Assembly: GCA_011620275.1 (NCBI GenBank)
Contig: WOZK01000012.1
Coordinates: forward strand, 31,665-95,664
DNA length: 64,000 bases
Origin: Candidatus Omnitrophota bacterium
Lineage (GTDB): Bacteria > Omnitrophota > Gorgyraeia > Gygaellales > Profunditerraquicolaceae
Direction: 5' to 3'
A program made the position numbers and the translations under genes. Positions 1 through 64,000 of the stretch are shown one piece after another (within the stretch, counting starts at the first letter, position 1; each line of letters starts with the position of its first letter). The notes beneath the pieces are model-generated. The model saw nothing but the letters and a program-made list of their open reading frames with translations, was not told the DNA's origin and did no database searches.

Positions 1-10
1 CTCTGCTCAA

Positions 11-286
11 TCAAACAGCTTCCAGTTTCTGTCCCTGTTCCAAAGTAACTACCGCCTTCTTGGTGTCGGAAGTCCGGCCTTCCTGACGCCGCACCCTTTT
101 GATCTTTCCCTTGTAAACGAAAGTGTTGACGCCGGTGACCTTGACTTTATAAATCTTCTCCACTGCCCGCCTGACCTGAAGTTTATTGGCGTTTATATCC
201 ACCAATAACAAATATTTATTCTGCCGCCCCATGCGCGTAGACTTCTCTGTGCCGAGTATGGATTTTACGACTTGATGTGAAATCAT
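11..286 (-). CDS. rplW: 50S ribosomal protein L23
   Basis: 91 aa; MISHQVVKSILGTEKS..KVKVTGVNT is a typical L23 sequence; sits after L4 in the S10 operon order. Confidence 0.93.
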   Translation of the reverse strand: MISHQVVKSILGTEKSTRMGRQNKYLLLVDINANKLQVRRAVEKIYKVKVTGVNTFVYKGKIKRVRRQEGRTSDTKKAVVTLEQGQKLEAV

Positions 287-930
287 TTGTTGAACCTCTC
301 AAGCAATACGGTTAAAGCTCCTTTGGTGCAGACTATCGTCTTGTGCGACAATAGCTCGTAAGCGTTGGTGTCGCCGGCCCTGGAGACGCGCAGGCCTGCT
401 ATGTTGCCGGCGGCCCTGCCCACGTTACCGTCCACTTTATCTACCAGAAGCAGGCATCTGATATCCGGGGTTTTCCGGGACTGTTTCATCCCGAGCGCGG
501 AAAGAACGGAAGCAATCTCCCTGGTCTTGCCGGCCGTGGCCTTTATATCATCAAGCACTTTCACGGCGTTCTCCGAGACTTTAACGGAAAAAGCCTCTTT
601 CAGGGCGCCGCGCTTGATCTTTGCAGGCAGAGAATACGAAAAATCCCTGGGATGCGGCCCGAAGACCACGCCGCCGTGGTACCACAAAGGATTACGGCTG
701 GAGCCAACCCTGGCGCGCCCGGTGCCTTTCTGTTTCCACGGCTTGCGTCCGCCGCCGGAAACTTCGCCGCGGGTCTTCGTGGAGGCTAACCCCTTGCGCT
801 GTCCTGCACGCAGGTTTACGATGGCTTGATAAATCAAAGAAGTATTTAGTTTATCACTAATTACTTCTTTGTCAAGCTTTATGCTGTCTACTTCTTTGCC
901 TTTTGCGTCTAAAACCGGTAATGTTATCAT
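283..930 (-). CDS. rplD: 50S ribosomal protein L4
   Basis: 215 aa; GGGRKPWKQKGTGRAR motif; operon context L3-L4-L23. Confidence 0.95.
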   Translation of the reverse strand: MITLPVLDAKGKEVDSIKLDKEVISDKLNTSLIYQAIVNLRAGQRKGLASTKTRGEVSGGGRKPWKQKGTGRARVGSSRNPLWYHGGVVFGPHPRDFSYSLPAKIKRGALKEAFSVKVSENAVKVLDDIKATAGKTREIASVLSALGMKQSRKTPDIRCLLLVDKVDGNVGRAAGNIAGLRVSRAGDTNAYELLSHKTIVCTKGALTVLLERFNK

Positions 931-960
931 TTTCTCGACGGGATAATGCTTCTTGTTGTT

Positions 961-1584
961 TTAGCTTTTCTTAACCTTCTTCTTTTTTGCGCTGCGTATA
1001 AGCACCAGCCCGTTTTTAGGCCCGGGAACGGCGCCTGTGACCAGGATGACGTTGCTTTCAGCATCTACCGCGGCTACCTTCAGGTTCTGAACGGTAACAC
1101 GCGAGCTCCCCATGTGGCCGGGCATGTGATGACCTTTAATGACTCTGCCCGGCGTGGTGCTGGAGCCGATGGAACCTACGCGCCTGCGGGAAGTCGAGCC
1201 GTGTGTCATCGGGCCACCCTTCCAATGCCATCTCTTCATGCCGCCCTGGAACCCCTTGCCGATGCTAACTCCGGTAACGTCCACGGAATCGCCTTCCTTG
1301 AAACAATCCGCCTTGATCTGGTCTCCGGCCTTGAATTCAGTCCCTGCGTCGCGCGGTATCTCCCTGATATATCTATGCGCCGCCGTTCCGGCCTTCTTGA
1401 AAACTCCGAGTAGAGGCTTGTTGCTCTTGGATTCCTTGCTTTTTCCGAAAGCCACCTGCAGACTCTTATCCTTCACGCAGAGCACCGGGCAGGGGCCGGC
1501 CTCGACGGCCGTGACCGTGATCCTCACGCCGCCAGCGCTGAATATCTGAGTCATCCCTATTTTCCTGCCTAATATTCCACCCAT
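961..1584 (-). CDS. rplC: 50S ribosomal protein L3
   Basis: 207 aa; N-terminus GILGRKIGMTQIF is the classic L3 start. Confidence 0.95.
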   Translation of the reverse strand: MGGILGRKIGMTQIFSAGGVRITVTAVEAGPCPVLCVKDKSLQVAFGKSKESKSNKPLLGVFKKAGTAAHRYIREIPRDAGTEFKAGDQIKADCFKEGDSVDVTGVSIGKGFQGGMKRWHWKGGPMTHGSTSRRRVGSIGSSTTPGRVIKGHHMPGHMGSSRVTVQNLKVAAVDAESNVILVTGAVPGPKNGLVLIRSAKKKKVKKS

Positions 1585-1650
1585 CTTGACAAATCCCTTT
1601 TTATTGTATAAAGCGGCGCCTCTTGCGCTGGAACAAGCGTGACGCGGCCG

Positions 1651-1953
1651 TTACTTTATCTCTACGTCGACGCCAGCCGGTAAATTCAGTTTTCTCAGAG
1701 AATCTATGGTCTTGGATGTCGGCTCGTAAATATCTATAAGCCGCTTGTGGGTAAAGAGACCGAACTGCTCCCTGGATTTTTTATCTATGACGGGAGAACA
1801 AAGAACGGTGTAAATTTCCCTCTTGGTAGGCAACGGAACGGGACCGGAAATCTTCGCTCCCGTGCGCCTGACCGTATCCACTATCTCTTCGACTGTCTGA
1901 TCCAGTAAGCGGTGATCGTATGCTTTAAGTTTTATGCGTATTTTCTGATTCAT
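1651..1953 (-). CDS. rpsJ: 30S ribosomal protein S10
   Basis: 100 aa; [25 protein letters not shown] is the S10 signature. Confidence 0.96.
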
Positions 1954-1980
1954 CGGTTGTTCCGTTCAGTCTCCGCTCCT

Positions 1981-2009
1981 CCGCGGCCGGTCCTTACGGC
2001 CGGCCGCGG
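1981..2009 (-). promoter_or_regulatory. GC-rich hairpin between tuf and rpsJ, possibly a tuf terminator or S10-operon leader structure
   Basis: 10-bp perfect inverted repeat CCGCGGCCGG/CCGGCCGCGG around a 9-nt loop; no clear U-tract follows. Confidence 0.35.
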
Positions 2010-2032
2010 AAGCCGAAGATCATTCTTCCGTA

Positions 2033-3235
2033 TTAAGCGATTATCTCGGTGACTACTCCTGCGCCGACGGTATGACCGCCTTCGCGTATAGCGAAACGAG
2101 ACTCTTTTTCCATGGCGATAGGAGTTATCAGCTCCACTTCAAATTGCACGTTGTCTCCCGGCATTACCATTTCCACGCCCTGCGGAAGCTTGGACGAGCC
2201 GGTGACGTCGGTCGTGCGGAAATAGAACTGCGGCCTGTACCCGGAGAAAAACGGGGTGTGCCTGCCGCCCTCTTCCTTGGTCAGGATGTAAACCTGCGCC
2301 TTGAACTTGGTATGCGGGGTGATCGACTTCGGCGCGGCGATTACCATCCCGCGCTCGATATCTTTCTTGTCCACGCCTCTGAGCAGAAGCCCGACGTTGT
2401 CTCCGGCCTGCCCTTCGTCCAGGGTCTTCCTGAACATCTCTATTCCGGTAACGACGCTCTTCTTGACTTCCGGGCGCAGCCCGATTATCTCGACTTCGTC
2501 GTTGACCTTAACCTTGCCGCGCTCGATCCTTCCGGTACCGACGGTTCCGCGGCCCTCGATCGTGAACACATCTTCCACCGCCATCAGCATCGGCTTATCC
2601 AGTTCGCGGGTCGGCAGCGGGATGAACTCATCGGCCGCCTTAACCAGCTCCAGGATAGGCGCCGCTTCAGGGCTGTTGGGATCGGTGCACTGCAGCGCTT
2701 TCAGGGCGCTCCCCTTGATGATCGGGGTCTTATCGCCCGGATAGCCGTACTTGGTGAGCAAATCCCTGATCTCCATCTCCACCAGGTCGAGCAGTTCCTT
2801 GTCGGTTACGATATCGACCTTGTTCAGGAAGACTACCATCGCCGGAACGTTGACCTGCCTGGCCAATAGGATATGCTCCCTGGTCTGGGGCATCGGGCCG
2901 TCGGCGGCTGAGACCACCAGTATGGCCCCGTCCATCTGAGCCGCGCCGGTGATCATGTTCTTTATGTAATCCGCGTGTCCCGGGCAGTCGATATGCGCGT
3001 AATGCCTGTTGTCGGTCTCGTATTCCACGTGAGCGACCGAAATCGTGACAACCTTGGTCTCGTCCCTTACCGTGCCGCCCTTGGCGATATCGGCATATTC
3101 CCTTGCCTGCGCTTTTCCCATCTTCGAAAGAACATGGGTAATGGCTGCCGTCAGGGTGGTCTTGCCGTGATCGATGTGGCCGATTGTACCTATGTTCGCG
3201 TGCGGTTTACTTCTCACAAACTTCTCTTTAGCCAT
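2033..3235 (-). CDS. tuf: elongation factor Tu
   Basis: 400 aa; [10 protein letters not shown] and DCPGHADY GTPase motifs; full-length EF-Tu. Confidence 0.98.
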
Positions 3236-3256
3236 TACGTCACCTCCTAAGTTTAA

Positions 3257-5350
3257 TTATGCACCCTTGCGTGAACTTATCCCTGCGACTATTTTCTCTG
3301 ATATATGTGAAGGCACCTCTGCGTAGAACGAAGGCTCCATTGTATAAGACGCGCGCCCTTGTGTCAAGGATCTCAACACGGTAGCGTAATTGAACACCTC
3401 CGACAACGGCACGTGCGCTCTTATAGCCCTTACGTTGCTTCTGGGAGTTATCGAGATTATCTTGGCGCGCCGAGAGCTGAGGTCGCCGATAACCGCTCCC
3501 ATGAATTCCTCCGGGGTGGTCGCCTCCAGGTCCATGATCGGCTCAAGCAGGAACGACTTAGCCTTCGCCAAACCCTCTTTCAACCCGATGCTTGCCGCCA
3601 TCTTGAACGACATCTCGGATGAATCGACGTCATGATACGAACCGTCAACCAGGGTGACTTTTATATCGGTGACCGGATAACCGGCGAGGATACCGCTTTT
3701 CGCCGTCTCAAAAATACCCTGTTTCACGGCCGGGATATACTCCTGCGGGATCGCTCCACCTTTTATTTTGTTCTCGAAAGTGACCCCCAGTCCGGGCGCT
3801 TCCTGGGGCTCCACATCTATGACCACGTGCCCGTACTGGCCGCGGCCGCCGCTCTGCTGAATAAACTTTCCGGTCACGTTCACCTTCTGGCGCACGGTCT
3901 CGCGGTAAGCTACTTGAGGCACCCCTACCTGCACATCCACATTGAACTCGCGCAGAAGGCGGTCGGTGATGATCTCCAAATGCAACTGCCCCATCCCCGA
4001 CATCAAGGTCTGGCCGGTCTCCTGGTTATAAGTGATGCGGAAAGTCGGGTCTTCTTCGGACAGTTTGTGCAACGACATACCGAGCCGCTCCTGATCGTTC
4101 TTGGTCTTTGGCTCGATAGACTGAGAAAGCACCGGCTCCGGGAATTTCATCGCTTCCAGCAGGATCTGGTTGTTCTCGTTGCAAAGGGTATCTCCTGTCT
4201 TGGTATCCTTCAGCCCCACTACGGCCACGATGTCCCCGGCGTAAGCCGCTTCGATTATCTCCTGACGGTTGGAGTGCATCTTCAAAAGCTTGGTCACGCG
4301 CTCCTTCACCCTTCGAGCGGCGTTATAAATATAAGTCCCGGAAGTCAGCGTCCCGGCGTAAATCCTGGTATAATTCAGTTTTCCCACGAACGGATCGGTG
4401 GCTATCTTGAAGCACAACGCTGTCAGAGGCGCGTCGTCTTCGGTCTTGATCTCCTCGAAATCTCCGCTGTCAGGCTTTGTCCCTTTGATGGGCGGCAGAT
4501 CCAGAGGCGAAGGCAGATAGTCGCATACCGCGTCCAACAGCAGCTGCACGCCTTTGTTCTTGAAAGAGGTGCCGCAAAGCACCGGCACGAATTTGTTCTC
4601 GATTACGCCTTTGCGCACTGCCTTCTTTATCTCCTCGGCCCCGATCTCCTGTCCGCCGAGGTATTTCTCCATGATCCCGTCGTCCGCCTCGGAAAGCCTC
4701 TCCAGCATTTCGCTGCGCAGGCGCTCGGCCTCGGCCTTCAAGTCATCCGGCCATCCCGGGACGACCTCCTGTTCTTTTCCGAGATCATCCTTGTAAATAA
4801 TGGTCTTCTTTTCTATAAGATCAAGAATGCCTTTGAAGTTCTCCTCCTGGCCGTAATTGAACTGTATGGCCGCGGCATTCGCCCCGAGTTTATCGTGTAT
4901 CTGTTTGATCACCTCGCGCATGCTGCTGCCGGTCCTGTCCATCTTGTTGATGTAGGCTATGCGCGGAACATGGTAACGTTCTGCCTGGCGCCAGACCGTC
5001 TCGGACTGCGGTTCAACTCCGCCGACTCCGCAGAAAACCACCACGGCTCCGTCGAGGACCTTGAGTGAACGCTCCACCTCCACGGTAAAATCCACGTGTC
5101 CGGGGGTGTCGATTATATTGATGAAACAATCCTTCCAGCGGCAGGTGGTGGCGGCCGCGGTGATGGTAATGCCGCGCTCCTGCTCCTGCGGCATCCAGTC
5201 CATGACGGCGTTGCCGTCGTGCACTTCCCCGATCTTATAAGTCTTACCGGTATAAAAAAGAATGCGTTCGGTAGTGGTGGTCTTCCCGGCATCAATGTGC
5301 GCGATGATACCGATATTCCTTAATTTATCTAAAGGTATCTGTCTGGCCAT
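3257..5350 (-). CDS. fusA: elongation factor G
   Basis: [26 protein letters not shown]; start chosen at MARQIP (ATG at 5348-5350), ORF track extends to 5380. Confidence 0.96.
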
Positions 5351-5360
5351 ATTCTTTCCC

Positions 5361-5831
5361 TTACCACCTGAAATGGGCAAAAGCCTTGTTAGACTCAGCC
5401 ATTTTGTGGGTATCGTCCCTCTTCTTTATGCTCGAGCCTTCGTTTTTATAAGCCGCTATGATCTCATCGGCCAACCTCTGATCCATGGACTTGCCTTTCT
5501 TGCCGCGGGCGAAATCCCGTATCCAACGCAGGGCTATCGAGGTGCCGCGCTCCTGCCGGACTTCGATCGGGACCTGGTAGGTGGCGCCTCCGACCCTGCG
5601 GGGTTTGACTTCCAGCCTGGGCCTGGCGTTGTCTATTGCCTTGTGGAATATCTTGAGGACATCCGGCTCGTTCAAGTGCTGTCTGACGATCTCGAACGCC
5701 CCGTATACTATGCTTTCCGCAACGGCCTTCTTACCCTCATACATCACCATATTTATGAACTTGCCGACGATCTTGCTGTTGAACTTCGGATCAGCCGCTA
5801 TTTCCTTTTCTTGTGCCTTTCTTCTTCTCAT
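5361..5831 (-). CDS. rpsG: 30S ribosomal protein S7
   Basis: 156 aa; str-operon position, typical S7 sequence. Confidence 0.95.
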
Positions 5832-5850
5832 ATCGCTGCTACGCTCCTAT

Positions 5851-6225
5851 TTAAGCTTTAGGCCTTTTGGCGCCGTATTTAGACCGGGACTTCCTGCGCG
5901 CGCTTACTCCAGCGGCATCGAGACTGCCCCTGACTATATGATACCTTACACCGGGGAGGTCCTTGACGCGTCCGCCCCTGACCAGGACGATCGAATGCTC
6001 CTGAAGATTGTGCCCTTCCCCAGGGATGTAGGCGGTGACTTCTATGCCGGTGGTGAGCCTGACCCTGGCTATCTTGCGCAAAGCCGAGTTGGGCTTTTTC
6101 GGGGTCATCGTCCTGACCTGCAGGCACACGCCCCGGCGCTGCGGGCATGCCTTCAAAGCAGGGGACTTCGTCTTCTTTTTCTTGGAGATCCTACCTAACC
6201 TGATTAGCTGTGTGATTGTCGGCAT
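5851..6225 (-). CDS. rpsL: 30S ribosomal protein S12
   Basis: 124 aa; [19 protein letters not shown] is the S12 signature. Confidence 0.97.
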
Positions 6226-6229
6226 ATAT

Positions 6230-9200
6230 TTATTCCTTTACGGTTTCTTCTGCGGCAACAGGCTCTGCGGCCTCCACAGGCACGGCATCTGCTGACTTTT
6301 GTATTTTTATTTCCCGGTGGGTATGGAATCCCGTTCCTGCCGGGATCAAATGTCCCACGATAACGTTCTCTTTCAGACCGAACAGATCGTCTTTCTTACC
6401 GGCAGCCGCGGCCTCGGTCAGGACGCGAGTGGTCTCCTGGAAGCTTGCCGCGGATATGAAACTGTCCGTAGTCAGCGAAGCCTTGGTGATGCCCAGCAGC
6501 AGCGGAGTCGCCGAGGCCGGTTTGCCGCCCTTTTTCAGCACTTCCGCGTTAGCCTGCCTGAATGTCCACTTGTCCACCTGCTGCCCCACCAGGAACTCGC
6601 TGTCCCCGGGATTTTCTATACGGACCTTCTTAAGCATCTGCCTGATGATAACTTCAATATGCTTGTCGTTTATGCGTACGCCCTGCAGGCGGTAAACCTC
6701 CTGTATCTCGTTTACCAGGTACTCCTGCAGCACCTTGTCGCCGCAGACACGCAGGATGTCCTGCAGGACCACCGGTCCGTCGGTGAGCTGCTGACCGGCC
6801 GCGACCTTGTCCGCCTTGTAAACGTTGGGGTGTTTCCCGTGCGGGATGGCATACTCCCTTGACATCCCTGTCGGGGACTTGACGACAATCACCCTCTGGC
6901 CTTTTTTCGTCTCACCAAATTCTATGAACCCGTCGATCTCGCTGATAACGGCCGGGTCTTTCGGCCTTCTGGCCTCGAACAGCTCCGCCACGCGCGGCAA
7001 ACCGCCGGTGATGTCCCTGGTCTTGACGACCAATCTGGGTATCTTGGCCAGCATGTCTCCGGCGTCGACCGTCTGGCCGTCCTTGACCAGTATATGCGCT
7101 CCGACGCTGATCGGGTATATGCCCATCACCTCGCCGGCCGCGCTTGCTATGACGATCTGCGGATGGAACTCCTGCTTGTGCTCGACCACTATGCGTTCGG
7201 TCAACTTTGTGACCGGATTAAGTTCTTCCTGTATGGTCTGGCCTTCCTTGATATCCTCGTATTTTACTTTACCGCCGACCTCGGTAAGGATCGGGATCGT
7301 ATACGGGTCCCAGCGCACGAAAGCCACGCCCTTGTTGATCTCCGCCCCATCGGCCACGCTGATGAAAGCCCCCTGAGGAACGGTATAGCGTTCTAACTCC
7401 CTGCCCTGTTCGTCGTTGATGCTGATGCTTCCGTTCCTGTTGAGTACCACGAACTCCTTGTTCTTGTCGGTGACGCGCAGGCCGTGATACTTTACCATGC
7501 CCTTGTTCTTGGACTTGTAGAGCGACTGCTCTACGGTCCTGGACGCCGTGCCTCCTATATGGAACGTTCTCATCGTCAACTGCGTGCCCGGCTCGCCGAT
7601 ACTCTGCGCGGCCACGACACCCACGGCGTCTCCGATTTCGACCAGCCTTCCGCTGGCGAGGTTGCGGCCGTAGCACTTTGAGCAAACTCCCCTGCCGGAT
7701 TCGCATGTAAGAACGCTGCGGATACGTATGCGCTCTATGCCGAGCCTCTCGATCATCTCCGCCTTCTCCTCCGTGATCTCCAAGCCCTGCTCGACGATGA
7801 CCTCGTCGGTGATGATGTCCACGATGTTATCGAGCGCGACTCGCCCGGCGATGCGGTCCTTGAGGCTGACCACCACTTCGTCGCCCTCGATGATTGCCGA
7901 GACGGTAATCCCGTTAAGAGTGCCGCAGTCATCCTCCTCGATAATCACCTCCTGCGCAACATCCACCAGCCTCCTGGTAAGGTATCCGGCGTCGGCCGTC
8001 TTCAAGGCCGTGTCGGCGAGGCCTTTCCTTGCGCCGTGCGTAGAGATAAAATACTCGAGAACCGTCAACCCCTCGCGAAAATTGGCGGTAATCGGGTTCT
8101 CGATGATCTCGCCGGAAGGCTTGGCCATCAGACCTCGCATGCCGGCAAGCTGCCTGACTTGCAGTTTAGAACCGCGAGCCCCGGAATCGGCCATGATGAA
8201 AATCGGATTAAATTTCGGCATCTCTTTGAAAAGAAGGTCGGATATCTTATCGGTTGTATGCGTCCAGATATCGATAACCTTGCTCTTGCGTTCCCTGTCG
8301 GTAATAATACCCCGGCGGTACTGTTCTTCAACTTTGGAGACCTCCGCTCTGGATTCCTTGAGCACGTCCTGTTTCTCTTTCGGGACCAGCAGGTCGTCCA
8401 TACCTATGGATATCCCGCCCAGGGTCGCGTAAATAAACCCGAGCTTCTTGCTCTCGTCGACCAGCTGGATGGTACGCTGGTGGCCGTAACGCTTATAGCA
8501 GACGGCGACTATGTTGCCTACCAGGCCCTTATTCAACTCCTTATTGACGAATCCGAAATCGGACGGCAGTAAACGGTTAAAAATGACCCTGCCGGGAGTG
8601 GTCTCTATGATCTGCCTGCCGTCGATCCTGTTGCCTTCGGCAATGTCCATTACCTGGTCGACGCGCAGCCTGATCTTGGCGTGCAGATCCGCTTCCTTGT
8701 CCTCATAGGCGGTTATTACCTCGGAAGCGTCGGCGAAAATACGGTTCTCCCCCTTGCCGCCCTCTTTCATTTTGGTCAGGTAGGAAACGCCGAGAATGAT
8801 GTCCTGCGTAGGAGAAATTATCGGCCGGCCGTCGGCGGGCGAAAAAAGGTTGTTCACCGACATCATCAGCACCCGGACCTCGATCTGGGCTTCGAGAGAT
8901 AGCGGCACGTGAACGGCCATCTGGTCTCCGTCGAAGTCGGCGTTGAACGCAGTACAAACGAGAGGATGTATCTTTATCGCCTTACCCTCGATAAGCACCG
9001 GCTGAAAAGCCTGAATGCTCAGTCTGTGCAACGTCGGCGCGCGGTTGAGCATTACCGGATGGTCTTTAATGACCTCATCCAGTATATCCCACACCTCTAT
9101 CTTGCCGCGCTCCACCATGCGGCGCGCGCCCTTGATGGTATGCACGAAACCCTTCTCACGGAGCTTCTTTATGATGAACGGTTCAAAAAGTTCCAGCGCC

Positions 9201-10291
9201 ATCTGCTTGGGCAGTCCGCATTCGTTCAGACTCAATTCGGGGCCGACGACAATTACCGAACGGCCGGAATAATCCACGCGTTTGCCGAGCAGGTTCTGGC
9301 GGAAACGCCCCTGTTTACCCTTGAGCATATCGGAAAGGGACTTCAACGGACGGTTGTTGGCTGCGACCACGGCGCGGCCGTGCCTGCCGTTATCGAGCAG
9401 GGCGTCCACCGCCTCCTGGAGCATCCTCTTCTCGTTGCGGATGATGATCTCCGGGGCGTTCAGCTCGATGAGTTTCTTCAAACGGTTATTGCGATTGATT
9501 ACCCTGCGGTAAAGATCGTTGAGATCGGAACTGGCGAAACGCCCTCCGTCAAGCGGCACCAGCGGACGCAGGTCGGGAGGAATCACGGGAAGTATCTCCA
9601 GGATCATCCACTCCGCCTTGTTCCCGGATTTGCGGAAATCCTCGAGTACTTTTAAAGTCTTGGTATTGCGCCTGCCGCTTGTCTGCTCTTTTTCTTTGGA
9701 GAGTTCGCTGCGCAGCTGCTCGGCGTGCTTGTCGAGATCCACTTCCTTCAGCAGTTCGCTGACCGCCTCGGCGCCTATCATGGCCTTGAAGCTCGCGCCG
9801 TATTTGACGACGGCTTCCTGATACTGCTCTTCAGTCAAAAGCTCCTTTTTCTTCAACGGGGAGTCGCCCGGATCAACCACCACGTATTCCTCGTAATAAA
9901 TCACCTTCTCCAGGTCGCGCAGACCTATATCGAGGATAGCGGAAAGGCGCGAAGGCACCGCCTTGAAAAACCAGATATGCGTGACAGGCGCGGCCAGCTC
10001 AATGTGACCCATGCGGTCCCTGCGCACGGAAGAATGATCCACGGTGACCCCGCAGCGGTCACAGGTAATTCCCTTGAATTTTATTCCTTTATACTTTCCG
10101 CAGTTGCATTCCCAGTCCCTGACGGGGCCGAATATCTTCTCGCAGAACAACCCGTCTTTTTCCGGTTTCAGCGTGCGGTAGTTTATAGTCTCCGCTTTTT
10201 TTACCTCGCCCTTGGACCAGCTCCTGATCACCTGGGGCGAAGCGATCTTGATCGAAATACGGTCAAAGGAATTAATTTCTTCCATTTTCAC
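6230..10291 (-). CDS. rpoC: DNA-directed RNA polymerase subunit beta'
   Basis: 1353 aa; Zn-finger [20 protein letters not shown] and NADFDGDQM catalytic motif. Confidence 0.98.
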
Positions 10292-13200
10292 TTTCCTTCT
10301 TCTCCGTGCGAATGTCCAGGCACAGTCCTTGTAATTCCTTTATCAGGACGTTGAACGATTCCGGCGTCCCGTATGTTAGCCTTTGTTCGCCCTTGACTAT
10401 GGCTTCGTATATATGCGTCCTGCCGGTAACGTCGTCGCTCTTGACGGTAAGCATCTCCTGCAGGGTGAACGCCGCGCCGTAAGCCTCCAGGGCCCAAACT
10501 TCCATCTCTCCCAGCCTCTGGCCTCCGAACTGGGCCTTGCCGCCGAGCGGCTGCTGTGTGACGAGGGAATACGGCCCTATTGAACGGGCATGTATCTTTT
10601 CGTCCACCAGATGAATGAGCTTCATAATATAAATGTACCCCACACAGACCTTCTGGTCGAACTTCTCCCCGGTAAAGCCGTCGTAAAGGTTTATCTTGCC
10701 TTCTTCCGGCAGGTTCGCCTTGCGCAGAAGTTCCTTGATCTCCGCCTCGCTGGCTCCGTCGAAAACCGGGGTGTCCACCGAAAACCCGAGCGCCTTTGCC
10801 GCCCATCCCAGATGCGTCTCCAAGATCTGGCCGACGTTCATGCGGGAAGGAACGCCCAGAGGATTCAGCACCACCTCAACCGGCCTTCCGTCCGGAAGAA
10901 AAGGCATATCTTCCTCGGGAAGGATGCGCGCGACCACGCCCTTGTTGCCGTGGCGGCCAGCGAGTTTGTCTCCCTGGGAGAGCCTGCGCTTTGTGGCGAT
11001 GTAAACCACGACCCGTTTCAACACACCGGGAGGCAGTTCATCGCCGCGTTTGACCCTGTCGATCTCCTGTTCCTGCTCGGAGAGCAATTCCTGGAGCTGT
11101 TCGTCGAAAGAAGCCGCTATTATCCTGGCTTCTTCGTTCTGATCGATGTCTATCACCGGGACCTTCTTCTTATCCACACCCAGGAACTGACTGAGCCTGT
11201 TGATCTTCTCGTTCTCGACGAACTCTATCTCCTGCCTATAATAGGCCTTGATCTCCTTTATACGCGCGAGCTCGGAGGTCTTCTCATCCTTGGATTTCCT
11301 GCCGCGGTCCTTGCGCTGAAAAATGTGCACGTCAACCACCACGCCCTCGACCCCGGGCGGAACGGCAAGAGACGTGTCGCGCACGTCGGAAGCCTTTTCG
11401 CCGAATATGGCGCGCAGCAGACGCTCTTCCGGCGATAATTCAGACTCCGTCTTGGGAGTGACCTTGCCGACCAGAATGTCCCCCGCCCCGACCTCGGCTC
11501 CGATGCGCACCACGCCGTCTTCGTCGAGGTTTTTCAGCGACTCCTCGCTGACATTGGGGATATCCCTGGTTATCTCCTCGTTGCCGAGGCGAGTCTCCGT
11601 CGCTTCTATCTCGAACTCCTCTATGTGTATCGAGGTAAACAGGTCCTCCCGGACCACCTTCTCGCTTATCAGTATGGCGTCCTCGAAGTTGTAACCTCTC
11701 CAGGGCATGAAAGCGCAGAGCAGGTTGCGGCCGAGGGCCAGTTCGCCTTTGCGCGTGCTGGTGCCGTCCGCCAGTACCTGCCCCTTCTCCACGTGCTCTC
11801 CGAGCTTGACGATCGGCCTCTGATTGAAACAAGTATCGGCGTTGGTCCTCTGGAACTTCTTTAAATGGTATATTCTTTTGCCTACCGTTATGGTAGAGGC
11901 GTCCACGCTGGTGATCTTGCCCGAATCCTCGGCGATCACCACGACCCCGGAATCGCGCGCGACCTTCCCTTCCATCTGCGTCCCCACCAGAGGAGCTTCC
12001 GGCACCATCAACGGCACGGCCTGTCTCTGCATGTTCGAACCCATCAGGGCGCGGTTAGCGTCGTCATGCTCGAGAAACGGGATAAGCGACGCGGCGACGG
12101 AAACCAACTGTTTAGGCGAGACGTCCATATACTGGACTTTATTGGGATGCACTTTCGGGAAATCGTCCCTGAAACGGCATGAAACTTCTTTCTCCAGGAA
12201 ATTTCCGTCGGAATCGATGGTGGCGTTGGCCTGGGCGATGATCTTATCCTCTTCCAGGTCTGCCGTGAGATATTCTATCTTGCGGGTCACCCTGCCGTTC
12301 TCGACTTTCCTGTAAGGCGTTTCCAGCAGCCCGAGCGCATTTACCCTGGCGTAACAACTCAAGGAGGAAATCAAACCGATATTCGGGCCTTCCGGGGTTT
12401 CTATGGGACAGATACGACCGTAATGCGAAGGATGTATGTCCCTGACCTCGAAGCCGGCCCTCTCCCTGGACAAACCTCCGGGGCCGAGCGCGCTCAGCCT
12501 TCTTTTATGCGTCATCTCGGCCAGGGGATTTATCTGGTCCATGAACTGGGACAGCTGGCTGCGCGAAAAGAAATCCCTGATCTGATTGGAAAGCAGTTTG
12601 GAATTAACGAGGTAATGCACGTTAAGGTTTTCCATCTCTCCCAGCAGGCTGATTCTCTCGACTATGGAACGTTCGACCCTGGAGAGACCGATCCTGACCT
12701 GGTTCTGCACGAGTTCGCCGACTGTCTTGACTCTGCGGTTACCCAGATGGTCTATATCGTCTATCTTGCCTTCCCCGCTCTTAAGCCTGATCAGATACTC
12801 GATGACCTTGATTACCGTGGCCGAATCCAGCACCCGCTTGTCCAGGGGGACATCCATCCCAAGCTTGCGGTTGAGGATGAAACGGCCGGCCTTTTCCAGG
12901 TCATACCTGGCGGGATCGAAGAACAAACGGTAAAAAAGCGCTTCCGCCGCCTCGCGCGTCACCGGTTCGCTGGGGCGCATCTTGCGGTAGAAATCTATAT
13001 AAGCTTCCTCTTTATTACGCGTGGAGTCTTTCTTAAGGGTATTCTCTATCTCCGGATACTGCTTGCCGAACACGGCTATGATCTCCTTGTCGGAAGAATA
13101 ACCCAGTATCCTCAATATCTGCGTGGCGGGAAAATTGCGGCGTCGGTCAACATAGGCGAGGATCGTCTCTGAAAGGTCATGTTTGAATTCCAGCCAAGCG

Positions 13201-13694
13201 CCCCTGTAGGGTATGATCCTGCCGTAAAATATCTTCTTGCCGGTGGGATGGTCCTCTTCCTCGAAGGAAACGCCGGGCGAACGCTGCAGCTGGCTGACGA
13301 CCACCCGTTCGTCACCGTTTATAATGAAAGTCCCGGTATCGGTCATCAGCGGGATCTCGCCGAAATAAGCCTCTTGTTCCTTGGCCTCCCGGGCGGTAGT
13401 CAGGCGGAAACGCACTTTCAAAGGCGCCCCGAAAGTGACCGAACGCCTCTTGGATTCCGGCAGATCATACTTGGGTTTTCCGAGCGAATAACTGAGGTAC
13501 TCCAGTTTTACGGAACGGTCCTGGTTCTCTATGGGAAATATCTCCTCGAAAACCTCCTGCAGCCCCTGACGCTTGCGTTCCGCCGCCGGCACATCTATCT
13601 GCAGGAAATCACGATACGACCCAAGCTGCATATCCAGCAAATGGGGCAGATCGTATGTTTCCTTCAGCTTACCGAAACTCTTTCTTTTCGCCAT
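10272..13694 (-). CDS. rpoB: DNA-directed RNA polymerase subunit beta
   Basis: 1140 aa; rpoB family sequence upstream of rpoC, overlapping it by 20 nt. Confidence 0.98.
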
Positions 13695-13734
13695 GGTTAT
13701 TCCCGACCTTCTCTATAAATAACTCCCGAAACTT

Positions 13735-14130
13735 TTATTTCAGTTCGACGGTCGCTCCGGCGGCCTCGAGTTTCTTCTTCATCTCCTCGGCTTCTTCTTT
13801 GTTGACCCCTTCCTTGACGGTCTTGGGAGCGCCGTCCACGAGATCCTTGGCTTCCTTCAGGCCGAGGTTGGTAATAGTCCTTACTTCCTTGATGACGGCT
13901 ATCTTGTTCGCACCCGAAGCGGTGAGGACGACGTTGAACGACGTTTTCTCTTCCGCGGGAGCGGCTCCGCCCGCTGCGGCTCCGCCTGCTGCGGGCGCCA
14001 TCATCATCGGCATATTGGCCTGGACGCCGAATTTATCTTCCAGCGCCTTGACCAATTCTGAAAGTTCCAGCACCGTCAACCCTTCTATCGTCTTGATCAT
14101 CTCTTCCAGTTTCTCGCTTGCCATTTCCAT
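13735..14130 (-). CDS. rplL: 50S ribosomal protein L7/L12
   Basis: 131 aa; Ala/Gly-rich hinge and [13 protein letters not shown]-terminal domain. Confidence 0.95.
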
Positions 14131-14170
14131 TCCTCCTTGTTTTTCGCTAATCGGCAGCCGGCCGCGCCAA

Positions 14171-14707
14171 CTAAGCGGCGGCAGACTTTTTCTGCTTTAT
14201 TTGTTCGACACAGTAAACGAACTTCTTCAACGTCTGGTTAAGCACCATGACGATGCCCGTAATCGGCGACTTGAGCGCCATGACCGTCTTGACGCGCAGC
14301 ATCTCTTTCGAAGGCAGTTTGGAGAGTTCCAGTACCTCGGCGGCAGTGAGAGGCTTGCCGAAGAGAAAACCCGCTTCTATTTTCAAGGGCTCGTGTTCCT
14401 TCGCGAAACCGCAAAGCGTTTTCGAAACGGCCACCGCGTCTTCTCCCGAGACAACGAGACCACAGGGACCTTCGACGGAAACGGCGAGCGCGTCCTGCCC
14501 GGAATCCTTGAACACGCGCCTGGCTACGCTATTCTTCACCACCTGCAGCTTGGCTCCGGTATCGTTAAGGGACTGCCTTAAAACCGACATCTCCGGTGAG
14601 GACAGGCCGGAATATTTGACTATAAAAAATCCGGCGTCCGGGGCGCTGATATTATCCTTGATGATCTTGCCGGACGTCTCCTTTATTATCAGGCTGATTT
14701 TCTTCAT
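14171..14707 (-). CDS. rplJ: 50S ribosomal protein L10
   Basis: 178 aa; lies between L1 and L7/L12. Confidence 0.9.
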
Positions 14708-15384
14708 ATCGCAACCCTCATACCCGGATTCATTGTGGAAGAGACCGCGAAAGCCTTCACGAATTTTCCTTTTACCGAACCCGGTTTAGCCTCATTTATC
14801 GCGTCTATCACGCAATTCGCGTTCTCCAAAAGCTGCTCTTCGCTAAACGACAACTTACCAGCCGAGAGATGTATCCCGCCCTGCTTGTCCACGCGGAACT
14901 CCACCTTCCCCTTGCGCACGTCCCGGATCGCTTTCGCGACGTCGGTGGTGACCGTTCCGGTCTTGGGGCTGGGCATCAGGCCTTTGGGACCGAGGATCTT
15001 GCCCAGTTTGCTCAAATCCTTCATCATATCCGGTGTGGCGATAACACAGTCGAAATCCAGGAAACCGGCGGCGACCTTCTCCATCAGATCTCCGGCACCG
15101 ACGTAATCGGCCTGGGCGTCCCTGGCGTCCCGCTCCTGCTCCCCCTTGCAGAACACGGCGATCTTCACTTTCCTGCCCGTGCCGTGCGGAAGCAGCACGG
15201 TGCCGCGGATCATCTGGTCGGATTTCTTGGTATCCACGTTAAGGTTGAAATGCAGGTCCAGGGACCCGGAGAATTTCGGCTGGGCCAGCGACTTAAGAAG
15301 GCTCACCGCTTCCTTAAGCGTGTAGACCTTGTCCTTATTCACTAGTTTCTCGGTTGTCTGGTATCTCTTGCTGCGCTTTTTCAT
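14704..15384 (-). CDS. rplA: 50S ribosomal protein L1
   Basis: 226 aa; L1 family sequence; overlaps the rplJ start by 4 nt, leaving no L10 leader. Confidence 0.94.
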   Translation of the reverse strand: MKKRSKRYQTTEKLVNKDKVYTLKEAVSLLKSLAQPKFSGSLDLHFNLNVDTKKSDQMIRGTVLLPHGTGRKVKIAVFCKGEQERDARDAQADYVGAGDLMEKVAAGFLDFDCVIATPDMMKDLSKLGKILGPKGLMPSPKTGTVTTDVAKAIRDVRKGKVEFRVDKQGGIHLSAGKLSFSEEQLLENANCVIDAINEAKPGSVKGKFVKAFAVSSTMNPGMRVAI

Positions 15385-15385
15385 A

Positions 15386-15814
15386 TTATTGCTCGACTTC
15401 TATGCCCATGCTCCTGGCCGTTCCCGCGATGATCTTGCGCGCGGCCTCAAGACTTTTGGTGTTCAGATCGGGCATCTTCTGTTTGGCGATCTCCTCGACT
15501 TGTTTTTGGTTTATCTTGCCTATGATCTCTTTTCCGGCTGTCGCGGAGGCCTTCGCCAAGTTGGCCGCCCTCTTGATGAGAACGGAAGACGGCGGACTCT
15601 TTATTATAAAGGTAAAGGATTTGTCCTCGTAAACGCTGATGACTACCGGAAGGATTAAACCGTCCCTTCCCTTGGTCTGTTCGTTGAACTGTTTGCAGAA
15701 CTGCATTATATTCACACCGTGCTGCCCCAGGGCCGGGCCTACCGGCGGCGCCGGATTGGCGGCGCCTGCGGGAACGTGCAATTTGATCTGAGCGGTAACT
15801 TTCTTTCCAGCCAT
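15386..15814 (-). CDS. rplK: 50S ribosomal protein L11
   Basis: 142 aa; [22 protein letters not shown] motif. Confidence 0.96.
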
Positions 15815-15816
15815 GG

Positions 15817-16344
15817 CTAAACCTTCTCCACTTGCCAGTATTCCAGTTCGACCGGAGTGGACCGCCCGAATATGGAGATACTGACCTTGATTTTACCCTT
15901 TTCAGGGTGAACTTCCTCTATGGTACCGTTGAAATTGACGAAAGGCCCTTCCGTTACCCTGACCTGCTCGCCTTTTTCGAAAATTATCTTGGGGCTGGGC
16001 TTGCTCTGCGTCTCCTCCGTGCGCTTAAGTATGCTGTCTACTTCCTTCTGCGGCAGCGGCATCGGCTTTTTGCCCAATCCGATGAAACCGGTCACGCCCG
16101 GCGTAGTTTTTATCAGCAAATGCGTGGCGTCATTAAGCTCCATCTCCACCATTAGGTAACCGGGAAAGAATTTTCTCTGGGAAAGCCTCTTCTTGCCGGA
16201 ACGGATCTCGGAGATCTGTTCCGTGGGGATGACGATGCCGCTTATCTGCTCCTGCAAACCGCTGGAAGCGACGCGCGTCTCGAGCAGCGCCCTTACTTTT
16301 TCCTCGAACCCTGTCTGGGTGTGAACGACATACCAATTTTTCAT
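15817..16344 (-). CDS. nusG: transcription termination/antitermination factor NusG
   Basis: 175 aa; NGN domain [14 protein letters not shown] plus C-terminal KOW domain. Confidence 0.94.
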
Positions 16345-16532
16345 CTGAACATGAAGGTAACGAAACGGGTAAGGAAGAAATCGACTATGAAAATGAAAAT
16401 CGCCATAATCGCGGTAAGACCGATCACTACGCCGGTGGCTCCGATGAGCTCCTGCTTACTTGACCAGGAAACCTTGCCTAGTTCGGCTTTTACTTCCCCC
16501 AAAAATCTTGCCGGTTTATCGAATAAATTCAT
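16341..16532 (-). CDS. secE: preprotein translocase subunit SecE
   Basis: 63 aa with a single TM helix; secE-nusG adjacency. Confidence 0.85.
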   Translation of the reverse strand: MNLFDKPARFLGEVKAELGKVSWSSKQELIGATGVVIGLTAIMAIFIFIVDFFLTRFVTFMFR

Positions 16533-16568
16533 TGTTTGTTTCTGTTCTTTCTCCCGCCGCCTGATCAG

Positions 16569-16641
16569 CAGGGGCGGAGGGACTTGAACCCCCAGGACAG
16601 GATTTGGAGTCCCGCCGTTTAGCCAATTAACGGACGCCCCT
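16569..16641 (-). tRNA. tRNA-Trp (anticodon CCA)
   Basis: Manual cloverleaf: AGGGGCG acceptor, anticodon loop CUCCAAA, T-arm GGTTCAAGTCC; CCA tail not encoded. Confidence 0.85.
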
Positions 16642-16789
16642 ATTTGGTCTCTTTATGCGGCGAGTGTTTCCTGCACACCCTGCAGAACTTCTTCAGTTCG
16701 AGCTTATCCTGATGCTTTTTTTTATTTTTTGTGGTGGTGTAGTTCTTATTCTTGCAGACCGTACATTCCACCGTGATTATTTCTCGCAT
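16640..16789 (-). CDS. rpmG: 50S ribosomal protein L33
   Basis: 49 aa; hand-translated [49 protein letters not shown] with a CxxC..CxxC zinc ribbon; absent from the ORF track because it is too short. Confidence 0.85.
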
Positions 16790-16841
16790 GATTTTTCGCC
16801 TGTTTTTCTCGGTACCGGTTAAACCTTACGGGAAATTTCTA

Positions 16842-16914
16842 AGCTGGAGACGGGAATTGAACCCGTGACCCCGTCCTTACCAAGGACGTGCTCTACCAAC
16901 TGAGCTACTCCAGC
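16842..16914 (-). tRNA. tRNA-Thr (anticodon GGT)
   Basis: GCTGGAGTAGCTCAGTTGGTAGAGC D-arm, anticodon loop UUGGUAA, perfect T-stem. Confidence 0.88.
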
Positions 16915-17067
16915 GACGGGATATCACGATTGATCGCCAACTTCCGGAGAAACAAAAAAACTCACCCATTAAGAATTCCTGCGGGATTCTTAAAACTGGA
17001 AAGCCTGCGTTGATTTTATGTCCGTTATTTCTACAGGCAGTACCCTTTGGGGCGATGTAGATAGTAG

Positions 17068-17096
17068 AATATATAGTAAAAAATCTCTGTTGTCAA
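17068..17096 (-). promoter_or_regulatory. sigma70-type promoter upstream of tRNA-Thr/rpmG/tRNA-Trp/secE/nusG
   Basis: Minus-strand -35 TTGACA (17091-17096), 17-nt spacer, -10 TATATT (17068-17073); about 150 nt upstream of tRNA-Thr in an AT-rich gap. Confidence 0.5.
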
Positions 17097-17270
17097 TGTT
17101 TTTTTAATAAAATTTAATCAAACCGCAGAAATCCCCGGTTTTTTCAAGAGGGATTTTTCCGGCATCTTACGACACGGAGTTAATCAAGGAAGAAAACCCG
17201 GGCGCATGTCCTGAGCAGTTCGACAGGCTCACTACTGAAGCCCGTCGAAGGATCAGCCCGGAGAGCTTCA

Positions 17271-18122
17271 TTAGGCGGGACCGGGTGGCGGCCTAGCGGA
17301 GGAATTTTTACGCAGGGTTAAGGAGTATTTCGCAAGTTCTATGAAATCGGCCGGAGAAAGAACCTCTCCCCTGGCCTGGGCGGGTATCCCCTTATCCTGC
17401 AGGAAACGCTCCAATTTTTCGCGCTCTATGAAGTCTTTAAGGGTATTCTTCAGCATTTTCCGCCTTTGCCCGAACGCGGCCGCAGCCAGACGGAAAAAAA
17501 TCTTTTGCGCTTCCCCTTCCAGCGGCAGGGTTTTTTTGGGAATAAGCCTAACGAAACAGGAATCCACCTTGGGCACAGGGTAAAAACAGGAGTTCTTTAT
17601 CTTAAAAAACACCGCGGCATCGCCGTAATACTGCGCGAAAAGACTCAAGGGGCCATATTCATCGCTTCCGGCCTGCGCGCATAACCTTTGACCATACTCC
17701 AGCTGCACGGTAAGATAGATCTCCGAAACCAGCCCCCGGCCCTCAAGCAGAAGTTTTTCCAGGATGGGGGAAGCGATATAATAAGGAATATTACCTACCG
17801 CCTTCAGCCCTCTCTCTCCGCCCGCGGAGAAAGAGTCGTAAAGAGACCGTATGTTAAGCTTCAGGATGTCCGAGTTGATCACCCGGACGTTGTCCCTGCC
17901 GGACACCACACGGCCGAGCTCCGGGAGCAGGTCGCAGTCTATTTCCACCGCCGCGACCTCGGCAGCCGTCTCGGCCAGCAGAGTTGTCAACTCGCCCATG
18001 CCCGCCCCGATTTCCAGCACGCGGTCTCCGCGTTCCAAACCGCAGGCGGACGCGACCCTTCTCAACACGTTCCTGTCCACCAGGAAATTCTGCCCTAGTT
18101 TCTTTTTAGGTTTAATGCGCAT
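17271..18122 (-). CDS. rsmA: 16S rRNA (adenine1518/1519-N6)-dimethyltransferase
   Basis: KLGQNFLVD..VLEIGAGMGELT SAM-binding motifs; start at MRIKPKK (ATG at 18120-18122). Confidence 0.9.
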   Translation of the reverse strand: MRIKPKKKLGQNFLVDRNVLRRVASACGLERGDRVLEIGAGMGELTTLLAETAAEVAAVEIDCDLLPELGRVVSGRDNVRVINSDILKLNIRSLYDSFSAGGERGLKAVGNIPYYIASPILEKLLLEGRGLVSEIYLTVQLEYGQRLCAQAGSDEYGPLSLFAQYYGDAAVFFKIKNSCFYPVPKVDSCFVRLIPKKTLPLEGEAQKIFFRLAAAAFGQRRKMLKNTLKDFIEREKLERFLQDKGIPAQARGEVLSPADFIELAKYSLTLRKNSSARPPPGPA

Positions 18123-19051
18123 TTTACCGCCAGCCGCACGGCGCACGCCAGAGAAGAAGGGTCTTCTAAACCCGGTCTGTCCGCGATATCGAAAGCAGTG
18201 CCGTGCAAAGGTGAAGTCCGAACGTATGGAAGCCCGATTGTAAGATTGACGCCGGAACCGGCTCCGGTAATTTTCAAAGGAATCATTGCCTGGTCGTGAT
18301 ACATCGCTACCACGCAGTCGTATCTGCCGCTGAGCGCCCGCGCAATGGCCGTGTCCGCGGCAAGCGGACCGTCTATCCCGCCGAACTTCAAACGCAGGCG
18401 GGCGGTTTCGGGAGCGAGCAGACGGACTTCTTCGTCGCCTATTACGCCGTTATCGCCTGCGTGCGGATTGACACCGCAGACCGCCAGCCGCGGAGAGGCG
18501 ATACGAAACATCCCTTTCAGGCAACGCCGCACGGAGGTCACCGCCGAGGTAAGCCTTCCCGGTTTTATGGCCTGCGCGGCTTTCCGCAGCGGCAGATGCC
18601 TGGTGAGAACGACAAAACGCAGTTTATCGTTAAGCAGCAGCATCTCCGCTTCCGCCGTCCCCGACTTCCAGGCCAGGTATTCGGTATGTCCCGGCCATTT
18701 GAAACCGGCGGCATTGACCGCTTCCTTGGAGATGGGACAGGTAACCAGACAGTCATATCTGCCGGCGGAGAGTCCTGCACAAGCGGCCTCAAGGTATTCC
18801 ATACAGGCGCGCCCGTTGAGCGGGCTGATCCTGCCGAAAGAAAAGCCTTTTGCCGGGACATTATCCAGGTCTTCCAAACGGACGCCTTGCGGCAGTCCGT
18901 AACCGCGCGGCAGCATGGAAAGGACACGCGCGCTGCCGATCACCGTGAAATCAGCCCGCAGGCGGCAGTCCCTTAAAGCCCTGCCGATTATGCCGGGACC
19001 GATTCCGGAAGGGTCGCCCATCGTGACGCACACTCTTATTCTTCCTGCCAT
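18095..19051 (-). CDS. pdxA: 4-hydroxythreonine-4-phosphate dehydrogenase
   Basis: VTMGDPSGIGPGII N-terminus and HAGDNG motif; lies between surA and ksgA as in E. coli. Confidence 0.85.
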   Translation of the reverse strand: MAGRIRVCVTMGDPSGIGPGIIGRALRDCRLRADFTVIGSARVLSMLPRGYGLPQGVRLEDLDNVPAKGFSFGRISPLNGRACMEYLEAACAGLSAGRYDCLVTCPISKEAVNAAGFKWPGHTEYLAWKSGTAEAEMLLLNDKLRFVVLTRHLPLRKAAQAIKPGRLTSAVTSVRRCLKGMFRIASPRLAVCGVNPHAGDNGVIGDEEVRLLAPETARLRLKFGGIDGPLAADTAIARALSGRYDCVVAMYHDQAMIPLKITGAGSGVNLTIGLPYVRTSPLHGTAFDIADRPGLEDPSSLACAVRLAVKCALNLKRN

Positions 19052-19073
19052 GGTTTCCGCCGACCGGGGATTC

Positions 19074-19967
19074 TTATTCAACAACATTTATTTTAATGTA
19101 GGCCTTCGCCTTCAATTTATCCAGCCAGGAGGCCAGCCCTTCCTGGAATTTCCTCGTGAAAAGTATATCCCGGATCTCCTCTCTGACTTCATCCAGCTTT
19201 TGGCTGCGCGGTTCGACGATACCGGTGACCCTGAAAACGTAAAACTCGTTCTCCGCCTTCAACGGATAAGAAAACTCGCCGGTCTTTAAGCTGAAGACCA
19301 CGTCCTCGATGTTCTTTTTAAACTGCCCGTTCTTAAATAACTGCAGCGTGCCGGGAGTCACCCCGGCGGCGGCGGCGGCTTCCCCGAATCCTTTTGCGTC
19401 CTTTAAAGCGGCATAGAACTTCGCCGCTTTGTCTTCTTCCCGGGTAACGATATATTCCACGCTGCGCTGCTCAGGCAGTTCAAACAGCTTCTTATCCTCC
19501 TCGAAATACGAAGTTATCTCCTGCGGATCAACGTTGACCCTGCTCTTTACCTGCTTATTTATAACCTCGTACATCAGCATCTGTTCCCTGATTTTCTCCT
19601 CGAGGTCCGACTGGACGAGCCCCTGCTCCAGCAAAGTCTGCTGGAACACCGCCTCGGAAGGATATTTGCTTTTTATATCCTCCACCCTGGCCTTGACCCG
19701 CGCTTCATCGGCTTTTAGCCCGCTTCTCCTGGCCTCCTGAAGTATCAACCGGTCTTCTATAAGCTTGAACAGCAGTTCCTGCCTGCTCTTAGCCCGGGCA
19801 CCCTGCTCCTGCATGCCGGCGAACGCGACGTAATCGTTCAACTCCTTGAGAGTAATTATATCCTTGTTCACTATCGCGGCGATACTGTCCGGCGCCGCGC
19901 AGGAAGAACCCGGGACAAGGAATAAAACCAGCATTATGATCGCGCCTATCGATTTATTGAATCTCAT
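19074..19967 (-). CDS. SurA-like periplasmic chaperone/peptidyl-prolyl isomerase family protein
   Basis: Signal peptide MRFNKSIGAIIMLVLFLVPGSSCA followed by a SurA_N-like helical domain; the parvulin domain is not clearly seen. Confidence 0.6.
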   Translation of the reverse strand: MRFNKSIGAIIMLVLFLVPGSSCAAPDSIAAIVNKDIITLKELNDYVAFAGMQEQGARAKSRQELLFKLIEDRLILQEARRSGLKADEARVKARVEDIKSKYPSEAVFQQTLLEQGLVQSDLEEKIREQMLMYEVINKQVKSRVNVDPQEITSYFEEDKKLFELPEQRSVEYIVTREEDKAAKFYAALKDAKGFGEAAAAAGVTPGTLQLFKNGQFKKNIEDVVFSLKTGEFSYPLKAENEFYVFRVTGIVEPRSQKLDEVREEIRDILFTRKFQEGLASWLDKLKAKAYIKINVVE

Positions 19968-21903
19968 TTTCTCCCACCCCTGCTTTCTTGTAGACCGCGA
20001 CCGCTTCCCGAAGAAGCCTGCAATAAAGGTCAAAACCGACCGCCGCGATAAAACCGTGTTGTTCCAGGCCGAGCACGTTCCCGGCCCCTCTTATCTCCAA
20101 ATCTTCCATCGCTATGCTGAAACCTGCGCCAAGCTGGGAATACTTCTCTATGGCGTTCACTCTTTTGATGCCGTCGGCTCCGGCCGCCCCGGAATGCGGC
20201 AGAAGCAGATAGGCGTAGGCCTGTTTGTCGAACCTGCCCACGCGGCCGCGCAGTTGATGCAGGTCCGAGAGGCCGAAGGCATGGGCGTTGTTGATGATAA
20301 TCGTATTCGCCCTGGGAACGTCAATACCGGTCTCGATGATCATCGTGCAGAAGAGCACGTCGAACTTGCCGCCGAAGAAACCGGACACGACCGCTTCAAG
20401 CTCCGCGGCCGGCATCTGCCCGTGCCCGACCGCGCACCTGACGGAACCCGGCAGGCCGGCCGCGACCTTTTCTTTGAGTTTCTCCAGGTCGCGGATGCGG
20501 TTGTGCACGAAATAAACCTGCCCGCCCCTGCGTAGTTCAGCGGAGATCGCCTCCCGGATAAGGTCTTCGTCATATTTTACCACAACGGTCTTCACAGGCA
20601 ACCGGTTTTGAGGAGGGGTATTTATGACCGACATCTCCTTTACGTTCATCAGGCTCATATACAGCGTGCGCGGTATAGGTGTGGCTGTGAGCGTGAGGAC
20701 ATCGGTCGAGACCCTGTACATCTTCAGTTTCTCCTTCGCCCTGACCCCGAAACGCTGTTCCTCGTCTATAATCAACAGTCCCAGGTTCTTGAACTTGACG
20801 TCCTCCGAAAGCAGGCGGTGCGTGCCGATGACGATATCGGCCGCTCCGGAGGCTATCTCGGAAACTATCCCGGCCTGTTCTCCGCGGGAGCGAAAACGCG
20901 AAAGCATGCGCACGTTGAACGGAAAATCCGCCAGGCGCGAGGTAAAATTAGCGTAATGCTGCTCAGCTAAGATAGTAGTCGGCACGAGGTAAGCCACCTG
21001 CCTGCCGTCCATCACCGCCTTGAAGGCTGCGCGCATGGCGACCTCGGTCTTCCCGTAACCCACGTCACCGCAAAGCAGCCTATCCATCGGCCGGCCGGAC
21101 TCCATATCTTCTTTGACCCTGGAGACGGCCGTCGCCTGGTCCGGCGTCTCGCGGTAGGGAAAGGACCGCTCGAATTTCTTCTGCCATTCTCCGTCCGGGG
21201 AATAGGCGAACCCTTTAACGCTGCGCCGCATCGCCTCCAGCGACACCAGCTCCATGGCAAGCTTGCGCACCGCCTTCCTGGCGCGTTCCTTGACCCTCTG
21301 CCACTGCCTGCCGCCCAGACGGTAAAGCCTGGGCCTGCGCACCTGAAAGGCGATGTATTTCTGGACCAGATACATCTGCTCCACCGGGACGTAAAGTTTC
21401 TCGCTCCGGTCGTATTCTATGACCAAGTGATCGACCGGCTGTCCACCGGAAGAGATCTTTTTCATCCCCAGGAACCTGCCTATGCCGTGGCGATTATGCA
21501 CCACATAATCGCCGCGTTTCAAATCGAGGAAATTGAACAGCGGAGAGTCTTCGCCGAAGGCAACGGCGGGCAGACGCGCCTTGCCGCCGAAGGGCAGGAT
21601 GATCGCCATCCGATGTTCCCAGGTCTTCTCTCCCGTGGACGGCTCGAAGGTATAGAGCCCGGAAAGTCTGTCCAGGTCGAAATTAAGACGCAAAGGCAGT
21701 TCAAAGGTGGAGGGGAAAACGTCAATCACCTCGCCCCGGCGGGCGAAATCCCCTTCCTCCGCCACCGCGTCCTGCCGTTTATAACCGAGCCGCGCCAGCG
21801 CCGAACATATGGCCTCGGGGCCAGCGTCATAACCGGGATAAAGTTTCAGGAAATCGAAAGCGGAATCTTTTAGCTGAGCGGGACGATGATATACTGCGGG
21901 CAT
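19954..21903 (-). CDS. mfd: transcription-repair coupling factor, shortened form lacking the UvrB-homology module and the C-terminal D7 domain
   Basis: 649 aa; D3-like start RGEVIDVFP, CarD/TRCF RNAP-interaction motif, SF2 helicase motifs (GDVGYGKTEVA, DEEQRFG, QLRGRVGR) and TRG motif (GAGFSIAMEDLEIRGAGNVLG). Confidence 0.85.
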   Translation of the reverse strand: MPAVYHRPAQLKDSAFDFLKLYPGYDAGPEAICSALARLGYKRQDAVAEEGDFARRGEVIDVFPSTFELPLRLNFDLDRLSGLYTFEPSTGEKTWEHRMAIILPFGGKARLPAVAFGEDSPLFNFLDLKRGDYVVHNRHGIGRFLGMKKISSGGQPVDHLVIEYDRSEKLYVPVEQMYLVQKYIAFQVRRPRLYRLGGRQWQRVKERARKAVRKLAMELVSLEAMRRSVKGFAYSPDGEWQKKFERSFPYRETPDQATAVSRVKEDMESGRPMDRLLCGDVGYGKTEVAMRAAFKAVMDGRQVAYLVPTTILAEQHYANFTSRLADFPFNVRMLSRFRSRGEQAGIVSEIASGAADIVIGTHRLLSEDVKFKNLGLLIIDEEQRFGVRAKEKLKMYRVSTDVLTLTATPIPRTLYMSLMNVKEMSVINTPPQNRLPVKTVVVKYDEDLIREAISAELRRGGQVYFVHNRIRDLEKLKEKVAAGLPGSVRCAVGHGQMPAAELEAVVSGFFGGKFDVLFCTMIIETGIDVPRANTIIINNAHAFGLSDLHQLRGRVGRFDKQAYAYLLLPHSGAAGADGIKRVNAIEKYSQLGAGFSIAMEDLEIRGAGNVLGLEQHGFIAAVGFDLYCRLLREAVAVYKKAGVGENEIQ

Positions 21904-21960
21904 TTAGTCAAGCAGCGGCCCCCGGTTTAAAAGCCGGGGGCTCTGCGCGTAGGGAATCGA

Positions 21961-24165
21961 TTATTTTTTCTTTGCCGCTCCGGACCAGGCCAGCACTAAA
22001 GGCGAAGCTATATATATGGTCGAATACACGCCGGAGATGAAACCGACGATCAGTGTGAAGGCGAAATTACCAAGTACTTCTCCTCCGAAAAGAAATATCG
22101 ACAGCACCGTCAACAGGGTCACGCCAGAAGTAAGGATGGTCCTGCCCAAAGTCTGGTTCACGCTCAGGTTTATCAGCTGGTAAAGACTCTTATTGCGGTA
22201 AAGATGGGAGTTCTCCCTGACCCTGTCGTAAATGACTATGGTATCGTTGATCGAATAACCGGCTATGGTCAGAAGAGCGGTGACGGTCAGAAGATCCATC
22301 TGCCTGCCGCTCAAGGCCATTACCCCGCAGGCGACCAGCACGTCGTGAAAAATGGCGAGAACGCCGGCCGCGGCGAAATTAAAATGCCTGAAACGTATGC
22401 CTACATAAACCAGTATCCCCGCCAGCGACCATAAAAGCGCCTTGACGGCCTTGTCTTTCAGGTGTTTTCCGGCGACCGGACCGACCTTTTCCAGACGCAT
22501 CAGCTCGATCTTCTCTCCCGGGAATTTTTTCTTCAATTCCGCGGTGAGACGGTCGTTCCTGTCGACCCCGGTCTTTATCAGCACCTGACGAGGGTTCTCC
22601 TTGAACTGCTGAATGGAGGCGTCGGCAAGGTCTATCTCCTTCAACGCCTCTCTCACCGCTTCTACCTGCACCGGTTTCTCGAACAGGTATTCCTGGAGCT
22701 GTCCTCCGGCGAAGTCGATGCCGTAAGCGCGCGCACCTTTGCTGAAGAAAGAAAACATCCCCAGCCCTATGACCAGCAGAGAGATAAAATAGAAAATATG
22801 CCTCTTGCCGATGAAATCCATCCTGGTGCCTTTTATCATCTTCATCATCGGCAGTGATTTTATCCAGCCCGCGGATATCAGCAGTTCAAAAACGGTCCTC
22901 GTCATTATCACCGCGGTGAAAAGGCTGGCGCAGAGGCCGATGGTCAGGGTCACGGCGAAACCGCGTATGGGCCCGGTACCGAACTGAAAAAGCATGAAAG
23001 CGGCGATCAGCGTCGTGATGTTGGAATCGAATATGGCGCTGAAAGCCTTGTTGTAACCGGTCTCGACCGCCGCCCGCAGCGGCCTGCCCTGCAGCAGTTC
23101 CTCCCGAATGCGCTCATTGATAAGCACGTTGGCGTCGACCGCCATACCCAGAGAAAGCACCATCCCGGCGATGCCCGGTAAAGTCAAAGTAGCGGATATG
23201 CCGGGAAAAAGATACGGAAGCAGCCCCAGGCATCCCAAAGAGATAAGCAGGTTGCAGAAGAGCGCCAAATCGGCTATCACCCCGGGAAGAAGATAATACA
23301 AAGCCATAAAAATAAACACCAGCGCCATGCCCACGATGATTGCCTTGACCCCGGAATTTATGGAATCCTGGCCGAGCAACGGGCCGATACTACGCTCTTC
23401 CTCTATATACATGGGCGCGGGCAGCGCGCCTACCTTCAGTATAACCGAAAGATCCTGGGCCTCCGCCGCGTCAAATTGCCCCTGTATCACGGCCTGGCCC
23501 GAAGGTATGGCCTCCCGGATCACCGGGGCCGACTGGACCTTGCCGTCCAGCACGATTGCCAGCCTTTTGCCCACATTGGCGCCGGTAATCTCGGCGAATT
23601 TTTTCGCCCCCTCTGCGTTGAACTCGAGAGAAACCAGAGGCTCATTGAAAGAGCTCTGGTTGAAACGCACGGAGGCGTCCTTGATGGAATCCCCGGTCAT
23701 CGCCGCCTTCGTCTCCAGCAGTAAAGGCTCCTTCTCCTCTCCGGCGTATTTTAATTCATAGCCTTCCGGCACGCTGCCGGCCAGCGCCGCCTGCAATTTA
23801 TCCGGTTCGGAAGATACCACCTTGAACTCCAACAGGGCGGTTTTGCCGATGATATCCACGGCGCGCTGCCTGTCGGACATGCCGGGAAGCTGCACCACTA
23901 TCTCATCGTCTCCCTGGCGCTGTATGGAGGTCTCCCTTACGCCGAACTCGTCTATCCTGTTCCTGATGACCTCTATCGCCCTGTCCGCGGCCTCGCTCCT
24001 CTGAGCCGCCGGGATGGCCGAAGTGTCGACTCTAAGCAGCAGGTGCGTGCCGCCCTTCAGGTCAAGGCCGAGATTAATACGTTTCTCCAGGGGGAAAGCG
24101 AAAAACGCGCAGACACCCAGAACCGCCAATATTCCCAACGTCTTATAGAGAAGATTTTTATGCAT
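21961..24165 (-). CDS. secDF: protein translocase subunit SecDF (fused)
   Basis: 734 aa; SecD N-terminus and periplasmic domain followed by a SecF-like second six-TM half. Confidence 0.9.
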   Translation of the reverse strand: MHKNLLYKTLGILAVLGVCAFFAFPLEKRINLGLDLKGGTHLLLRVDTSAIPAAQRSEAADRAIEVIRNRIDEFGVRETSIQRQGDDEIVVQLPGMSDRQRAVDIIGKTALLEFKVVSSEPDKLQAALAGSVPEGYELKYAGEEKEPLLLETKAAMTGDSIKDASVRFNQSSFNEPLVSLEFNAEGAKKFAEITGANVGKRLAIVLDGKVQSAPVIREAIPSGQAVIQGQFDAAEAQDLSVILKVGALPAPMYIEEERSIGPLLGQDSINSGVKAIIVGMALVFIFMALYYLLPGVIADLALFCNLLISLGCLGLLPYLFPGISATLTLPGIAGMVLSLGMAVDANVLINERIREELLQGRPLRAAVETGYNKAFSAIFDSNITTLIAAFMLFQFGTGPIRGFAVTLTIGLCASLFTAVIMTRTVFELLISAGWIKSLPMMKMIKGTRMDFIGKRHIFYFISLLVIGLGMFSFFSKGARAYGIDFAGGQLQEYLFEKPVQVEAVREALKEIDLADASIQQFKENPRQVLIKTGVDRNDRLTAELKKKFPGEKIELMRLEKVGPVAGKHLKDKAVKALLWSLAGILVYVGIRFRHFNFAAAGVLAIFHDVLVACGVMALSGRQMDLLTVTALLTIAGYSINDTIVIYDRVRENSHLYRNKSLYQLINLSVNQTLGRTILTSGVTLLTVLSIFLFGGEVLGNFAFTLIVGFISGVYSTIYIASPLVLAWSGAAKKK

Positions 24166-24193
24166 ATCCCGATTTCCCCTTCTTACCTACCGG

Positions 24194-24481
24194 TTATTTC
24201 TGTTGTTCTTTCCTTGACACTGCGGAAATGCAGTTCTTTTCCACCTCTATTTTTACATTCTCGTCTATGCGCAGGACGACGCTCGTCTCTTTGACGTTGA
24301 CGACTGTCCCGTGTATCCCGCCGGAGGTGACCACTTCGTCGTTCTTGGCCAGGGCGGAGAGCATCTTCTGGTGCTCTTTATCGCGCATACGCTGCGGCCT
24401 GATCAGCATGAAGTAAAAAACCACGAAGATCATCGCCAGCGGTAAAAGGTTCAATATCAGATTCGGTGCCTGAGTCCCCAT
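24194..24481 (-). CDS. yajC: preprotein translocase subunit YajC
   Basis: 95 aa; single TM helix plus IRPQ..V.TSGGI.G motif; located upstream of secDF. Confidence 0.88.
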   Translation of the reverse strand: MGTQAPNLILNLLPLAMIFVVFYFMLIRPQRMRDKEHQKMLSALAKNDEVVTSGGIHGTVVNVKETSVVLRIDENVKIEVEKNCISAVSRKEQQK

Positions 24482-24625
24482 AGTTTACCCCCTCGTAAAT
24501 GAGCGGACGACCCACGCCCGGTGCCTCGCGTGGGCTGCTGTCCCGCTGTTCCTGTCCCCTTATGTTTCAAGGGACATTCTATAATATAATGCCCGGGCGC
24601 CGGCGCGTTCCGGCGTTATTAACCC

Positions 24626-24868
24626 TTACGCTTTCTTCGCCTTATTATAAAGGCTCTTAACGGTGTCCGAAGGCTGGGCCCCTTTGGAAACCCAATACTC
24701 GTATCTGGCCACTTTCAGCGTTGAAGACGCCTTGAAAGGATCGTAGGAACCGATCTCCTCGATGCTTTTGCCGTCCCTACTCCTGTTCTCATCAAGAACG
24801 ACGACGCGGTAATATGCCCTGCCCTTGACGTTCTTTCCTATTCTTTTCAAACGGATACGTACTGCCAT
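24626..24868 (-). CDS. rpsP: 30S ribosomal protein S16
   Basis: 80 aa; MAVRIRLKRIG..YYRVVV is the S16 signature. Confidence 0.95.
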   Translation of the reverse strand: MAVRIRLKRIGKNVKGRAYYRVVVLDENRSRDGKSIEEIGSYDPFKASSTLKVARYEYWVSKGAQPSDTVKSLYNKAKKA

Positions 24869-24897
24869 TTTGCTAAACCTCCTTCAAGATTATGCGT

Positions 24898-26421
24898 TTA
24901 ACGGCTTTGTGTTATGGCCTCAAGCAGAGCCCTGGCCTTGTTGGCTGTTTCAATGTATTCTTTTGCCGGGACCGAATCCGCGACTATACCGGCGCCCACC
25001 TGGATATAAGCGGTGCCGTCCTTTATAGAAATGGTGCGTATGGTAATACAGGTATCCATATTCCCGGAGAAACTGAAATACCCCACGCAGCCGGCATACG
25101 GCCCCCTCCTGGTTTTCTCCAGTTCCTCGATTATCTCCATCGCCCGTATCTTGGGACTGCCGCTGACTGTTCCGGCCGGAAAACACGCCGCCAGCACGTC
25201 ATAAGCGTCGTGCCCTTTTTTCAGCTTGCCGGTCACCTCGCTGACCAGATGCATAACGTGCGAATATTTCTCTACTTTCATGAATTCGCCCACCCGCACG
25301 CTGCCTTCCCTGCTTACCCGCCCAACGTCGTTCCTGCCGAGGTCCACCAGCATCACGTGCTCGGCGCGCTCTTTTCCGTCTCCCAGGAGGTCCTTCTCAT
25401 TGAAAGAGTCCTCCCGCTCGTCGGTCCCGCGCGGCCGGGTGCCCGCGATCGGCCGGGTGCGCACGAGCCCGTCCTCGCAGCGCACCAGCATCTCCGGAGA
25501 CGCCCCAACCATTGTTATCTCCCCTAATTCAAGAAAAAACATATACGGAGAAGGATTTATGCTGCGCAACCTGCGGTAGACATCGAACGGCGGACGGCAA
25601 AGAGCCGTCTGCATCCTGCGCGACAACACAACCTGGATTATCTCTCCATCCCTGATATATTTCTTGGCCTTCTCCACCATCCGGCAGTATTCGGCGCGCG
25701 TAGCGCCTCCAGAAGGAGGCAACGGACGCGCGGTCTTTACCCTCGCGCTTCTCGCCGCCGGGAGACTTCGTGACAACCTGGCGTTAAGCGCAGTTATCCG
25801 GCGCAAGGACTGCCGGTAAAGGCGTTCCATCTTTTGAATGCCGCGCGTTCCCCCGCGCTGCGGCAGAAAAACGTTGGAGACGACCATAATAGTATGCCGG
25901 AAATGGTCGAAAATCAGGATGTCGTCGGCAAGCAGGAAAACACAGTCCGGAAAACCGGCGTCGTCCCTCTTCAAATCCGGCAGTTCTTCAAAGAACCTCG
26001 CCATGTCGTAACCGGCGTATCCGACAAGCCCTCCGCAAAAACGCGGCAGCCGCGGCACGCGCACCGGACGCAGATCCTTCATCAGTTTCTTCAGTTCGTC
26101 GAGAGGGCCTCTGCCGGTTTCGGCCCTGAAACGCCGGACGCCGCCGGATACCCCTCTGCCGCAGAGGCGAGCGGCGCCGTCCTTGCTCTTAAAAACGACC
26201 CGGGGGTCGGTGCCAAGGAACGAATACCTGGCTATCTTCTCCTGCCCCTCGACCGATTCCAGCAAAAAAGAATACCTTCCTTTACGTATTTTCAGGAACG
26301 CCGAGACCGGCGTATCAAAATCGGCGTTCACCTCGGCATAGACGGGCACGACATTGCCGTGCGCGGCGAGCTTCCTGAACTCCCGGAACGAAACGGGATG
26401 GAACGAAAGGGTGTTATCCAT
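24898..26421 (-). CDS. trpE: anthranilate synthase component I family (TrpE-like; PabB not excluded)
   Basis: 507 aa; chorismate-binding fold with SFLLESVEG Trp-feedback-type motif and [11 protein letters not shown]-terminal motif. Confidence 0.7.
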
Positions 26422-26800
26422 TCTTCTTCTTGGTCCTTATTGTTCTGTAAAAACAACTGCGTTTCCCCGTATGGCAGGCGATATCTCCGACCTGTCTTAC
26501 TTTGATCAACAGGGCGTCCACATCGCAATCGTAGGCGATGGACTTTACAATCTGGAAATGCCCGGAAGTTTCCCCCTTTACCCAGAATTCGCGGCGGGAA
26601 CGGGACCAGAAACAGGTCTTGCCGGATTTGATCGTCCTGCGCAAAGATTCCGGGTTCATATAACCCAGCATCAGCACAGTCCCATCCTTATAATCCTGGA
26701 TGACGGCAGGAATCAACCCCTTATCGTCAAGTTTTAACTTATCGAAACTGAAAACATCGTCTTTCTTGCCTGACTTATTCACTCTCTTGGGCCTCCTCAT
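26414..26800 (-). CDS. hisI: phosphoribosyl-AMP cyclohydrolase
   Basis: 128 aa; HisI family, zinc/Cys-containing C-terminal region. Confidence 0.8.
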
Positions 26801-26852
26801 ATGTTGGAGATATCTTTAACGCACTTATACGATCTTTACGTCACCGCAGCCG

Positions 26853-27617
26853 TTATCCGGCTGAAAGGCGCACCTGCACACCGTTTGCCGAGAGATATTC
26901 CTTGACTTGCATTACCGAGTATTTGCGGTAATGGAATATGGAAGCTGCAAGGCAGGCGTCGGCTTTTCCGGCAATGAACCCGTCCAGGAAATGCCGCGGA
27001 CAGCCCGCACCTCCGGAAGCTATTACCGGCACCTGCACCGCGGAAGAAACAGCCGCCGTCAACTCCAGGTCATAACCGTTCTCCGTGCCGTCGGAATCCA
27101 TACTGGTGAGCAGTATCTCGCCGGAGCCTCGCTCAACAGCCTCTTTTGCCCAGGCAACGGCATCCTTTCCCGTCGGTGTCCTGCCGCCGTGGATGGTCAC
27201 TTCCCAGCCCCCCCCGGAACGCCTGGCGTCTATAGCAGTCACTATGCACTGCGCCCCAAACTTGCGGGACGCCCCGGAGATCAACCCGGGATCGAGCACT
27301 GCCGCGGTATTCAAAGAAACCTTGTCGGCGCCGGCGCCCAGCAGCGCGCTGATGTCTTCCAGTGTACTGATTCCTCCGCCCACGGTAAAAGGCATGTAAA
27401 TGACTTCCGCGATTCTTTCCACCAGGGGCCGCAAGGTCTTCCTTTTTTCGCAGCTGGCGGTGATGTCCAGGAAAACCAGTTCATCGGCGCCCTGCCCGTC
27501 GTAAATAGCGGCCACCTCCACCGGATCTCCGGCATCTTTGAGGCCGAGAAACTTCACGCCCTTAACCACCCGCCCGTCTTTTATGTCCAGGCAGGGAATG
27601 ATTCTTTTTGTCAACAT
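26853..27617 (-). CDS. hisF: imidazole glycerol phosphate synthase cyclase subunit
   Basis: [16 protein letters not shown]; start at MLTKRIIP (ATG at 27615-27617), upstream part of the ORF is probably not translated. Confidence 0.93.
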
Positions 27618-27697
27618 TCTTATAAACCGGCTTTCTCCACCCCGCAGAACTTCAAAGAAATAAAAACTCACCGGGTTTACTGATTTCCGCGGTTTGA

Positions 27698-28120
27698 TTA
27701 AAGATACTTGCGCAGAGATTTCCAGGTCCTCTTGCCGACTTTGCCGTCCGCTTTGAGGTTGTTGGCCCTTTGATAGTCTTTTATGGCTTCTCGTGTCTGC
27801 CTGCCGAACTTTCCGTCGATGCTCCCCGGGTTGTAGCCGGCGTTCTTCAGCGCCTTTTGTATCTGCTTCACGGTCGGCCTGGATTTGACTTCCCTGTTTT
27901 CCTCGCTGTAAACGGCAGAGACCGACTGTTCATGCGCGCACCCAAGCTCATTCCTTAACCCGGCTATCTCCTCATCCTTAGCCTGCACCTGCGCGTTCAT
28001 CGCGGTAAGTTGATTATTAAGCCTTTGTATCTCCATGTCCTTCTGTTTCGCGCCGGTAGTCGCGCACCCCGACAATAATAAAGACACCGCTGTAACGACC
28101 GTCAAGATCATTAACCGCAT
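27698..28120 (-). CDS. lipoprotein with coiled-coil region and C-terminal peptidoglycan-binding (PG_binding_1-like) domain
   Basis: Lipobox LLLSGC; C-terminus [31 protein letters not shown] resembles a PG-binding domain; inserted between hisA and hisF. Confidence 0.6.
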
Positions 28121-28914
28121 CTGTTCCTCCTTTTCACGCTCTGCCGGAGATCCTCCGGCATATTCTCCGTAAACGGTAAAACCCTGCCGCCTGCGGCCCG
28201 AATCGCCTGCCGCATAGTGAACTTTTTTTCGTAGATCGCCTTACCGGTAATGATCCCGCTCAATCCCTTATCCTCAAGCCCGCAAAGCTCTCTTATATCC
28301 CGCAGGCTGGATATACCGCCGGAAGCGATAACGCGCATCCCGCTTTCCCTAAGGAGTTTCCTGACCGCCGGAACGTTCGGCCCCTTCAGGGTGCCGTCCC
28401 TTAATGTGTCGGTATAGATCATCTCGCTGAAACCTGTTCTCTTGAGCGAACGCGCGAAATCAGCCGCATCAAGCCCGCTGTGGCTTTCCACCCATCCTTT
28501 TACCATAATCCTGCCGTTTGCGGCGTCCACGCTGATGATCACCCGCTCCCCGAATTTCCCGTAGGCTTTCTCAAGGAAAACGCGGTCTTCCACCGCCCTG
28601 GTACCGAGAATGACCCTGCTTATACCGGCGTCCAGAACCCGCCCGATCGCCTGCAATGTCCGTATACCGCCTCCGAGTTGCACTGGGATACCGGCCGCCC
28701 TGGCTATTTTAGCGGCGAGCGAAAGATTGCTCTGCCTGCCGCTTTTTGCGCCGTCGAGGTCCACGACATGTATCATTCGCGCCCCCTGCGCGGCCCATTC
28801 GACCGCCACCGCTACCGCGTCACGCGAATACTCCTTGCTGCGGCAAAACTCGCCCTTCACCAGCCGCACCACGCGGCCGCCCTGCAGGTCTATAGCCGGA
28901 AATATGTCCACCAT
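28111..28914 (-). CDS. hisA: 1-(5-phosphoribosyl)-5-[(5-phosphoribosylamino)methylideneamino]imidazole-4-carboxamide isomerase
   Basis: MVDIFPAIDLQGGRVVRLVKG; (beta/alpha)8 HisA family. Confidence 0.92.
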   Translation of the reverse strand: MVDIFPAIDLQGGRVVRLVKGEFCRSKEYSRDAVAVAVEWAAQGARMIHVVDLDGAKSGRQSNLSLAAKIARAAGIPVQLGGGIRTLQAIGRVLDAGISRVILGTRAVEDRVFLEKAYGKFGERVIISVDAANGRIMVKGWVESHSGLDAADFARSLKRTGFSEMIYTDTLRDGTLKGPNVPAVRKLLRESGMRVIASGGISSLRDIRELCGLEDKGLSGIITGKAIYEKKFTMRQAIRAAGGRVLPFTENMPEDLRQSVKRRNRCG

Positions 28915-29522
28915 CAGTTAAGCGCGATGAAATTCTGCAGTATACGCAGGCCTGCCCCCTGGCTTTTTTCCGGATGGAACTGCACTGCGTACACGTTGTC
29001 TTTCCAGGCAACGGATGTGAAATCTATCCCGTATTCCGTTAGCCCGGCGGAAACCGAGACTTCACGCGGCGACGCGTAATAGGAATGGCAGAAATAGACA
29101 TATTCGCCGTCTTCTATCCCTCGCAGAAGCGGACAGTCGCGGCCGGAAACGCCGAGTCTTAACCTGTTCCAGCCCATATGCGGAACCTTTAGCCCGCCGC
29201 GGAATTTCAGCACCCTGCCGTCCAAAACACCAAGTCCCTTGTGCGAGGAGGCTTCTTCACTTTCGCAAAAAAGTACCTGCATCCCCAAACAGATACCGAG
29301 AATAATCTTGCCGGAAGCCGCCTGTTTTTTCAAAAGCACGGCGCCGCCGCGGTCCAGATACTCCATTGCGTCATCGAAAGCTCCGACGCCGGGAAGCACG
29401 ATCTTATCCGCAGCAGAAAGTTCATCTTCTTTACAGGTCAAAACGGTCCGCGCGCCAAGATTTTCCAGCGCCTTGCGCACGCTGTGTATGTTCCCGATCC
29501 CGTAATCGAATATCGCTATCAT
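28914..29522 (-). CDS. hisH: imidazole glycerol phosphate synthase glutamine amidotransferase subunit
   Basis: MIAIFDYGIGNIHSV..GICLGMQ..HPE class-I GATase triad. Confidence 0.93.
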   Translation of the reverse strand: MIAIFDYGIGNIHSVRKALENLGARTVLTCKEDELSAADKIVLPGVGAFDDAMEYLDRGGAVLLKKQAASGKIILGICLGMQVLFCESEEASSHKGLGVLDGRVLKFRGGLKVPHMGWNRLRLGVSGRDCPLLRGIEDGEYVYFCHSYYASPREVSVSAGLTEYGIDFTSVAWKDNVYAVQFHPEKSQGAGLRILQNFIALN

Positions 29523-29545
29523 GCCTTCCTTAAAAACTCGTCAGA

Positions 29546-29745
29546 CGGTTACGGTAACGAAACCCGTTTCGCTTCCCGGTCACGGTTACCAACAAGACCC
29601 GACCTATCTTTCCTCCCCTCGATGAGGAGGATTAAGGAGGGATGGCAATCAATGCGCTGTTTGACAAGTTTTTTACAGCGCACTGTGTCCGCCGCTGAAG
29701 CGCCGGCGAGACTAAAACAAGGGTATCGTAACCGTTACCGACAGA
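29546..29745. repeat. conserved ~200-bp non-coding element, copy 1, immediately upstream of hisH
   Basis: Blocks shared with 51233-51462: CGGTTACGGTAACGAAA, GTTTTTTA(A)ACAGC(G/A)CAC(T)GTGTCCGCC, ACTAAAACAAGG and GACGAT; element ends ~20 nt before the hisH ATG. Confidence 0.7.
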
Positions 29746-29748
29746 CGA

Positions 29749-30345
29749 TTAATCAATCACTCCCTTACTGGAAGGAACACCCTTCCTGCGCGGGTCGATT
29801 TCCACAGCAGAACGCAAAGCCAACCCCAGCGCCTTGAACGCCGGTTCGAGCGTGCTATGCAAGTCGCTGCCGGCACCGTTTATCTTCACGTGCAGATTCA
29901 TACCTAACTGTTTGGCGAAGGCGTCCAGAAAATGCTCCGCGTCACCGACACCATAGCCCTCGCTGCCTTCCGGCTTTAGCCCCTGGGGGGAAATAATTTT
30001 AAAATACCCGCGGCCGCAGATATCTGCGGCGACGTCGGCCGACGCTTCCTCCATAGGAACCGAAGCCCACCCTATGCGCCTGATGCCGCATTTATCGCCC
30101 AACGCTTCCTTGAAAGCCTTGCCCAGCGCGATGCCGACATCTTCGTTAGTATGGTGTATATCGACCTTGAAATCGCCTTTAGCCGATATCTCCAGGTCGA
30201 ACATCCCCCAGAACGAAAACAACTCCAGAAGGTGGTTCAGCAATCCTATACCGGTCTCTATTTTGCTTTCGCCGGAGCCGTCTATCTCCAGTTTAAGACC
30301 GATATCGGTTTCCTTCGTGGTCCTTTTGATTTCCGCATTACGCAT
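29749..30345 (-). CDS. hisB: imidazoleglycerol-phosphate dehydratase
   Basis: 198 aa; IGPD family sequence containing HHTNEDVGIALG. Confidence 0.92.
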   Translation of the reverse strand: MRNAEIKRTTKETDIGLKLEIDGSGESKIETGIGLLNHLLELFSFWGMFDLEISAKGDFKVDIHHTNEDVGIALGKAFKEALGDKCGIRRIGWASVPMEEASADVAADICGRGYFKIISPQGLKPEGSEGYGVGDAEHFLDAFAKQLGMNLHVKINGAGSDLHSTLEPAFKALGLALRSAVEIDPRRKGVPSSKGVID

Positions 30346-30348
30346 GCT

Positions 30349-31593
30349 TTATCCCTTCCCCGGCTCGGTGTGAAACCGTGCCTTCACGGAATCCAGATGG
30401 TACGTCATTCCCTCTATGGAAGCCACTTTCTCCAGCGGCTCACGGATCCTCTCCAGCGCCTTCTTGGAATAACTTATTATATGCAGGCTCTTGACGAAAT
30501 CAAGCGTGGATAACCCGGAGAAAAACCGCGCCGTGCCGCCGGTCGGCAGAACGTGGCTGGGACCGGCTACGTAATCTCCCACCGCCGCCGGGCTGTAATG
30601 TCCCAAGAATACGGCGCCGGCGTGCCTGACGTGCTTAAGCAGCGGTCCGGGGTCAGTCACGAGTATCTCCAGGTGCTCCGGGGCTATGCGGTTGGATATA
30701 TCCACCGCCTGTTCCAGATTCTTGGTCAGCACGACGTAGCCGTTTACCGAAGGTATCTGTCCCACCACTTCTTTAGCCAGGCTCTTGGAATTGGTCACCA
30801 GTATCGCCAGCCCCTGAGAGTGCTCCGCCTGCGCCTTGAGATCGGCGATGATGTGCCGGTGGTTGCTGTAACGGTTGGCGATGATCACCAGTTCGGTCGG
30901 GCCGGCGACCATATCGATGTCCACTTCCCCGAACACCTGCCTTTTGGCTTCGCTGACATATATATTACCCGGACCGACTATCTTGTCAACCCTCGGGATG
31001 GTGCGGGTGCCGTAGGCAAGCGCGGCTATACCCTGCGCTCCGCCGACCCTGTAAATTTCGTCGACCTTCAAAAGATTGGCCACCACCAGTATATGCGGAT
31101 TGATGTGACCGGTCTTGTCCGGCGGGCTGATCAGCGCTATCTTCTTGACGCCCGCCAGGCGCGCCGGCAGGACGCTCATGTAAACGCAGGAGACCAGCGG
31201 AGCAGTACCCGCCGGGACATAAATACCCACCCTCTCCAGCGGCACGTAATTCTCGCCCAGCACCACTCCTTCGTCGGAACGCATCCTCCAGGACTTACGT
31301 TCCATCCTGCGGTAAAACCGCGTGATATTATCTATGATCACCTTCAGGCTGGAGACGAAATTCGAGCTGATATTCTGATACGCGCCGCTGATCTCTATTT
31401 CGCTCACCTTCAACTGCTTCGGGGTCATCTTCACGCCGTCGAATTTCCTCGCGTATTTAAGAACCGCTTCGTCTCCGTTAAGCCTGACGTCGTCGAGTAT
31501 CCGGCGCACTTTTTCGTCCACGCGCCTGGAACGGTAGAAACGCCTGTTATATATCTTCTCCAGCGCTCCGCTGCTGGAACGTATTATCTTCAT
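30349..31593 (-). CDS. hisD: histidinol dehydrogenase
   Basis: 414 aa; HisD family sequence. Confidence 0.92.
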   Translation of the reverse strand: MKIIRSSSGALEKIYNRRFYRSRRVDEKVRRILDDVRLNGDEAVLKYARKFDGVKMTPKQLKVSEIEISGAYQNISSNFVSSLKVIIDNITRFYRRMERKSWRMRSDEGVVLGENYVPLERVGIYVPAGTAPLVSCVYMSVLPARLAGVKKIALISPPDKTGHINPHILVVANLLKVDEIYRVGGAQGIAALAYGTRTIPRVDKIVGPGNIYVSEAKRQVFGEVDIDMVAGPTELVIIANRYSNHRHIIADLKAQAEHSQGLAILVTNSKSLAKEVVGQIPSVNGYVVLTKNLEQAVDISNRIAPEHLEILVTDPGPLLKHVRHAGAVFLGHYSPAAVGDYVAGPSHVLPTGGTARFFSGLSTLDFVKSLHIISYSKKALERIREPLEKVASIEGMTYHLDSVKARFHTEPGKG

Positions 31594-34223
31594 ATCTCCG
31601 CCCGCTCCGCCAATTCCTTGAACTTAAGCAGCGCCTCCTCAATCTTGTCCGGACGGCTGCCGCCGGCCTGCGCAAAATCCGCCCTGCCCCCTCCGCTGCC
31701 TCCGATGACCGCCGCCACTTCGCCTATCATGCCGGAGACCTTTAACCCGCCGGCGCAAAGGTCCTGCGTCGCTCCCAACACCAGAAAAGCCCTGCCGCCC
31801 TTAACGCTTCCCAGAGCGAACAAGGTCGCCCGCGCGCTTTCTTTTTTGAGGCTGTCCACGGTCCTGCGCAAAACGTCCGGGTCGGCTCCAGCGATCATCC
31901 CGCTTACCAGCTTGAAATTATTTATCTTCTGCGCGGAGTCCAGCAGTTTCAGAGCCGAACTCCTGGCATTCTCCATTCGAAGCACAGATAATTCCTTCTC
32001 GAGATCCCTAATCCTGGACGCCTTCTTCTGCGCCTCTGCTACGAGCGCATTCGCTGGCACGCCCAGCGCCTCTGCCGCGGAAGATATAACGGCGTCCTTC
32101 TCTTTCGCCAACGCGTAAGCGGCGGAACCGGTCACAGCTTCTATCCTGCGCACTCCCTGCGCTACCGAACTCTCCTGCAGAATCCTGAACTGCCCGATCT
32201 GTCCGGCGAAATCAAGATGCGTGCCGCCGCAAAGCTCTTTGGAAATGCCCGGTACCGTGATTACCCGCACTTTCTCGGCGTATTTCTCCGCGAAAAAAGC
32301 CAGTGCTCCTTCGGATTTAGCCTCCTCAAGAGTCATCTCCCGCTTTTCCAATGCGGGATTCTCCAGCACGAACCTGTTGACGAGCGCCTCCACTCTGTCC
32401 AGTTCTTCCCGGGAAAGCGCGGAGGGATTGGCGAAATCAAAACGCAGCCTATCCTCCGCTACCATCGACCCTTGCTGCCTAACCTGGGGGCCGAGTACTA
32501 AACGCAGCGCCGCTTGAAGAAGATGGGTTGCCGTATGATTCCTGGCGACGTTCAACCTGCGCTCTTTATCAAGAACGCAGAGGACATCTTCACCCTTACG
32601 CAGTACCCCGGATATAACCCGGCAATCATGCATGACTATTTTATCTATTTTTTTCGTATCTATGACCTGGACCTGCGCGTCGGCGCCTTTTATCGTTCCC
32701 GTGTCGCCGCACTGACCCCCGGATTCCGCGTAAAAAACGCTGCGGTCCAGCACCACACGCACCCGGCCGCCCTGCCCCGCCTCTTTGATCTCTTCGTCTC
32801 CCGCTATTATCTTCAGTACGCGCCCTTGCGCCTCGAAGCTCGTGTAGCCGAGGAATTCCGTTTCAGGCAGCCCTTTCTGCCAGGTCTGCTCCAGGCAAAA
32901 CACGTCTCCTTGCATGACGCTCCCGGCCTTCGAACGGTTCTTCTGCAATTGCATCTCTTTCTCGAAAGACCCGGCGCTGAGCTCTATGCCCTGTCCGGCC
33001 GCCCAGGAGGAAGTAAGCTCAAAAGGTATCCCGTAAGTATCATAGAGCTGAAAAGCCGCGATACCGGCCTTGTGAGCGTCCGGAGAGGAACGAAAACACC
33101 CGAGCTTGGCTTCCAGCATGGTTTCACTGTCGGAAAGAGTCGTCTGGAACGACCGCTCCTCCGCGGAGATCACCGCTTCTATCCCGGCGGACCTTTCGGC
33201 GAGTTCAGGATAAGGAAGACTCATCGCCCGGGCCGCCACCGGCACCAATGTGTGCAAAAAAATCCTGTTGATCCCGATCCCTCTCAAATGGAGAACGCTC
33301 TTGCGTATGAGTTTCCTCACCACGTAGCCGCGCGCCTCGTTGGACGGCAGTATTCCGTCGTAAATCGCGAATACCGCCGCGCGCAGGTGATCGGCAACCG
33401 CGTAAACTTCGCTTGCCGCAACCTCGAGACCTCCGACAGGACAGCCTGCCTTGATGGCATCAACCAGCGGACTGAAGGCGTCGGTCTCAAAATTGCTCTT
33501 AACGCCCTGCATTACCGCGGAAATCCTTTCCAGTCCCATGCCGGTATCGATGTTCTTTTGCGGCAAAGGCTCCAGTATCCCGCCTTCCCTGCGGTTGAAC
33601 TGCGTGAAAACAAGATTCCATATCTCCACGTATCTCCCGCAGCCGCAGCCCGGGCCGCAATCCGGAGAAGAACAGGCAAACCCCGTACCCATATCAAAGA
33701 ATATCTCGGAACACGGACCACAGGGGCCGTTCGGACCTTTTTCCCTGGCGTCGGCCGGCCAGAAATTATCTTTGTCCCCCAGCCTGGCTATACGCGCCTC
33801 CGGAACACGCACATCCTCTTTCCATATGCAGTAGGCCTCATCGTCATCTTTATGCACCGATACGCTGAGTTTCGCGGGGTCTATCTGCAGCTCGACGGTA
33901 AGAAATTCCCAGGCCCAGTTTATAGCCTCCTTCTTGAAGTAATCTCCGAAGGAAAAGTTGCCCAGCATCTCGAAGAAGGTATGGTGGCAGTCGGTCTTGC
34001 CGACCTTCTCCAGGTCGTCCGTCCTTAGACAACGCTGCGCGGTGACCGCCCGGCTGAATCCGGTAAGGCAACCCATAAACTGCTTCTTGAACTGGTTCAT
34101 TCCGGCGGGGGTAAAAAGCACCGTCGGATCATCAGCCGGAACAAGCGAATCGCTCTCCACCACGCGGTGCCCGCGCTTGGAAAAAAAATCAAGATATTTA
34201 GCCCTTATTTCGTCAGTCTTCAT
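31590..34223 (-). CDS. alaS: alanine--tRNA ligase
   Basis: Class II AlaRS N-terminus MKTDEIRAKYLDFF, editing-domain HxxxH/CGGTH motifs and C-terminal DHHA1 domain; start at MKTD. Confidence 0.95.
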   Translation of the reverse strand: MKTDEIRAKYLDFFSKRGHRVVESDSLVPADDPTVLFTPAGMNQFKKQFMGCLTGFSRAVTAQRCLRTDDLEKVGKTDCHHTFFEMLGNFSFGDYFKKEAINWAWEFLTVELQIDPAKLSVSVHKDDDEAYCIWKEDVRVPEARIARLGDKDNFWPADAREKGPNGPCGPCSEIFFDMGTGFACSSPDCGPGCGCGRYVEIWNLVFTQFNRREGGILEPLPQKNIDTGMGLERISAVMQGVKSNFETDAFSPLVDAIKAGCPVGGLEVAASEVYAVADHLRAAVFAIYDGILPSNEARGYVVRKLIRKSVLHLRGIGINRIFLHTLVPVAARAMSLPYPELAERSAGIEAVISAEERSFQTTLSDSETMLEAKLGCFRSSPDAHKAGIAAFQLYDTYGIPFELTSSWAAGQGIELSAGSFEKEMQLQKNRSKAGSVMQGDVFCLEQTWQKGLPETEFLGYTSFEAQGRVLKIIAGDEEIKEAGQGGRVRVVLDRSVFYAESGGQCGDTGTIKGADAQVQVIDTKKIDKIVMHDCRVISGVLRKGEDVLCVLDKERRLNVARNHTATHLLQAALRLVLGPQVRQQGSMVAEDRLRFDFANPSALSREELDRVEALVNRFVLENPALEKREMTLEEAKSEGALAFFAEKYAEKVRVITVPGISKELCGGTHLDFAGQIGQFRILQESSVAQGVRRIEAVTGSAAYALAKEKDAVISSAAEALGVPANALVAEAQKKASRIRDLEKELSVLRMENARSSALKLLDSAQKINNFKLVSGMIAGADPDVLRRTVDSLKKESARATLFALGSVKGGRAFLVLGATQDLCAGGLKVSGMIGEVAAVIGGSGGGRADFAQAGGSRPDKIEEALLKFKELAERAEI

Positions 34224-34743
34224 ATTCGTCCCCGGCGGCATGGCCGCCAAAAAATCTCTCCGTCACATTTGCTACAACCCCGGGGCAGAAACCGCGCCGC
34301 GATAAAAAAGCGAACAGCCGGCGTTTCAGTTTCAGCTTCTCGCCGCCGCGCAGCAGCGAACGTTTCCTGGAGATAACAAGCTCTATAGCCGCCTTTTCCT
34401 CTGAATAACCGCCTGCCAGGAGCCTGTCAAGCGCCCTCTCCGCCAAAATCCGCTCCACGCCTTTAGAAGACAGTTCCCTGCCTATGCGTGAAAGGCCGTA
34501 GGAACGCGCCGCCCTGCTCTGCGCCCAGGCGCGTGCGAAAGACGCGTCATCCAGGAATTTCTTGTCCTGCAGAAAAGAAATCGTATCCGCAACGGCGGCC
34601 GGAGAAAAACCTTTCTTCTGCAGCCGGAATTCCATTTCCCGCACGCTGCGCGGCCTGAACTTCAATAAGAGAAAGGCGTACCGCAGAGCTTCAACCAGGC
34701 CGCCTTCTACCGGATCCCTCTTCTTTAACACTTGGCTTTCCAA
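34213..34743 (-). CDS. recX: recombination regulator RecX
   Basis: 176 aa; three-repeat helical RecX fold; downstream of recA; the ORF-track start is TTG at 34741-34743 and the true start is uncertain (GTG at 34729 is possible). Confidence 0.75.
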   Translation of the reverse strand: MESQVLKKRDPVEGGLVEALRYAFLLLKFRPRSVREMEFRLQKKGFSPAAVADTISFLQDKKFLDDASFARAWAQSRAARSYGLSRIGRELSSKGVERILAERALDRLLAGGYSEEKAAIELVISRKRSLLRGGEKLKLKRRLFAFLSRRGFCPGVVANVTERFFGGHAAGDEYED

Positions 34744-34860
34744 TTAGCCAAAGTATAACGCACGAGCGAATACTTGGCACTCCGATTAGCCAAGGTATAA
34801 CGCACGAGCGAATACTTGGCTTTCCAATTAGCCAAGGTATTATTTCGATAGGCTAAGGTA
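34727..34860. repeat. tandem array of ~42-bp hairpin-forming repeats (about 3.5 units) between recA and recX
   Basis: Unit AGCCAAGGTATAACGCACGAGCGAATACTTGGCTTTCCAATT with internal inverted repeat GCCAAGGTAT/ATACTTGGC; a related copy lies at 62561-62607. Confidence 0.8.
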
Positions 34861-34966
34861 AACCCGGCTCGAAAGCCGCGGATTTCTGCGGTTTGATGAA
34901 GATGGATTCCAGCGGTCATTTAAGCGGATTTTAAATACGGAAAAAGAACCGGGGACGACCTGCGCG

Positions 34967-36022
34967 TCATTTCTTCGCTTCAGCCGGAACACCGACGCTG
35001 CCCGCGGAGATCGCCTGGCGGAATTCTTTTTCCATTTCCTGAAAGAGCTTAGGCTGTTCTTTCAAGGCTCTTATCGCCACGTCTCTGCCCTGCCCGATCT
35101 TTTCGTTCTTGAAAGAGATCCATGTCCCGGACTTATCGACCAGCCCCAAGTTCATCGCCGCATCCAGAAGGCTTCCCATCTTTGAGATACCTTCATTGTG
35201 CAATATATCGAATTCCGCCTCGCGGAAAGGCGGCGCCACCTTATTCTTCACCACGCGCACCCTTGTCCTTCCGCCGATCACCCGGTCGGCCTCTTTCAGA
35301 GAAGCTATACGCCTGATGTCAAGGCGGACGGAAGAGTAAAACTTCAACGCCCTGCCGCCGGGGGTAGTCTCCGGATTGCCGAACATAACGCCTATCTTTT
35401 CGCGGATCTGGTTTATGAAGATAACGCACGTCTTGGAACGGTTGATGGCGCCGGTCAGTTTCCTCAATGCCTGCGACATAAGGCGCGCCTGCAGTCCCAT
35501 GTGGGAATCGCCCATCTCGCCTTCTATCTCGGCGCGCGGAGTTAACGCCGCCACCGAATCTATAACCACCAGATCTACCGCGTTCGAACGCACCAGGGTT
35601 TCGGTGATATCCAACGCCTGCTCTCCGGTATCCGGCTGGGAAATAAGCAGGTCATCGAGATTAACGCCTATCACGTTGCCGGCATAAGCCGAGTCAAAGG
35701 CGTGTTCCGCGTCGATAAAAGCCGCCACCCCGCCTTTTTTCTGGATCTCACGTATCACGCTCAGAGTAAGAGTGGTCTTACCGGATGCTTCCGGACCGAA
35801 AACCTCGATCACCCTCCCTTTGGGAAGACCACCTACCCCCAGCGCCCAGTCAAGGGTATAAGAACCGGTCGGGATCACCTCCACGTCTATCTTTACGTCC
35901 CCGCCCAGGGTCATAATGGAACCTTTACCATGATGCTTCTCTATCTGGGAAAGGGCCAATTCAAGGGCTTTCTTGCGGTCGTTTATCTCTTTAGATTCCT
36001 CTTTTTTCTTTTCAACCGGCAT
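34967..36022 (-). CDS. recA: recombinase RecA
   Basis: 351 aa; GPEASGKTT Walker A and full RecA family sequence. Confidence 0.98.
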
Positions 36023-36219
36023 AAATACCTCCGCGTTCCTGCGGCATTAATAAAAATTAACCATTATCTTGATTAAGGTTTGTAAACTAAGGGCGTTTAC
36101 CCTAACGTCCCGCACAGCAAGACGTTATTATAACCCACCCCTTTTACCGTGTCAAACAAATAATCCCCCCCCTGGGGGCCCCCTGGGGCCGTTTCAAAAT
36201 CACCTGCGATACGGCAAAT

Positions 36220-37731
36220 TCACTGTCTGCGTATGCTGTAAAGCCCGCCAGACATTGCGTCCAGATAAGCGGTCAATTCCCGAAGTCGTATCTCTTTATC
36301 GAAACGGCGCTTCCTGTCTTCCAGTCGCATATTTGCCAGCTCATGCCGCACGCGCAAGCGTTCGAAATAAGCCTTGGTCACCTGCTCTATTATCTCCTGA
36401 CGCAATTCCGCGGTAAGCTTGGACCGCACGTCTATGGAGGTCTGGGCGTCGTTCCAGATCAAATCACCAAGTTCCCAGACCAAGGCAACCGACCACTCCT
36501 GCGTATATCTTCCTTTGCGCAAGCAATCATCCTCTTGTCTGGTAGTAGAGCCTCCCTCCCAGTGCCAGCGATCGGTGCCGTTACGATCGGCAGAGACCGA
36601 TACCCTGGGGAGCCAGCCGCGCGCCGCCGCCAGTTTCCTCCAGCGAAATATCTTTTCCTGGCCGGAATCGGTAAGCGCTATAGACGCTTCCACTACCTCC
36701 CGTATGCCCGGTTCTCCTTCTTCTTCGGCAGGAGGACGCGAATCTACGGGGTACGCAGGAGGCCCCAATACGCCGGTCTCTACGATACCGCTATCGCAGA
36801 GAAGTAAAAGCCTTCCGGGAGCCGCCACAGCTATTTCGTTTATTCTTCTAATACCGGCGGGAACGCCCGCTTCCGACCAGTACCCTATGGAGGGATAATA
36901 AACGAAAACTTCTCTCCCGTCCGTCGCATAGATCTCTCCCCCGTATCCGGCCGTGACCGCGGACAAAGGATACCGGGGCAGGCCCTGCGCGCTCAATTCT
37001 TCAAACTGCCCGTCGGAGCTCTGCGCCAGATAAATGCGTCCGCGGCAGTAAGCGCACACTCCGCCGTGCGGGAGCGCGGCGATCAGCGCGTTGCCGCTTG
37101 CCCGGGCCTCCTGCGCCGGCTCATCATCCCCGCCGCCGGGTTCATCTTCTCCCTCGGGAACAGCGCCGCAGGACAAAATCCTGTCCCAGGTATTCCCGTT
37201 ATCAAAGCTCTCGTAGATCCCGTTCGAGGCCGCCAGATAAATACCGTCTCGCGCGCCGCGGCAAAGCCGATAAACAGGCATAGACGACAACGCCCCCCCG
37301 GCCTTAACCCAGTGCCCTCCGTTATCGTCGCTAATGACCAATCCGTCCTCTCCGGCGGCAAGGACTCTGCTTCCGGAACAAAGAATCGAGAACAAACCTT
37401 TACCCCTGAACACCCGCCGCCATTCCCTGCCGCCGTCAGAGCTGCAATATACCCCGGTGGAAGAAGCGGCAAAGATAGTGCCGCCGGAGCCGGAAAATGC
37501 CCGCACCTCGCCTTTGATTCCGCGAGTCCTTCCGTAACGCTCCCAGTTCAATCCCCGGTCCTCGCTTTTCCAGACCGTATCCTTTGAACCGGACAGAAAA
37601 ACGTTACCGCCGAGAAACAGGACGCAAAAGGCGTCTTTTACCGAAACGCTGTCCTCTCCGCTTGCCTTTTTCAACGGTACAGGCGCTGAAAGGAACAGCG
37701 GCAGGAAGGCGATCACGCACCATTTACGCAT
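36220..37731 (-). CDS. secreted BNR/Ycf48-like beta-propeller repeat protein
   Basis: Signal peptide; repeated S.DGG..W / SxDxGxTW BNR-like motifs (SEDRGLNWER, SSDGGREWRR, SDDNGGHWVK, SFDNGNTWDR). Confidence 0.6.
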   Translation of the reverse strand: MRKWCVIAFLPLFLSAPVPLKKASGEDSVSVKDAFCVLFLGGNVFLSGSKDTVWKSEDRGLNWERYGRTRGIKGEVRAFSGSGGTIFAASSTGVYCSSDGGREWRRVFRGKGLFSILCSGSRVLAAGEDGLVISDDNGGHWVKAGGALSSMPVYRLCRGARDGIYLAASNGIYESFDNGNTWDRILSCGAVPEGEDEPGGGDDEPAQEARASGNALIAALPHGGVCAYCRGRIYLAQSSDGQFEELSAQGLPRYPLSAVTAGYGGEIYATDGREVFVYYPSIGYWSEAGVPAGIRRINEIAVAAPGRLLLLCDSGIVETGVLGPPAYPVDSRPPAEEEGEPGIREVVEASIALTDSGQEKIFRWRKLAAARGWLPRVSVSADRNGTDRWHWEGGSTTRQEDDCLRKGRYTQEWSVALVWELGDLIWNDAQTSIDVRSKLTAELRQEIIEQVTKAYFERLRVRHELANMRLEDRKRRFDKEIRLRELTAYLDAMSGGLYSIRRQ

Positions 37732-37897
37732 AAGACTCCTCCTTTCGTTTTAAATACACAAGTATTCTCTTTATTTAATAGACGGTGCAAGGAGGGAAAA
37801 TCTAACGGACAATTCTTAACGCCGCCTTGGGTCGGCCGATAATGGGCAAGAGTTCATCGTGCGGGCCGAAGAGAAGAGAAAAAAAACGGAGGGTTCT

Positions 37898-40003
37898 TTA
37901 TAATTCCAGTTCGCGGAATTTTTTGCGCAGGTCGTAAAAAGCCGGCATATCTATTTCTCTCAAAACGGTCTGCGCCTTACGCAGGTATTCCCTGGCCTCC
38001 TGTTTTCGCCGGGCGGATTTACAGATAAAGGCCAGATGGCAGTATGCCTCCGCCAATTCCGGCACTGCTCCGGCCTTGACGGCATTGGCTTCCGCCGTCA
38101 TAAACGAACGCTCCGCGGAAACATAGTCTCCGGTCTCCAGGTACAATTCTCCTATCATATTGTGGTCTCCGGCGATATTGGCATAATTACGCTGTTTAAT
38201 ATCCAATTTCAGCCCTTTCAAATAAAGCTCCAGAGCCCGGGGGTAATCCTTCTCCAGTAGAAAAACCTCCCCCAAATTAAAATAGCAATCGCTAAGCTCT
38301 TCCCCGGCTCCGAGACGCTCGAAAATACGCTGGCTTTTCAGGTAAAACTTTTTTGCCGCCGAATAATCGTCTTTGTTGACGAAAACAAGGCCGATATCGA
38401 AATAATCGCAGGCAAGATTGTATTTATGACGGTATATCCACTGTTTTTCCCTGTTGATATCCGAGCTCTTAGTCAATAATTCCAGGGCGGCGTCATAATT
38501 CCCTGCGTCGATCTGCCAAACCGCCATCCTGCGCAGAACCAGCGCTTCATTCAGACGGTCATGGTTTTCTCTCGCCAGCGCCAGGGACTTGCTGTAGAAC
38601 CCGGCCGCCCCGGCGTGTTTACCCTGCATCTGATATATCCAGCCGATACCGGCATAGGCGCAGGAGAGACCGCTTTGATAACCGTTCTCCGCGCATTGCT
38701 TGGCAAGCTCGTAATAACACTCCAGCGCCTCCTTGCGCCGTCCGGACTGCTCGTAAATTTCCCCCAGGAAACGGTATGCCGCCACACAACGGGGAGTTTT
38801 GTTTACGATGTCCCTGAAAACGGCAGCGGCCGCGGCATGCTCTCCGCCGCGAAACATCCTCCGGCCCTTAAGTAAAAGCAGGTAATTGCTCTCTTCTTCC
38901 TGCGCGGAGGGGCCAAAAAGAAGCACGGCTCCCGTCATCAAGGCAGCAGCCGCGGTCTTCCAGTTCCTTCGCAGACGGTTGCCTGCGATGGAGATCCGCC
39001 GCCGCTCGTAAAGCACGGTATCCGGTCTGCCGTATAACACATACCTGCTCCATGTCCCGATACGCGAAGACTGGGAATATCTGCATAAGCGCACGATTTC
39101 CGCTATGGACAGCCCGCCCCGCAGCCGGCGGTAGAACCCGGCGGCAAAATCCCTGCAGGCGGCGTCCTGCGCAGCCGCGATCGTCCCCAGGTAATGCATA
39201 GTCCCGTGCAGCAGGAAGGAACCGGCTAACGACGGCAAGCCCCGCCGCCCTGCCGCAGAAACGCAGGCATTAGCGAAAACAAACGAAGGAAGAGCTGAAA
39301 CCCCGGCGGCCTGCATGACGTCTTCGGCGCCGAATATCCCGTCGTTGAGCACCCATCCCCCTTTTACCCCCGGCAGGCAATGCCCGGCGAAGTGGATCAT
39401 ATCGTAGCGTCCAAGGGCCTCGCGCAGGAACATCTTGCCGGCGGGAAAAGACCTGAAATCAACGCTTATGCCCGGCAGGCGCGACAGGATACCTTTTATT
39501 TCCAACCCTTCCGCATAGGCGTAAGGCAATCCTCCTGCGGGGTCGGCGAGTACGAGCGCTCTCGCCGGAAACGGCGGTCTCTCTCTGCGGACGTAATCTT
39601 TTTCCCCACGGTAACGCAGTATCCTCGAACAGGCAAACCTGCGGCAGAGAAAATCAGTCCCGTCATAAGCGAGTTCCCACGGCACCTCGACAAGCCGTTC
39701 GTCGAGCAGTATCAAAAGGGTTCTCCGTCCGCTCCCGGAAAGGATTTCCCTGACCCGTGACGGAAATACGGATTTCCATAACAACCGGCCGGAGGAAATC
39801 ATCTCCCGTGCGCCGTCTTCTCCCGGAATATATAAACCGCGGGTAGAAGAAAAGAAAGGGAACCTGCCGCATAGAGAATTCAGTTCCTCGGCGGGGAAAC
39901 CGCAGCGCAGGTGGCGTCTGACCGGAGAGCACTCCATATCTTTTCGATCGAAAACGCCGAGAAATATCTCCCCGTCTTCCAGTAAGATCTCTGCTATCAG
40001 CAA
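37898..40003 (-). CDS. CHAT-domain (caspase-like) protein with one TM helix and C-terminal TPR repeats
   Basis: 701 aa; CHAT His/Cys dyad motifs MIHFAGHC and VFANACVSA; hydrophobic segment TAAAALMTGAVLLFGP; at least 6 TPR-like repeats in the C-terminal ~320 aa. Confidence 0.65.
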   Translation of the reverse strand: MLIAEILLEDGEIFLGVFDRKDMECSPVRRHLRCGFPAEELNSLCGRFPFFSSTRGLYIPGEDGAREMISSGRLLWKSVFPSRVREILSGSGRRTLLILLDERLVEVPWELAYDGTDFLCRRFACSRILRYRGEKDYVRRERPPFPARALVLADPAGGLPYAYAEGLEIKGILSRLPGISVDFRSFPAGKMFLREALGRYDMIHFAGHCLPGVKGGWVLNDGIFGAEDVMQAAGVSALPSFVFANACVSAAGRRGLPSLAGSFLLHGTMHYLGTIAAAQDAACRDFAAGFYRRLRGGLSIAEIVRLCRYSQSSRIGTWSRYVLYGRPDTVLYERRRISIAGNRLRRNWKTAAAALMTGAVLLFGPSAQEEESNYLLLLKGRRMFRGGEHAAAAAVFRDIVNKTPRCVAAYRFLGEIYEQSGRRKEALECYYELAKQCAENGYQSGLSCAYAGIGWIYQMQGKHAGAAGFYSKSLALARENHDRLNEALVLRRMAVWQIDAGNYDAALELLTKSSDINREKQWIYRHKYNLACDYFDIGLVFVNKDDYSAAKKFYLKSQRIFERLGAGEELSDCYFNLGEVFLLEKDYPRALELYLKGLKLDIKQRNYANIAGDHNMIGELYLETGDYVSAERSFMTAEANAVKAGAVPELAEAYCHLAFICKSARRKQEAREYLRKAQTVLREIDMPAFYDLRKKFRELEL

Positions 40004-40012
40004 CGCCCCACC

Positions 40013-40690
40013 TTAACCTTTAAAAAGCAGCCTCACCGCCGCCAGCCTTACGCCCTCCGGAGACGATATCTCCAGGAGATAATCTCCCACCGGAACGCAA
40101 TCGAACCCTCCCACTCCTGCCGAAAGGACTTTAGATTCATATTCTCGCCCTCGGCAGAAGAGCGACGCCCGAATATCCCCGGGCGGTAGACTCCCGTGTA
40201 TCCCGCACCGGAGAGAAAAAAAACCGCCGGAACAGCCGGAAACCGTTATTTCAAACCTCAAGCTGTCCCGGACGCTTCTCAACACTGCTTTACCCGTTCC
40301 CTGCGGCCGTCTTCCTCTGGCGAGCCCCTCCAGCGCGTATCTCCTGGCAGATAATCCCCCGGACGCGCGCAAAAAACGGAAAATCCCATCTTTCCAGGAG
40401 AATTCGGCCTCGGGAAGCGCCGCTCCGGAAAAGAGCCCCTTCAACTCGGCTTTTCTTTCCTCTCCTAAAATAGGAGAGGAAAAGTCCTCTTCCGTTGCCG
40501 CGACGGAAACGATCTCCGCGCACCTGCCGCAGTCCAGAATATGCTCCTTTACGTAAGCCTCTTCCGGCTCCGTTAGCCTGCCCTCAAGAAAACAAACCAG
40601 AGTCTCTTCGTCCGGATGCTTGACAGGCATTACTCCGCGCGAAGCCTTCCACCGTTTATAAACTTTTTTTATTAATTGCCGCTCATCCAT
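40013..40690 (-). CDS. zinc-finger (zf-HC2 type) anti-sigma factor
   Basis: N-terminal HILDCGRCAEI H-x3-C-x2-C motif; start at MDERQ (ATG at 40688-40690) 4 nt after the ECF sigma stop; the rest of the ORF-track N-terminus is probably untranslated. Confidence 0.6.
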   Translation of the reverse strand: MDERQLIKKVYKRWKASRGVMPVKHPDEETLVCFLEGRLTEPEEAYVKEHILDCGRCAEIVSVAATEEDFSSPILGEERKAELKGLFSGAALPEAEFSWKDGIFRFLRASGGLSARRYALEGLARGRRPQGTGKAVLRSVRDSLRFEITVSGCSGGFFSLRCGIHGSLPPGDIRASLFCRGREYESKVLSAGVGGFDCVPVGDYLLEISSPEGVRLAAVRLLFKG

Positions 40691-40694
40691 CCTC

Positions 40695-41309
40695 TCACCC
40701 GTCCTTCCGGTCCGCGGCGAGGTCATAACCCCTGCTACGGAAACATTCGCGCAGCCTGCCGAGCACCCGTTTCCTGCGCATATCCACGGCCCCTCTCGAA
40801 CTGCGCAGCAGTTTCTGTAGATGCCCGAGGCGCAGGCCGCGTGCGAAATACAATTCCATAAAATACTTGTCCTCAAGACCAAGTCTTTCTATACAGCTTT
40901 TGAGATGATCTACCATTTCGCTCTCCTGCGCGGAACCCGCGGCGTCCGCCACCGCGTTACCTTGCGTAAAACAATATTCAACTTCCGGGGTCTCCTCCTC
41001 CTGATAAAAATGATGAACTCTGCGCGCGCGGTCTATGGTGGCGTTAAGCGCCACCTGGCGCAGCCAGCTTGCCAGGCTGCAGCCGTTTCTGGCCTGAAAA
41101 GTGCGAAGCTTACGGAAATCGTCTTTCAGCAAAGAAAGGAATATTTCCTGAAGTATATCCTGGGGATTGATCTCGGAAGCGGAAGCGCCTCTGGCCTTCA
41201 AGGCGTTATGGACGAAACTGAAGATAAGCTGGGAATACCTGTCTACGAATTCGCTCCAGGCCGCCTTGTCGCCCATGACGCAGCGCCGGATGAAATCCAT
41301 ATCATCCAT
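40695..41309 (-). CDS. ECF-family RNA polymerase sigma factor (sigma-70 regions 2 and 4)
   Basis: 204 aa; region 2 FVDRYSQLIFSFVH..DILQEIF and region 4 HTH near the C-terminus. Confidence 0.85.
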   Translation of the reverse strand: MDDMDFIRRCVMGDKAAWSEFVDRYSQLIFSFVHNALKARGASASEINPQDILQEIFLSLLKDDFRKLRTFQARNGCSLASWLRQVALNATIDRARRVHHFYQEEETPEVEYCFTQGNAVADAAGSAQESEMVDHLKSCIERLGLEDKYFMELYFARGLRLGHLQKLLRSSRGAVDMRRKRVLGRLRECFRSRGYDLAADRKDG

Positions 41310-41322
41310 ACGGGTATTTTGT

Positions 41323-41700
41323 CTACTTTGATTTGAATTCCCCGGTCCGAAAGTCGAGCGAAAGGATGTAAGGTATCTTAGACTGGGGTTCTCTGCCGCC
41401 CTTTGTGCATCTCTCGGCCACGCCTCTCTGGCCCTCGGAAGAAAGATAATAGCGGAAATAATGAGTCGGGACGCATTTTTCCGGAGCGATCACATCGAGC
41501 TCTTTAACCGACTGCGCGCTCTCTCCGGTGAACATGCTGAGCGCCTGCTGCGCGTTGCGCAGCTGCCCAAGCACGTAACGAGCCTCCGCGACGCGTGATT
41601 TCTCTATGATGTCCCTTAAAGCGGCGAAACCCATGAACAAAAGGGCCAGGATGATCAGGATGGTGATAATGAGTTCGAGAAAAGAAAAACCCAATTTCAT
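41323..41700 (-). CDS. type IV pilin-like/pseudopilin protein with prepilin-type N-terminal cleavage/methylation domain
   Basis: MKLG|FSFLELIITILII: Gly at -1, Phe at +1, Glu at +5, followed by a hydrophobic helix. Confidence 0.75.
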   Translation of the reverse strand: MKLGFSFLELIITILIILALLFMGFAALRDIIEKSRVAEARYVLGQLRNAQQALSMFTGESAQSVKELDVIAPEKCVPTHYFRYYLSSEGQRGVAERCTKGGREPQSKIPYILSLDFRTGEFKSK

Positions 41701-41740
41701 AATATATTATTTTAGTAGCTTATGGGGAAATGGCAAGCAG

Positions 41741-41776
41741 AAAAAAAAGGGGGCGTTTCCCAGCGGGAACACCCCC
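41741..41776 (-). terminator. rho-independent terminator downstream of the H+-PPase gene
   Basis: Minus-strand hairpin GGGGGTGTTCCC-GCT-GGGAAACGCCCCC followed by an 8-U tract. Confidence 0.75.
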
Positions 41777-41798
41777 TTAGTTATTACGCTAACTGTCC

Positions 41799-43898
41799 TT
41801 ATTTAAAAAAACCGTGCGCGATTATGAACGACGCGAAAACGATGGACACCATGGACATCAGCTTGATTAAAATGTTCAAGCTGGGGCCGGAAGTATCCTT
41901 GAAAGGATCGCCAACGGTATCTCCTACAACCCCCGCTTTGTGGGCTATCGACCCTTTACCGCCGTGATGCCCTTCTTCGATGAACTTCTTGGCATTGTCC
42001 CATGCCCCGCCGGCATTAGCCATCATTACCGCAAGCACGAAACCGGTGACCGTGGCCCCCGTCAATAATCCGACGACCGCTTCCACTCCCACGAAAATAC
42101 CCACCAGTATAGGCGCGGCAATCGCCAGCAGAGAAGCCGGAATCATTTCTTTTTGCGCGGCAGCGGTAGCTATATCCACGCAGCGTGCGTAATCAGGCTT
42201 GGCCTTGCCTTCCAACAGACCGGTTATCTCTTTAAACTGTCGGCGGACTTCCACCACTATCTTGCCCGCAGCGCGCCCCACGGCGCGCATGGTCAAGGCG
42301 CAAAAAAGGAACGGCAGCATCCCGCCCAGAAACAACCCGACCAGGACGTTGGGATTGATAAGACTCAAGGAAAGTTCTTTACCGGCAAGCGCCACCTGGT
42401 CACGGTAAGCCGCGATCAGCGCCAGCGCCGTCAAGGCCGCAGAACCGATGGCAAAACCTTTTCCGGTCGCCGCTGTAGTATTGCCCAAAGCGTCCAGCGC
42501 GTCTGTCCTCTTGCGCACTTCAGGAGGAAGATGAGACATCTCCGCGTTCCCCCCGGCGTTGTCCGCCACCGGCCCGTAAGCGTCGGTAGCAAGCGTGATA
42601 CCGAGCGTCGAAAGCATGCCGACCGCCGATATCCCTATTCCGTAAAGACCGGTCCCGTAATTAGAGGCGCCGCCCGACAGGAAGAAACTCAACATAATCG
42701 CCAAACAAACTATTATTACGGGAACGGCGGTGGACATCATTCCTACCGCCATACCTCCGATAATTACCGTGGCCGGACCGGTCAAGGCCGAGTCGGCGAT
42801 GCCCTGTGTCGGTTTAAAGCTGCTCGAGGTGTAGTACTCGGTGCAAAGACCGATGATCATTCCCGCGATCAAGCCGGCCAGCACGGAATAGTAAACCCCG
42901 ATATGCTGCATACCAAGCGTTCCCTTGACCAGGAAAAAAGAAACCACCGCGACTATAAAGGAACTGACAAAAACGCCTTTTCTCAAGGCCGCCAGAAGCA
43001 CTCGCTGGTTAGCCTCTTCACGGCTCTTGACGAAAAACGTCCCGATGATAGAAGCGACCACGCCCACGGCCGCCATGACCATGGGAACGGTGACCCCGGG
43101 AAGACCGAGACCGGCCGTCACGCCCAGCGCGGAAGTGGCCACGATGGAGCCCACGTATGATTCGTATAGATCGGCTCCCATGCCGGCTACGTCTCCCACG
43201 TTATCCCCCACGTTATCGGCGATTACCGCCGGGTTGCGCGGGTCGTCTTCGGGAATGCCCGCCTCAACCTTACCCACAAGGTCGGCGCCCACGTCTGCGG
43301 CCTTGGTAAATATACCGCCTCCCACGCGCGCGAACAACGCCTGTGAACTGGCGCCCATGCCGAAACAAAGCATAGTAGAAGTAATGGCGGTTATTTTATC
43401 CATGCCGTAAGGAATAGCATGCGTTCCGTAATACCAATTAAGAAAATAATACCAGATGCTCAAATCAAGCAGCCCCAGACCGACTACCACCAGCCCCATG
43501 ACTGCGCCGCTGGAAAAAGCCACGCGCAAGCCGGAATTAAGGCTTTTAGTGGCGGCCTGCGCCGTGCGGTTGGAGGCGTTGGTCGCCACCGTCATGCCGA
43601 TAAAACCGGACAAGCCGGAAAAGAAACCGCCGGTAAGGAAGGCGAACGGCACGAATATCACCAGGTAGTTCTTGAAGGACAGATAAAACAGTATCAGGGA
43701 GACCACGGCAAAGAATATGCCCACTCCGACGTATTGCCTCTTCAGATAAGCGCGCGCGCCTACCTTTACCGCCAGAGCGATCTCCTTCATGCGGTCGTTA
43801 CCCTGGTCCTGTCTCATAATGAAACAAGCCAGATACGCCGCGAACGAAAGCGCCAGGATCGAACCTACGGGTGCCATCCAAAGAAAATCTGAAAACAT
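41799..43898 (-). CDS. hppA: membrane-bound proton-translocating pyrophosphatase (V-type H+-PPase)
   Basis: 699 aa, about 15 TM segments; motifs [19 protein letters not shown] and [21 protein letters not shown]. Confidence 0.93.
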
Positions 43899-44013
43899 CT
43901 CTACTACCTCCTTTTGCCTGTTGAAAAACCATACCGGAGGCTTCCGGCTCCCGGGGCCTTGTCCGGGTAAAATTTAGAAAATAGATTATCACGTTTCGGA
44001 AATGGAGTCAATT

Positions 44014-44036
44014 AAAAAAAACCGGTTTGTACCGGG
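44014..44036 (-). terminator. rho-independent terminator downstream of the small ORF pair
   Basis: Minus-strand hairpin CCGGT-ACAA-ACCGG followed by a 7-U tract. Confidence 0.55.
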
Positions 44037-44126
44037 TTTTGTTTCTGAAATAACAACACCAAATCTATTCCGGTTATTCGGACCAGGTTTTCGCATTGTT
44101 CCGGGACCCAGTACCTAAAATCCGTA

Positions 44127-44459
44127 TTACCGCGTTCTTCTCGCCGCGAAGGTGAAGGCAAGAAAGTAGCTGCGCCAGGCGGCGTCCGTGGAATGGAAGC
44201 TGTTCTCCCCGAAGAAATCGTCCACTATCGCTTCCCGCATCCTGGTAAGCTCCTTGAGACGGGGAAACCCTTTTGCCGCGCTTATGGTGAGGTCTGACAG
44301 TTCCAGGGCGCGCTCGGCCGCGCGGCGCGCATAATCCGGATTATTGCGGGAACGCCAATTAACGGCCCGTTCCACCTCGCTGCCTATATTAGCCATCTGC
44401 TCGGCAAAGGTCAATTCCTGCCAGCGTCCGGCGGCAAGCTCCTTATGCTGACAACTCAT
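44127..44459 (-). CDS. hypothetical all-alpha protein (110 aa), second gene of a coupled pair
   Basis: ATGA overlap with the upstream ORF; has its own terminator downstream; no family confidently recognised (weak resemblance to MazG-like NTP-pyrophosphohydrolase helices). Confidence 0.45.
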   Translation of the reverse strand: MSCQHKELAAGRWQELTFAEQMANIGSEVERAVNWRSRNNPDYARRAAERALELSDLTISAAKGFPRLKELTRMREAIVDDFFGENSFHSTDAAWRSYFLAFTFAARRTR

Positions 44460-44797
44460 CTCTTTATCCTCTCCGCCACTATGGCGGCTATCTCCCTGCG
44501 CAACTTTTCGTCATCAACGCCGCGGCTTTTATTACCCTGTGAAGGGCGAAGATTGATCATCGAATCGAATTCGATAAAAGAATCATCCTGAAGATCGGGA
44601 TAAAGATTGATCCCCCAGAGATATTTTTGCTTAGAACCATCATCGAGCAAAGCGGCTTCCAGATCGGAATGCAAATCAGCATCAACCGCTATCAGCCTGC
44701 GTTCGGTGTCCACGACCGCCTTGACCATATTGCCGAATCCTTCCTCCGCCATCCGCTTCAACTCGTCTATAACCAATGTTTTCGATATTATTCTCAT
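44456..44797 (-). CDS. hypothetical protein (113 aa), first gene of a coupled pair
   Basis: Start overlaps the coaX stop; acidic central region; no recognisable domain. Confidence 0.45.
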   Translation of the reverse strand: MRIISKTLVIDELKRMAEEGFGNMVKAVVDTERRLIAVDADLHSDLEAALLDDGSKQKYLWGINLYPDLQDDSFIEFDSMINLRPSQGNKSRGVDDEKLRREIAAIVAERIKR

Positions 44798-45609
44798 GGC
44801 CTCGCAATATCCTCCATATCTTCCATTCCTTCCCCGTTACTTAAATCGGTCTTTTTATTATAATGCTCATACACCATCCTTAATCCCCGCAGGGTCAGGT
44901 CAGGCTCGATACGGTCGAAAACGCGGGTATAACGGCTGATAAACCGTATGTCGCCGCCGGTGCCGATAACCACGGCCTTGCCTCCAAGCTGTTTCTTCAT
45001 CCCGTCGCAGAGTCCATCGCAGACTGCGGCGGTCCCTCTTACTACGCCGTTCAATATGCCGTCCTGCGTGCGCTTGCCCAGCAATCCGGAAGGAGCCTGC
45101 AGTTTGACTTTCGGCAGCAGAGCCGTCCCCTCGCTCAAAGCCCGTAGCTGCATACCCATCCCGGGAAATATCATACCTCCCAGGTATTCGCCCCGCGCGG
45201 ACACCGCGTCAAAGGTGACAGCCGTCCCCAAGTCAACACAGATCAAAGGCACTCCAAACAGCTTAGCCGCGGCGTAAGCGTTCACCAAACGGTCTTGCCC
45301 GGTTTCTTTCGGCCTCGTATAAAGGTTTTTCAACGGCACTATCACGCCGTTGCTGCCGACCACCATCGGCTTAAACAAAGACAACAGTTTCAGGCAGCGG
45401 CAGAAGGAACGCGTCGCCGCCGGCACCACGCTACAGATCACCACGTCCCCAGCGCCTTTTATGCCGATATTGCGCAGGCTCGCGCCGCAATTCTCCGCGC
45501 GCGCGGTGGGGATATTCACGCGGCGCAGCAGCCTCTCACCGAAAAAAACCCCGGCGGTGATATTGCTGTTGCCGATATCAAACGCGAAAAGCGGCTTCAT
45601 AGTTTTCAT
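44794..45609 (-). CDS. coaX: type III pantothenate kinase
   Basis: FAFDIGNSNITAGVF..DLGTAVTFD acetate/sugar-kinase fold of the CoaX family; ATG overlaps the uvrB TGA (ATGA). Confidence 0.9.
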   Translation of the reverse strand: MKTMKPLFAFDIGNSNITAGVFFGERLLRRVNIPTARAENCGASLRNIGIKGAGDVVICSVVPAATRSFCRCLKLLSLFKPMVVGSNGVIVPLKNLYTRPKETGQDRLVNAYAAAKLFGVPLICVDLGTAVTFDAVSARGEYLGGMIFPGMGMQLRALSEGTALLPKVKLQAPSGLLGKRTQDGILNGVVRGTAAVCDGLCDGMKKQLGGKAVVIGTGGDIRFISRYTRVFDRIEPDLTLRGLRMVYEHYNKKTDLSNGEGMEDMEDIARP

Positions 45610-47576
45610 TTTTTCAACCTCCCGATCTCTTTGAGTTTATCCCTAAAGGCTGCGGCCTTCTCAAACTGAAGGTTGCGCGCCGCCAGTTCCATTTCATACT
45701 CCAGCTCGGAGGCGTAACGGTTCAACTCATATTCTTCTTTGTTGAGGCCGGTCAGGTCTTCCACGTAATCCTCGGCTTTATCGTATATTTCGATGCCGTC
45801 TTTTATTGCCTTGTTCACGGAGACAGGCGTAATTCCGTGCTCTTTGTTATATTCAAGCTGTATCCTGCGGCGACGGTTGGATTCCGAGATCGCCTTGCGC
45901 ATGGAATCTGTCACACTGTCGGCATACATCACCACCGTGCCGTTTATGTTACGAGCCGCTCTGCCGGAGACCTGAATCAACGAAGTGGCGGAACGCAGAA
46001 AGCCCTCTTTATCGGCGTCGAGAATCGCCACCAGCGACACCTCCGGCAGATCCAGCCCTTCACGCAGAAGATTCACTCCCACCACGCAGTCAAAATCCTT
46101 TTTCCGCAGTCCTTTCAGTATTTTGCTGCGCTCGAAGGTTTTGACCTCGGAATGCAGATATTTGACCCTCACCCCGCGTTCCTGAAGATACGTGCTCAAA
46201 TCCTCGGCCATGCGTTTCGTCAGAGTAGTAACCAATGTTCTTTCTTCGCGCGAGGCGCGCTCCTTGACAAGCTTGAGCAAATCATCCACCTGCCCCTCCA
46301 CCGGCTTGATCTCCACCTGGGGGTCCACCAGACCGGTCGGCCTGATTATCTGCTCTACCACGTTCCCCTTGCTCTGCCCGATCTCGTATTTTTCCGGAGT
46401 GGCGGAAACGAATATCGTCTGCCCCATCAAAGCCTCTATCTCCGGAAATCTGAGCGGCCGGTTATCCAGGCATGACGGCAGGCGGAAACCGTATTCTATC
46501 AACACTTCCTTCCTGGCGCGGTCTCCCTCAAACATCCCGCGCAGTTGCGGCACGGTCACGTGCGATTCGTCTATGATGGTCAGGAATCCCGTCGGGAAAT
46601 AATCCATCAGACAATACGGGCGCGACCCGGGCGGCCTGCCGGAGAGGTAACGGGAATAATTCTCTATCCCGTGGCAGTAACCGGTCTCTTTAAGCATCTC
46701 CATGTCATACTTGGTGCGGGACTCGAGGCGCTGCGCCTCCAATAGCTTATTCTGTCGGCGCAGTTCATCGCAGCGCAGGCGCATATCCGCGCTGATCGAC
46801 TCCATAGCCGGAGACATCAACTCCTGCGCTACCAGAAAATGCTTGGCGGGATACACCGCCGCCTTCTCCATGCCGGCGAGAATATTCCCGGATACCGGGT
46901 CGACCTCGCTGATCTTGTCCACTCTGTCTCCGTAGAATTCCACTCTCAAAGCGGTTTCCCTGTAAGCCGGATATATCTCGACCGTATCCCCCCTGACGCG
47001 GAAACGTCCGCGTTTGAACTCGTAATCGTTTCTTTCATACTGCACGTTCACCAGGTCAAGCATCAGCCTGTCGCGACCGTTTTCCGAACCTTTCTCTACG
47101 AAAACCAGCGCGTCGCGGTAGTCATCGGGAGAACCGAGGTTATAAATACAGGAGACCGAAGCCACGATTATCACGTCCCTGCGCGACATCAAAGAACTGG
47201 TGGCGGAAAGACGCAAACGGTCCAGCCTGTCGTTTATGGAGGCGTCTTTCTCTATATATGTGTCCGTTGACGGGATGTAGGCTTCCGGCTGATAATAATC
47301 GTAGTAGCTGACGAAATACTCCACGGCGTTGTGCGGGAAGAATTCCTTGAACTCCGAATACAGCTGCGCGGCGAGCGTCTTATTATGAGAGATGACCAGA
47401 ACGGGGATATTCAGCCCGGCTATCACGTTCGCCAAGGTGAAGGTTTTTCCCGATCCCGTGACCCCGAGCAGAGTCTGGCGGGAATTACCGGAAAGAATTA
47501 ACCGGGTGAGCTTCTCTATCGCCTGCGGCTGGTCGCCGCGCGGGCGGTAAGAAGAAACCAGCTTGAACAAAGACAT
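45606..47576 (-). CDS. uvrB: excinuclease ABC subunit B
   Basis: 656 aa; GDQPQAI..GVTGSGKTFT helicase motifs, beta-hairpin region and C-terminal UVR domain. Confidence 0.97.
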   Translation of the reverse strand: MSLFKLVSSYRPRGDQPQAIEKLTRLILSGNSRQTLLGVTGSGKTFTLANVIAGLNIPVLVISHNKTLAAQLYSEFKEFFPHNAVEYFVSYYDYYQPEAYIPSTDTYIEKDASINDRLDRLRLSATSSLMSRRDVIIVASVSCIYNLGSPDDYRDALVFVEKGSENGRDRLMLDLVNVQYERNDYEFKRGRFRVRGDTVEIYPAYRETALRVEFYGDRVDKISEVDPVSGNILAGMEKAAVYPAKHFLVAQELMSPAMESISADMRLRCDELRRQNKLLEAQRLESRTKYDMEMLKETGYCHGIENYSRYLSGRPPGSRPYCLMDYFPTGFLTIIDESHVTVPQLRGMFEGDRARKEVLIEYGFRLPSCLDNRPLRFPEIEALMGQTIFVSATPEKYEIGQSKGNVVEQIIRPTGLVDPQVEIKPVEGQVDDLLKLVKERASREERTLVTTLTKRMAEDLSTYLQERGVRVKYLHSEVKTFERSKILKGLRKKDFDCVVGVNLLREGLDLPEVSLVAILDADKEGFLRSATSLIQVSGRAARNINGTVVMYADSVTDSMRKAISESNRRRRIQLEYNKEHGITPVSVNKAIKDGIEIYDKAEDYVEDLTGLNKEEYELNRYASELEYEMELAARNLQFEKAAAFRDKLKEIGRLKK

Positions 47577-47577
47577 T

Positions 47578-48474
47578 TCACCTGCCTTTTACGGCCGCCG
47601 GGATGAATTCCATGCTGATGTCCGCCGATTTAACGTTATGGGTGAGCGCTCCCACGGAGATGATATCCGCGCCGGCGGCGGCGTAAGCGCGAATATTGGA
47701 AAGAGTGATGCCTCCAGACACCTCCAGCAAAGGAACGCGCCGTTCCGCCTTGCCGCGCAGCCGCACCGCTTTACGGATATCGACGGGCTTCATATTATCG
47801 AGCATAATGATGTCCGGCTTAAGCGAAAGCGCCATGCGGAAGTCATCCAGGTTCTCTACTTCTATCTCTATCTTCATCTTTCCGTGCGGGAACCTGTTCC
47901 TTAGCTTTGAGAACGCGCGGCTCAAATAAAGGTGTTTGCCGCTTTTCGGGCAGGCCGCCAGATGATTGTCCTTTACCAGCACCATTTCATCCAGGCAGCT
48001 GCGGTGGTTATCCGCCCCTCCCGTACGCACGGCGTATTTCTGCAAGGAGCGCAAACCGGGGAAAGTCTTGCGCGTATCCACCACTTTGACGCCGTAGGAT
48101 TTCACTTTGTCGGCGTAAGCGCGAGCCTGAGTGGCTATCCCGGAAAGCATCCCTACGAAATTTATAGCGACACGCTCTCCTTTTAGCAGTGAACGCGCCT
48201 TTCCGCTCACGCGTGCCAGTTCTGCGCCGCGTCGGACTTTTTCGCCTTCTCTGCGCAGCTTCCTAAAGGAGACTTTTTCGTCAACCTGCCTGAATACCTC
48301 GGCGGCGATGTCCAGACCGCAGACCACCATCTCCCGGACGGCGATGAAAGAAGCCGAAGCTGAACAGCCTCCGGGCACGAAAAAATCCGTGGTGACGTCA
48401 CCGCTGCCGATATCCTCGCGCAGCGCCTGCGACACTATCCTGCCGTATTCTATATTATTTCCGCAATTCTTCAT
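47578..48474 (-). CDS. nadC: nicotinate-nucleotide diphosphorylase (carboxylating)
   Basis: 298 aa; quinolinate PRTase family with MLDNM motif and C-terminal SVGALTHNV. Confidence 0.88.
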   Translation of the reverse strand: MKNCGNNIEYGRIVSQALREDIGSGDVTTDFFVPGGCSASASFIAVREMVVCGLDIAAEVFRQVDEKVSFRKLRREGEKVRRGAELARVSGKARSLLKGERVAINFVGMLSGIATQARAYADKVKSYGVKVVDTRKTFPGLRSLQKYAVRTGGADNHRSCLDEMVLVKDNHLAACPKSGKHLYLSRAFSKLRNRFPHGKMKIEIEVENLDDFRMALSLKPDIIMLDNMKPVDIRKAVRLRGKAERRVPLLEVSGGITLSNIRAYAAAGADIISVGALTHNVKSADISMEFIPAAVKGR

Positions 48475-51205
48475 ATATTCCGCGGTACCTTTCCAGGGTC
48501 TCTTTCAACTCCCGCAGTCTATCTTTCTCTTTATCCACAATTTCCCCGGGGGCTTTGTCTGCGAAACCAGGTTTTGCCAGCATAGCTTCCTTGCCGCGGA
48601 TCGCCCCGGATGTATTATCAATTTTAACGCGGAGTTTTTCCCTTTGCGCCGCGATATCCACTATACCTACGAGCAAAACGCTCACATGCATACCCCCGGC
48701 TACTGCGGCAACCGAAGACGGTTTATGATTGTACCCTTTCTCAATGCCAAGAACGGATATTCTCGCCAGACGGCGTATGACCGCGGAAAGCGGCTTCAGC
48801 GCCTCTGCCTGCGCCTTTGAAGAAGCAGCTATGACCGCGGGTACCTCCTTCTGCGGCGGAATGTCGAGTTCCTGACGGATGTTGCGCACAGCGGCGATCA
48901 CGGCAAAGATATCCTCCATGAAAGTCTCCGCCTTGCGGTCCTGGCGCAAATCCTTGTGTGCCGGCCAGGCGCGCGTCATAACTGAATCGCCCACGTGCGG
49001 AAGTTTCTGCCAAATCTCCTCGGTGATAAACGGCATGAAAGGATGCAAGGCGGCCAGGAAGTTCTCCAGCACACGCAGCATCACCGACTGGTTCTGCCGA
49101 TCCTTCATATCAAGCTTGATTATCTCCAGGTACCAGTCGCAGTATTCCTTCCAGAAAAAAGAATACAGCAGGTTGGCCGCCTCGTTGAAGCGGAAAGCGG
49201 AGAGCGAGGCATCGGTTTTCTTCAGGGTGACGGAAAGCCTGCTCAATATCCATCGGTTGACCGCGCTTAAATCCTTTTCAGAAGAAACGGCGGACGCCTC
49301 AACCGCCCCTGTTCCCGGCTCAAGGTTCATCATCACCAGGCGCGAGGCGTTCCATATCTTGTTGGCGAAATTTCTGCCCTGCTCGAACCTCTCCCTGGAA
49401 AGATAAACGTCCTGCCCTTGGGCTGTGATGGCGATCAGGCTGAAACGCAGGGCGTCGGTGCCGTATTGCGAAATTATTTCCAGCGGGTCGATGCTGTTTC
49501 CCAGGGATTTGGACATCTTCCTGCCGTCCTTATCCCTGACCGTGCCGTGTATATAGACGTCCCTGAACGGTATGTCCCCCATGAACTCAAACCCGGCCAT
49601 AATCATGCGCGCCACCCAGAAAAAGATGATCTCAGAGGCGGTGGTCAGGGTATCGGTGGGATAGAAATACGCCAGTTCTTTCTTTTTCTTCTTCTCTTCT
49701 TTTCCCTGCCCGAACGGCCAGCCGAAAGTGGCGAACGGCCAGAGCCAAGAAGAAAACCAGGTGTCAAGCACATCCTCATCCTGACGCAGCTGCGCGTTTC
49801 CGCAGACCGGGCATTTCTCCGGTTTAGTCCCGGATACAATGACCCCCTCTTCCTCATTATTTTTCCGGCCGGAATCTCTGTCCGCGCGCGATGGACTATC
49901 GGCTGTGGATTGTTCCTGCCGCCTAAGGCAGCTGTCGCAGTAATAAACCGGCAGTCGGTGCCCCCACCAGATCTGCCGTGAGATACACCAATCCTGAATG
50001 TTCTCCATCCAGTTCAGATAGACCTTGGTCCAGCGCTTCGGATAAAACTTGATTCTACCCTTTTTCACCGCTTCTATGGCAGGCAAAGAAAGCGGCTTCA
50101 TCTTCACGAACCACTGCCTGGAAAGATACGGTTCGATTATGGTGTGGCAGCGATAACAGTGCCCGGCGGAAAGCTTATGCGGTTCTATCTTCTCCAGCAG
50201 GCCTTTTTCCTTCATATCTTCCAGCACGACTTCCCTGGCCTCAAACCTGTCCATCCCGGAATACTCTCCGGCAAGGTCGTTCATCCTGCCGTCCGGGTGC
50301 ATCACGTTGATGAATTGCAGTCCGTGCTTTCTGCCCATACGGTAATCGTTGGGATCGTGCGCCGGGGTGACCTTGACCGCTCCGGTACCGAAGCCGGCGT
50401 CCACTTCCGAATCGGCGATAATCTTTATCTCTCTGCCGGCCAAAGGCAGCAACAGCGTTTTTCCGACGAGTTTCTTATAGCGCCTGTCATTTGGATTGAC
50501 CGCGACCGCGGTATCGCCGAGCATGGTCTCCGGCCTGGTAGTGGCAACCGTCACGGACCGCGAAGGGTCGTCCTTCAAGGGATATTTGAGATAATAAAGA
50601 TGCGCGTCCAGCTCATGGTGCGGGGCCTCTTCGTCTGCGAGGGCGGTCTGGCATCGCGGGCACCAGTTGATAATGTATTCGCCGCGGTAAACAAGGCCTT
50701 TTTCGTAAAGCCGGATGAAGACCTCCGTGACCGCCCTGGAATATCCCTCATCCATGGTGAACCGCGCGCGCGTCCAGTCACAGGATGCGCCGAGTTTCCT
50801 GAGCTGTTTTATAATAGTTGAGCCGTACTGTTCCTTCCACTGCCAGACGCGCTCCAGAAATTTCTCGCGGCCAAGGTCCTGCCTGCGCAGTCCTTCCTTC
50901 ATCAGCATCTTCTCCACCACGTTCTGGGTGGCGATGCCGGCGTGGTCTGTCCCGGGCATCCAGAGGCTCGACTTCCCTTTCATACGCTGCTGCCGGATAA
51001 GTATATCCTGAATGGTATCGTTGAGGGCGTGCCCCATATGCAGAATACCAGTGACATTGGGAGGAGGAATAACGATGGAAAAAGGTTTCTTCCCGGAATC
51101 CGCCGAAACCCCGAAATAACCATTATCTTCCCAGAACTTATACCATTTGTCCTCGGTATCCGCGGGATTGTAATGAGTGGGTATCTCGTTTATATTTTCT
51201 TCCAT
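48455..51205 (-). CDS. valS: valine--tRNA ligase
   Basis: 916 aa; HMGH (HIGH-type) and KMSKS class I motifs, CP1 editing domain and C-terminal coiled coil. Confidence 0.96.
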   Translation of the reverse strand: MEENINEIPTHYNPADTEDKWYKFWEDNGYFGVSADSGKKPFSIVIPPPNVTGILHMGHALNDTIQDILIRQQRMKGKSSLWMPGTDHAGIATQNVVEKMLMKEGLRRQDLGREKFLERVWQWKEQYGSTIIKQLRKLGASCDWTRARFTMDEGYSRAVTEVFIRLYEKGLVYRGEYIINWCPRCQTALADEEAPHHELDAHLYYLKYPLKDDPSRSVTVATTRPETMLGDTAVAVNPNDRRYKKLVGKTLLLPLAGREIKIIADSEVDAGFGTGAVKVTPAHDPNDYRMGRKHGLQFINVMHPDGRMNDLAGEYSGMDRFEAREVVLEDMKEKGLLEKIEPHKLSAGHCYRCHTIIEPYLSRQWFVKMKPLSLPAIEAVKKGRIKFYPKRWTKVYLNWMENIQDWCISRQIWWGHRLPVYYCDSCLRRQEQSTADSPSRADRDSGRKNNEEEGVIVSGTKPEKCPVCGNAQLRQDEDVLDTWFSSWLWPFATFGWPFGQGKEEKKKKKELAYFYPTDTLTTASEIIFFWVARMIMAGFEFMGDIPFRDVYIHGTVRDKDGRKMSKSLGNSIDPLEIISQYGTDALRFSLIAITAQGQDVYLSRERFEQGRNFANKIWNASRLVMMNLEPGTGAVEASAVSSEKDLSAVNRWILSRLSVTLKKTDASLSAFRFNEAANLLYSFFWKEYCDWYLEIIKLDMKDRQNQSVMLRVLENFLAALHPFMPFITEEIWQKLPHVGDSVMTRAWPAHKDLRQDRKAETFMEDIFAVIAAVRNIRQELDIPPQKEVPAVIAASSKAQAEALKPLSAVIRRLARISVLGIEKGYNHKPSSVAAVAGGMHVSVLLVGIVDIAAQREKLRVKIDNTSGAIRGKEAMLAKPGFADKAPGEIVDKEKDRLRELKETLERYRGIYEELRK

Positions 51206-51232
51206 GAATAATCTCCGGGTGAAAACCGGCTG

Positions 51233-51462
51233 CGGTTACGGTAACGAAAGACGATTGACGATACGGGCATCGTAACCGGGAAACGATAGACGAGTTTTAA
51301 TATCGGTAACGGTTACGGATATAGTCAACCGATCTTCCCTCTCTAATAGCGTACTTCTCCCCAGTTCAGTAAGTTTTTTAAACAGCACACTTTGTCCGCC
51401 ATTGAATCGTTGACGACACTAAAACAAGGACAGCGCAACCGAAAGACGATATAAACAACCGG
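51233..51462. repeat. conserved ~230-bp non-coding element, copy 2, immediately upstream of valS
   Basis: Homologous to 29546-29745; begins with CGGTTACGGTAACGAAA about 27 nt before the valS ATG and contains additional CGGTAACGGTTACG and CGTAACCGG motifs. Confidence 0.7.
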
Positions 51463-51485
51463 ATTTTGTAACTTCTGCACTCTGA

Positions 51486-53063
51486 TTAACCGCGGGAGGA
51501 TCTATCCTTAAGCAGTTTATATTCCACGCTGTCCGACAAAGCCTGCCAGGAGGCCTCGATTATGTTCTCTGAAACGCCGATCGTATTCCAGGTATCCCCG
51601 GCGTCCTGCGACTGTATAAGAACGCGCACCTTGGCGGCGGTACCGTCTTTTTCATTAAGCACGCGCACCTTGAAATCGCTCAAGTGCATGCGCGCAAGAT
51701 CGGGATAGAAATCCCGAAGCGCCTTGCGCAGGGCGTTATCCAGGGCGTTGACCGGGCCGTCGCCCTCGGCTGCGGTATACTCCCGGGAACCCTTGACTTT
51801 TATCTTTATAATCGCCTCGGTGGTTATTTTTCCATCCTGCCTGCGCTCCACCACCACCCTGAAACCCTCCAACTCGAAGAATTTCTCGTGTTTCTTTATT
51901 TCCCTCTGCAGCAGCAGCTCGAAAGAGGCTTCCGCGGCCTCGAACTGGTATCCTTTATGCTCCAGTTCCTGGACCAGTTTAAGTAACTTCTTCGTCTTGG
52001 GGTCGTTTTTGGTCAAGTCCATTTCCAGGTCGCGGGCGCGCAGCAATATCCCGGTCTTTCCCCCGAGCTCCGAAAGCAGCATCCTGCGCCTGTTCCCGAC
52101 GAGCGCCGGATCGATGTGCTCGTAAGTAGCGCAGTTTTTCATCACCGCGTTAATGTGCACCCCGCCCTTGTGCGCGAACGCCGAGATTCCGCTGTAAGGC
52201 TGGTCGTTCCTGATCGTCATATTGCTGATCTCGCTGACAAAATGAGACAATCTGGTCAGTCCCTTCAATTTATCGGCGGGAAGACAGCGCACTCCCATTT
52301 TCAACTGCAGATTAGCGATAATCGGGATAAGATCGGCGTTGCCGCAGCGCTCGCCGTAACCGTTTATAGTCCCCTGCGCCATAACCGCTCCCGCTTCCAC
52401 CGCGGCCAAGGAATTGGCCACCGCCAACCCCCCGTCATTATGACAATGTATTCCGATATCGGCCTTCAACAGTGATTTCACTTCCTTAACCACGCGCAAG
52501 ACCTCCGAAGAGAGCGTTCCACCGTTGGTATCGCAGAGCACCAGCACGGAGGCGCCGGCATCTCTGGCGGTCAACAGGCACTGCAATGCGTAATCGCGGT
52601 TGGCTTTGTAGGCGTCAAAGAAATGTTCCGCGTCATAAAAAACGGCCAAGCCTTTGCCGCGCAGAAAAGACACCGAATCCCTGATCATGGATAGATTCTC
52701 TTCCGGCGTTGTCTTCAGCACGTCTCTGATGTGCAGGTCCCAGGTCTTACCGAACAGCGCGGCGCAGGAAACACCGCTCTTGAGGAACGCCTTGAGGTTG
52801 GCGTCCTGCGATGCCTTTATGCCCGGCCGGCGGGTGGAGCCGAAAGCCACCAGTTCCGCGCAGGCAAGTCTGCGTTTAGACATCTTCAAAAAAAACTCCA
52901 TGTCCTTGGGATTGGACCCCGGCCAGCCTCCTTCGATATAATGGATGCCCGCCTTATCCAGTTCCATGGCGATGGCGAGTTTATCAGAAACGGTGTAGGA
53001 AATACCTTCCCCCTGAGACCCATCCCGCAAAGTAGTGTCGTAAACAGCCACGCTGTTCTTCAT
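51486..53063 (-). CDS. citramalate synthase / 2-isopropylmalate synthase family enzyme (CimA-like)
   Basis: 525 aa; DRE-TIM YDTTLRDGSQ N-terminus and C-terminal LeuA-dimer regulatory domain; long CimA-type size; lies in a threonine/isoleucine gene block. Confidence 0.65.
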   Translation of the reverse strand: MKNSVAVYDTTLRDGSQGEGISYTVSDKLAIAMELDKAGIHYIEGGWPGSNPKDMEFFLKMSKRRLACAELVAFGSTRRPGIKASQDANLKAFLKSGVSCAALFGKTWDLHIRDVLKTTPEENLSMIRDSVSFLRGKGLAVFYDAEHFFDAYKANRDYALQCLLTARDAGASVLVLCDTNGGTLSSEVLRVVKEVKSLLKADIGIHCHNDGGLAVANSLAAVEAGAVMAQGTINGYGERCGNADLIPIIANLQLKMGVRCLPADKLKGLTRLSHFVSEISNMTIRNDQPYSGISAFAHKGGVHINAVMKNCATYEHIDPALVGNRRRMLLSELGGKTGILLRARDLEMDLTKNDPKTKKLLKLVQELEHKGYQFEAAEASFELLLQREIKKHEKFFELEGFRVVVERRQDGKITTEAIIKIKVKGSREYTAAEGDGPVNALDNALRKALRDFYPDLARMHLSDFKVRVLNEKDGTAAKVRVLIQSQDAGDTWNTIGVSENIIEASWQALSDSVEYKLLKDRSSRG

Positions 53064-53071
53064 AATCGCCT

Positions 53072-54298
53072 CTATTTCTTTTTGCCCATGCCGAATTTAT
53101 CGTGCAGTATGCGCACGGCTTCTTCAGCCGATTTCTTCTTTATGATACAGGAGATACTAATGTCCGAGGTGGAAATCATATCTATATTTATATTGTTGGC
53201 TGCCAAAGCGGCGAACATCATAGCCGCCACGCCGGGATGTGATTTCATTCCCACGCCTATCACCGAGATGCGCGCAATATCATCATCCTGCAGTATCTCC
53301 CCCGCCCCCACGTCCGCCGCCGCCTCTTTAGCGAGTTTAACCGCCCTGGCCAAGTCGGACTTGGCGACGGTGAAAGAGATATCGGTTTTACGCAGGTGGC
53401 TGACGTTCTGAACGATCATGTCTACGTTTATGGATTTCTCGGCCATAAGGCTGAATATCTTCGCGGCGATGCCGGGCTGGTCCTGCAATCCGCAGACCGT
53501 TACCTTAGCTTCATTCTTGTTCAAGGTTATTCCGCTGACCATCAACTCTTCCATATCTTTTACCTCCCTGATTATCATCGTCCCCGGCTTGTCCGAAAAA
53601 GAAGACCGGACATGTATCGGCACGTCGAATTTCTTGGCAACTTCGATCGATCTTGCCTGCATCACCTGCGCGCCCAAAGAGGCCATTTCCAGCATCTCGT
53701 CATACGTGATGGTGGAAAGCTTTCTCGCCGACGGCTCGACCCTGGGATCGGTAGTGAATATGCCTTCCACGTCAGTGTATATCTCGCACTCATCGGCCTT
53801 CAACTCTTTGGCCAGCGCCACCGCCGTCAAGTCCGAACCGCCGCGGCCCAAAGTGGTAATATCCTGATCCGGGGTGACCCCCTGGAACCCGGCCACGATC
53901 ACGATCCTGCCCTTTTCCAGCTCCGCCTTTACTTTCGCGGGATTTATTTTCAGGATACGGGCCCTGGTATGGCAGCGGTCTGTGATAATACCCACCTGCA
54001 GGCCGGTCATCGATATCGCCTCATAACCCAGTTTGTGTATGGCCATTGCCAGCAATGCCACGGAGATTTGCTCGCCGGTGGACAGAAGCATATCCATCTC
54101 CCTCTCCGAAGGATTGCTGTTTATCCTGGCCGCCAGTTCTATCAATTCATCGGTGGTATCGCCCAACGCGGACACCACCACTATCAGGTTATCACCGTTC
54201 TTTTTGTAGGCGGCCACCCGCTTGGCGACGTTCTGTATCCTCTCCACATTGGCGACCGAAGAGCCGCCAAACTTCTGCACTACCAAACGCCCTTTCAT
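53072..54298 (-). CDS. lysC: aspartate kinase
   Basis: 408 aa; VQKFGGSSV kinase N-terminus and two C-terminal ACT domains. Confidence 0.93.
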   Translation of the reverse strand: MKGRLVVQKFGGSSVANVERIQNVAKRVAAYKKNGDNLIVVVSALGDTTDELIELAARINSNPSEREMDMLLSTGEQISVALLAMAIHKLGYEAISMTGLQVGIITDRCHTRARILKINPAKVKAELEKGRIVIVAGFQGVTPDQDITTLGRGGSDLTAVALAKELKADECEIYTDVEGIFTTDPRVEPSARKLSTITYDEMLEMASLGAQVMQARSIEVAKKFDVPIHVRSSFSDKPGTMIIREVKDMEELMVSGITLNKNEAKVTVCGLQDQPGIAAKIFSLMAEKSINVDMIVQNVSHLRKTDISFTVAKSDLARAVKLAKEAAADVGAGEILQDDDIARISVIGVGMKSHPGVAAMMFAALAANNINIDMISTSDISISCIIKKKSAEEAVRILHDKFGMGKKK

Positions 54299-55525
54299 CT
54301 AAACCTTCCCTCCGTTTATGAAATAAGCCATCAATTCGTGGCCTTTATCGAAAACAAGTCCGCTTTTGCGCGCCTCGCTCTCGCTGTAAACGGCGGCACT
54401 CCCCGGATGAATATCCGGCCCGTATATTCCGAAACATACCGGGTCGGCGGAGTGGCTGCGCAGCGCCACCGGTGTGGGGTGGTCGGGCATCACCAGTATG
54501 CGTAGTCCCTGCTGTTTTTTTGCCGCGTCAAGAAACCTACGCACCACCGCGTGATCAAAACGCTCGATGGCGGTTATCTTCTGCCGCAGGTCGCCGTTAT
54601 GTCCCGCCTCGTCAGGGGCCTCCACGTGAACGAAAACGAAATCGTGCTTCTCCAGAGACTTGACCCCGGCCTCAGCCTTACCTTCGTAATTAGTATCGTA
54701 ATACCCGGTGGCTCCCGGCACGTCTATCACGTCCAGGCCGATGATGCGCCCCAGACCTTTTAGAAGGTCCACGGCGGAGATAACGCTGCCGCTGATCCCG
54801 AACATATCGCTGAAACGCGGCATGCGCGGTTTCACACCCTGCCCCCAGAGCCAGATCATATTGGCGGGGTTCTCTTTCAAATCTATGCGCACCTGGTTGA
54901 TCTCGTGCGTCTCCAGCAGGGATCGGGAATCTTTCATCAGCTTGATCAGATGCTGCGCCCCTCCGCCTTTAGGCAGATTGCGGGAAACGGTCTGCCCGGA
55001 GATATCGTGAGGCGGTTTACACTCGGTCTCGTGCAACCCCAAAGCCGTTCCTCCGGAAGCAAGCATTAAATGCCGATAGCTGACGCCCGGATAGAACCTA
55101 AAATTCCCGCCGCCGATGCCGCGGTCTACGAACTTTATAAGCTGTTCCGCTTCTTTGGAACTGATATGCCCGGCGCTGTAATCCTCCAAGATGTCCCCGG
55201 AGACGGTAATCAGGTTACAGCGAAAAGCAACATCCCCTTCTTTCATCTCCACGCCGAGATTGGCCGCTTCCAGCGGGCCGCGGCCGGCATAATACTCCGC
55301 GGGATTATATCCCAGTATGGACATATTGGCCACGTCCGAACCGGCGGCCATTCTGTCCGGGATGGTCCTCGCGACACCAAGCATTCCTTTTCTGGCGAGA
55401 AAATCCATCGCCGGGGTGTCGGCCGTCTCGATCGGCGTCTTGCCTCCGAGTTCCTGCAAAGGGTAATCGGCCATGCCGTCGGCGACCAGGACGGCGTATT
55501 TTAATCTAACTTTTTCAGCAGGCAT
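54299..55525 (-). CDS. cofactor-independent phosphoglycerate mutase (archaeal-type, ApgM) family protein; candidate non-orthologous homoserine kinase
   Basis: 408 aa; metalloenzyme fold YAVLVADGMADYP..; embedded in a thr cluster (lysC-X-coaB-thrC-hom) that has no canonical thrB. Confidence 0.6.
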   Translation of the reverse strand: MPAEKVRLKYAVLVADGMADYPLQELGGKTPIETADTPAMDFLARKGMLGVARTIPDRMAAGSDVANMSILGYNPAEYYAGRGPLEAANLGVEMKEGDVAFRCNLITVSGDILEDYSAGHISSKEAEQLIKFVDRGIGGGNFRFYPGVSYRHLMLASGGTALGLHETECKPPHDISGQTVSRNLPKGGGAQHLIKLMKDSRSLLETHEINQVRIDLKENPANMIWLWGQGVKPRMPRFSDMFGISGSVISAVDLLKGLGRIIGLDVIDVPGATGYYDTNYEGKAEAGVKSLEKHDFVFVHVEAPDEAGHNGDLRQKITAIERFDHAVVRRFLDAAKKQQGLRILVMPDHPTPVALRSHSADPVCFGIYGPDIHPGSAAVYSESEARKSGLVFDKGHELMAYFINGGKV

Positions 55526-56198
55526 CCCTGGACAACCCTTCCGCTATGCAGCGCACCAGATGCACGGCCAGGCTCTTTTTGGAACAGAAAGGGCCGCTTA
55601 ATTTGCCGTCTTTAACGATGTAAGCCTCATAAAGATTGTTACGAATGGTATTGGCAACCACGATCTCCGCCCCGCAACGCTCGGCCAGATGCACGGCTTC
55701 TTTATGCAGTTCTTTTGCCGCAGCCTGGGGCTCGAATTTGAAACCCACGAGCATAAGCGCAGGATCCTGCTTCTTTATGGAATCTATAATCTTGGGAGTG
55801 GCAGCCAGCTTCAAAGCCAGATTCTTCCTGCCCGAGGGGATTTTCCTACGGTGCGCGTGCCTCGGCTGGTAATCGGAGACGGCCGCCGAGTGTATAACCA
55901 CGTCGTATTTGCGGCGGACCAGCTCGCGCGAGAGCTTTTCCCGCAGGTCGGAAAAGAACTTGAAAGACTCGGTATACTTACTGTTAACCAGTCTTGACTC
56001 CAGCAGAGACGGCCCCAACAGCAGACGCACGGACGCCCCCATCTTCTTGACTTCCTCGGCCAGCAGCAGACCGGTTTCACCGGTAGCGGTATTGCTGATC
56101 ACCCGCACGTCATCGATAGGCACCCACGTCGGCCCTGCGGTGATCAACACTTTCTTATCCTTTAACCCGTTCGGTCGCTTCTTGGTTTTGGCTTTCAT
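55515..56198 (-). CDS. coaB: phosphopantothenate--cysteine ligase (CoaB domain only)
   Basis: 227 aa; KVLITAGPTWVPIDDVRVISNTATGETG DFP/CoaB signature; no CoaC flavoprotein domain. Confidence 0.8.
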   Translation of the reverse strand: MKAKTKKRPNGLKDKKVLITAGPTWVPIDDVRVISNTATGETGLLLAEEVKKMGASVRLLLGPSLLESRLVNSKYTESFKFFSDLREKLSRELVRRKYDVVIHSAAVSDYQPRHAHRRKIPSGRKNLALKLAATPKIIDSIKKQDPALMLVGFKFEPQAAAKELHKEAVHLAERCGAEIVVANTIRNNLYEAYIVKDGKLSGPFCSKKSLAVHLVRCIAEGLSRDAC

Positions 56199-56271
56199 CT
56201 ATGATAGCACTCCCTTTAGAAGAACAGTCCACACTATTTCCCGTTCCTGATCATCCTTCGTAACCGTAATC

Positions 56272-57333
56272 TTAAAATCCCATCTTCCCCAGTATCTCCT
56301 TCATCTGAGCGTCAACCGTCAACGGTTTTGCCACGCTTTTGATTGCCCGGTCAGGATCTTTCAGGCCATGGCCGGTCAGGATGCAGACGATACGCAATTT
56401 CTCCTTGCCGGAGAAAAATCCGGCTGCGGAAAGTTTCAAAAGCCCGGCAACGGAGGCGCAGGAGGCCGGCTCGGCGAACACCCCGTCTTTTTCCGCCAGC
56501 AGTTTATACGCCTCCAGTATCTCTTCATCAGAGACCATATCTATCAACCCGCCGGACTCGTCCCTGGCCTGTTCGGCCTGCTTCCAGCTGGCGGGATTAC
56601 CGATGCGTATGGCAGTAGCGATCGTCTCGGGATTCTCCACTATCCTCCCCCTAACTATCGGAGCCGCCCCTTCGGCCTGGAAACCCAGCAACCCGGGCAG
56701 GGAAGTTATTTTCCCTTCCTGGAGATACTGCTTGTAGCCTTTCCAGTAAGCGGTGATATTGCCGGCGTTCCCGACCGGCATCACCTGGAAATCAGGGGCG
56801 CCTTCCAAAGCGTCGCAAATCTCGAAACTCCCGGTTTTCTGCCCTTCAATACGGAAAGGGTTCAGGGAATTCACCAGGGTTATCGGGTATTTCTCCGCGG
56901 TTTCGCGCACCAGGCGCAGCGCGTCGTCGAAATTGCCGCGCACCTGCAAAACCAGGGCGCCGTGTATCAAAGCCTGGCTCAATTTCCCCATGGCGATGTG
57001 GCCGTCCGGTATCAGCACGACGCATTTTATCCCGGCGCGCGCCGCGTAAGCGGCGGCAGAAGCGGAAGTATTGCCGGTGGACGCGCAGATCACGGCGCGG
57101 GAACCTTCCTCGCAGGCCTTGGAAATGGCCATGGTCATGCCGCGGTCTTTGAAGGAACCGGTGGGATTAAGCCCTTCGTATTTCAAATAGACCAAGCACC
57201 CGGCTCCCAGTCTGGAACTCAAGTAAGGCGAGAAAATCAGCGGCGTGTTCCCCTCGTTTAGAGTAACCACCGGAGTGGCCCCGCTTACCGGCAGATATTT
57301 CCTGTATTTCTCGATCACCCCGCGGTAAAACAT
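56272..57333 (-). CDS. thrC: threonine synthase
   Basis: 353 aa; PLP-lysine motif TGSFKDRG. Confidence 0.93.
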   Translation of the reverse strand: MFYRGVIEKYRKYLPVSGATPVVTLNEGNTPLIFSPYLSSRLGAGCLVYLKYEGLNPTGSFKDRGMTMAISKACEEGSRAVICASTGNTSASAAAYAARAGIKCVVLIPDGHIAMGKLSQALIHGALVLQVRGNFDDALRLVRETAEKYPITLVNSLNPFRIEGQKTGSFEICDALEGAPDFQVMPVGNAGNITAYWKGYKQYLQEGKITSLPGLLGFQAEGAAPIVRGRIVENPETIATAIRIGNPASWKQAEQARDESGGLIDMVSDEEILEAYKLLAEKDGVFAEPASCASVAGLLKLSAAGFFSGKEKLRIVCILTGHGLKDPDRAIKSVAKPLTVDAQMKEILGKMGF

Positions 57334-57338
57334 GATTT

Positions 57339-58640
57339 TTATATCTCCTCTATGCGGATAGCCACCGATTTTTCCTTTATCACATCAAGCTTGTCTATCA
57401 CGGTCAGCGCGGAACGCAATTTCTTCTCCAGCGCGTCGTGTACCACCATTACAATCGGCACGGCCTGGCCGCCGCGCGCCGGTTTCTGCGTGACCGACTC
57501 TATGCTGATCCCGGACTTCGCAAACACCCCGGATATCTTTGCCAGCACGCCCGGTTTATCGTCGGCCGTCACTCTTATGTAATACCGGCTTTCTATCTCG
57601 TCTATGCTGCGCAGACGTTTCACCTCGGCGTCGGGAGTAATATTAAGCGTAGGCCTGAACAAACCGGCCTTCATATCCTGCGCCAGGTCCACCAGGTCGG
57701 AGACCACGGCAGACGCCGCGGAGAACTGGCCGGCTCCGGGGCCGTAAAAAAGCAATTCCCCGGCCAGGTCGCTGGAGACGAAGATGGCGTTGAAGACGCC
57801 GTTCACGGAAGCGAGCAAATGCCCGGAACTGATCAAAGTCGGATGTACCCGCACCTCCAACGCGTCGCCCTCCTTCTTGGCTATCGCCAACAGTTTGATC
57901 TCGAAATCGAGTTCTTTGGCATAATTGATGTCCTGCAGGGATACCCTGGAAATCCCTTCCACATAAACTTCCCCGATGCGCACCATCCTTCCGAAACAAA
58001 GATAAGTGAGTATGACAAGCTTATGCGCGGAATCCATTCCTTCGATGTCGAGCGTGGGGTCTTTCTCGGCGAAACCGCGCTTCTGCGCCTCCTTGAGCGC
58101 CTCGGAGAAGCCGCAGTTCTCCGCCGACATACGGGAAAGCACGAAATTGGTGGTGCCGTTGACTATACCGAACACCCCTGCGAAGTTATTGGCGACCAGA
58201 CCTTCTCTCAACGCCTTTATGATCGGAATGCCTGCCCCGACCGAGGCCTCGAAATAAACGCTCTTTCCCCTGTCCTGGGCAAGCGTAAAGATATCCGTCC
58301 CGTGGTGAGCAAGCAGAGCTTTATTGGCAGTGACCACGTTCTTGCCTTTTTTAAGCGCTTCGGTCACGAATTCACGCGCCGGGTTTATGCCGCCGATCAG
58401 CTCCACCACGATGTCTATTTGGGGATCTTCAAGGATATCGGAGACATTGACGGTCAACAGCGACTTATCCAAAGAAACGCCGCGCTTGGAAGAGATATCC
58501 TTGTCGCAGACTTTCTTGAGCTCAATCTCCATACCGGTCTTTTCGCGCAGCATCGCTTTCTTGTCGCGCAGTATCTTTATCATGCCGGCACCGACGTTGC
58601 CGAACCCTATCAACCCTATGTTTATCTTCCTGGCGCTCAT
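57339..58640 (-). CDS. hom: homoserine dehydrogenase
   Basis: 433 aa; GLIGFGNVG NAD(P)-binding motif, catalytic domain and C-terminal ACT domain. Confidence 0.93.
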   Translation of the reverse strand: MSARKINIGLIGFGNVGAGMIKILRDKKAMLREKTGMEIELKKVCDKDISSKRGVSLDKSLLTVNVSDILEDPQIDIVVELIGGINPAREFVTEALKKGKNVVTANKALLAHHGTDIFTLAQDRGKSVYFEASVGAGIPIIKALREGLVANNFAGVFGIVNGTTNFVLSRMSAENCGFSEALKEAQKRGFAEKDPTLDIEGMDSAHKLVILTYLCFGRMVRIGEVYVEGISRVSLQDINYAKELDFEIKLLAIAKKEGDALEVRVHPTLISSGHLLASVNGVFNAIFVSSDLAGELLFYGPGAGQFSAASAVVSDLVDLAQDMKAGLFRPTLNITPDAEVKRLRSIDEIESRYYIRVTADDKPGVLAKISGVFAKSGISIESVTQKPARGGQAVPIVMVVHDALEKKLRSALTVIDKLDVIKEKSVAIRIEEI

Positions 58641-58666
58641 GGTATGTACCTCTCTTTTCTCGGATA

Positions 58667-59026
58667 TTACTTGGCGTTCTTAAGATGATATTCCACCGTC
58701 CCGCCGATCACCCTGCGATGGTTCTCGTCAACCGCGACGAACTGGATACGAGTATCGTAAATCATGTTCTTGCTAATCTCCCTCGACTCCACCACTTTAC
58801 CCATCAAAAGGATCGGATGCGCGTCGAAAGGAAGTCTTATCTCCAGGGCCAGGTTAGTGCCCGGCTCAAAAGAGCGGTTGGTGGTCAAAAGCATGCCTCC
58901 CAGGCTGAGGTTCTTAGTCTGGGAAATGTCCACGTTGTTGGCTTCATCGAAGACCCTGTAAGAGACCACGAAACGACCGCTTGCTCTGGGGTACTTACGC
59001 TTTTCTTCTCCCTTATACTGCGTCAT
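58667..59026 (-). CDS. PilZ domain protein (c-di-GMP receptor family)
   Basis: Start at MTQYKGEEKRKYPR (ATG at 59024-59026) with strong RBS AAGGGAGG; PilZ motifs RKYPR and DISQTKNLSLGG. Confidence 0.75.
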   Translation of the reverse strand: MTQYKGEEKRKYPRASGRFVVSYRVFDEANNVDISQTKNLSLGGMLLTTNRSFEPGTNLALEIRLPFDAHPILLMGKVVESREISKNMIYDTRIQFVAVDENHRRVIGGTVEYHLKNAK

Positions 59027-59251
59027 ATCGCCTCCCTTGAAATCTCCGCTGTTAGGCTTTATTATTCTGGATGTGTTCGCCGGACGGTATCGGTATTCTA
59101 CCTTAGGACATGCCAAAGCCCCGATTGTAAGTCTCAAGATGCGCATTTATAAACTACACAAAATTGTATTATATACGCGCGCTTAAATAATGTAAATAGA
59201 AAGTTAAATAAGGGAAAGCTGCGAAATGGAAGAAAAACGGCGGGGCAGCCG

Positions 59252-60253
59252 TCACTCTTTCTTCATTTGGCGGGTCATCAGATCCTTTACCGCTTTTACC
59301 GGCGACTTGCCTTTATACAGAACGCGGTATACTTCCCCGCAAATAGGCATATCCACCTTGTAACGCAGGCTCAATCCGTGCGCCGATTCGGCTGTCGGCA
59401 CTCCTTCGGCTATCATCAGCCCCATCTTGCGCCTGATATCGGCAAGCGTCCTCCCCATACCGATCTGTTCGCCCACGAACCTGTTGCGGCTGTCGCGGCT
59501 GATACAGGTAGTAACCAGGTCTCCCAGTCCGCTGATGCCGCTGAACGTCCTGGGTTTTGCCGACATGGCCGCGCCAAGCCTGGTAATCTCCGCCAGACCG
59601 CGGGAAAGCAGTGCCGCTTTTGTGTTTGAGCCGAAACCAAGCCCATCGGAGATACCGCAGGCTATGGCTATCACGTTCTTCAGGCTGCCGCCCAGTTCCA
59701 CGCCTGTCACGTCGTCGTTACCGTAAATACGGAAGCTTTCGCTGATAAACAAAGATTGCAGTTCTTCGCGGACGTCCTTTCTGCCGGAAGCGATCACGGC
59801 CGTCGTCGGTATCCCTAAAGCGACCTCTCTGGCGATGGTCGGCCCGGAAAGCACGGCCACTCGTATCCTGCCCAGTTCTTCGCTTACGACCTCGGACATC
59901 CTTTTCAGGGAGCCGGCCTCTATGCCTTTGACCACGCTGAGATAATCCGCCCCGCGCGGCAGGCGGCACCCTTTCATTTTGCGCAATACTCCGCGCAAGT
60001 ATTGTGAAGGAACGGCCAGGACAATAACATCGCTGTCCGAACAGGCTTTCTCCAAGTCGGAAGTTATGAATATCTTACCGGGGATCTTGAAGCCGGGCAG
60101 GAATTTCTTGTTCTCGCGGTATCTGTTCAGATAAACCGCATACTCCGGGAAAGCGCTCCAGATAGAGACGTCGACATCCTTCCGGGAAAGCAGGATGGCA
60201 AGCGTCGTTCCCCAACCGCCGTCCCCTATAAACGCTATCTTCTTTCTTTTCAT
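59252..60253 (-). CDS. gpsA: NAD(P)H-dependent glycerol-3-phosphate dehydrogenase
   Basis: 333 aa; IAFIGDGGWGT Rossmann motif and GpsA family C-terminus. Confidence 0.93.
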   Translation of the reverse strand: MKRKKIAFIGDGGWGTTLAILLSRKDVDVSIWSAFPEYAVYLNRYRENKKFLPGFKIPGKIFITSDLEKACSDSDVIVLAVPSQYLRGVLRKMKGCRLPRGADYLSVVKGIEAGSLKRMSEVVSEELGRIRVAVLSGPTIAREVALGIPTTAVIASGRKDVREELQSLFISESFRIYGNDDVTGVELGGSLKNVIAIACGISDGLGFGSNTKAALLSRGLAEITRLGAAMSAKPRTFSGISGLGDLVTTCISRDSRNRFVGEQIGMGRTLADIRRKMGLMIAEGVPTAESAHGLSLRYKVDMPICGEVYRVLYKGKSPVKAVKDLMTRQMKKE

Positions 60254-60256
60254 ACC

Positions 60257-60649
60257 TTAAACCTGTTCCGGCGGAAAGACTATCCTGGGGACCAAGACGT
60301 GTCCTTCTTCTCTCGTGATAAATCTCAAACCGACCTTATGCAACCCGTCCTCGTCCCGTCCCTCCGCCCTTACCACGCAGCCGATTATCCCGCCCTGATA
60401 CATGAAACATCGTTTCTCCATGTCGTGACAAAAATCAAGGGTGTCCTTGTCGAAAGAAAGCCAAAGGATGTCGTCCATCTGAACGTCGTCTTTTATACGG
60501 CAAAAAATACCGCTTTGACTGATATCCGCGGTATAACCTTCCAGAAGCTTATCTATAGTCTCGCGCTTACAGATCTTGTAGGCCAGCGGAGTCACGTATT
60601 CCACCCTGGCGTATTCTCTTCTCTCTTTACCGAATATGCCGTCGCTCAT
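60257..60649 (-). CDS. PilZ domain protein (c-di-GMP receptor family)
   Basis: 130 aa; RREYAR and DISQSG PilZ motifs; RBS GAGGAA. Confidence 0.7.
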   Translation of the reverse strand: MSDGIFGKERREYARVEYVTPLAYKICKRETIDKLLEGYTADISQSGIFCRIKDDVQMDDILWLSFDKDTLDFCHDMEKRCFMYQGGIIGCVVRAEGRDEDGLHKVGLRFITREEGHVLVPRIVFPPEQV

Positions 60650-60663
60650 TAAAATTCCTCGGT

Positions 60664-61440
60664 CTATTTTATCTCCAGCCCGGTTTTATTGGTACGCAGT
60701 TTGGCCAGGTCCCAACTGTATTCATACAAATGCAGTCCCTTGCTCGCCGCGATAATCTCACCGTCCTCCACGCCTATCTCCTGAGCCATATACTGCTTTA
60801 CCAGTTCCAGACCTCCCAGGTTGGAAGGAAAGCCTCCCCAGAGATCCCAGGAACGGAAATAAAGTATGAAATGCAGTTTGCCGTAGCGCACGCGCGTGTC
60901 TATCAGGCGCAGGCACGGCGGATCGTTAAGCTTTATGTCCGACGGCATACCTATCTCCATCACCGCCTGGTTCGTACCCGGGCCTTTCTCCTTATAGATG
61001 CGTATGACCTCCTCGATCTGGTTGACGTCAAGAGGTATCTCCTTGAACATTCCGCTGCCGTCCTGTTTCACCTTCACCCGCGGCGCGACCAGCCTTTCTC
61101 CGTAAGTATAATCCTCCGTCTCGGTCTTGGCGCCGGTAAGCAGATATCCCAGGTATCCCTGAACGTAATCCATATCTGTGGGAGCCGGAATGCTCATGCC
61201 TTCCGGAATGATCGGTATAATCTGATGAGATGGTTTTTTGATCTTGATTACCGCGAAATCGAATTCCAGGCGCCTCTGCCCTTCGTAGCTGCCGCGGGTG
61301 ATTGTATAGACATGCCCTTTATCCAGTATCTTTGACAGACACTGGAACCAGGCGTCGTCCACGTCGAAGGCATCGATAAAAACAGGTTCCAGAGATTCTC
61401 TTTCCGGCATAGGCTGAGGTACTTGAAAAATCCCCTTCAA
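60664..61440 (-). CDS. divergent thymidylate synthase (ThyA)-family protein, archaeal-like
   Basis: 258 aa; ThyA-like catalytic region PPCLRLIDTRVRYGKLHFILYFRSWDLWGGFPSNL (compare PPCH..GKL..Q.YQRS.D..LG.PFN) but otherwise distant from bacterial ThyA. Confidence 0.55.
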   Translation of the reverse strand: MKGIFQVPQPMPERESLEPVFIDAFDVDDAWFQCLSKILDKGHVYTITRGSYEGQRRLEFDFAVIKIKKPSHQIIPIIPEGMSIPAPTDMDYVQGYLGYLLTGAKTETEDYTYGERLVAPRVKVKQDGSGMFKEIPLDVNQIEEVIRIYKEKGPGTNQAVMEIGMPSDIKLNDPPCLRLIDTRVRYGKLHFILYFRSWDLWGGFPSNLGGLELVKQYMAQEIGVEDGEIIAASKGLHLYEYSWDLAKLRTNKTGLEIK

Positions 61441-61484
61441 GGATAAAACCAGTGTTCTTACTACCCCGGGACTGCGATTTCAAG

Positions 61485-61521
61485 AGCGAGAGAGGGGAAT
61501 CGAACCCCCGTATATAGCTTG
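61485..61521 (-). pseudogene. partial tRNA-Gly copy (3' half only)
   Basis: 39 nt (61483-61521) identical to 61695-61733 of the intact tRNA-Gly (acceptor 3' strand, T-arm, 3' anticodon stem), then divergent sequence. Confidence 0.7.
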
Positions 61522-61696
61522 TCCCGCCTTCTTTTTAACCTTTGACTAAAATGCCGCGGGATTTCGCTATATAAAAGCTTTCTGTGCTCAAGAAAGCTAT
61601 TGTTCTCTTTCAAATCTATCTCTGAACATCAAGAAACTTGTCTCGTGGCCTTATTCTCTAATTGCCTGCGAGATTTCGTTCCCTGTTCAATCTCAG

Positions 61697-61767
61697 AGCG
61701 AGAGAGGGGAATCGAACCCCCGTATATAGCTTGGAAGGCTATTGTTCTACCATTGAACTACTCTCGC
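61697..61767 (-). tRNA. tRNA-Gly (anticodon TCC)
   Basis: GCGAGAGTAGTTCAATGGTAGAAC..anticodon loop CUUCCAA..GGGGGTTCGATTCCCCT..CTCTCGC. Confidence 0.85.
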
Positions 61768-61856
61768 AAATAATGCGTCTTTAAGGTGCTTGTCCCGCCT
61801 CCTATACAACTACTCTTTGAGACGGGATTTCGTTCAGCCTTCGGCCGAACTCAAGA

Positions 61857-61888
61857 AGGTTATTGTTCTACCATTGAACTACTCTCGC
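61857..61888 (-). pseudogene. partial tRNA-Gly copy (5' half only)
   Basis: 31 of 32 nt identical to the 5' half (acceptor and D-arm) of the intact tRNA-Gly; diverges at the anticodon loop into a GTTCGGCC-GAAG-GCTGAAC hairpin. Confidence 0.65.
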
Positions 61889-61973
61889 GAATCGCATCAA
61901 TCTGCAAAACTATCCTGCTCATTATATCTAATTTCGCAGGATTTCATTCTATACTTTTCTTGTTGAATTTAAA

Positions 61974-62056
61974 TGGGCAGAGTAGGATTCGAACCTACGT
62001 AGCACGAGTGCAACAGATTTACAGTCTGTCCCCTTTAGCCACTTGGGTATCTGCCC
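61974..62056 (-). tRNA. tRNA-Tyr (anticodon GTA)
   Basis: GGGCAGATACCCAAGTGGCTAAAGGGG, anticodon loop ACUGUAAAUC region, long variable arm, T-arm GGTTCGAATCC. Confidence 0.85.
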
Positions 62057-62240
62057 GCGTTATGCGCTGCTAAATTAATATAACAGCGCACAGAGCAATC
62101 GAGAAGCGAAATTTGAAAGTTGAGCGGCATCGAGATTGCGGTCTGATCTCTAATTCCGATTTTCAAATATAAGAAAGATGAATTTTATCTAATCCCTCGT
62201 GCTTCATCCTTCGTTATACCGCGGTATAGTCAAATAACAA

Positions 62241-62315
62241 TCGGGGCGACAGGACTTGAACCTGTGACCTCTTGAACCCCATTCAAGCGCTCTAGCCAAG
62301 CTGAGCCACGCCCCG
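62241..62315 (-). tRNA. tRNA-Pro (anticodon GGG)
   Basis: C1:G72 acceptor pair typical of tRNA-Pro; anticodon loop AUGGGGU; T-arm GGTTCAAGTCC. Confidence 0.8.
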
Positions 62316-62560
62316 TAATCTTTTATCCAGGAAGCCTCGCCAATGCTTTTATGACGGACCCCGTAAATCTATTATCCCGGCCTGGGAAAGCACTTCCCCT
62401 GCCGCTTTTTCGCTGAAAAAATCTGTTGGTTTATTCGTAGAGTAATGAAGCTCACTGGGCTAAAACCAGGAGTTTTCTACCACTTTAGCGAAATTTCTCC
62501 GAAGCAGCCCCCCCCTCTTTGCGCAGCGATACCTTCCAGTTTATCCTACGCATTCATCTT

Positions 62561-62607
62561 CGCACAAGCGAATACTTGGCCTTCCTATTGGCCAAGGTAT
62601 AACCAAG
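62561..62607. repeat. isolated copy of the 42-bp hairpin repeat family seen at 34727-34860
   Basis: CGCACAAGCGAATACTTGGCCTTCCTATTGGCCAAGGTATAACC: the tail of one unit plus the head of the next. Confidence 0.7.
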
Positions 62608-62780
62608 CTTGAAAACTTAGGGGTTTTTGCGTAGGAGAATAAATATACCAGAACTTTCCAAGGGTGTAAAGAAAGATTTTGCGGATATGTGCGGATAGAC
62701 AGTTAGAAACGAGGAATTATCATATAATTAAGTATTGTGTCCCCGGAATGCGAAATGCAGAACCCGTTTTAAAAGAAAAA

Positions 62781-62853
62781 AGCCGGCGAGAGGAATCGAA
62801 CCCCCGACCCGCTGTTTACAAAACAGCTGCTCTACCAACTGAGCTACGCCGGC
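62781..62853 (-). tRNA. tRNA-Thr (anticodon TGT)
   Basis: GCCGGCGTAGCTCAGTTGGTAGAGC, anticodon loop UUUGUAA; T-stem contains two G-U pairs. Confidence 0.72.
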
Positions 62854-62938
62854 GTGAAAGTTTGATGGACGGATGAAGTGAAAGGAACGGAGCGTTTGTT
62901 CCGCTTCCGGCGGAATGGCAATAACGATAACCGTTTTG

Positions 62939-63802
62939 TCAAAGCTTTGATATGCTCTTGATCGCTTGTGGGATTTTATCAATAATATCCCCGGCAATCA
63001 AGCTAATTTTTGTCTTCTCCGCCGCCGCCATGTCCCCTGCCAGGCCGTGCAGATAGACAGCGAATTTGGCTGCCGTGAAACAATCCAGCCCCTGTCCGAT
63101 GAAGGCGGCCAGCATACCTGCCAGCACGTCGCCGGAGCCGGCGGTGGCCATGCCTGGATTACCGGTATTATTGATATAACAGCGGCCGTCCGGCCCCGCG
63201 ACCACGGTACGATGCCCCTTGAGCACTACGGTGATACAGTATTTGCGCGCGAAATCAATCGCCGTCTGTTTCCTGCTCCCCTGAATCTTCCCCACGCTCA
63301 ACCCGGTCAACCTGGACATCTCTCCGGGATGCGGAGTAATCACCAGCCCCCAGCGCCCGGCAGGAGGCAACAACTCCGGTCTGCCCGCGAATGCGTTCAA
63401 GCCGTCGGCGTCGAGTACCTTGGGAAGACCGATCTTCCGGACAAGATTCACGACCAATGCGCGTGTCCCCGCAGCCTGTCCCAAACCCGGACCGACAAGC
63501 AGGACATTACAGCTATCGGCGAACTTTCTTATGGAAGAAAAACCGGAGGAAAGAAAAACTCCTTTGCCAGCGTCCGGCAAAGGCAGAGTCATCAATTCAG
63601 GGGTTTTTTTTCGGATAAGGGCGTTGTTAATGGATGCCGGGACGGCAAGAGTAACCAGTCCGGAGCCGCTGCGTAAGGCAGCGTAACCGGAAAGAAGAGC
63701 CGCCCCGGAGAATCCGGCAGAGCCGGCCACGATCAGTAGATGGCCATAATCGCCTTTATGGGAATCAGCTTTCCTTTTCGACAAACGCGTTGGCAACCGC
63801 AT
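62939..63802 (-). CDS. nnr: ADP-dependent NAD(P)H-hydrate dehydratase (YjeF C-terminal domain)
   Basis: 287 aa; KGDYGHLLIVAGS..GPGLG..NPGMATAGSGDVLAG ribokinase-like motifs; overlaps the acpS 3' end, so the start is uncertain. Confidence 0.85.
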   Translation of the reverse strand: MRLPTRLSKRKADSHKGDYGHLLIVAGSAGFSGAALLSGYAALRSGSGLVTLAVPASINNALIRKKTPELMTLPLPDAGKGVFLSSGFSSIRKFADSCNVLLVGPGLGQAAGTRALVVNLVRKIGLPKVLDADGLNAFAGRPELLPPAGRWGLVITPHPGEMSRLTGLSVGKIQGSRKQTAIDFARKYCITVVLKGHRTVVAGPDGRCYINNTGNPGMATAGSGDVLAGMLAAFIGQGLDCFTAAKFAVYLHGLAGDMAAAEKTKISLIAGDIIDKIPQAIKSISKL

Positions 63803-64000
63803 AGCTTTTCACGTGGGAAATGGAAACATGGACTTTTTTACCGCAGGCCTTGCCGTTTAAAATACGACACCAGGGACGGCCTTCTTCGTCGTTTACTATC
63901 TGCACGTCTTTCCAGGTCAAGGAATTGTCGTTGAACGCCTTGAATACAGCCTCCTTGGCGGCGAACCTGCCGGCCAGGTGCTGGTAAAAACTGGCGTGCT
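63765..64000 (-). CDS. acpS: holo-[acyl-carrier-protein] synthase (partial, 5' end beyond the window)
   Basis: Hand translation ...RFAAKEAVFKAFNDNSLTWKDVQIVNDEEGRPWCRILNGKACGKKVHVSISHVKSYAVANAFVEKES* with stop at 63765-63767; acpS-nnr adjacency is common. Confidence 0.7.
   Translation of the reverse strand, partial: HASFYQHLAGRFAAKEAVFKAFNDNSLTWKDVQIVNDEEGRPWCRILNGKACGKKVHVSISHVKSYAVANAFVEKES

Follow-up and report, generated by a model that had tools for sequence, protein, structure and literature searches.

A candidate HomK-type homoserine kinase and a standalone CoaB-like ligase in a thrB-less threonine cluster of Omnitrophota

In a 64,000-nt stretch of DNA from a Candidatus Omnitrophota bacterium (the window), the threonine gene cluster lacks thrB, and sequence comparison supports the identification of an ApgM-family gene in this cluster (54299..55525) as a candidate homK, encoding a homoserine kinase that would replace ThrB. 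We consider it likely that this assignment holds jointly with a second one, namely that the adjoining CoaB-like gene encodes a housekeeping CoA ligase kept at its position by ancient gene order. The substitution of HomK (also named ThrB2) for ThrB has already been published and hence is not new. The nearest published MAG is that of Ca. Undivivens industriae, and the source bacterium of the window is very close to it.

The aspartate-family genes, as seen in the ORF list and annotated with Pfam and NCBIfam models, form a row on the minus strand in the transcription order pilZ, hom, thrC, CoaB-like, ApgM-like, lysC, cimA and then valS. The PilZ-domain gene (58667..59146; PF07238) may be the one with which the transcription unit begins, and a PilZ gene precedes hom in most of the related Omnitrophota loci. 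It is followed by hom (57339..58640), encoding a homoserine dehydrogenase that carries an ACT domain at its C-terminus (NF004976, 531 bits; Pfam Homoserine_dh, NAD_binding_3 and ACT), and thrC (56272..57333), encoding threonine synthase (TIGR00260, 323 bits with a cutoff of 167; PALP domain). The CoaB-like gene (55515..56198) encodes a protein of 227 aa that comprises the DFP C-terminal domain alone (PF04127, 134 bits), the flavoprotein domain being absent, and the product of the next gene, homK, is an ApgM-family metalloenzyme of 408 aa assigned to ThrB2 / TIGR02535 (543 bits; Pfam PhosphMutase and Metalloenzyme). Next come lysC (53072..54298), for a monofunctional aspartate kinase with two ACT domains (NF005155, 601 bits), and cimA (51486..53063), for citramalate synthase (TIGR00977, 728 bits with a cutoff of 450), which provides a threonine-independent route to isoleucine. 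The order cimA-lysC-ApgM-coaB-thrC-hom given in the initial annotation was therefore borne out, with all of the ORFs present on the minus strand.

The same annotation had described overlaps of a few nucleotides between the ApgM-family gene and both of its neighbors. This is correct for the CoaB-like gene, with which homK shares 11 nt (55515-55525), but not for lysC, where the last base of the homK stop codon (54299) is directly followed by the lysC ATG (from 54298), such that the two genes abut with zero overlap. The spacer between thrC and the CoaB-like gene is 73 nt long and carries its own GGGAG ribosome-binding site. The best promoter-like site, at 59196-59168 (11/12 matches), and a terminator-like hairpin after gpsA, at 59253-59236, are consensus matches only. 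No riboswitch or leader RNA was found in the cluster; scanning the entire window with Rfam at gathering thresholds gave only six tRNAs.

The suggestion that the ApgM-family gene is a non-orthologous homoserine kinase is supported by its profile score, by a specificity residue, by its hom and thrC neighbors and by published complementation with members of the family. With 543.0 bits, the product is above the trusted cutoff (446.3 bits) of TIGR02535, a model named 'proposed homoserine kinase'. Alignment to the solved ApgM enzymes 2ZKT and 3IDD places the catalytic residue at Ser63, the metal ligands at D16, D305, H309, D348, H349 and H358, and Glu302 opposite the Lys of both structures. Glu302 is invariant in 71/71 Omnitrophota orthologues, as are the catalytic Ser and the metal ligands in 70-71 of them. 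Glu versus Lys at this site is the published specificity position that distinguishes HomK from PGM, and an E. coli thrB::kan strain was rescued by two family members, BT2402 of Bacteroides thetaiotaomicron and DET_RS08350 of Dehalococcoides mccartyi; the rescue was weak, with OD gains of 0.14-0.25 (GapMind 2026 preprint). Genetic and comparative support for such a HomK had also been published earlier. Glu302 corresponds to E299 of BT2402 as judged by numbering offsets (D9/S56 versus D16/S63; D346/H347 versus D348/H349) rather than by direct alignment. For the validated DET_RS08350, the comparison used the gBlock sequence from the preprint supplement, which spans about 124 codons, and HomK is 44% identical to these first 124 residues.

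Like the known HomK/ThrB2 proteins, the Omnitrophota protein is a two-domain ApgM-type metalloenzyme with the catalytic Ser, the metal ligands and the specificity Glu, and its gene is linked to hom and thrC in what would be a ThrB-less type of genome. The gene accompanies hom, thrC and (CoaB-like) in the window, as it does in related loci that have enough flanking sequence. Unlike the known members, it comes from the phylum Omnitrophota, and the operon additionally contains lysC, cimA and the CoaB-like gene.

The top-scoring NCBIfam model for the homK product was, however, NF003242, 'cofactor-independent phosphoglycerate mutase' (557 bits), and the cutoff of TIGR00306 apgM was also passed (522 versus 320 bits). 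Together with the similarity to Pyrococcus horikoshii ApgM 2ZKT (224 bits), these scores would fit a glycolytic cofactor-independent phosphoglycerate mutase, with the homoserine kinase encoded elsewhere or missing. Since both models were passed alongside TIGR02535, the PGM models fail to separate the two functions. We regard the glycolytic assignment as highly improbable, given that Glu302 stands where true ApgM enzymes have Lys, that the TIGR02535 cutoff is passed and that the gene keeps its place between thrC and lysC across the phylum. The archaeal ApgM enzymes (2ZKT, 3IDD; TIGR00306) are similar in fold, catalytic Ser and metal sites, scoring 206-224 bits with HomK, but carry the Lys in place of Glu302, three positions before the DxxxH metal motif, and the gene context in the window is that of threonine synthesis, not glycolysis.

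The gene content of the window and of other genomes also bears on this point. The initial annotation had noted the lack of a GHMP-type thrB in the cluster, and this holds for the window, where no GHMP kinase and no canonical homoserine kinase (ThrB, APH-type ThrB2 or ThrH) was present among the Pfam-scanned ORFs. Two other Omnitrophota genomes (58 and 231), whose KO lists include hom, thrC and lysC, likewise show none of the thrB-type KOs K00872, K02204 and K02203. In the PGM columns of Table S5 of the Omnitrophota survey, Ca. Undivivens industriae has a separate gpmA (K01834, one copy) in addition to one copy of K15635, and most of the Velamenicoccia without gpmA list at least two copies of K15635, as if one were HomK and the other ApgM. 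Both patterns argue against a glycolytic role for the gene in the threonine cluster.

For HomK, we propose a mechanism modeled on alkaline phosphatase and iPGM, in which Ser63 would take the phosphoryl group with the help of two bound metal ions and the group would then be passed to the hydroxyl of homoserine, whose amino group Glu302 would hold. The product would be O-phosphohomoserine, which ThrC would turn into threonine. A possible functional analogue is ThrH of Pseudomonas aeruginosa, a phosphoserine:homoserine phosphotransferase of the HAD family that yields O-phosphohomoserine from a non-ATP donor. ThrH is not homologous to HomK and is cited as a precedent by the GapMind authors (GapMind 2026 preprint).

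We are confident that the CoaB-like protein is predicted to have the CoaB (DFP C-terminal) fold. Its best PDB sequence match was the CoaB 5INT, and the AlphaFold model (pLDDT 90.3) matched 2GK4, 6TH2 and 1U7Z (CoaB of S. pneumoniae, M. smegmatis and E. coli) in Foldseek with E-values of 1e-16 to 1e-17 and TM scores of 0.78-0.80. Across 25 diverse family members, N35, D108 and K118 do not vary; they align with the catalytic Asn (N210), the ribose-binding Asp (D279) and the catalytic Lys (K289) of E. coli CoaB. The protein thus resembles the standalone CoaB of Streptococcus and Enterococcus (2GK4; TIGR02114) and the CoaB domain of CoaBC (E. coli 1U7Z, M. smegmatis 6TH2, 5INT) in fold, with a TM score of about 0.8, and in the GPT...ISN..(S/T)G, AAVSDY and K-I-x-S/K motifs, with the Asn, Asp and Lys kept. 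It differs from them in that identity in the structural alignment is 22-28%, in that Trp (GPTW) replaces their Arg, Ser or Thr, and in that the gene is embedded behind thrC with no adjoining coaC.

In the profile scan, the protein fell under every NCBIfam cutoff for CoaB and CoaBC equivalogs, with 120.1 bits for TIGR00521 (cutoff 219.7), of which only the CoaB half can match, 109.9 bits for NF005231 (cutoff 265) and 79.3 bits for TIGR02114 (cutoff 217.2). Sequence signatures place it in what appears to be a standalone subfamily specific to Omnitrophota, marked by GPTW(V)xID and K(I/L)xS, in which Trp replaces the Arg of GPTRE and K-x-S replaces KIKK. Similarity grades smoothly into the fused CoaBC proteins, the first fused match having 38% identity and 110 bits; roughly 150 standalone clusters came up in this comparison. 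The Glu of the CoaB 'ATGETG' motif was also considered as a diagnostic change and was rejected, as the subfamily shows free variation at this site (E, K, Q, R, T, A). We suggest that the protein would act as a CoaB-type nucleotide-dependent ligase.

A CoaB-only gene inside an amino-acid operon had been described as atypical in the initial annotation. The gene is truly free of a CoaC domain, but its location proved to be usual for the phylum, as it is a constant member of a syntenic block in which unrelated housekeeping genes are also found. This block, recurring among the 83 Omnitrophota loci compared, consists of thyA-like, pilZ, gpsA, pilZ, hom, thrC, coaB-like, homK, lysC, cimA, valS and nadC. 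Beyond nadC, coaX was reached in only 5 of the 83 loci, flank length being limiting. In many loci, one or the other flank of homK carries inserted, unrelated genes (NTase-like, TPM-domain, LemA, CstA). Given the housekeeping genes in the block and the insertions beside homK, the position of the CoaB-like gene argues only weakly for a function in the threonine pathway, and we propose that the gene would lie behind thrC through ancient, phylum-wide gene order and not through a part in that pathway.

One feature of the block counts against this housekeeping interpretation. The CoaB-like gene follows thrC in 71/71 related loci, the stop codon of thrC often overlapping its start codon, and this never-broken junction is tighter than plain historical linkage requires. 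The adjacency, and the 11-nt overlap with homK in the window, could instead reflect a new threonine-linked role for the ligase, either in supplying or recycling the phosphoryl donor of HomK or in ligating an aspartate-family intermediate, whereby the gene would be locked behind thrC. The Omnitrophota-specific subfamily with its own signature residues, the scores under the CoaB equivalog cutoffs and the weakness of heterologous HomK complementation (GapMind 2026 preprint) are in keeping with such a role. We nevertheless think it unlikely. The Bacteroides and Dehalococcoides HomK proteins work in E. coli without such a partner (GapMind 2026 preprint), and the published Bacteroidetes thrB2 operon is described as having three genes (thrB2 with thrC and asd-hom), none of them CoaB-like. 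Within the Omnitrophota, unrelated genes split the CoaB-like gene from homK in 17/54 loci, all CoaB catalytic residues are kept, and the presence of valS, nadC, gpsA and the thyA-like gene in the same block indicates that the linkage is not pathway-specific. Additionally, the linkage is restricted to one phylum and so counts as a single evolutionary event.

The CoA pathway context fits the housekeeping interpretation. The window encodes a type III pantothenate kinase, coaX (44794..45609, minus strand; PF03309, 168 bits), 10 kb from the CoaB-like gene, so that this syntenic block also codes for CoA synthesis ahead of the CoaB step. Genomes 58 and 231 have coaX, coaD and coaE in their KO lists and no other CoaB-type KO, leaving the CoaB-like gene as the one candidate in sight for a step that is essential. 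It is therefore probably the gene for the phosphopantothenate-cysteine ligase of the cell.

A plain CoaB role leaves the decarboxylation step without a gene, because no CoaC was found. No CoaC (PF02441) turned up in the window or in 86 related loci, where tblastn with an E. coli CoaC sequence and with the CoaC half of P0264, a fused protein, as queries gave nothing below E = 0.2. Among the small ORFs downstream of coaX, Pfam detected DUF5674 alone, and genomes 58 and 231 list neither the coaC nor the coaBC KO (K01598, K13038). A database search with the CoaC half of P0264 gave five matches that were inspected, none of which was attributable to Omnitrophota. Three were split coaC-coaB pairs, with CoaB of the canonical GPTRE/KLKK type in the two that were checked; one appears to be archaeal, with a GHMP kinase and a phosphopantothenate synthetase as neighbors; and one came from a genome with 60% GC.

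These negative results, the listing of coaX, coaD and coaE without K01598 or K13038 and the subfamily-specific changes in the active-site region could be taken to indicate a CoA route without a CoaC homologue, in which an unrelated enzyme carries out the decarboxylation or an amine other than cysteine is ligated. We find such a route doubtful, since the absence is drawn from the threshold-scored KO lists of two MAG/SAG genomes and from about 20 kb of one syntenic region per genome. The simplest explanation is a CoaC encoded at a separate site in the genome. CoaC is common as a standalone gene in other lineages, and the CoA pathway is encoded, according to the authors of the survey of Omnitrophota, by more than 75% of 204 species-representative genomes. 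Likewise, we give little credence to the broader proposal that the CoaB-type ligase is not a plain PPCS and is either coupled to ThrC and HomK, for example with 4'-phosphopantothenate or another phospho-metabolite as the HomK donor, or part of a CoA route free of a CoaC homologue. If true, a non-PPCS role would explain both the fixed place behind thrC in every genome examined and the fact that no CoaC was seen.

Given that the top NCBIfam model names HomK a phosphoglycerate mutase, automated pathway calls for Omnitrophota will show a gap in threonine synthesis and will count, in error, one glycolytic mutase too many. Recognition of the gene as homK, as supported here, would close this gap in the annotation of threonine synthesis for a whole uncultured phylum.

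Open reading frame calls with Pfam and NCBIfam assignments placed all genes of the threonine region on the minus strand. In transcription order these are gpsA (59252-60253), a PilZ-domain gene detected with Pfam (58667-59146), hom (57339-58640), thrC (56272-57333; TIGR00260, 323 bits), a CoaB-like gene (55515-56198) whose 227 aa product consists of the DFP C-terminal (CoaB) domain alone, a gene for a 408 aa ApgM-family metalloenzyme (54299-55525), lysC (53072-54298), cimA (51486-53063; TIGR00977, 728 bits) and valS. The gaps between hom and thrC and between lysC and cimA are 5 and 8 nt, respectively, while 73 nt separate thrC from the CoaB-like gene, which has a GGGAG site of its own. The initial annotation had the ApgM-like gene overlapping both of its neighbors; it does overlap the CoaB-like gene (by 11 nt) but abuts lysC with neither gap nor overlap. 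No GHMP kinase, flavoprotein (CoaC) domain or second phosphoglycerate mutase was detected among the window ORFs scanned. Apart from the lysC overlap, this gene row and these absences confirm the threonine cluster lacking thrB, with the ORFs and domains as first described.

With 11/12 matches, the strongest promoter-like site in the region is located ahead of the PilZ gene that precedes hom, and a terminator-like hairpin follows gpsA, both being consensus matches only. This PilZ gene may be the first of the threonine/lysC/cimA transcription unit. A second PilZ-domain gene (60257-60649, minus strand) is found on the other side of gpsA, and two such genes, of the cyclic-di-GMP receptor type, flank gpsA ahead of hom in most Omnitrophota loci compared. 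An Rfam scan of the window returned six tRNAs and nothing else. Elsewhere in the window, also on the minus strand, a 140 aa PG_binding_1 (peptidoglycan-binding) protein is encoded within the histidine operon, between two His_biosynth (HisA/HisF-type) genes (27698-28120), and a membrane H+-pyrophosphatase gene (41799-43898) lies upstream of a gene for a 701 aa CHAT-protease-domain protein with many TPR repeats (37898-40003). The two ORFs between the latter genes (40013-40882 and 41323-41700) gave no significant Pfam family match.

The ApgM-like protein scores 543 bits with TIGR02535, the "proposed homoserine kinase" model (cutoff 446.3). It is above threshold for the more general apgM model too, as well as for NF003242, a model carrying the name phosphoglycerate mutase. 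A homoserine kinase role for this family was first suggested by the TIGRFAMs curators, and Bacteroides thetaiotaomicron mutated in BT2402 requires threonine. The name ThrB2 was given by Ashniev and colleagues on the basis of complementary occurrence with thrB. The GapMind 2026 preprint, which named the family HomK, reported rescue of E. coli thrB::kan by BT2402 and by the diverged DET_RS08350, each, and noted that E299 of BT2402 is Glu where true phosphoglycerate mutases have Lys; it assigned no phosphoryl donor. In the literature, the role is well past mere proposal. In the window protein, Glu302 is three residues ahead of the DxxxH metal motif and aligned opposite Lys in the archaeal ApgM structures 2ZKT and 3IDD. 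Numbering offsets (D9/S56 vs D16/S63 and D346/H347 vs D348/H349) suggest that it is the equivalent of BT2402 E299. Residues D16, S63, E302, D305, H309, D348, H349 and H358 were invariant in an alignment of 70-71 Omnitrophota orthologues, and residues 1-124 are 44% identical to DET_RS08350. On sequence grounds, the gene is predicted to be HomK/ThrB2, a phylum-level new member of a described, experimentally supported family. The suggestion that it substitutes for homoserine kinase was therefore right, given the TIGR02535 score, Glu302 and the published complementation by family members, although the idea is not novel. The top-scoring NCBIfam model for the protein is NF003242, an "equivalog" for cofactor-independent phosphoglycerate mutase (557 bits), in conflict with TIGR02535, and pipelines that use the top NCBIfam model are likely to go on labelling the protein a glycolytic mutase.

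KEGG orthologues are tabulated per genome in the supplement of the Omnitrophota survey by Seymour and colleagues (PMC10066038). In the accessible portion of its Table S5, Candidatus Undivivens industriae (genome 380; Velamenicoccia, Gygaellales, Profunditerraquicolaceae; genome size ~1.5-1.6 Mb) has one K01834 (gpmA) and one K15635 (apgM-type). Most Velamenicoccia without K01834 have two or more K15635 copies, and those with gpmA mostly have one, with several exceptions; in this portion of the table, the pattern looks like one glycolytic ApgM plus one HomK. Hom, thrC, lysC and K15635 are present in the accessible KO lists of Omnitrophota genomes 58 and 231, and none of K00872, K02204 and K02203 is. 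We infer that thrB is probably missing from the source genome itself.

Candidatus Omnitrophota accounts for all of the nearest relatives of the CoaB-like protein. A scan of GTDB species genomes gave 209 stretches encoding a relative, the top one (97% identity) in MAG AS06rmzACSIP_339 of U. industriae; among the best 80, all named records are Omnitrophota, the remainder being labelled generically as MAGs (uncultured Planctomycetales, bacterium). The protein matches Pfam DFP with 134 bits and falls under every NCBIfam CoaB/CoaBC cutoff, as is expected for the bifunctional CoaBC model, only half of which can match. Among PDB sequences it is closest to the CoaB domain 5INT, and its AlphaFold model (pLDDT 90.3) superposed on S. 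pneumoniae, M. smegmatis and E. coli CoaB with TM ~0.8. Conservation among 25 aligned family members (~50% identity) peaks in the CoaB motifs, and N35, D108 and K118, which we take to correspond to E. coli CoaB N210, D279 and K289, are invariant. When 1.8 billion cluster representatives were searched exhaustively without a profile, nearly all of the best ~150 matches were standalone proteins of ~210-230 aa, with scores declining smoothly from 200 to 108 bits and the first fused CoaBC at 110 bits (38% identity). The standalone group has the signatures GPTW(V)xID and K(I/L)xS, and the residue after its phosphate-loop (S/T)G is freely variable. Given these motif, fold and subfamily data, the gene encodes a CoaB-type ligase that is intact, neither decayed nor obviously retooled, and belongs to a lineage-specific subfamily.

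The related loci share a recurrent block of thyA-like, pilZ, gpsA, pilZ, hom, thrC, coaB-like, homK, lysC, cimA, valS and nadC genes; coaX, past nadC, was reached in five loci only. The most conserved gene of the block (median 82% aa identity in Omnitrophota vs 50-75% for its neighbors) is the thyA-like ORF of 258 aa (60664-61440, minus strand, TTG start), with a weak partial ThyA match (PF00303, 44 bits, residues 138-250). The CoaB-like gene directly follows thrC in all 71 loci with enough upstream sequence, making the standalone CoaB, flagged initially as atypical, a real and conserved Omnitrophota peculiarity. Among 55 loci, homK directly follows the CoaB-like gene in 37, is set apart by 0.6-3.9 kb in 17 and is absent from the flank in one. 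In the seven loci inspected (L012, L013, L016, L018, L020, L025 and L027), this insert encodes nucleotidyltransferase-like, TPM-domain (with a Gly-rich tail) and LemA proteins; a CstA-like permease of ~530 aa separates homK from lysC where that gap was inspected. Since the block joins unrelated housekeeping functions within a single phylum, the linkage counts as roughly one evolutionary event and carries little functional information.

The window also contains coaX, for type III pantothenate kinase (44794-45609, minus strand). Two genes follow it on the same strand with overlapping stop and start codons, the first for a DUF5674 protein (44456-44797) and the second a 110 aa ORF that has no assignment (44127-44459). 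The accessible KO lists of genomes 58 and 231 include coaX, coaD and coaE, and hold no CoaB-type KO and neither K01598 nor K13038. The CoaB-like gene is thus the sole visible candidate for an essential step, and we consider it fairly probable that it encodes the housekeeping phosphopantothenate-cysteine ligase. According to the Omnitrophota survey, the CoA pathway is encoded by >75% of 204 species-representative Omnitrophota genomes (PMC10066038). CoaC was found neither in the window nor in the 86 related loci. A CoaC-domain database search returned many standalone proteins, and none of five inspected was tied to Omnitrophota: three are in split coaC-coaB pairs (with canonical CoaB in both pairs checked), one is from an apparent archaeon and one from a high-GC genome. 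A separate CoaC gene elsewhere in the genome would be the simplest answer.

Coupling of the CoaB-like protein to HomK, or a CoaC-less route, would be moderately interesting if true. The thrC/CoaB-like junction, unbroken and often overlapping in related loci, is tighter than we can account for. However, unlike the Omnitrophota row, the published Bacteroidetes thrB2 operon is described as comprising three genes (with thrC and asd-hom) and no CoaB-like gene, and HomK of two other phyla works alone in E. coli. We regard both proposals as improbable; the CoaB-like gene most likely encodes a standard enzyme of CoA synthesis and merely has an unusual location.
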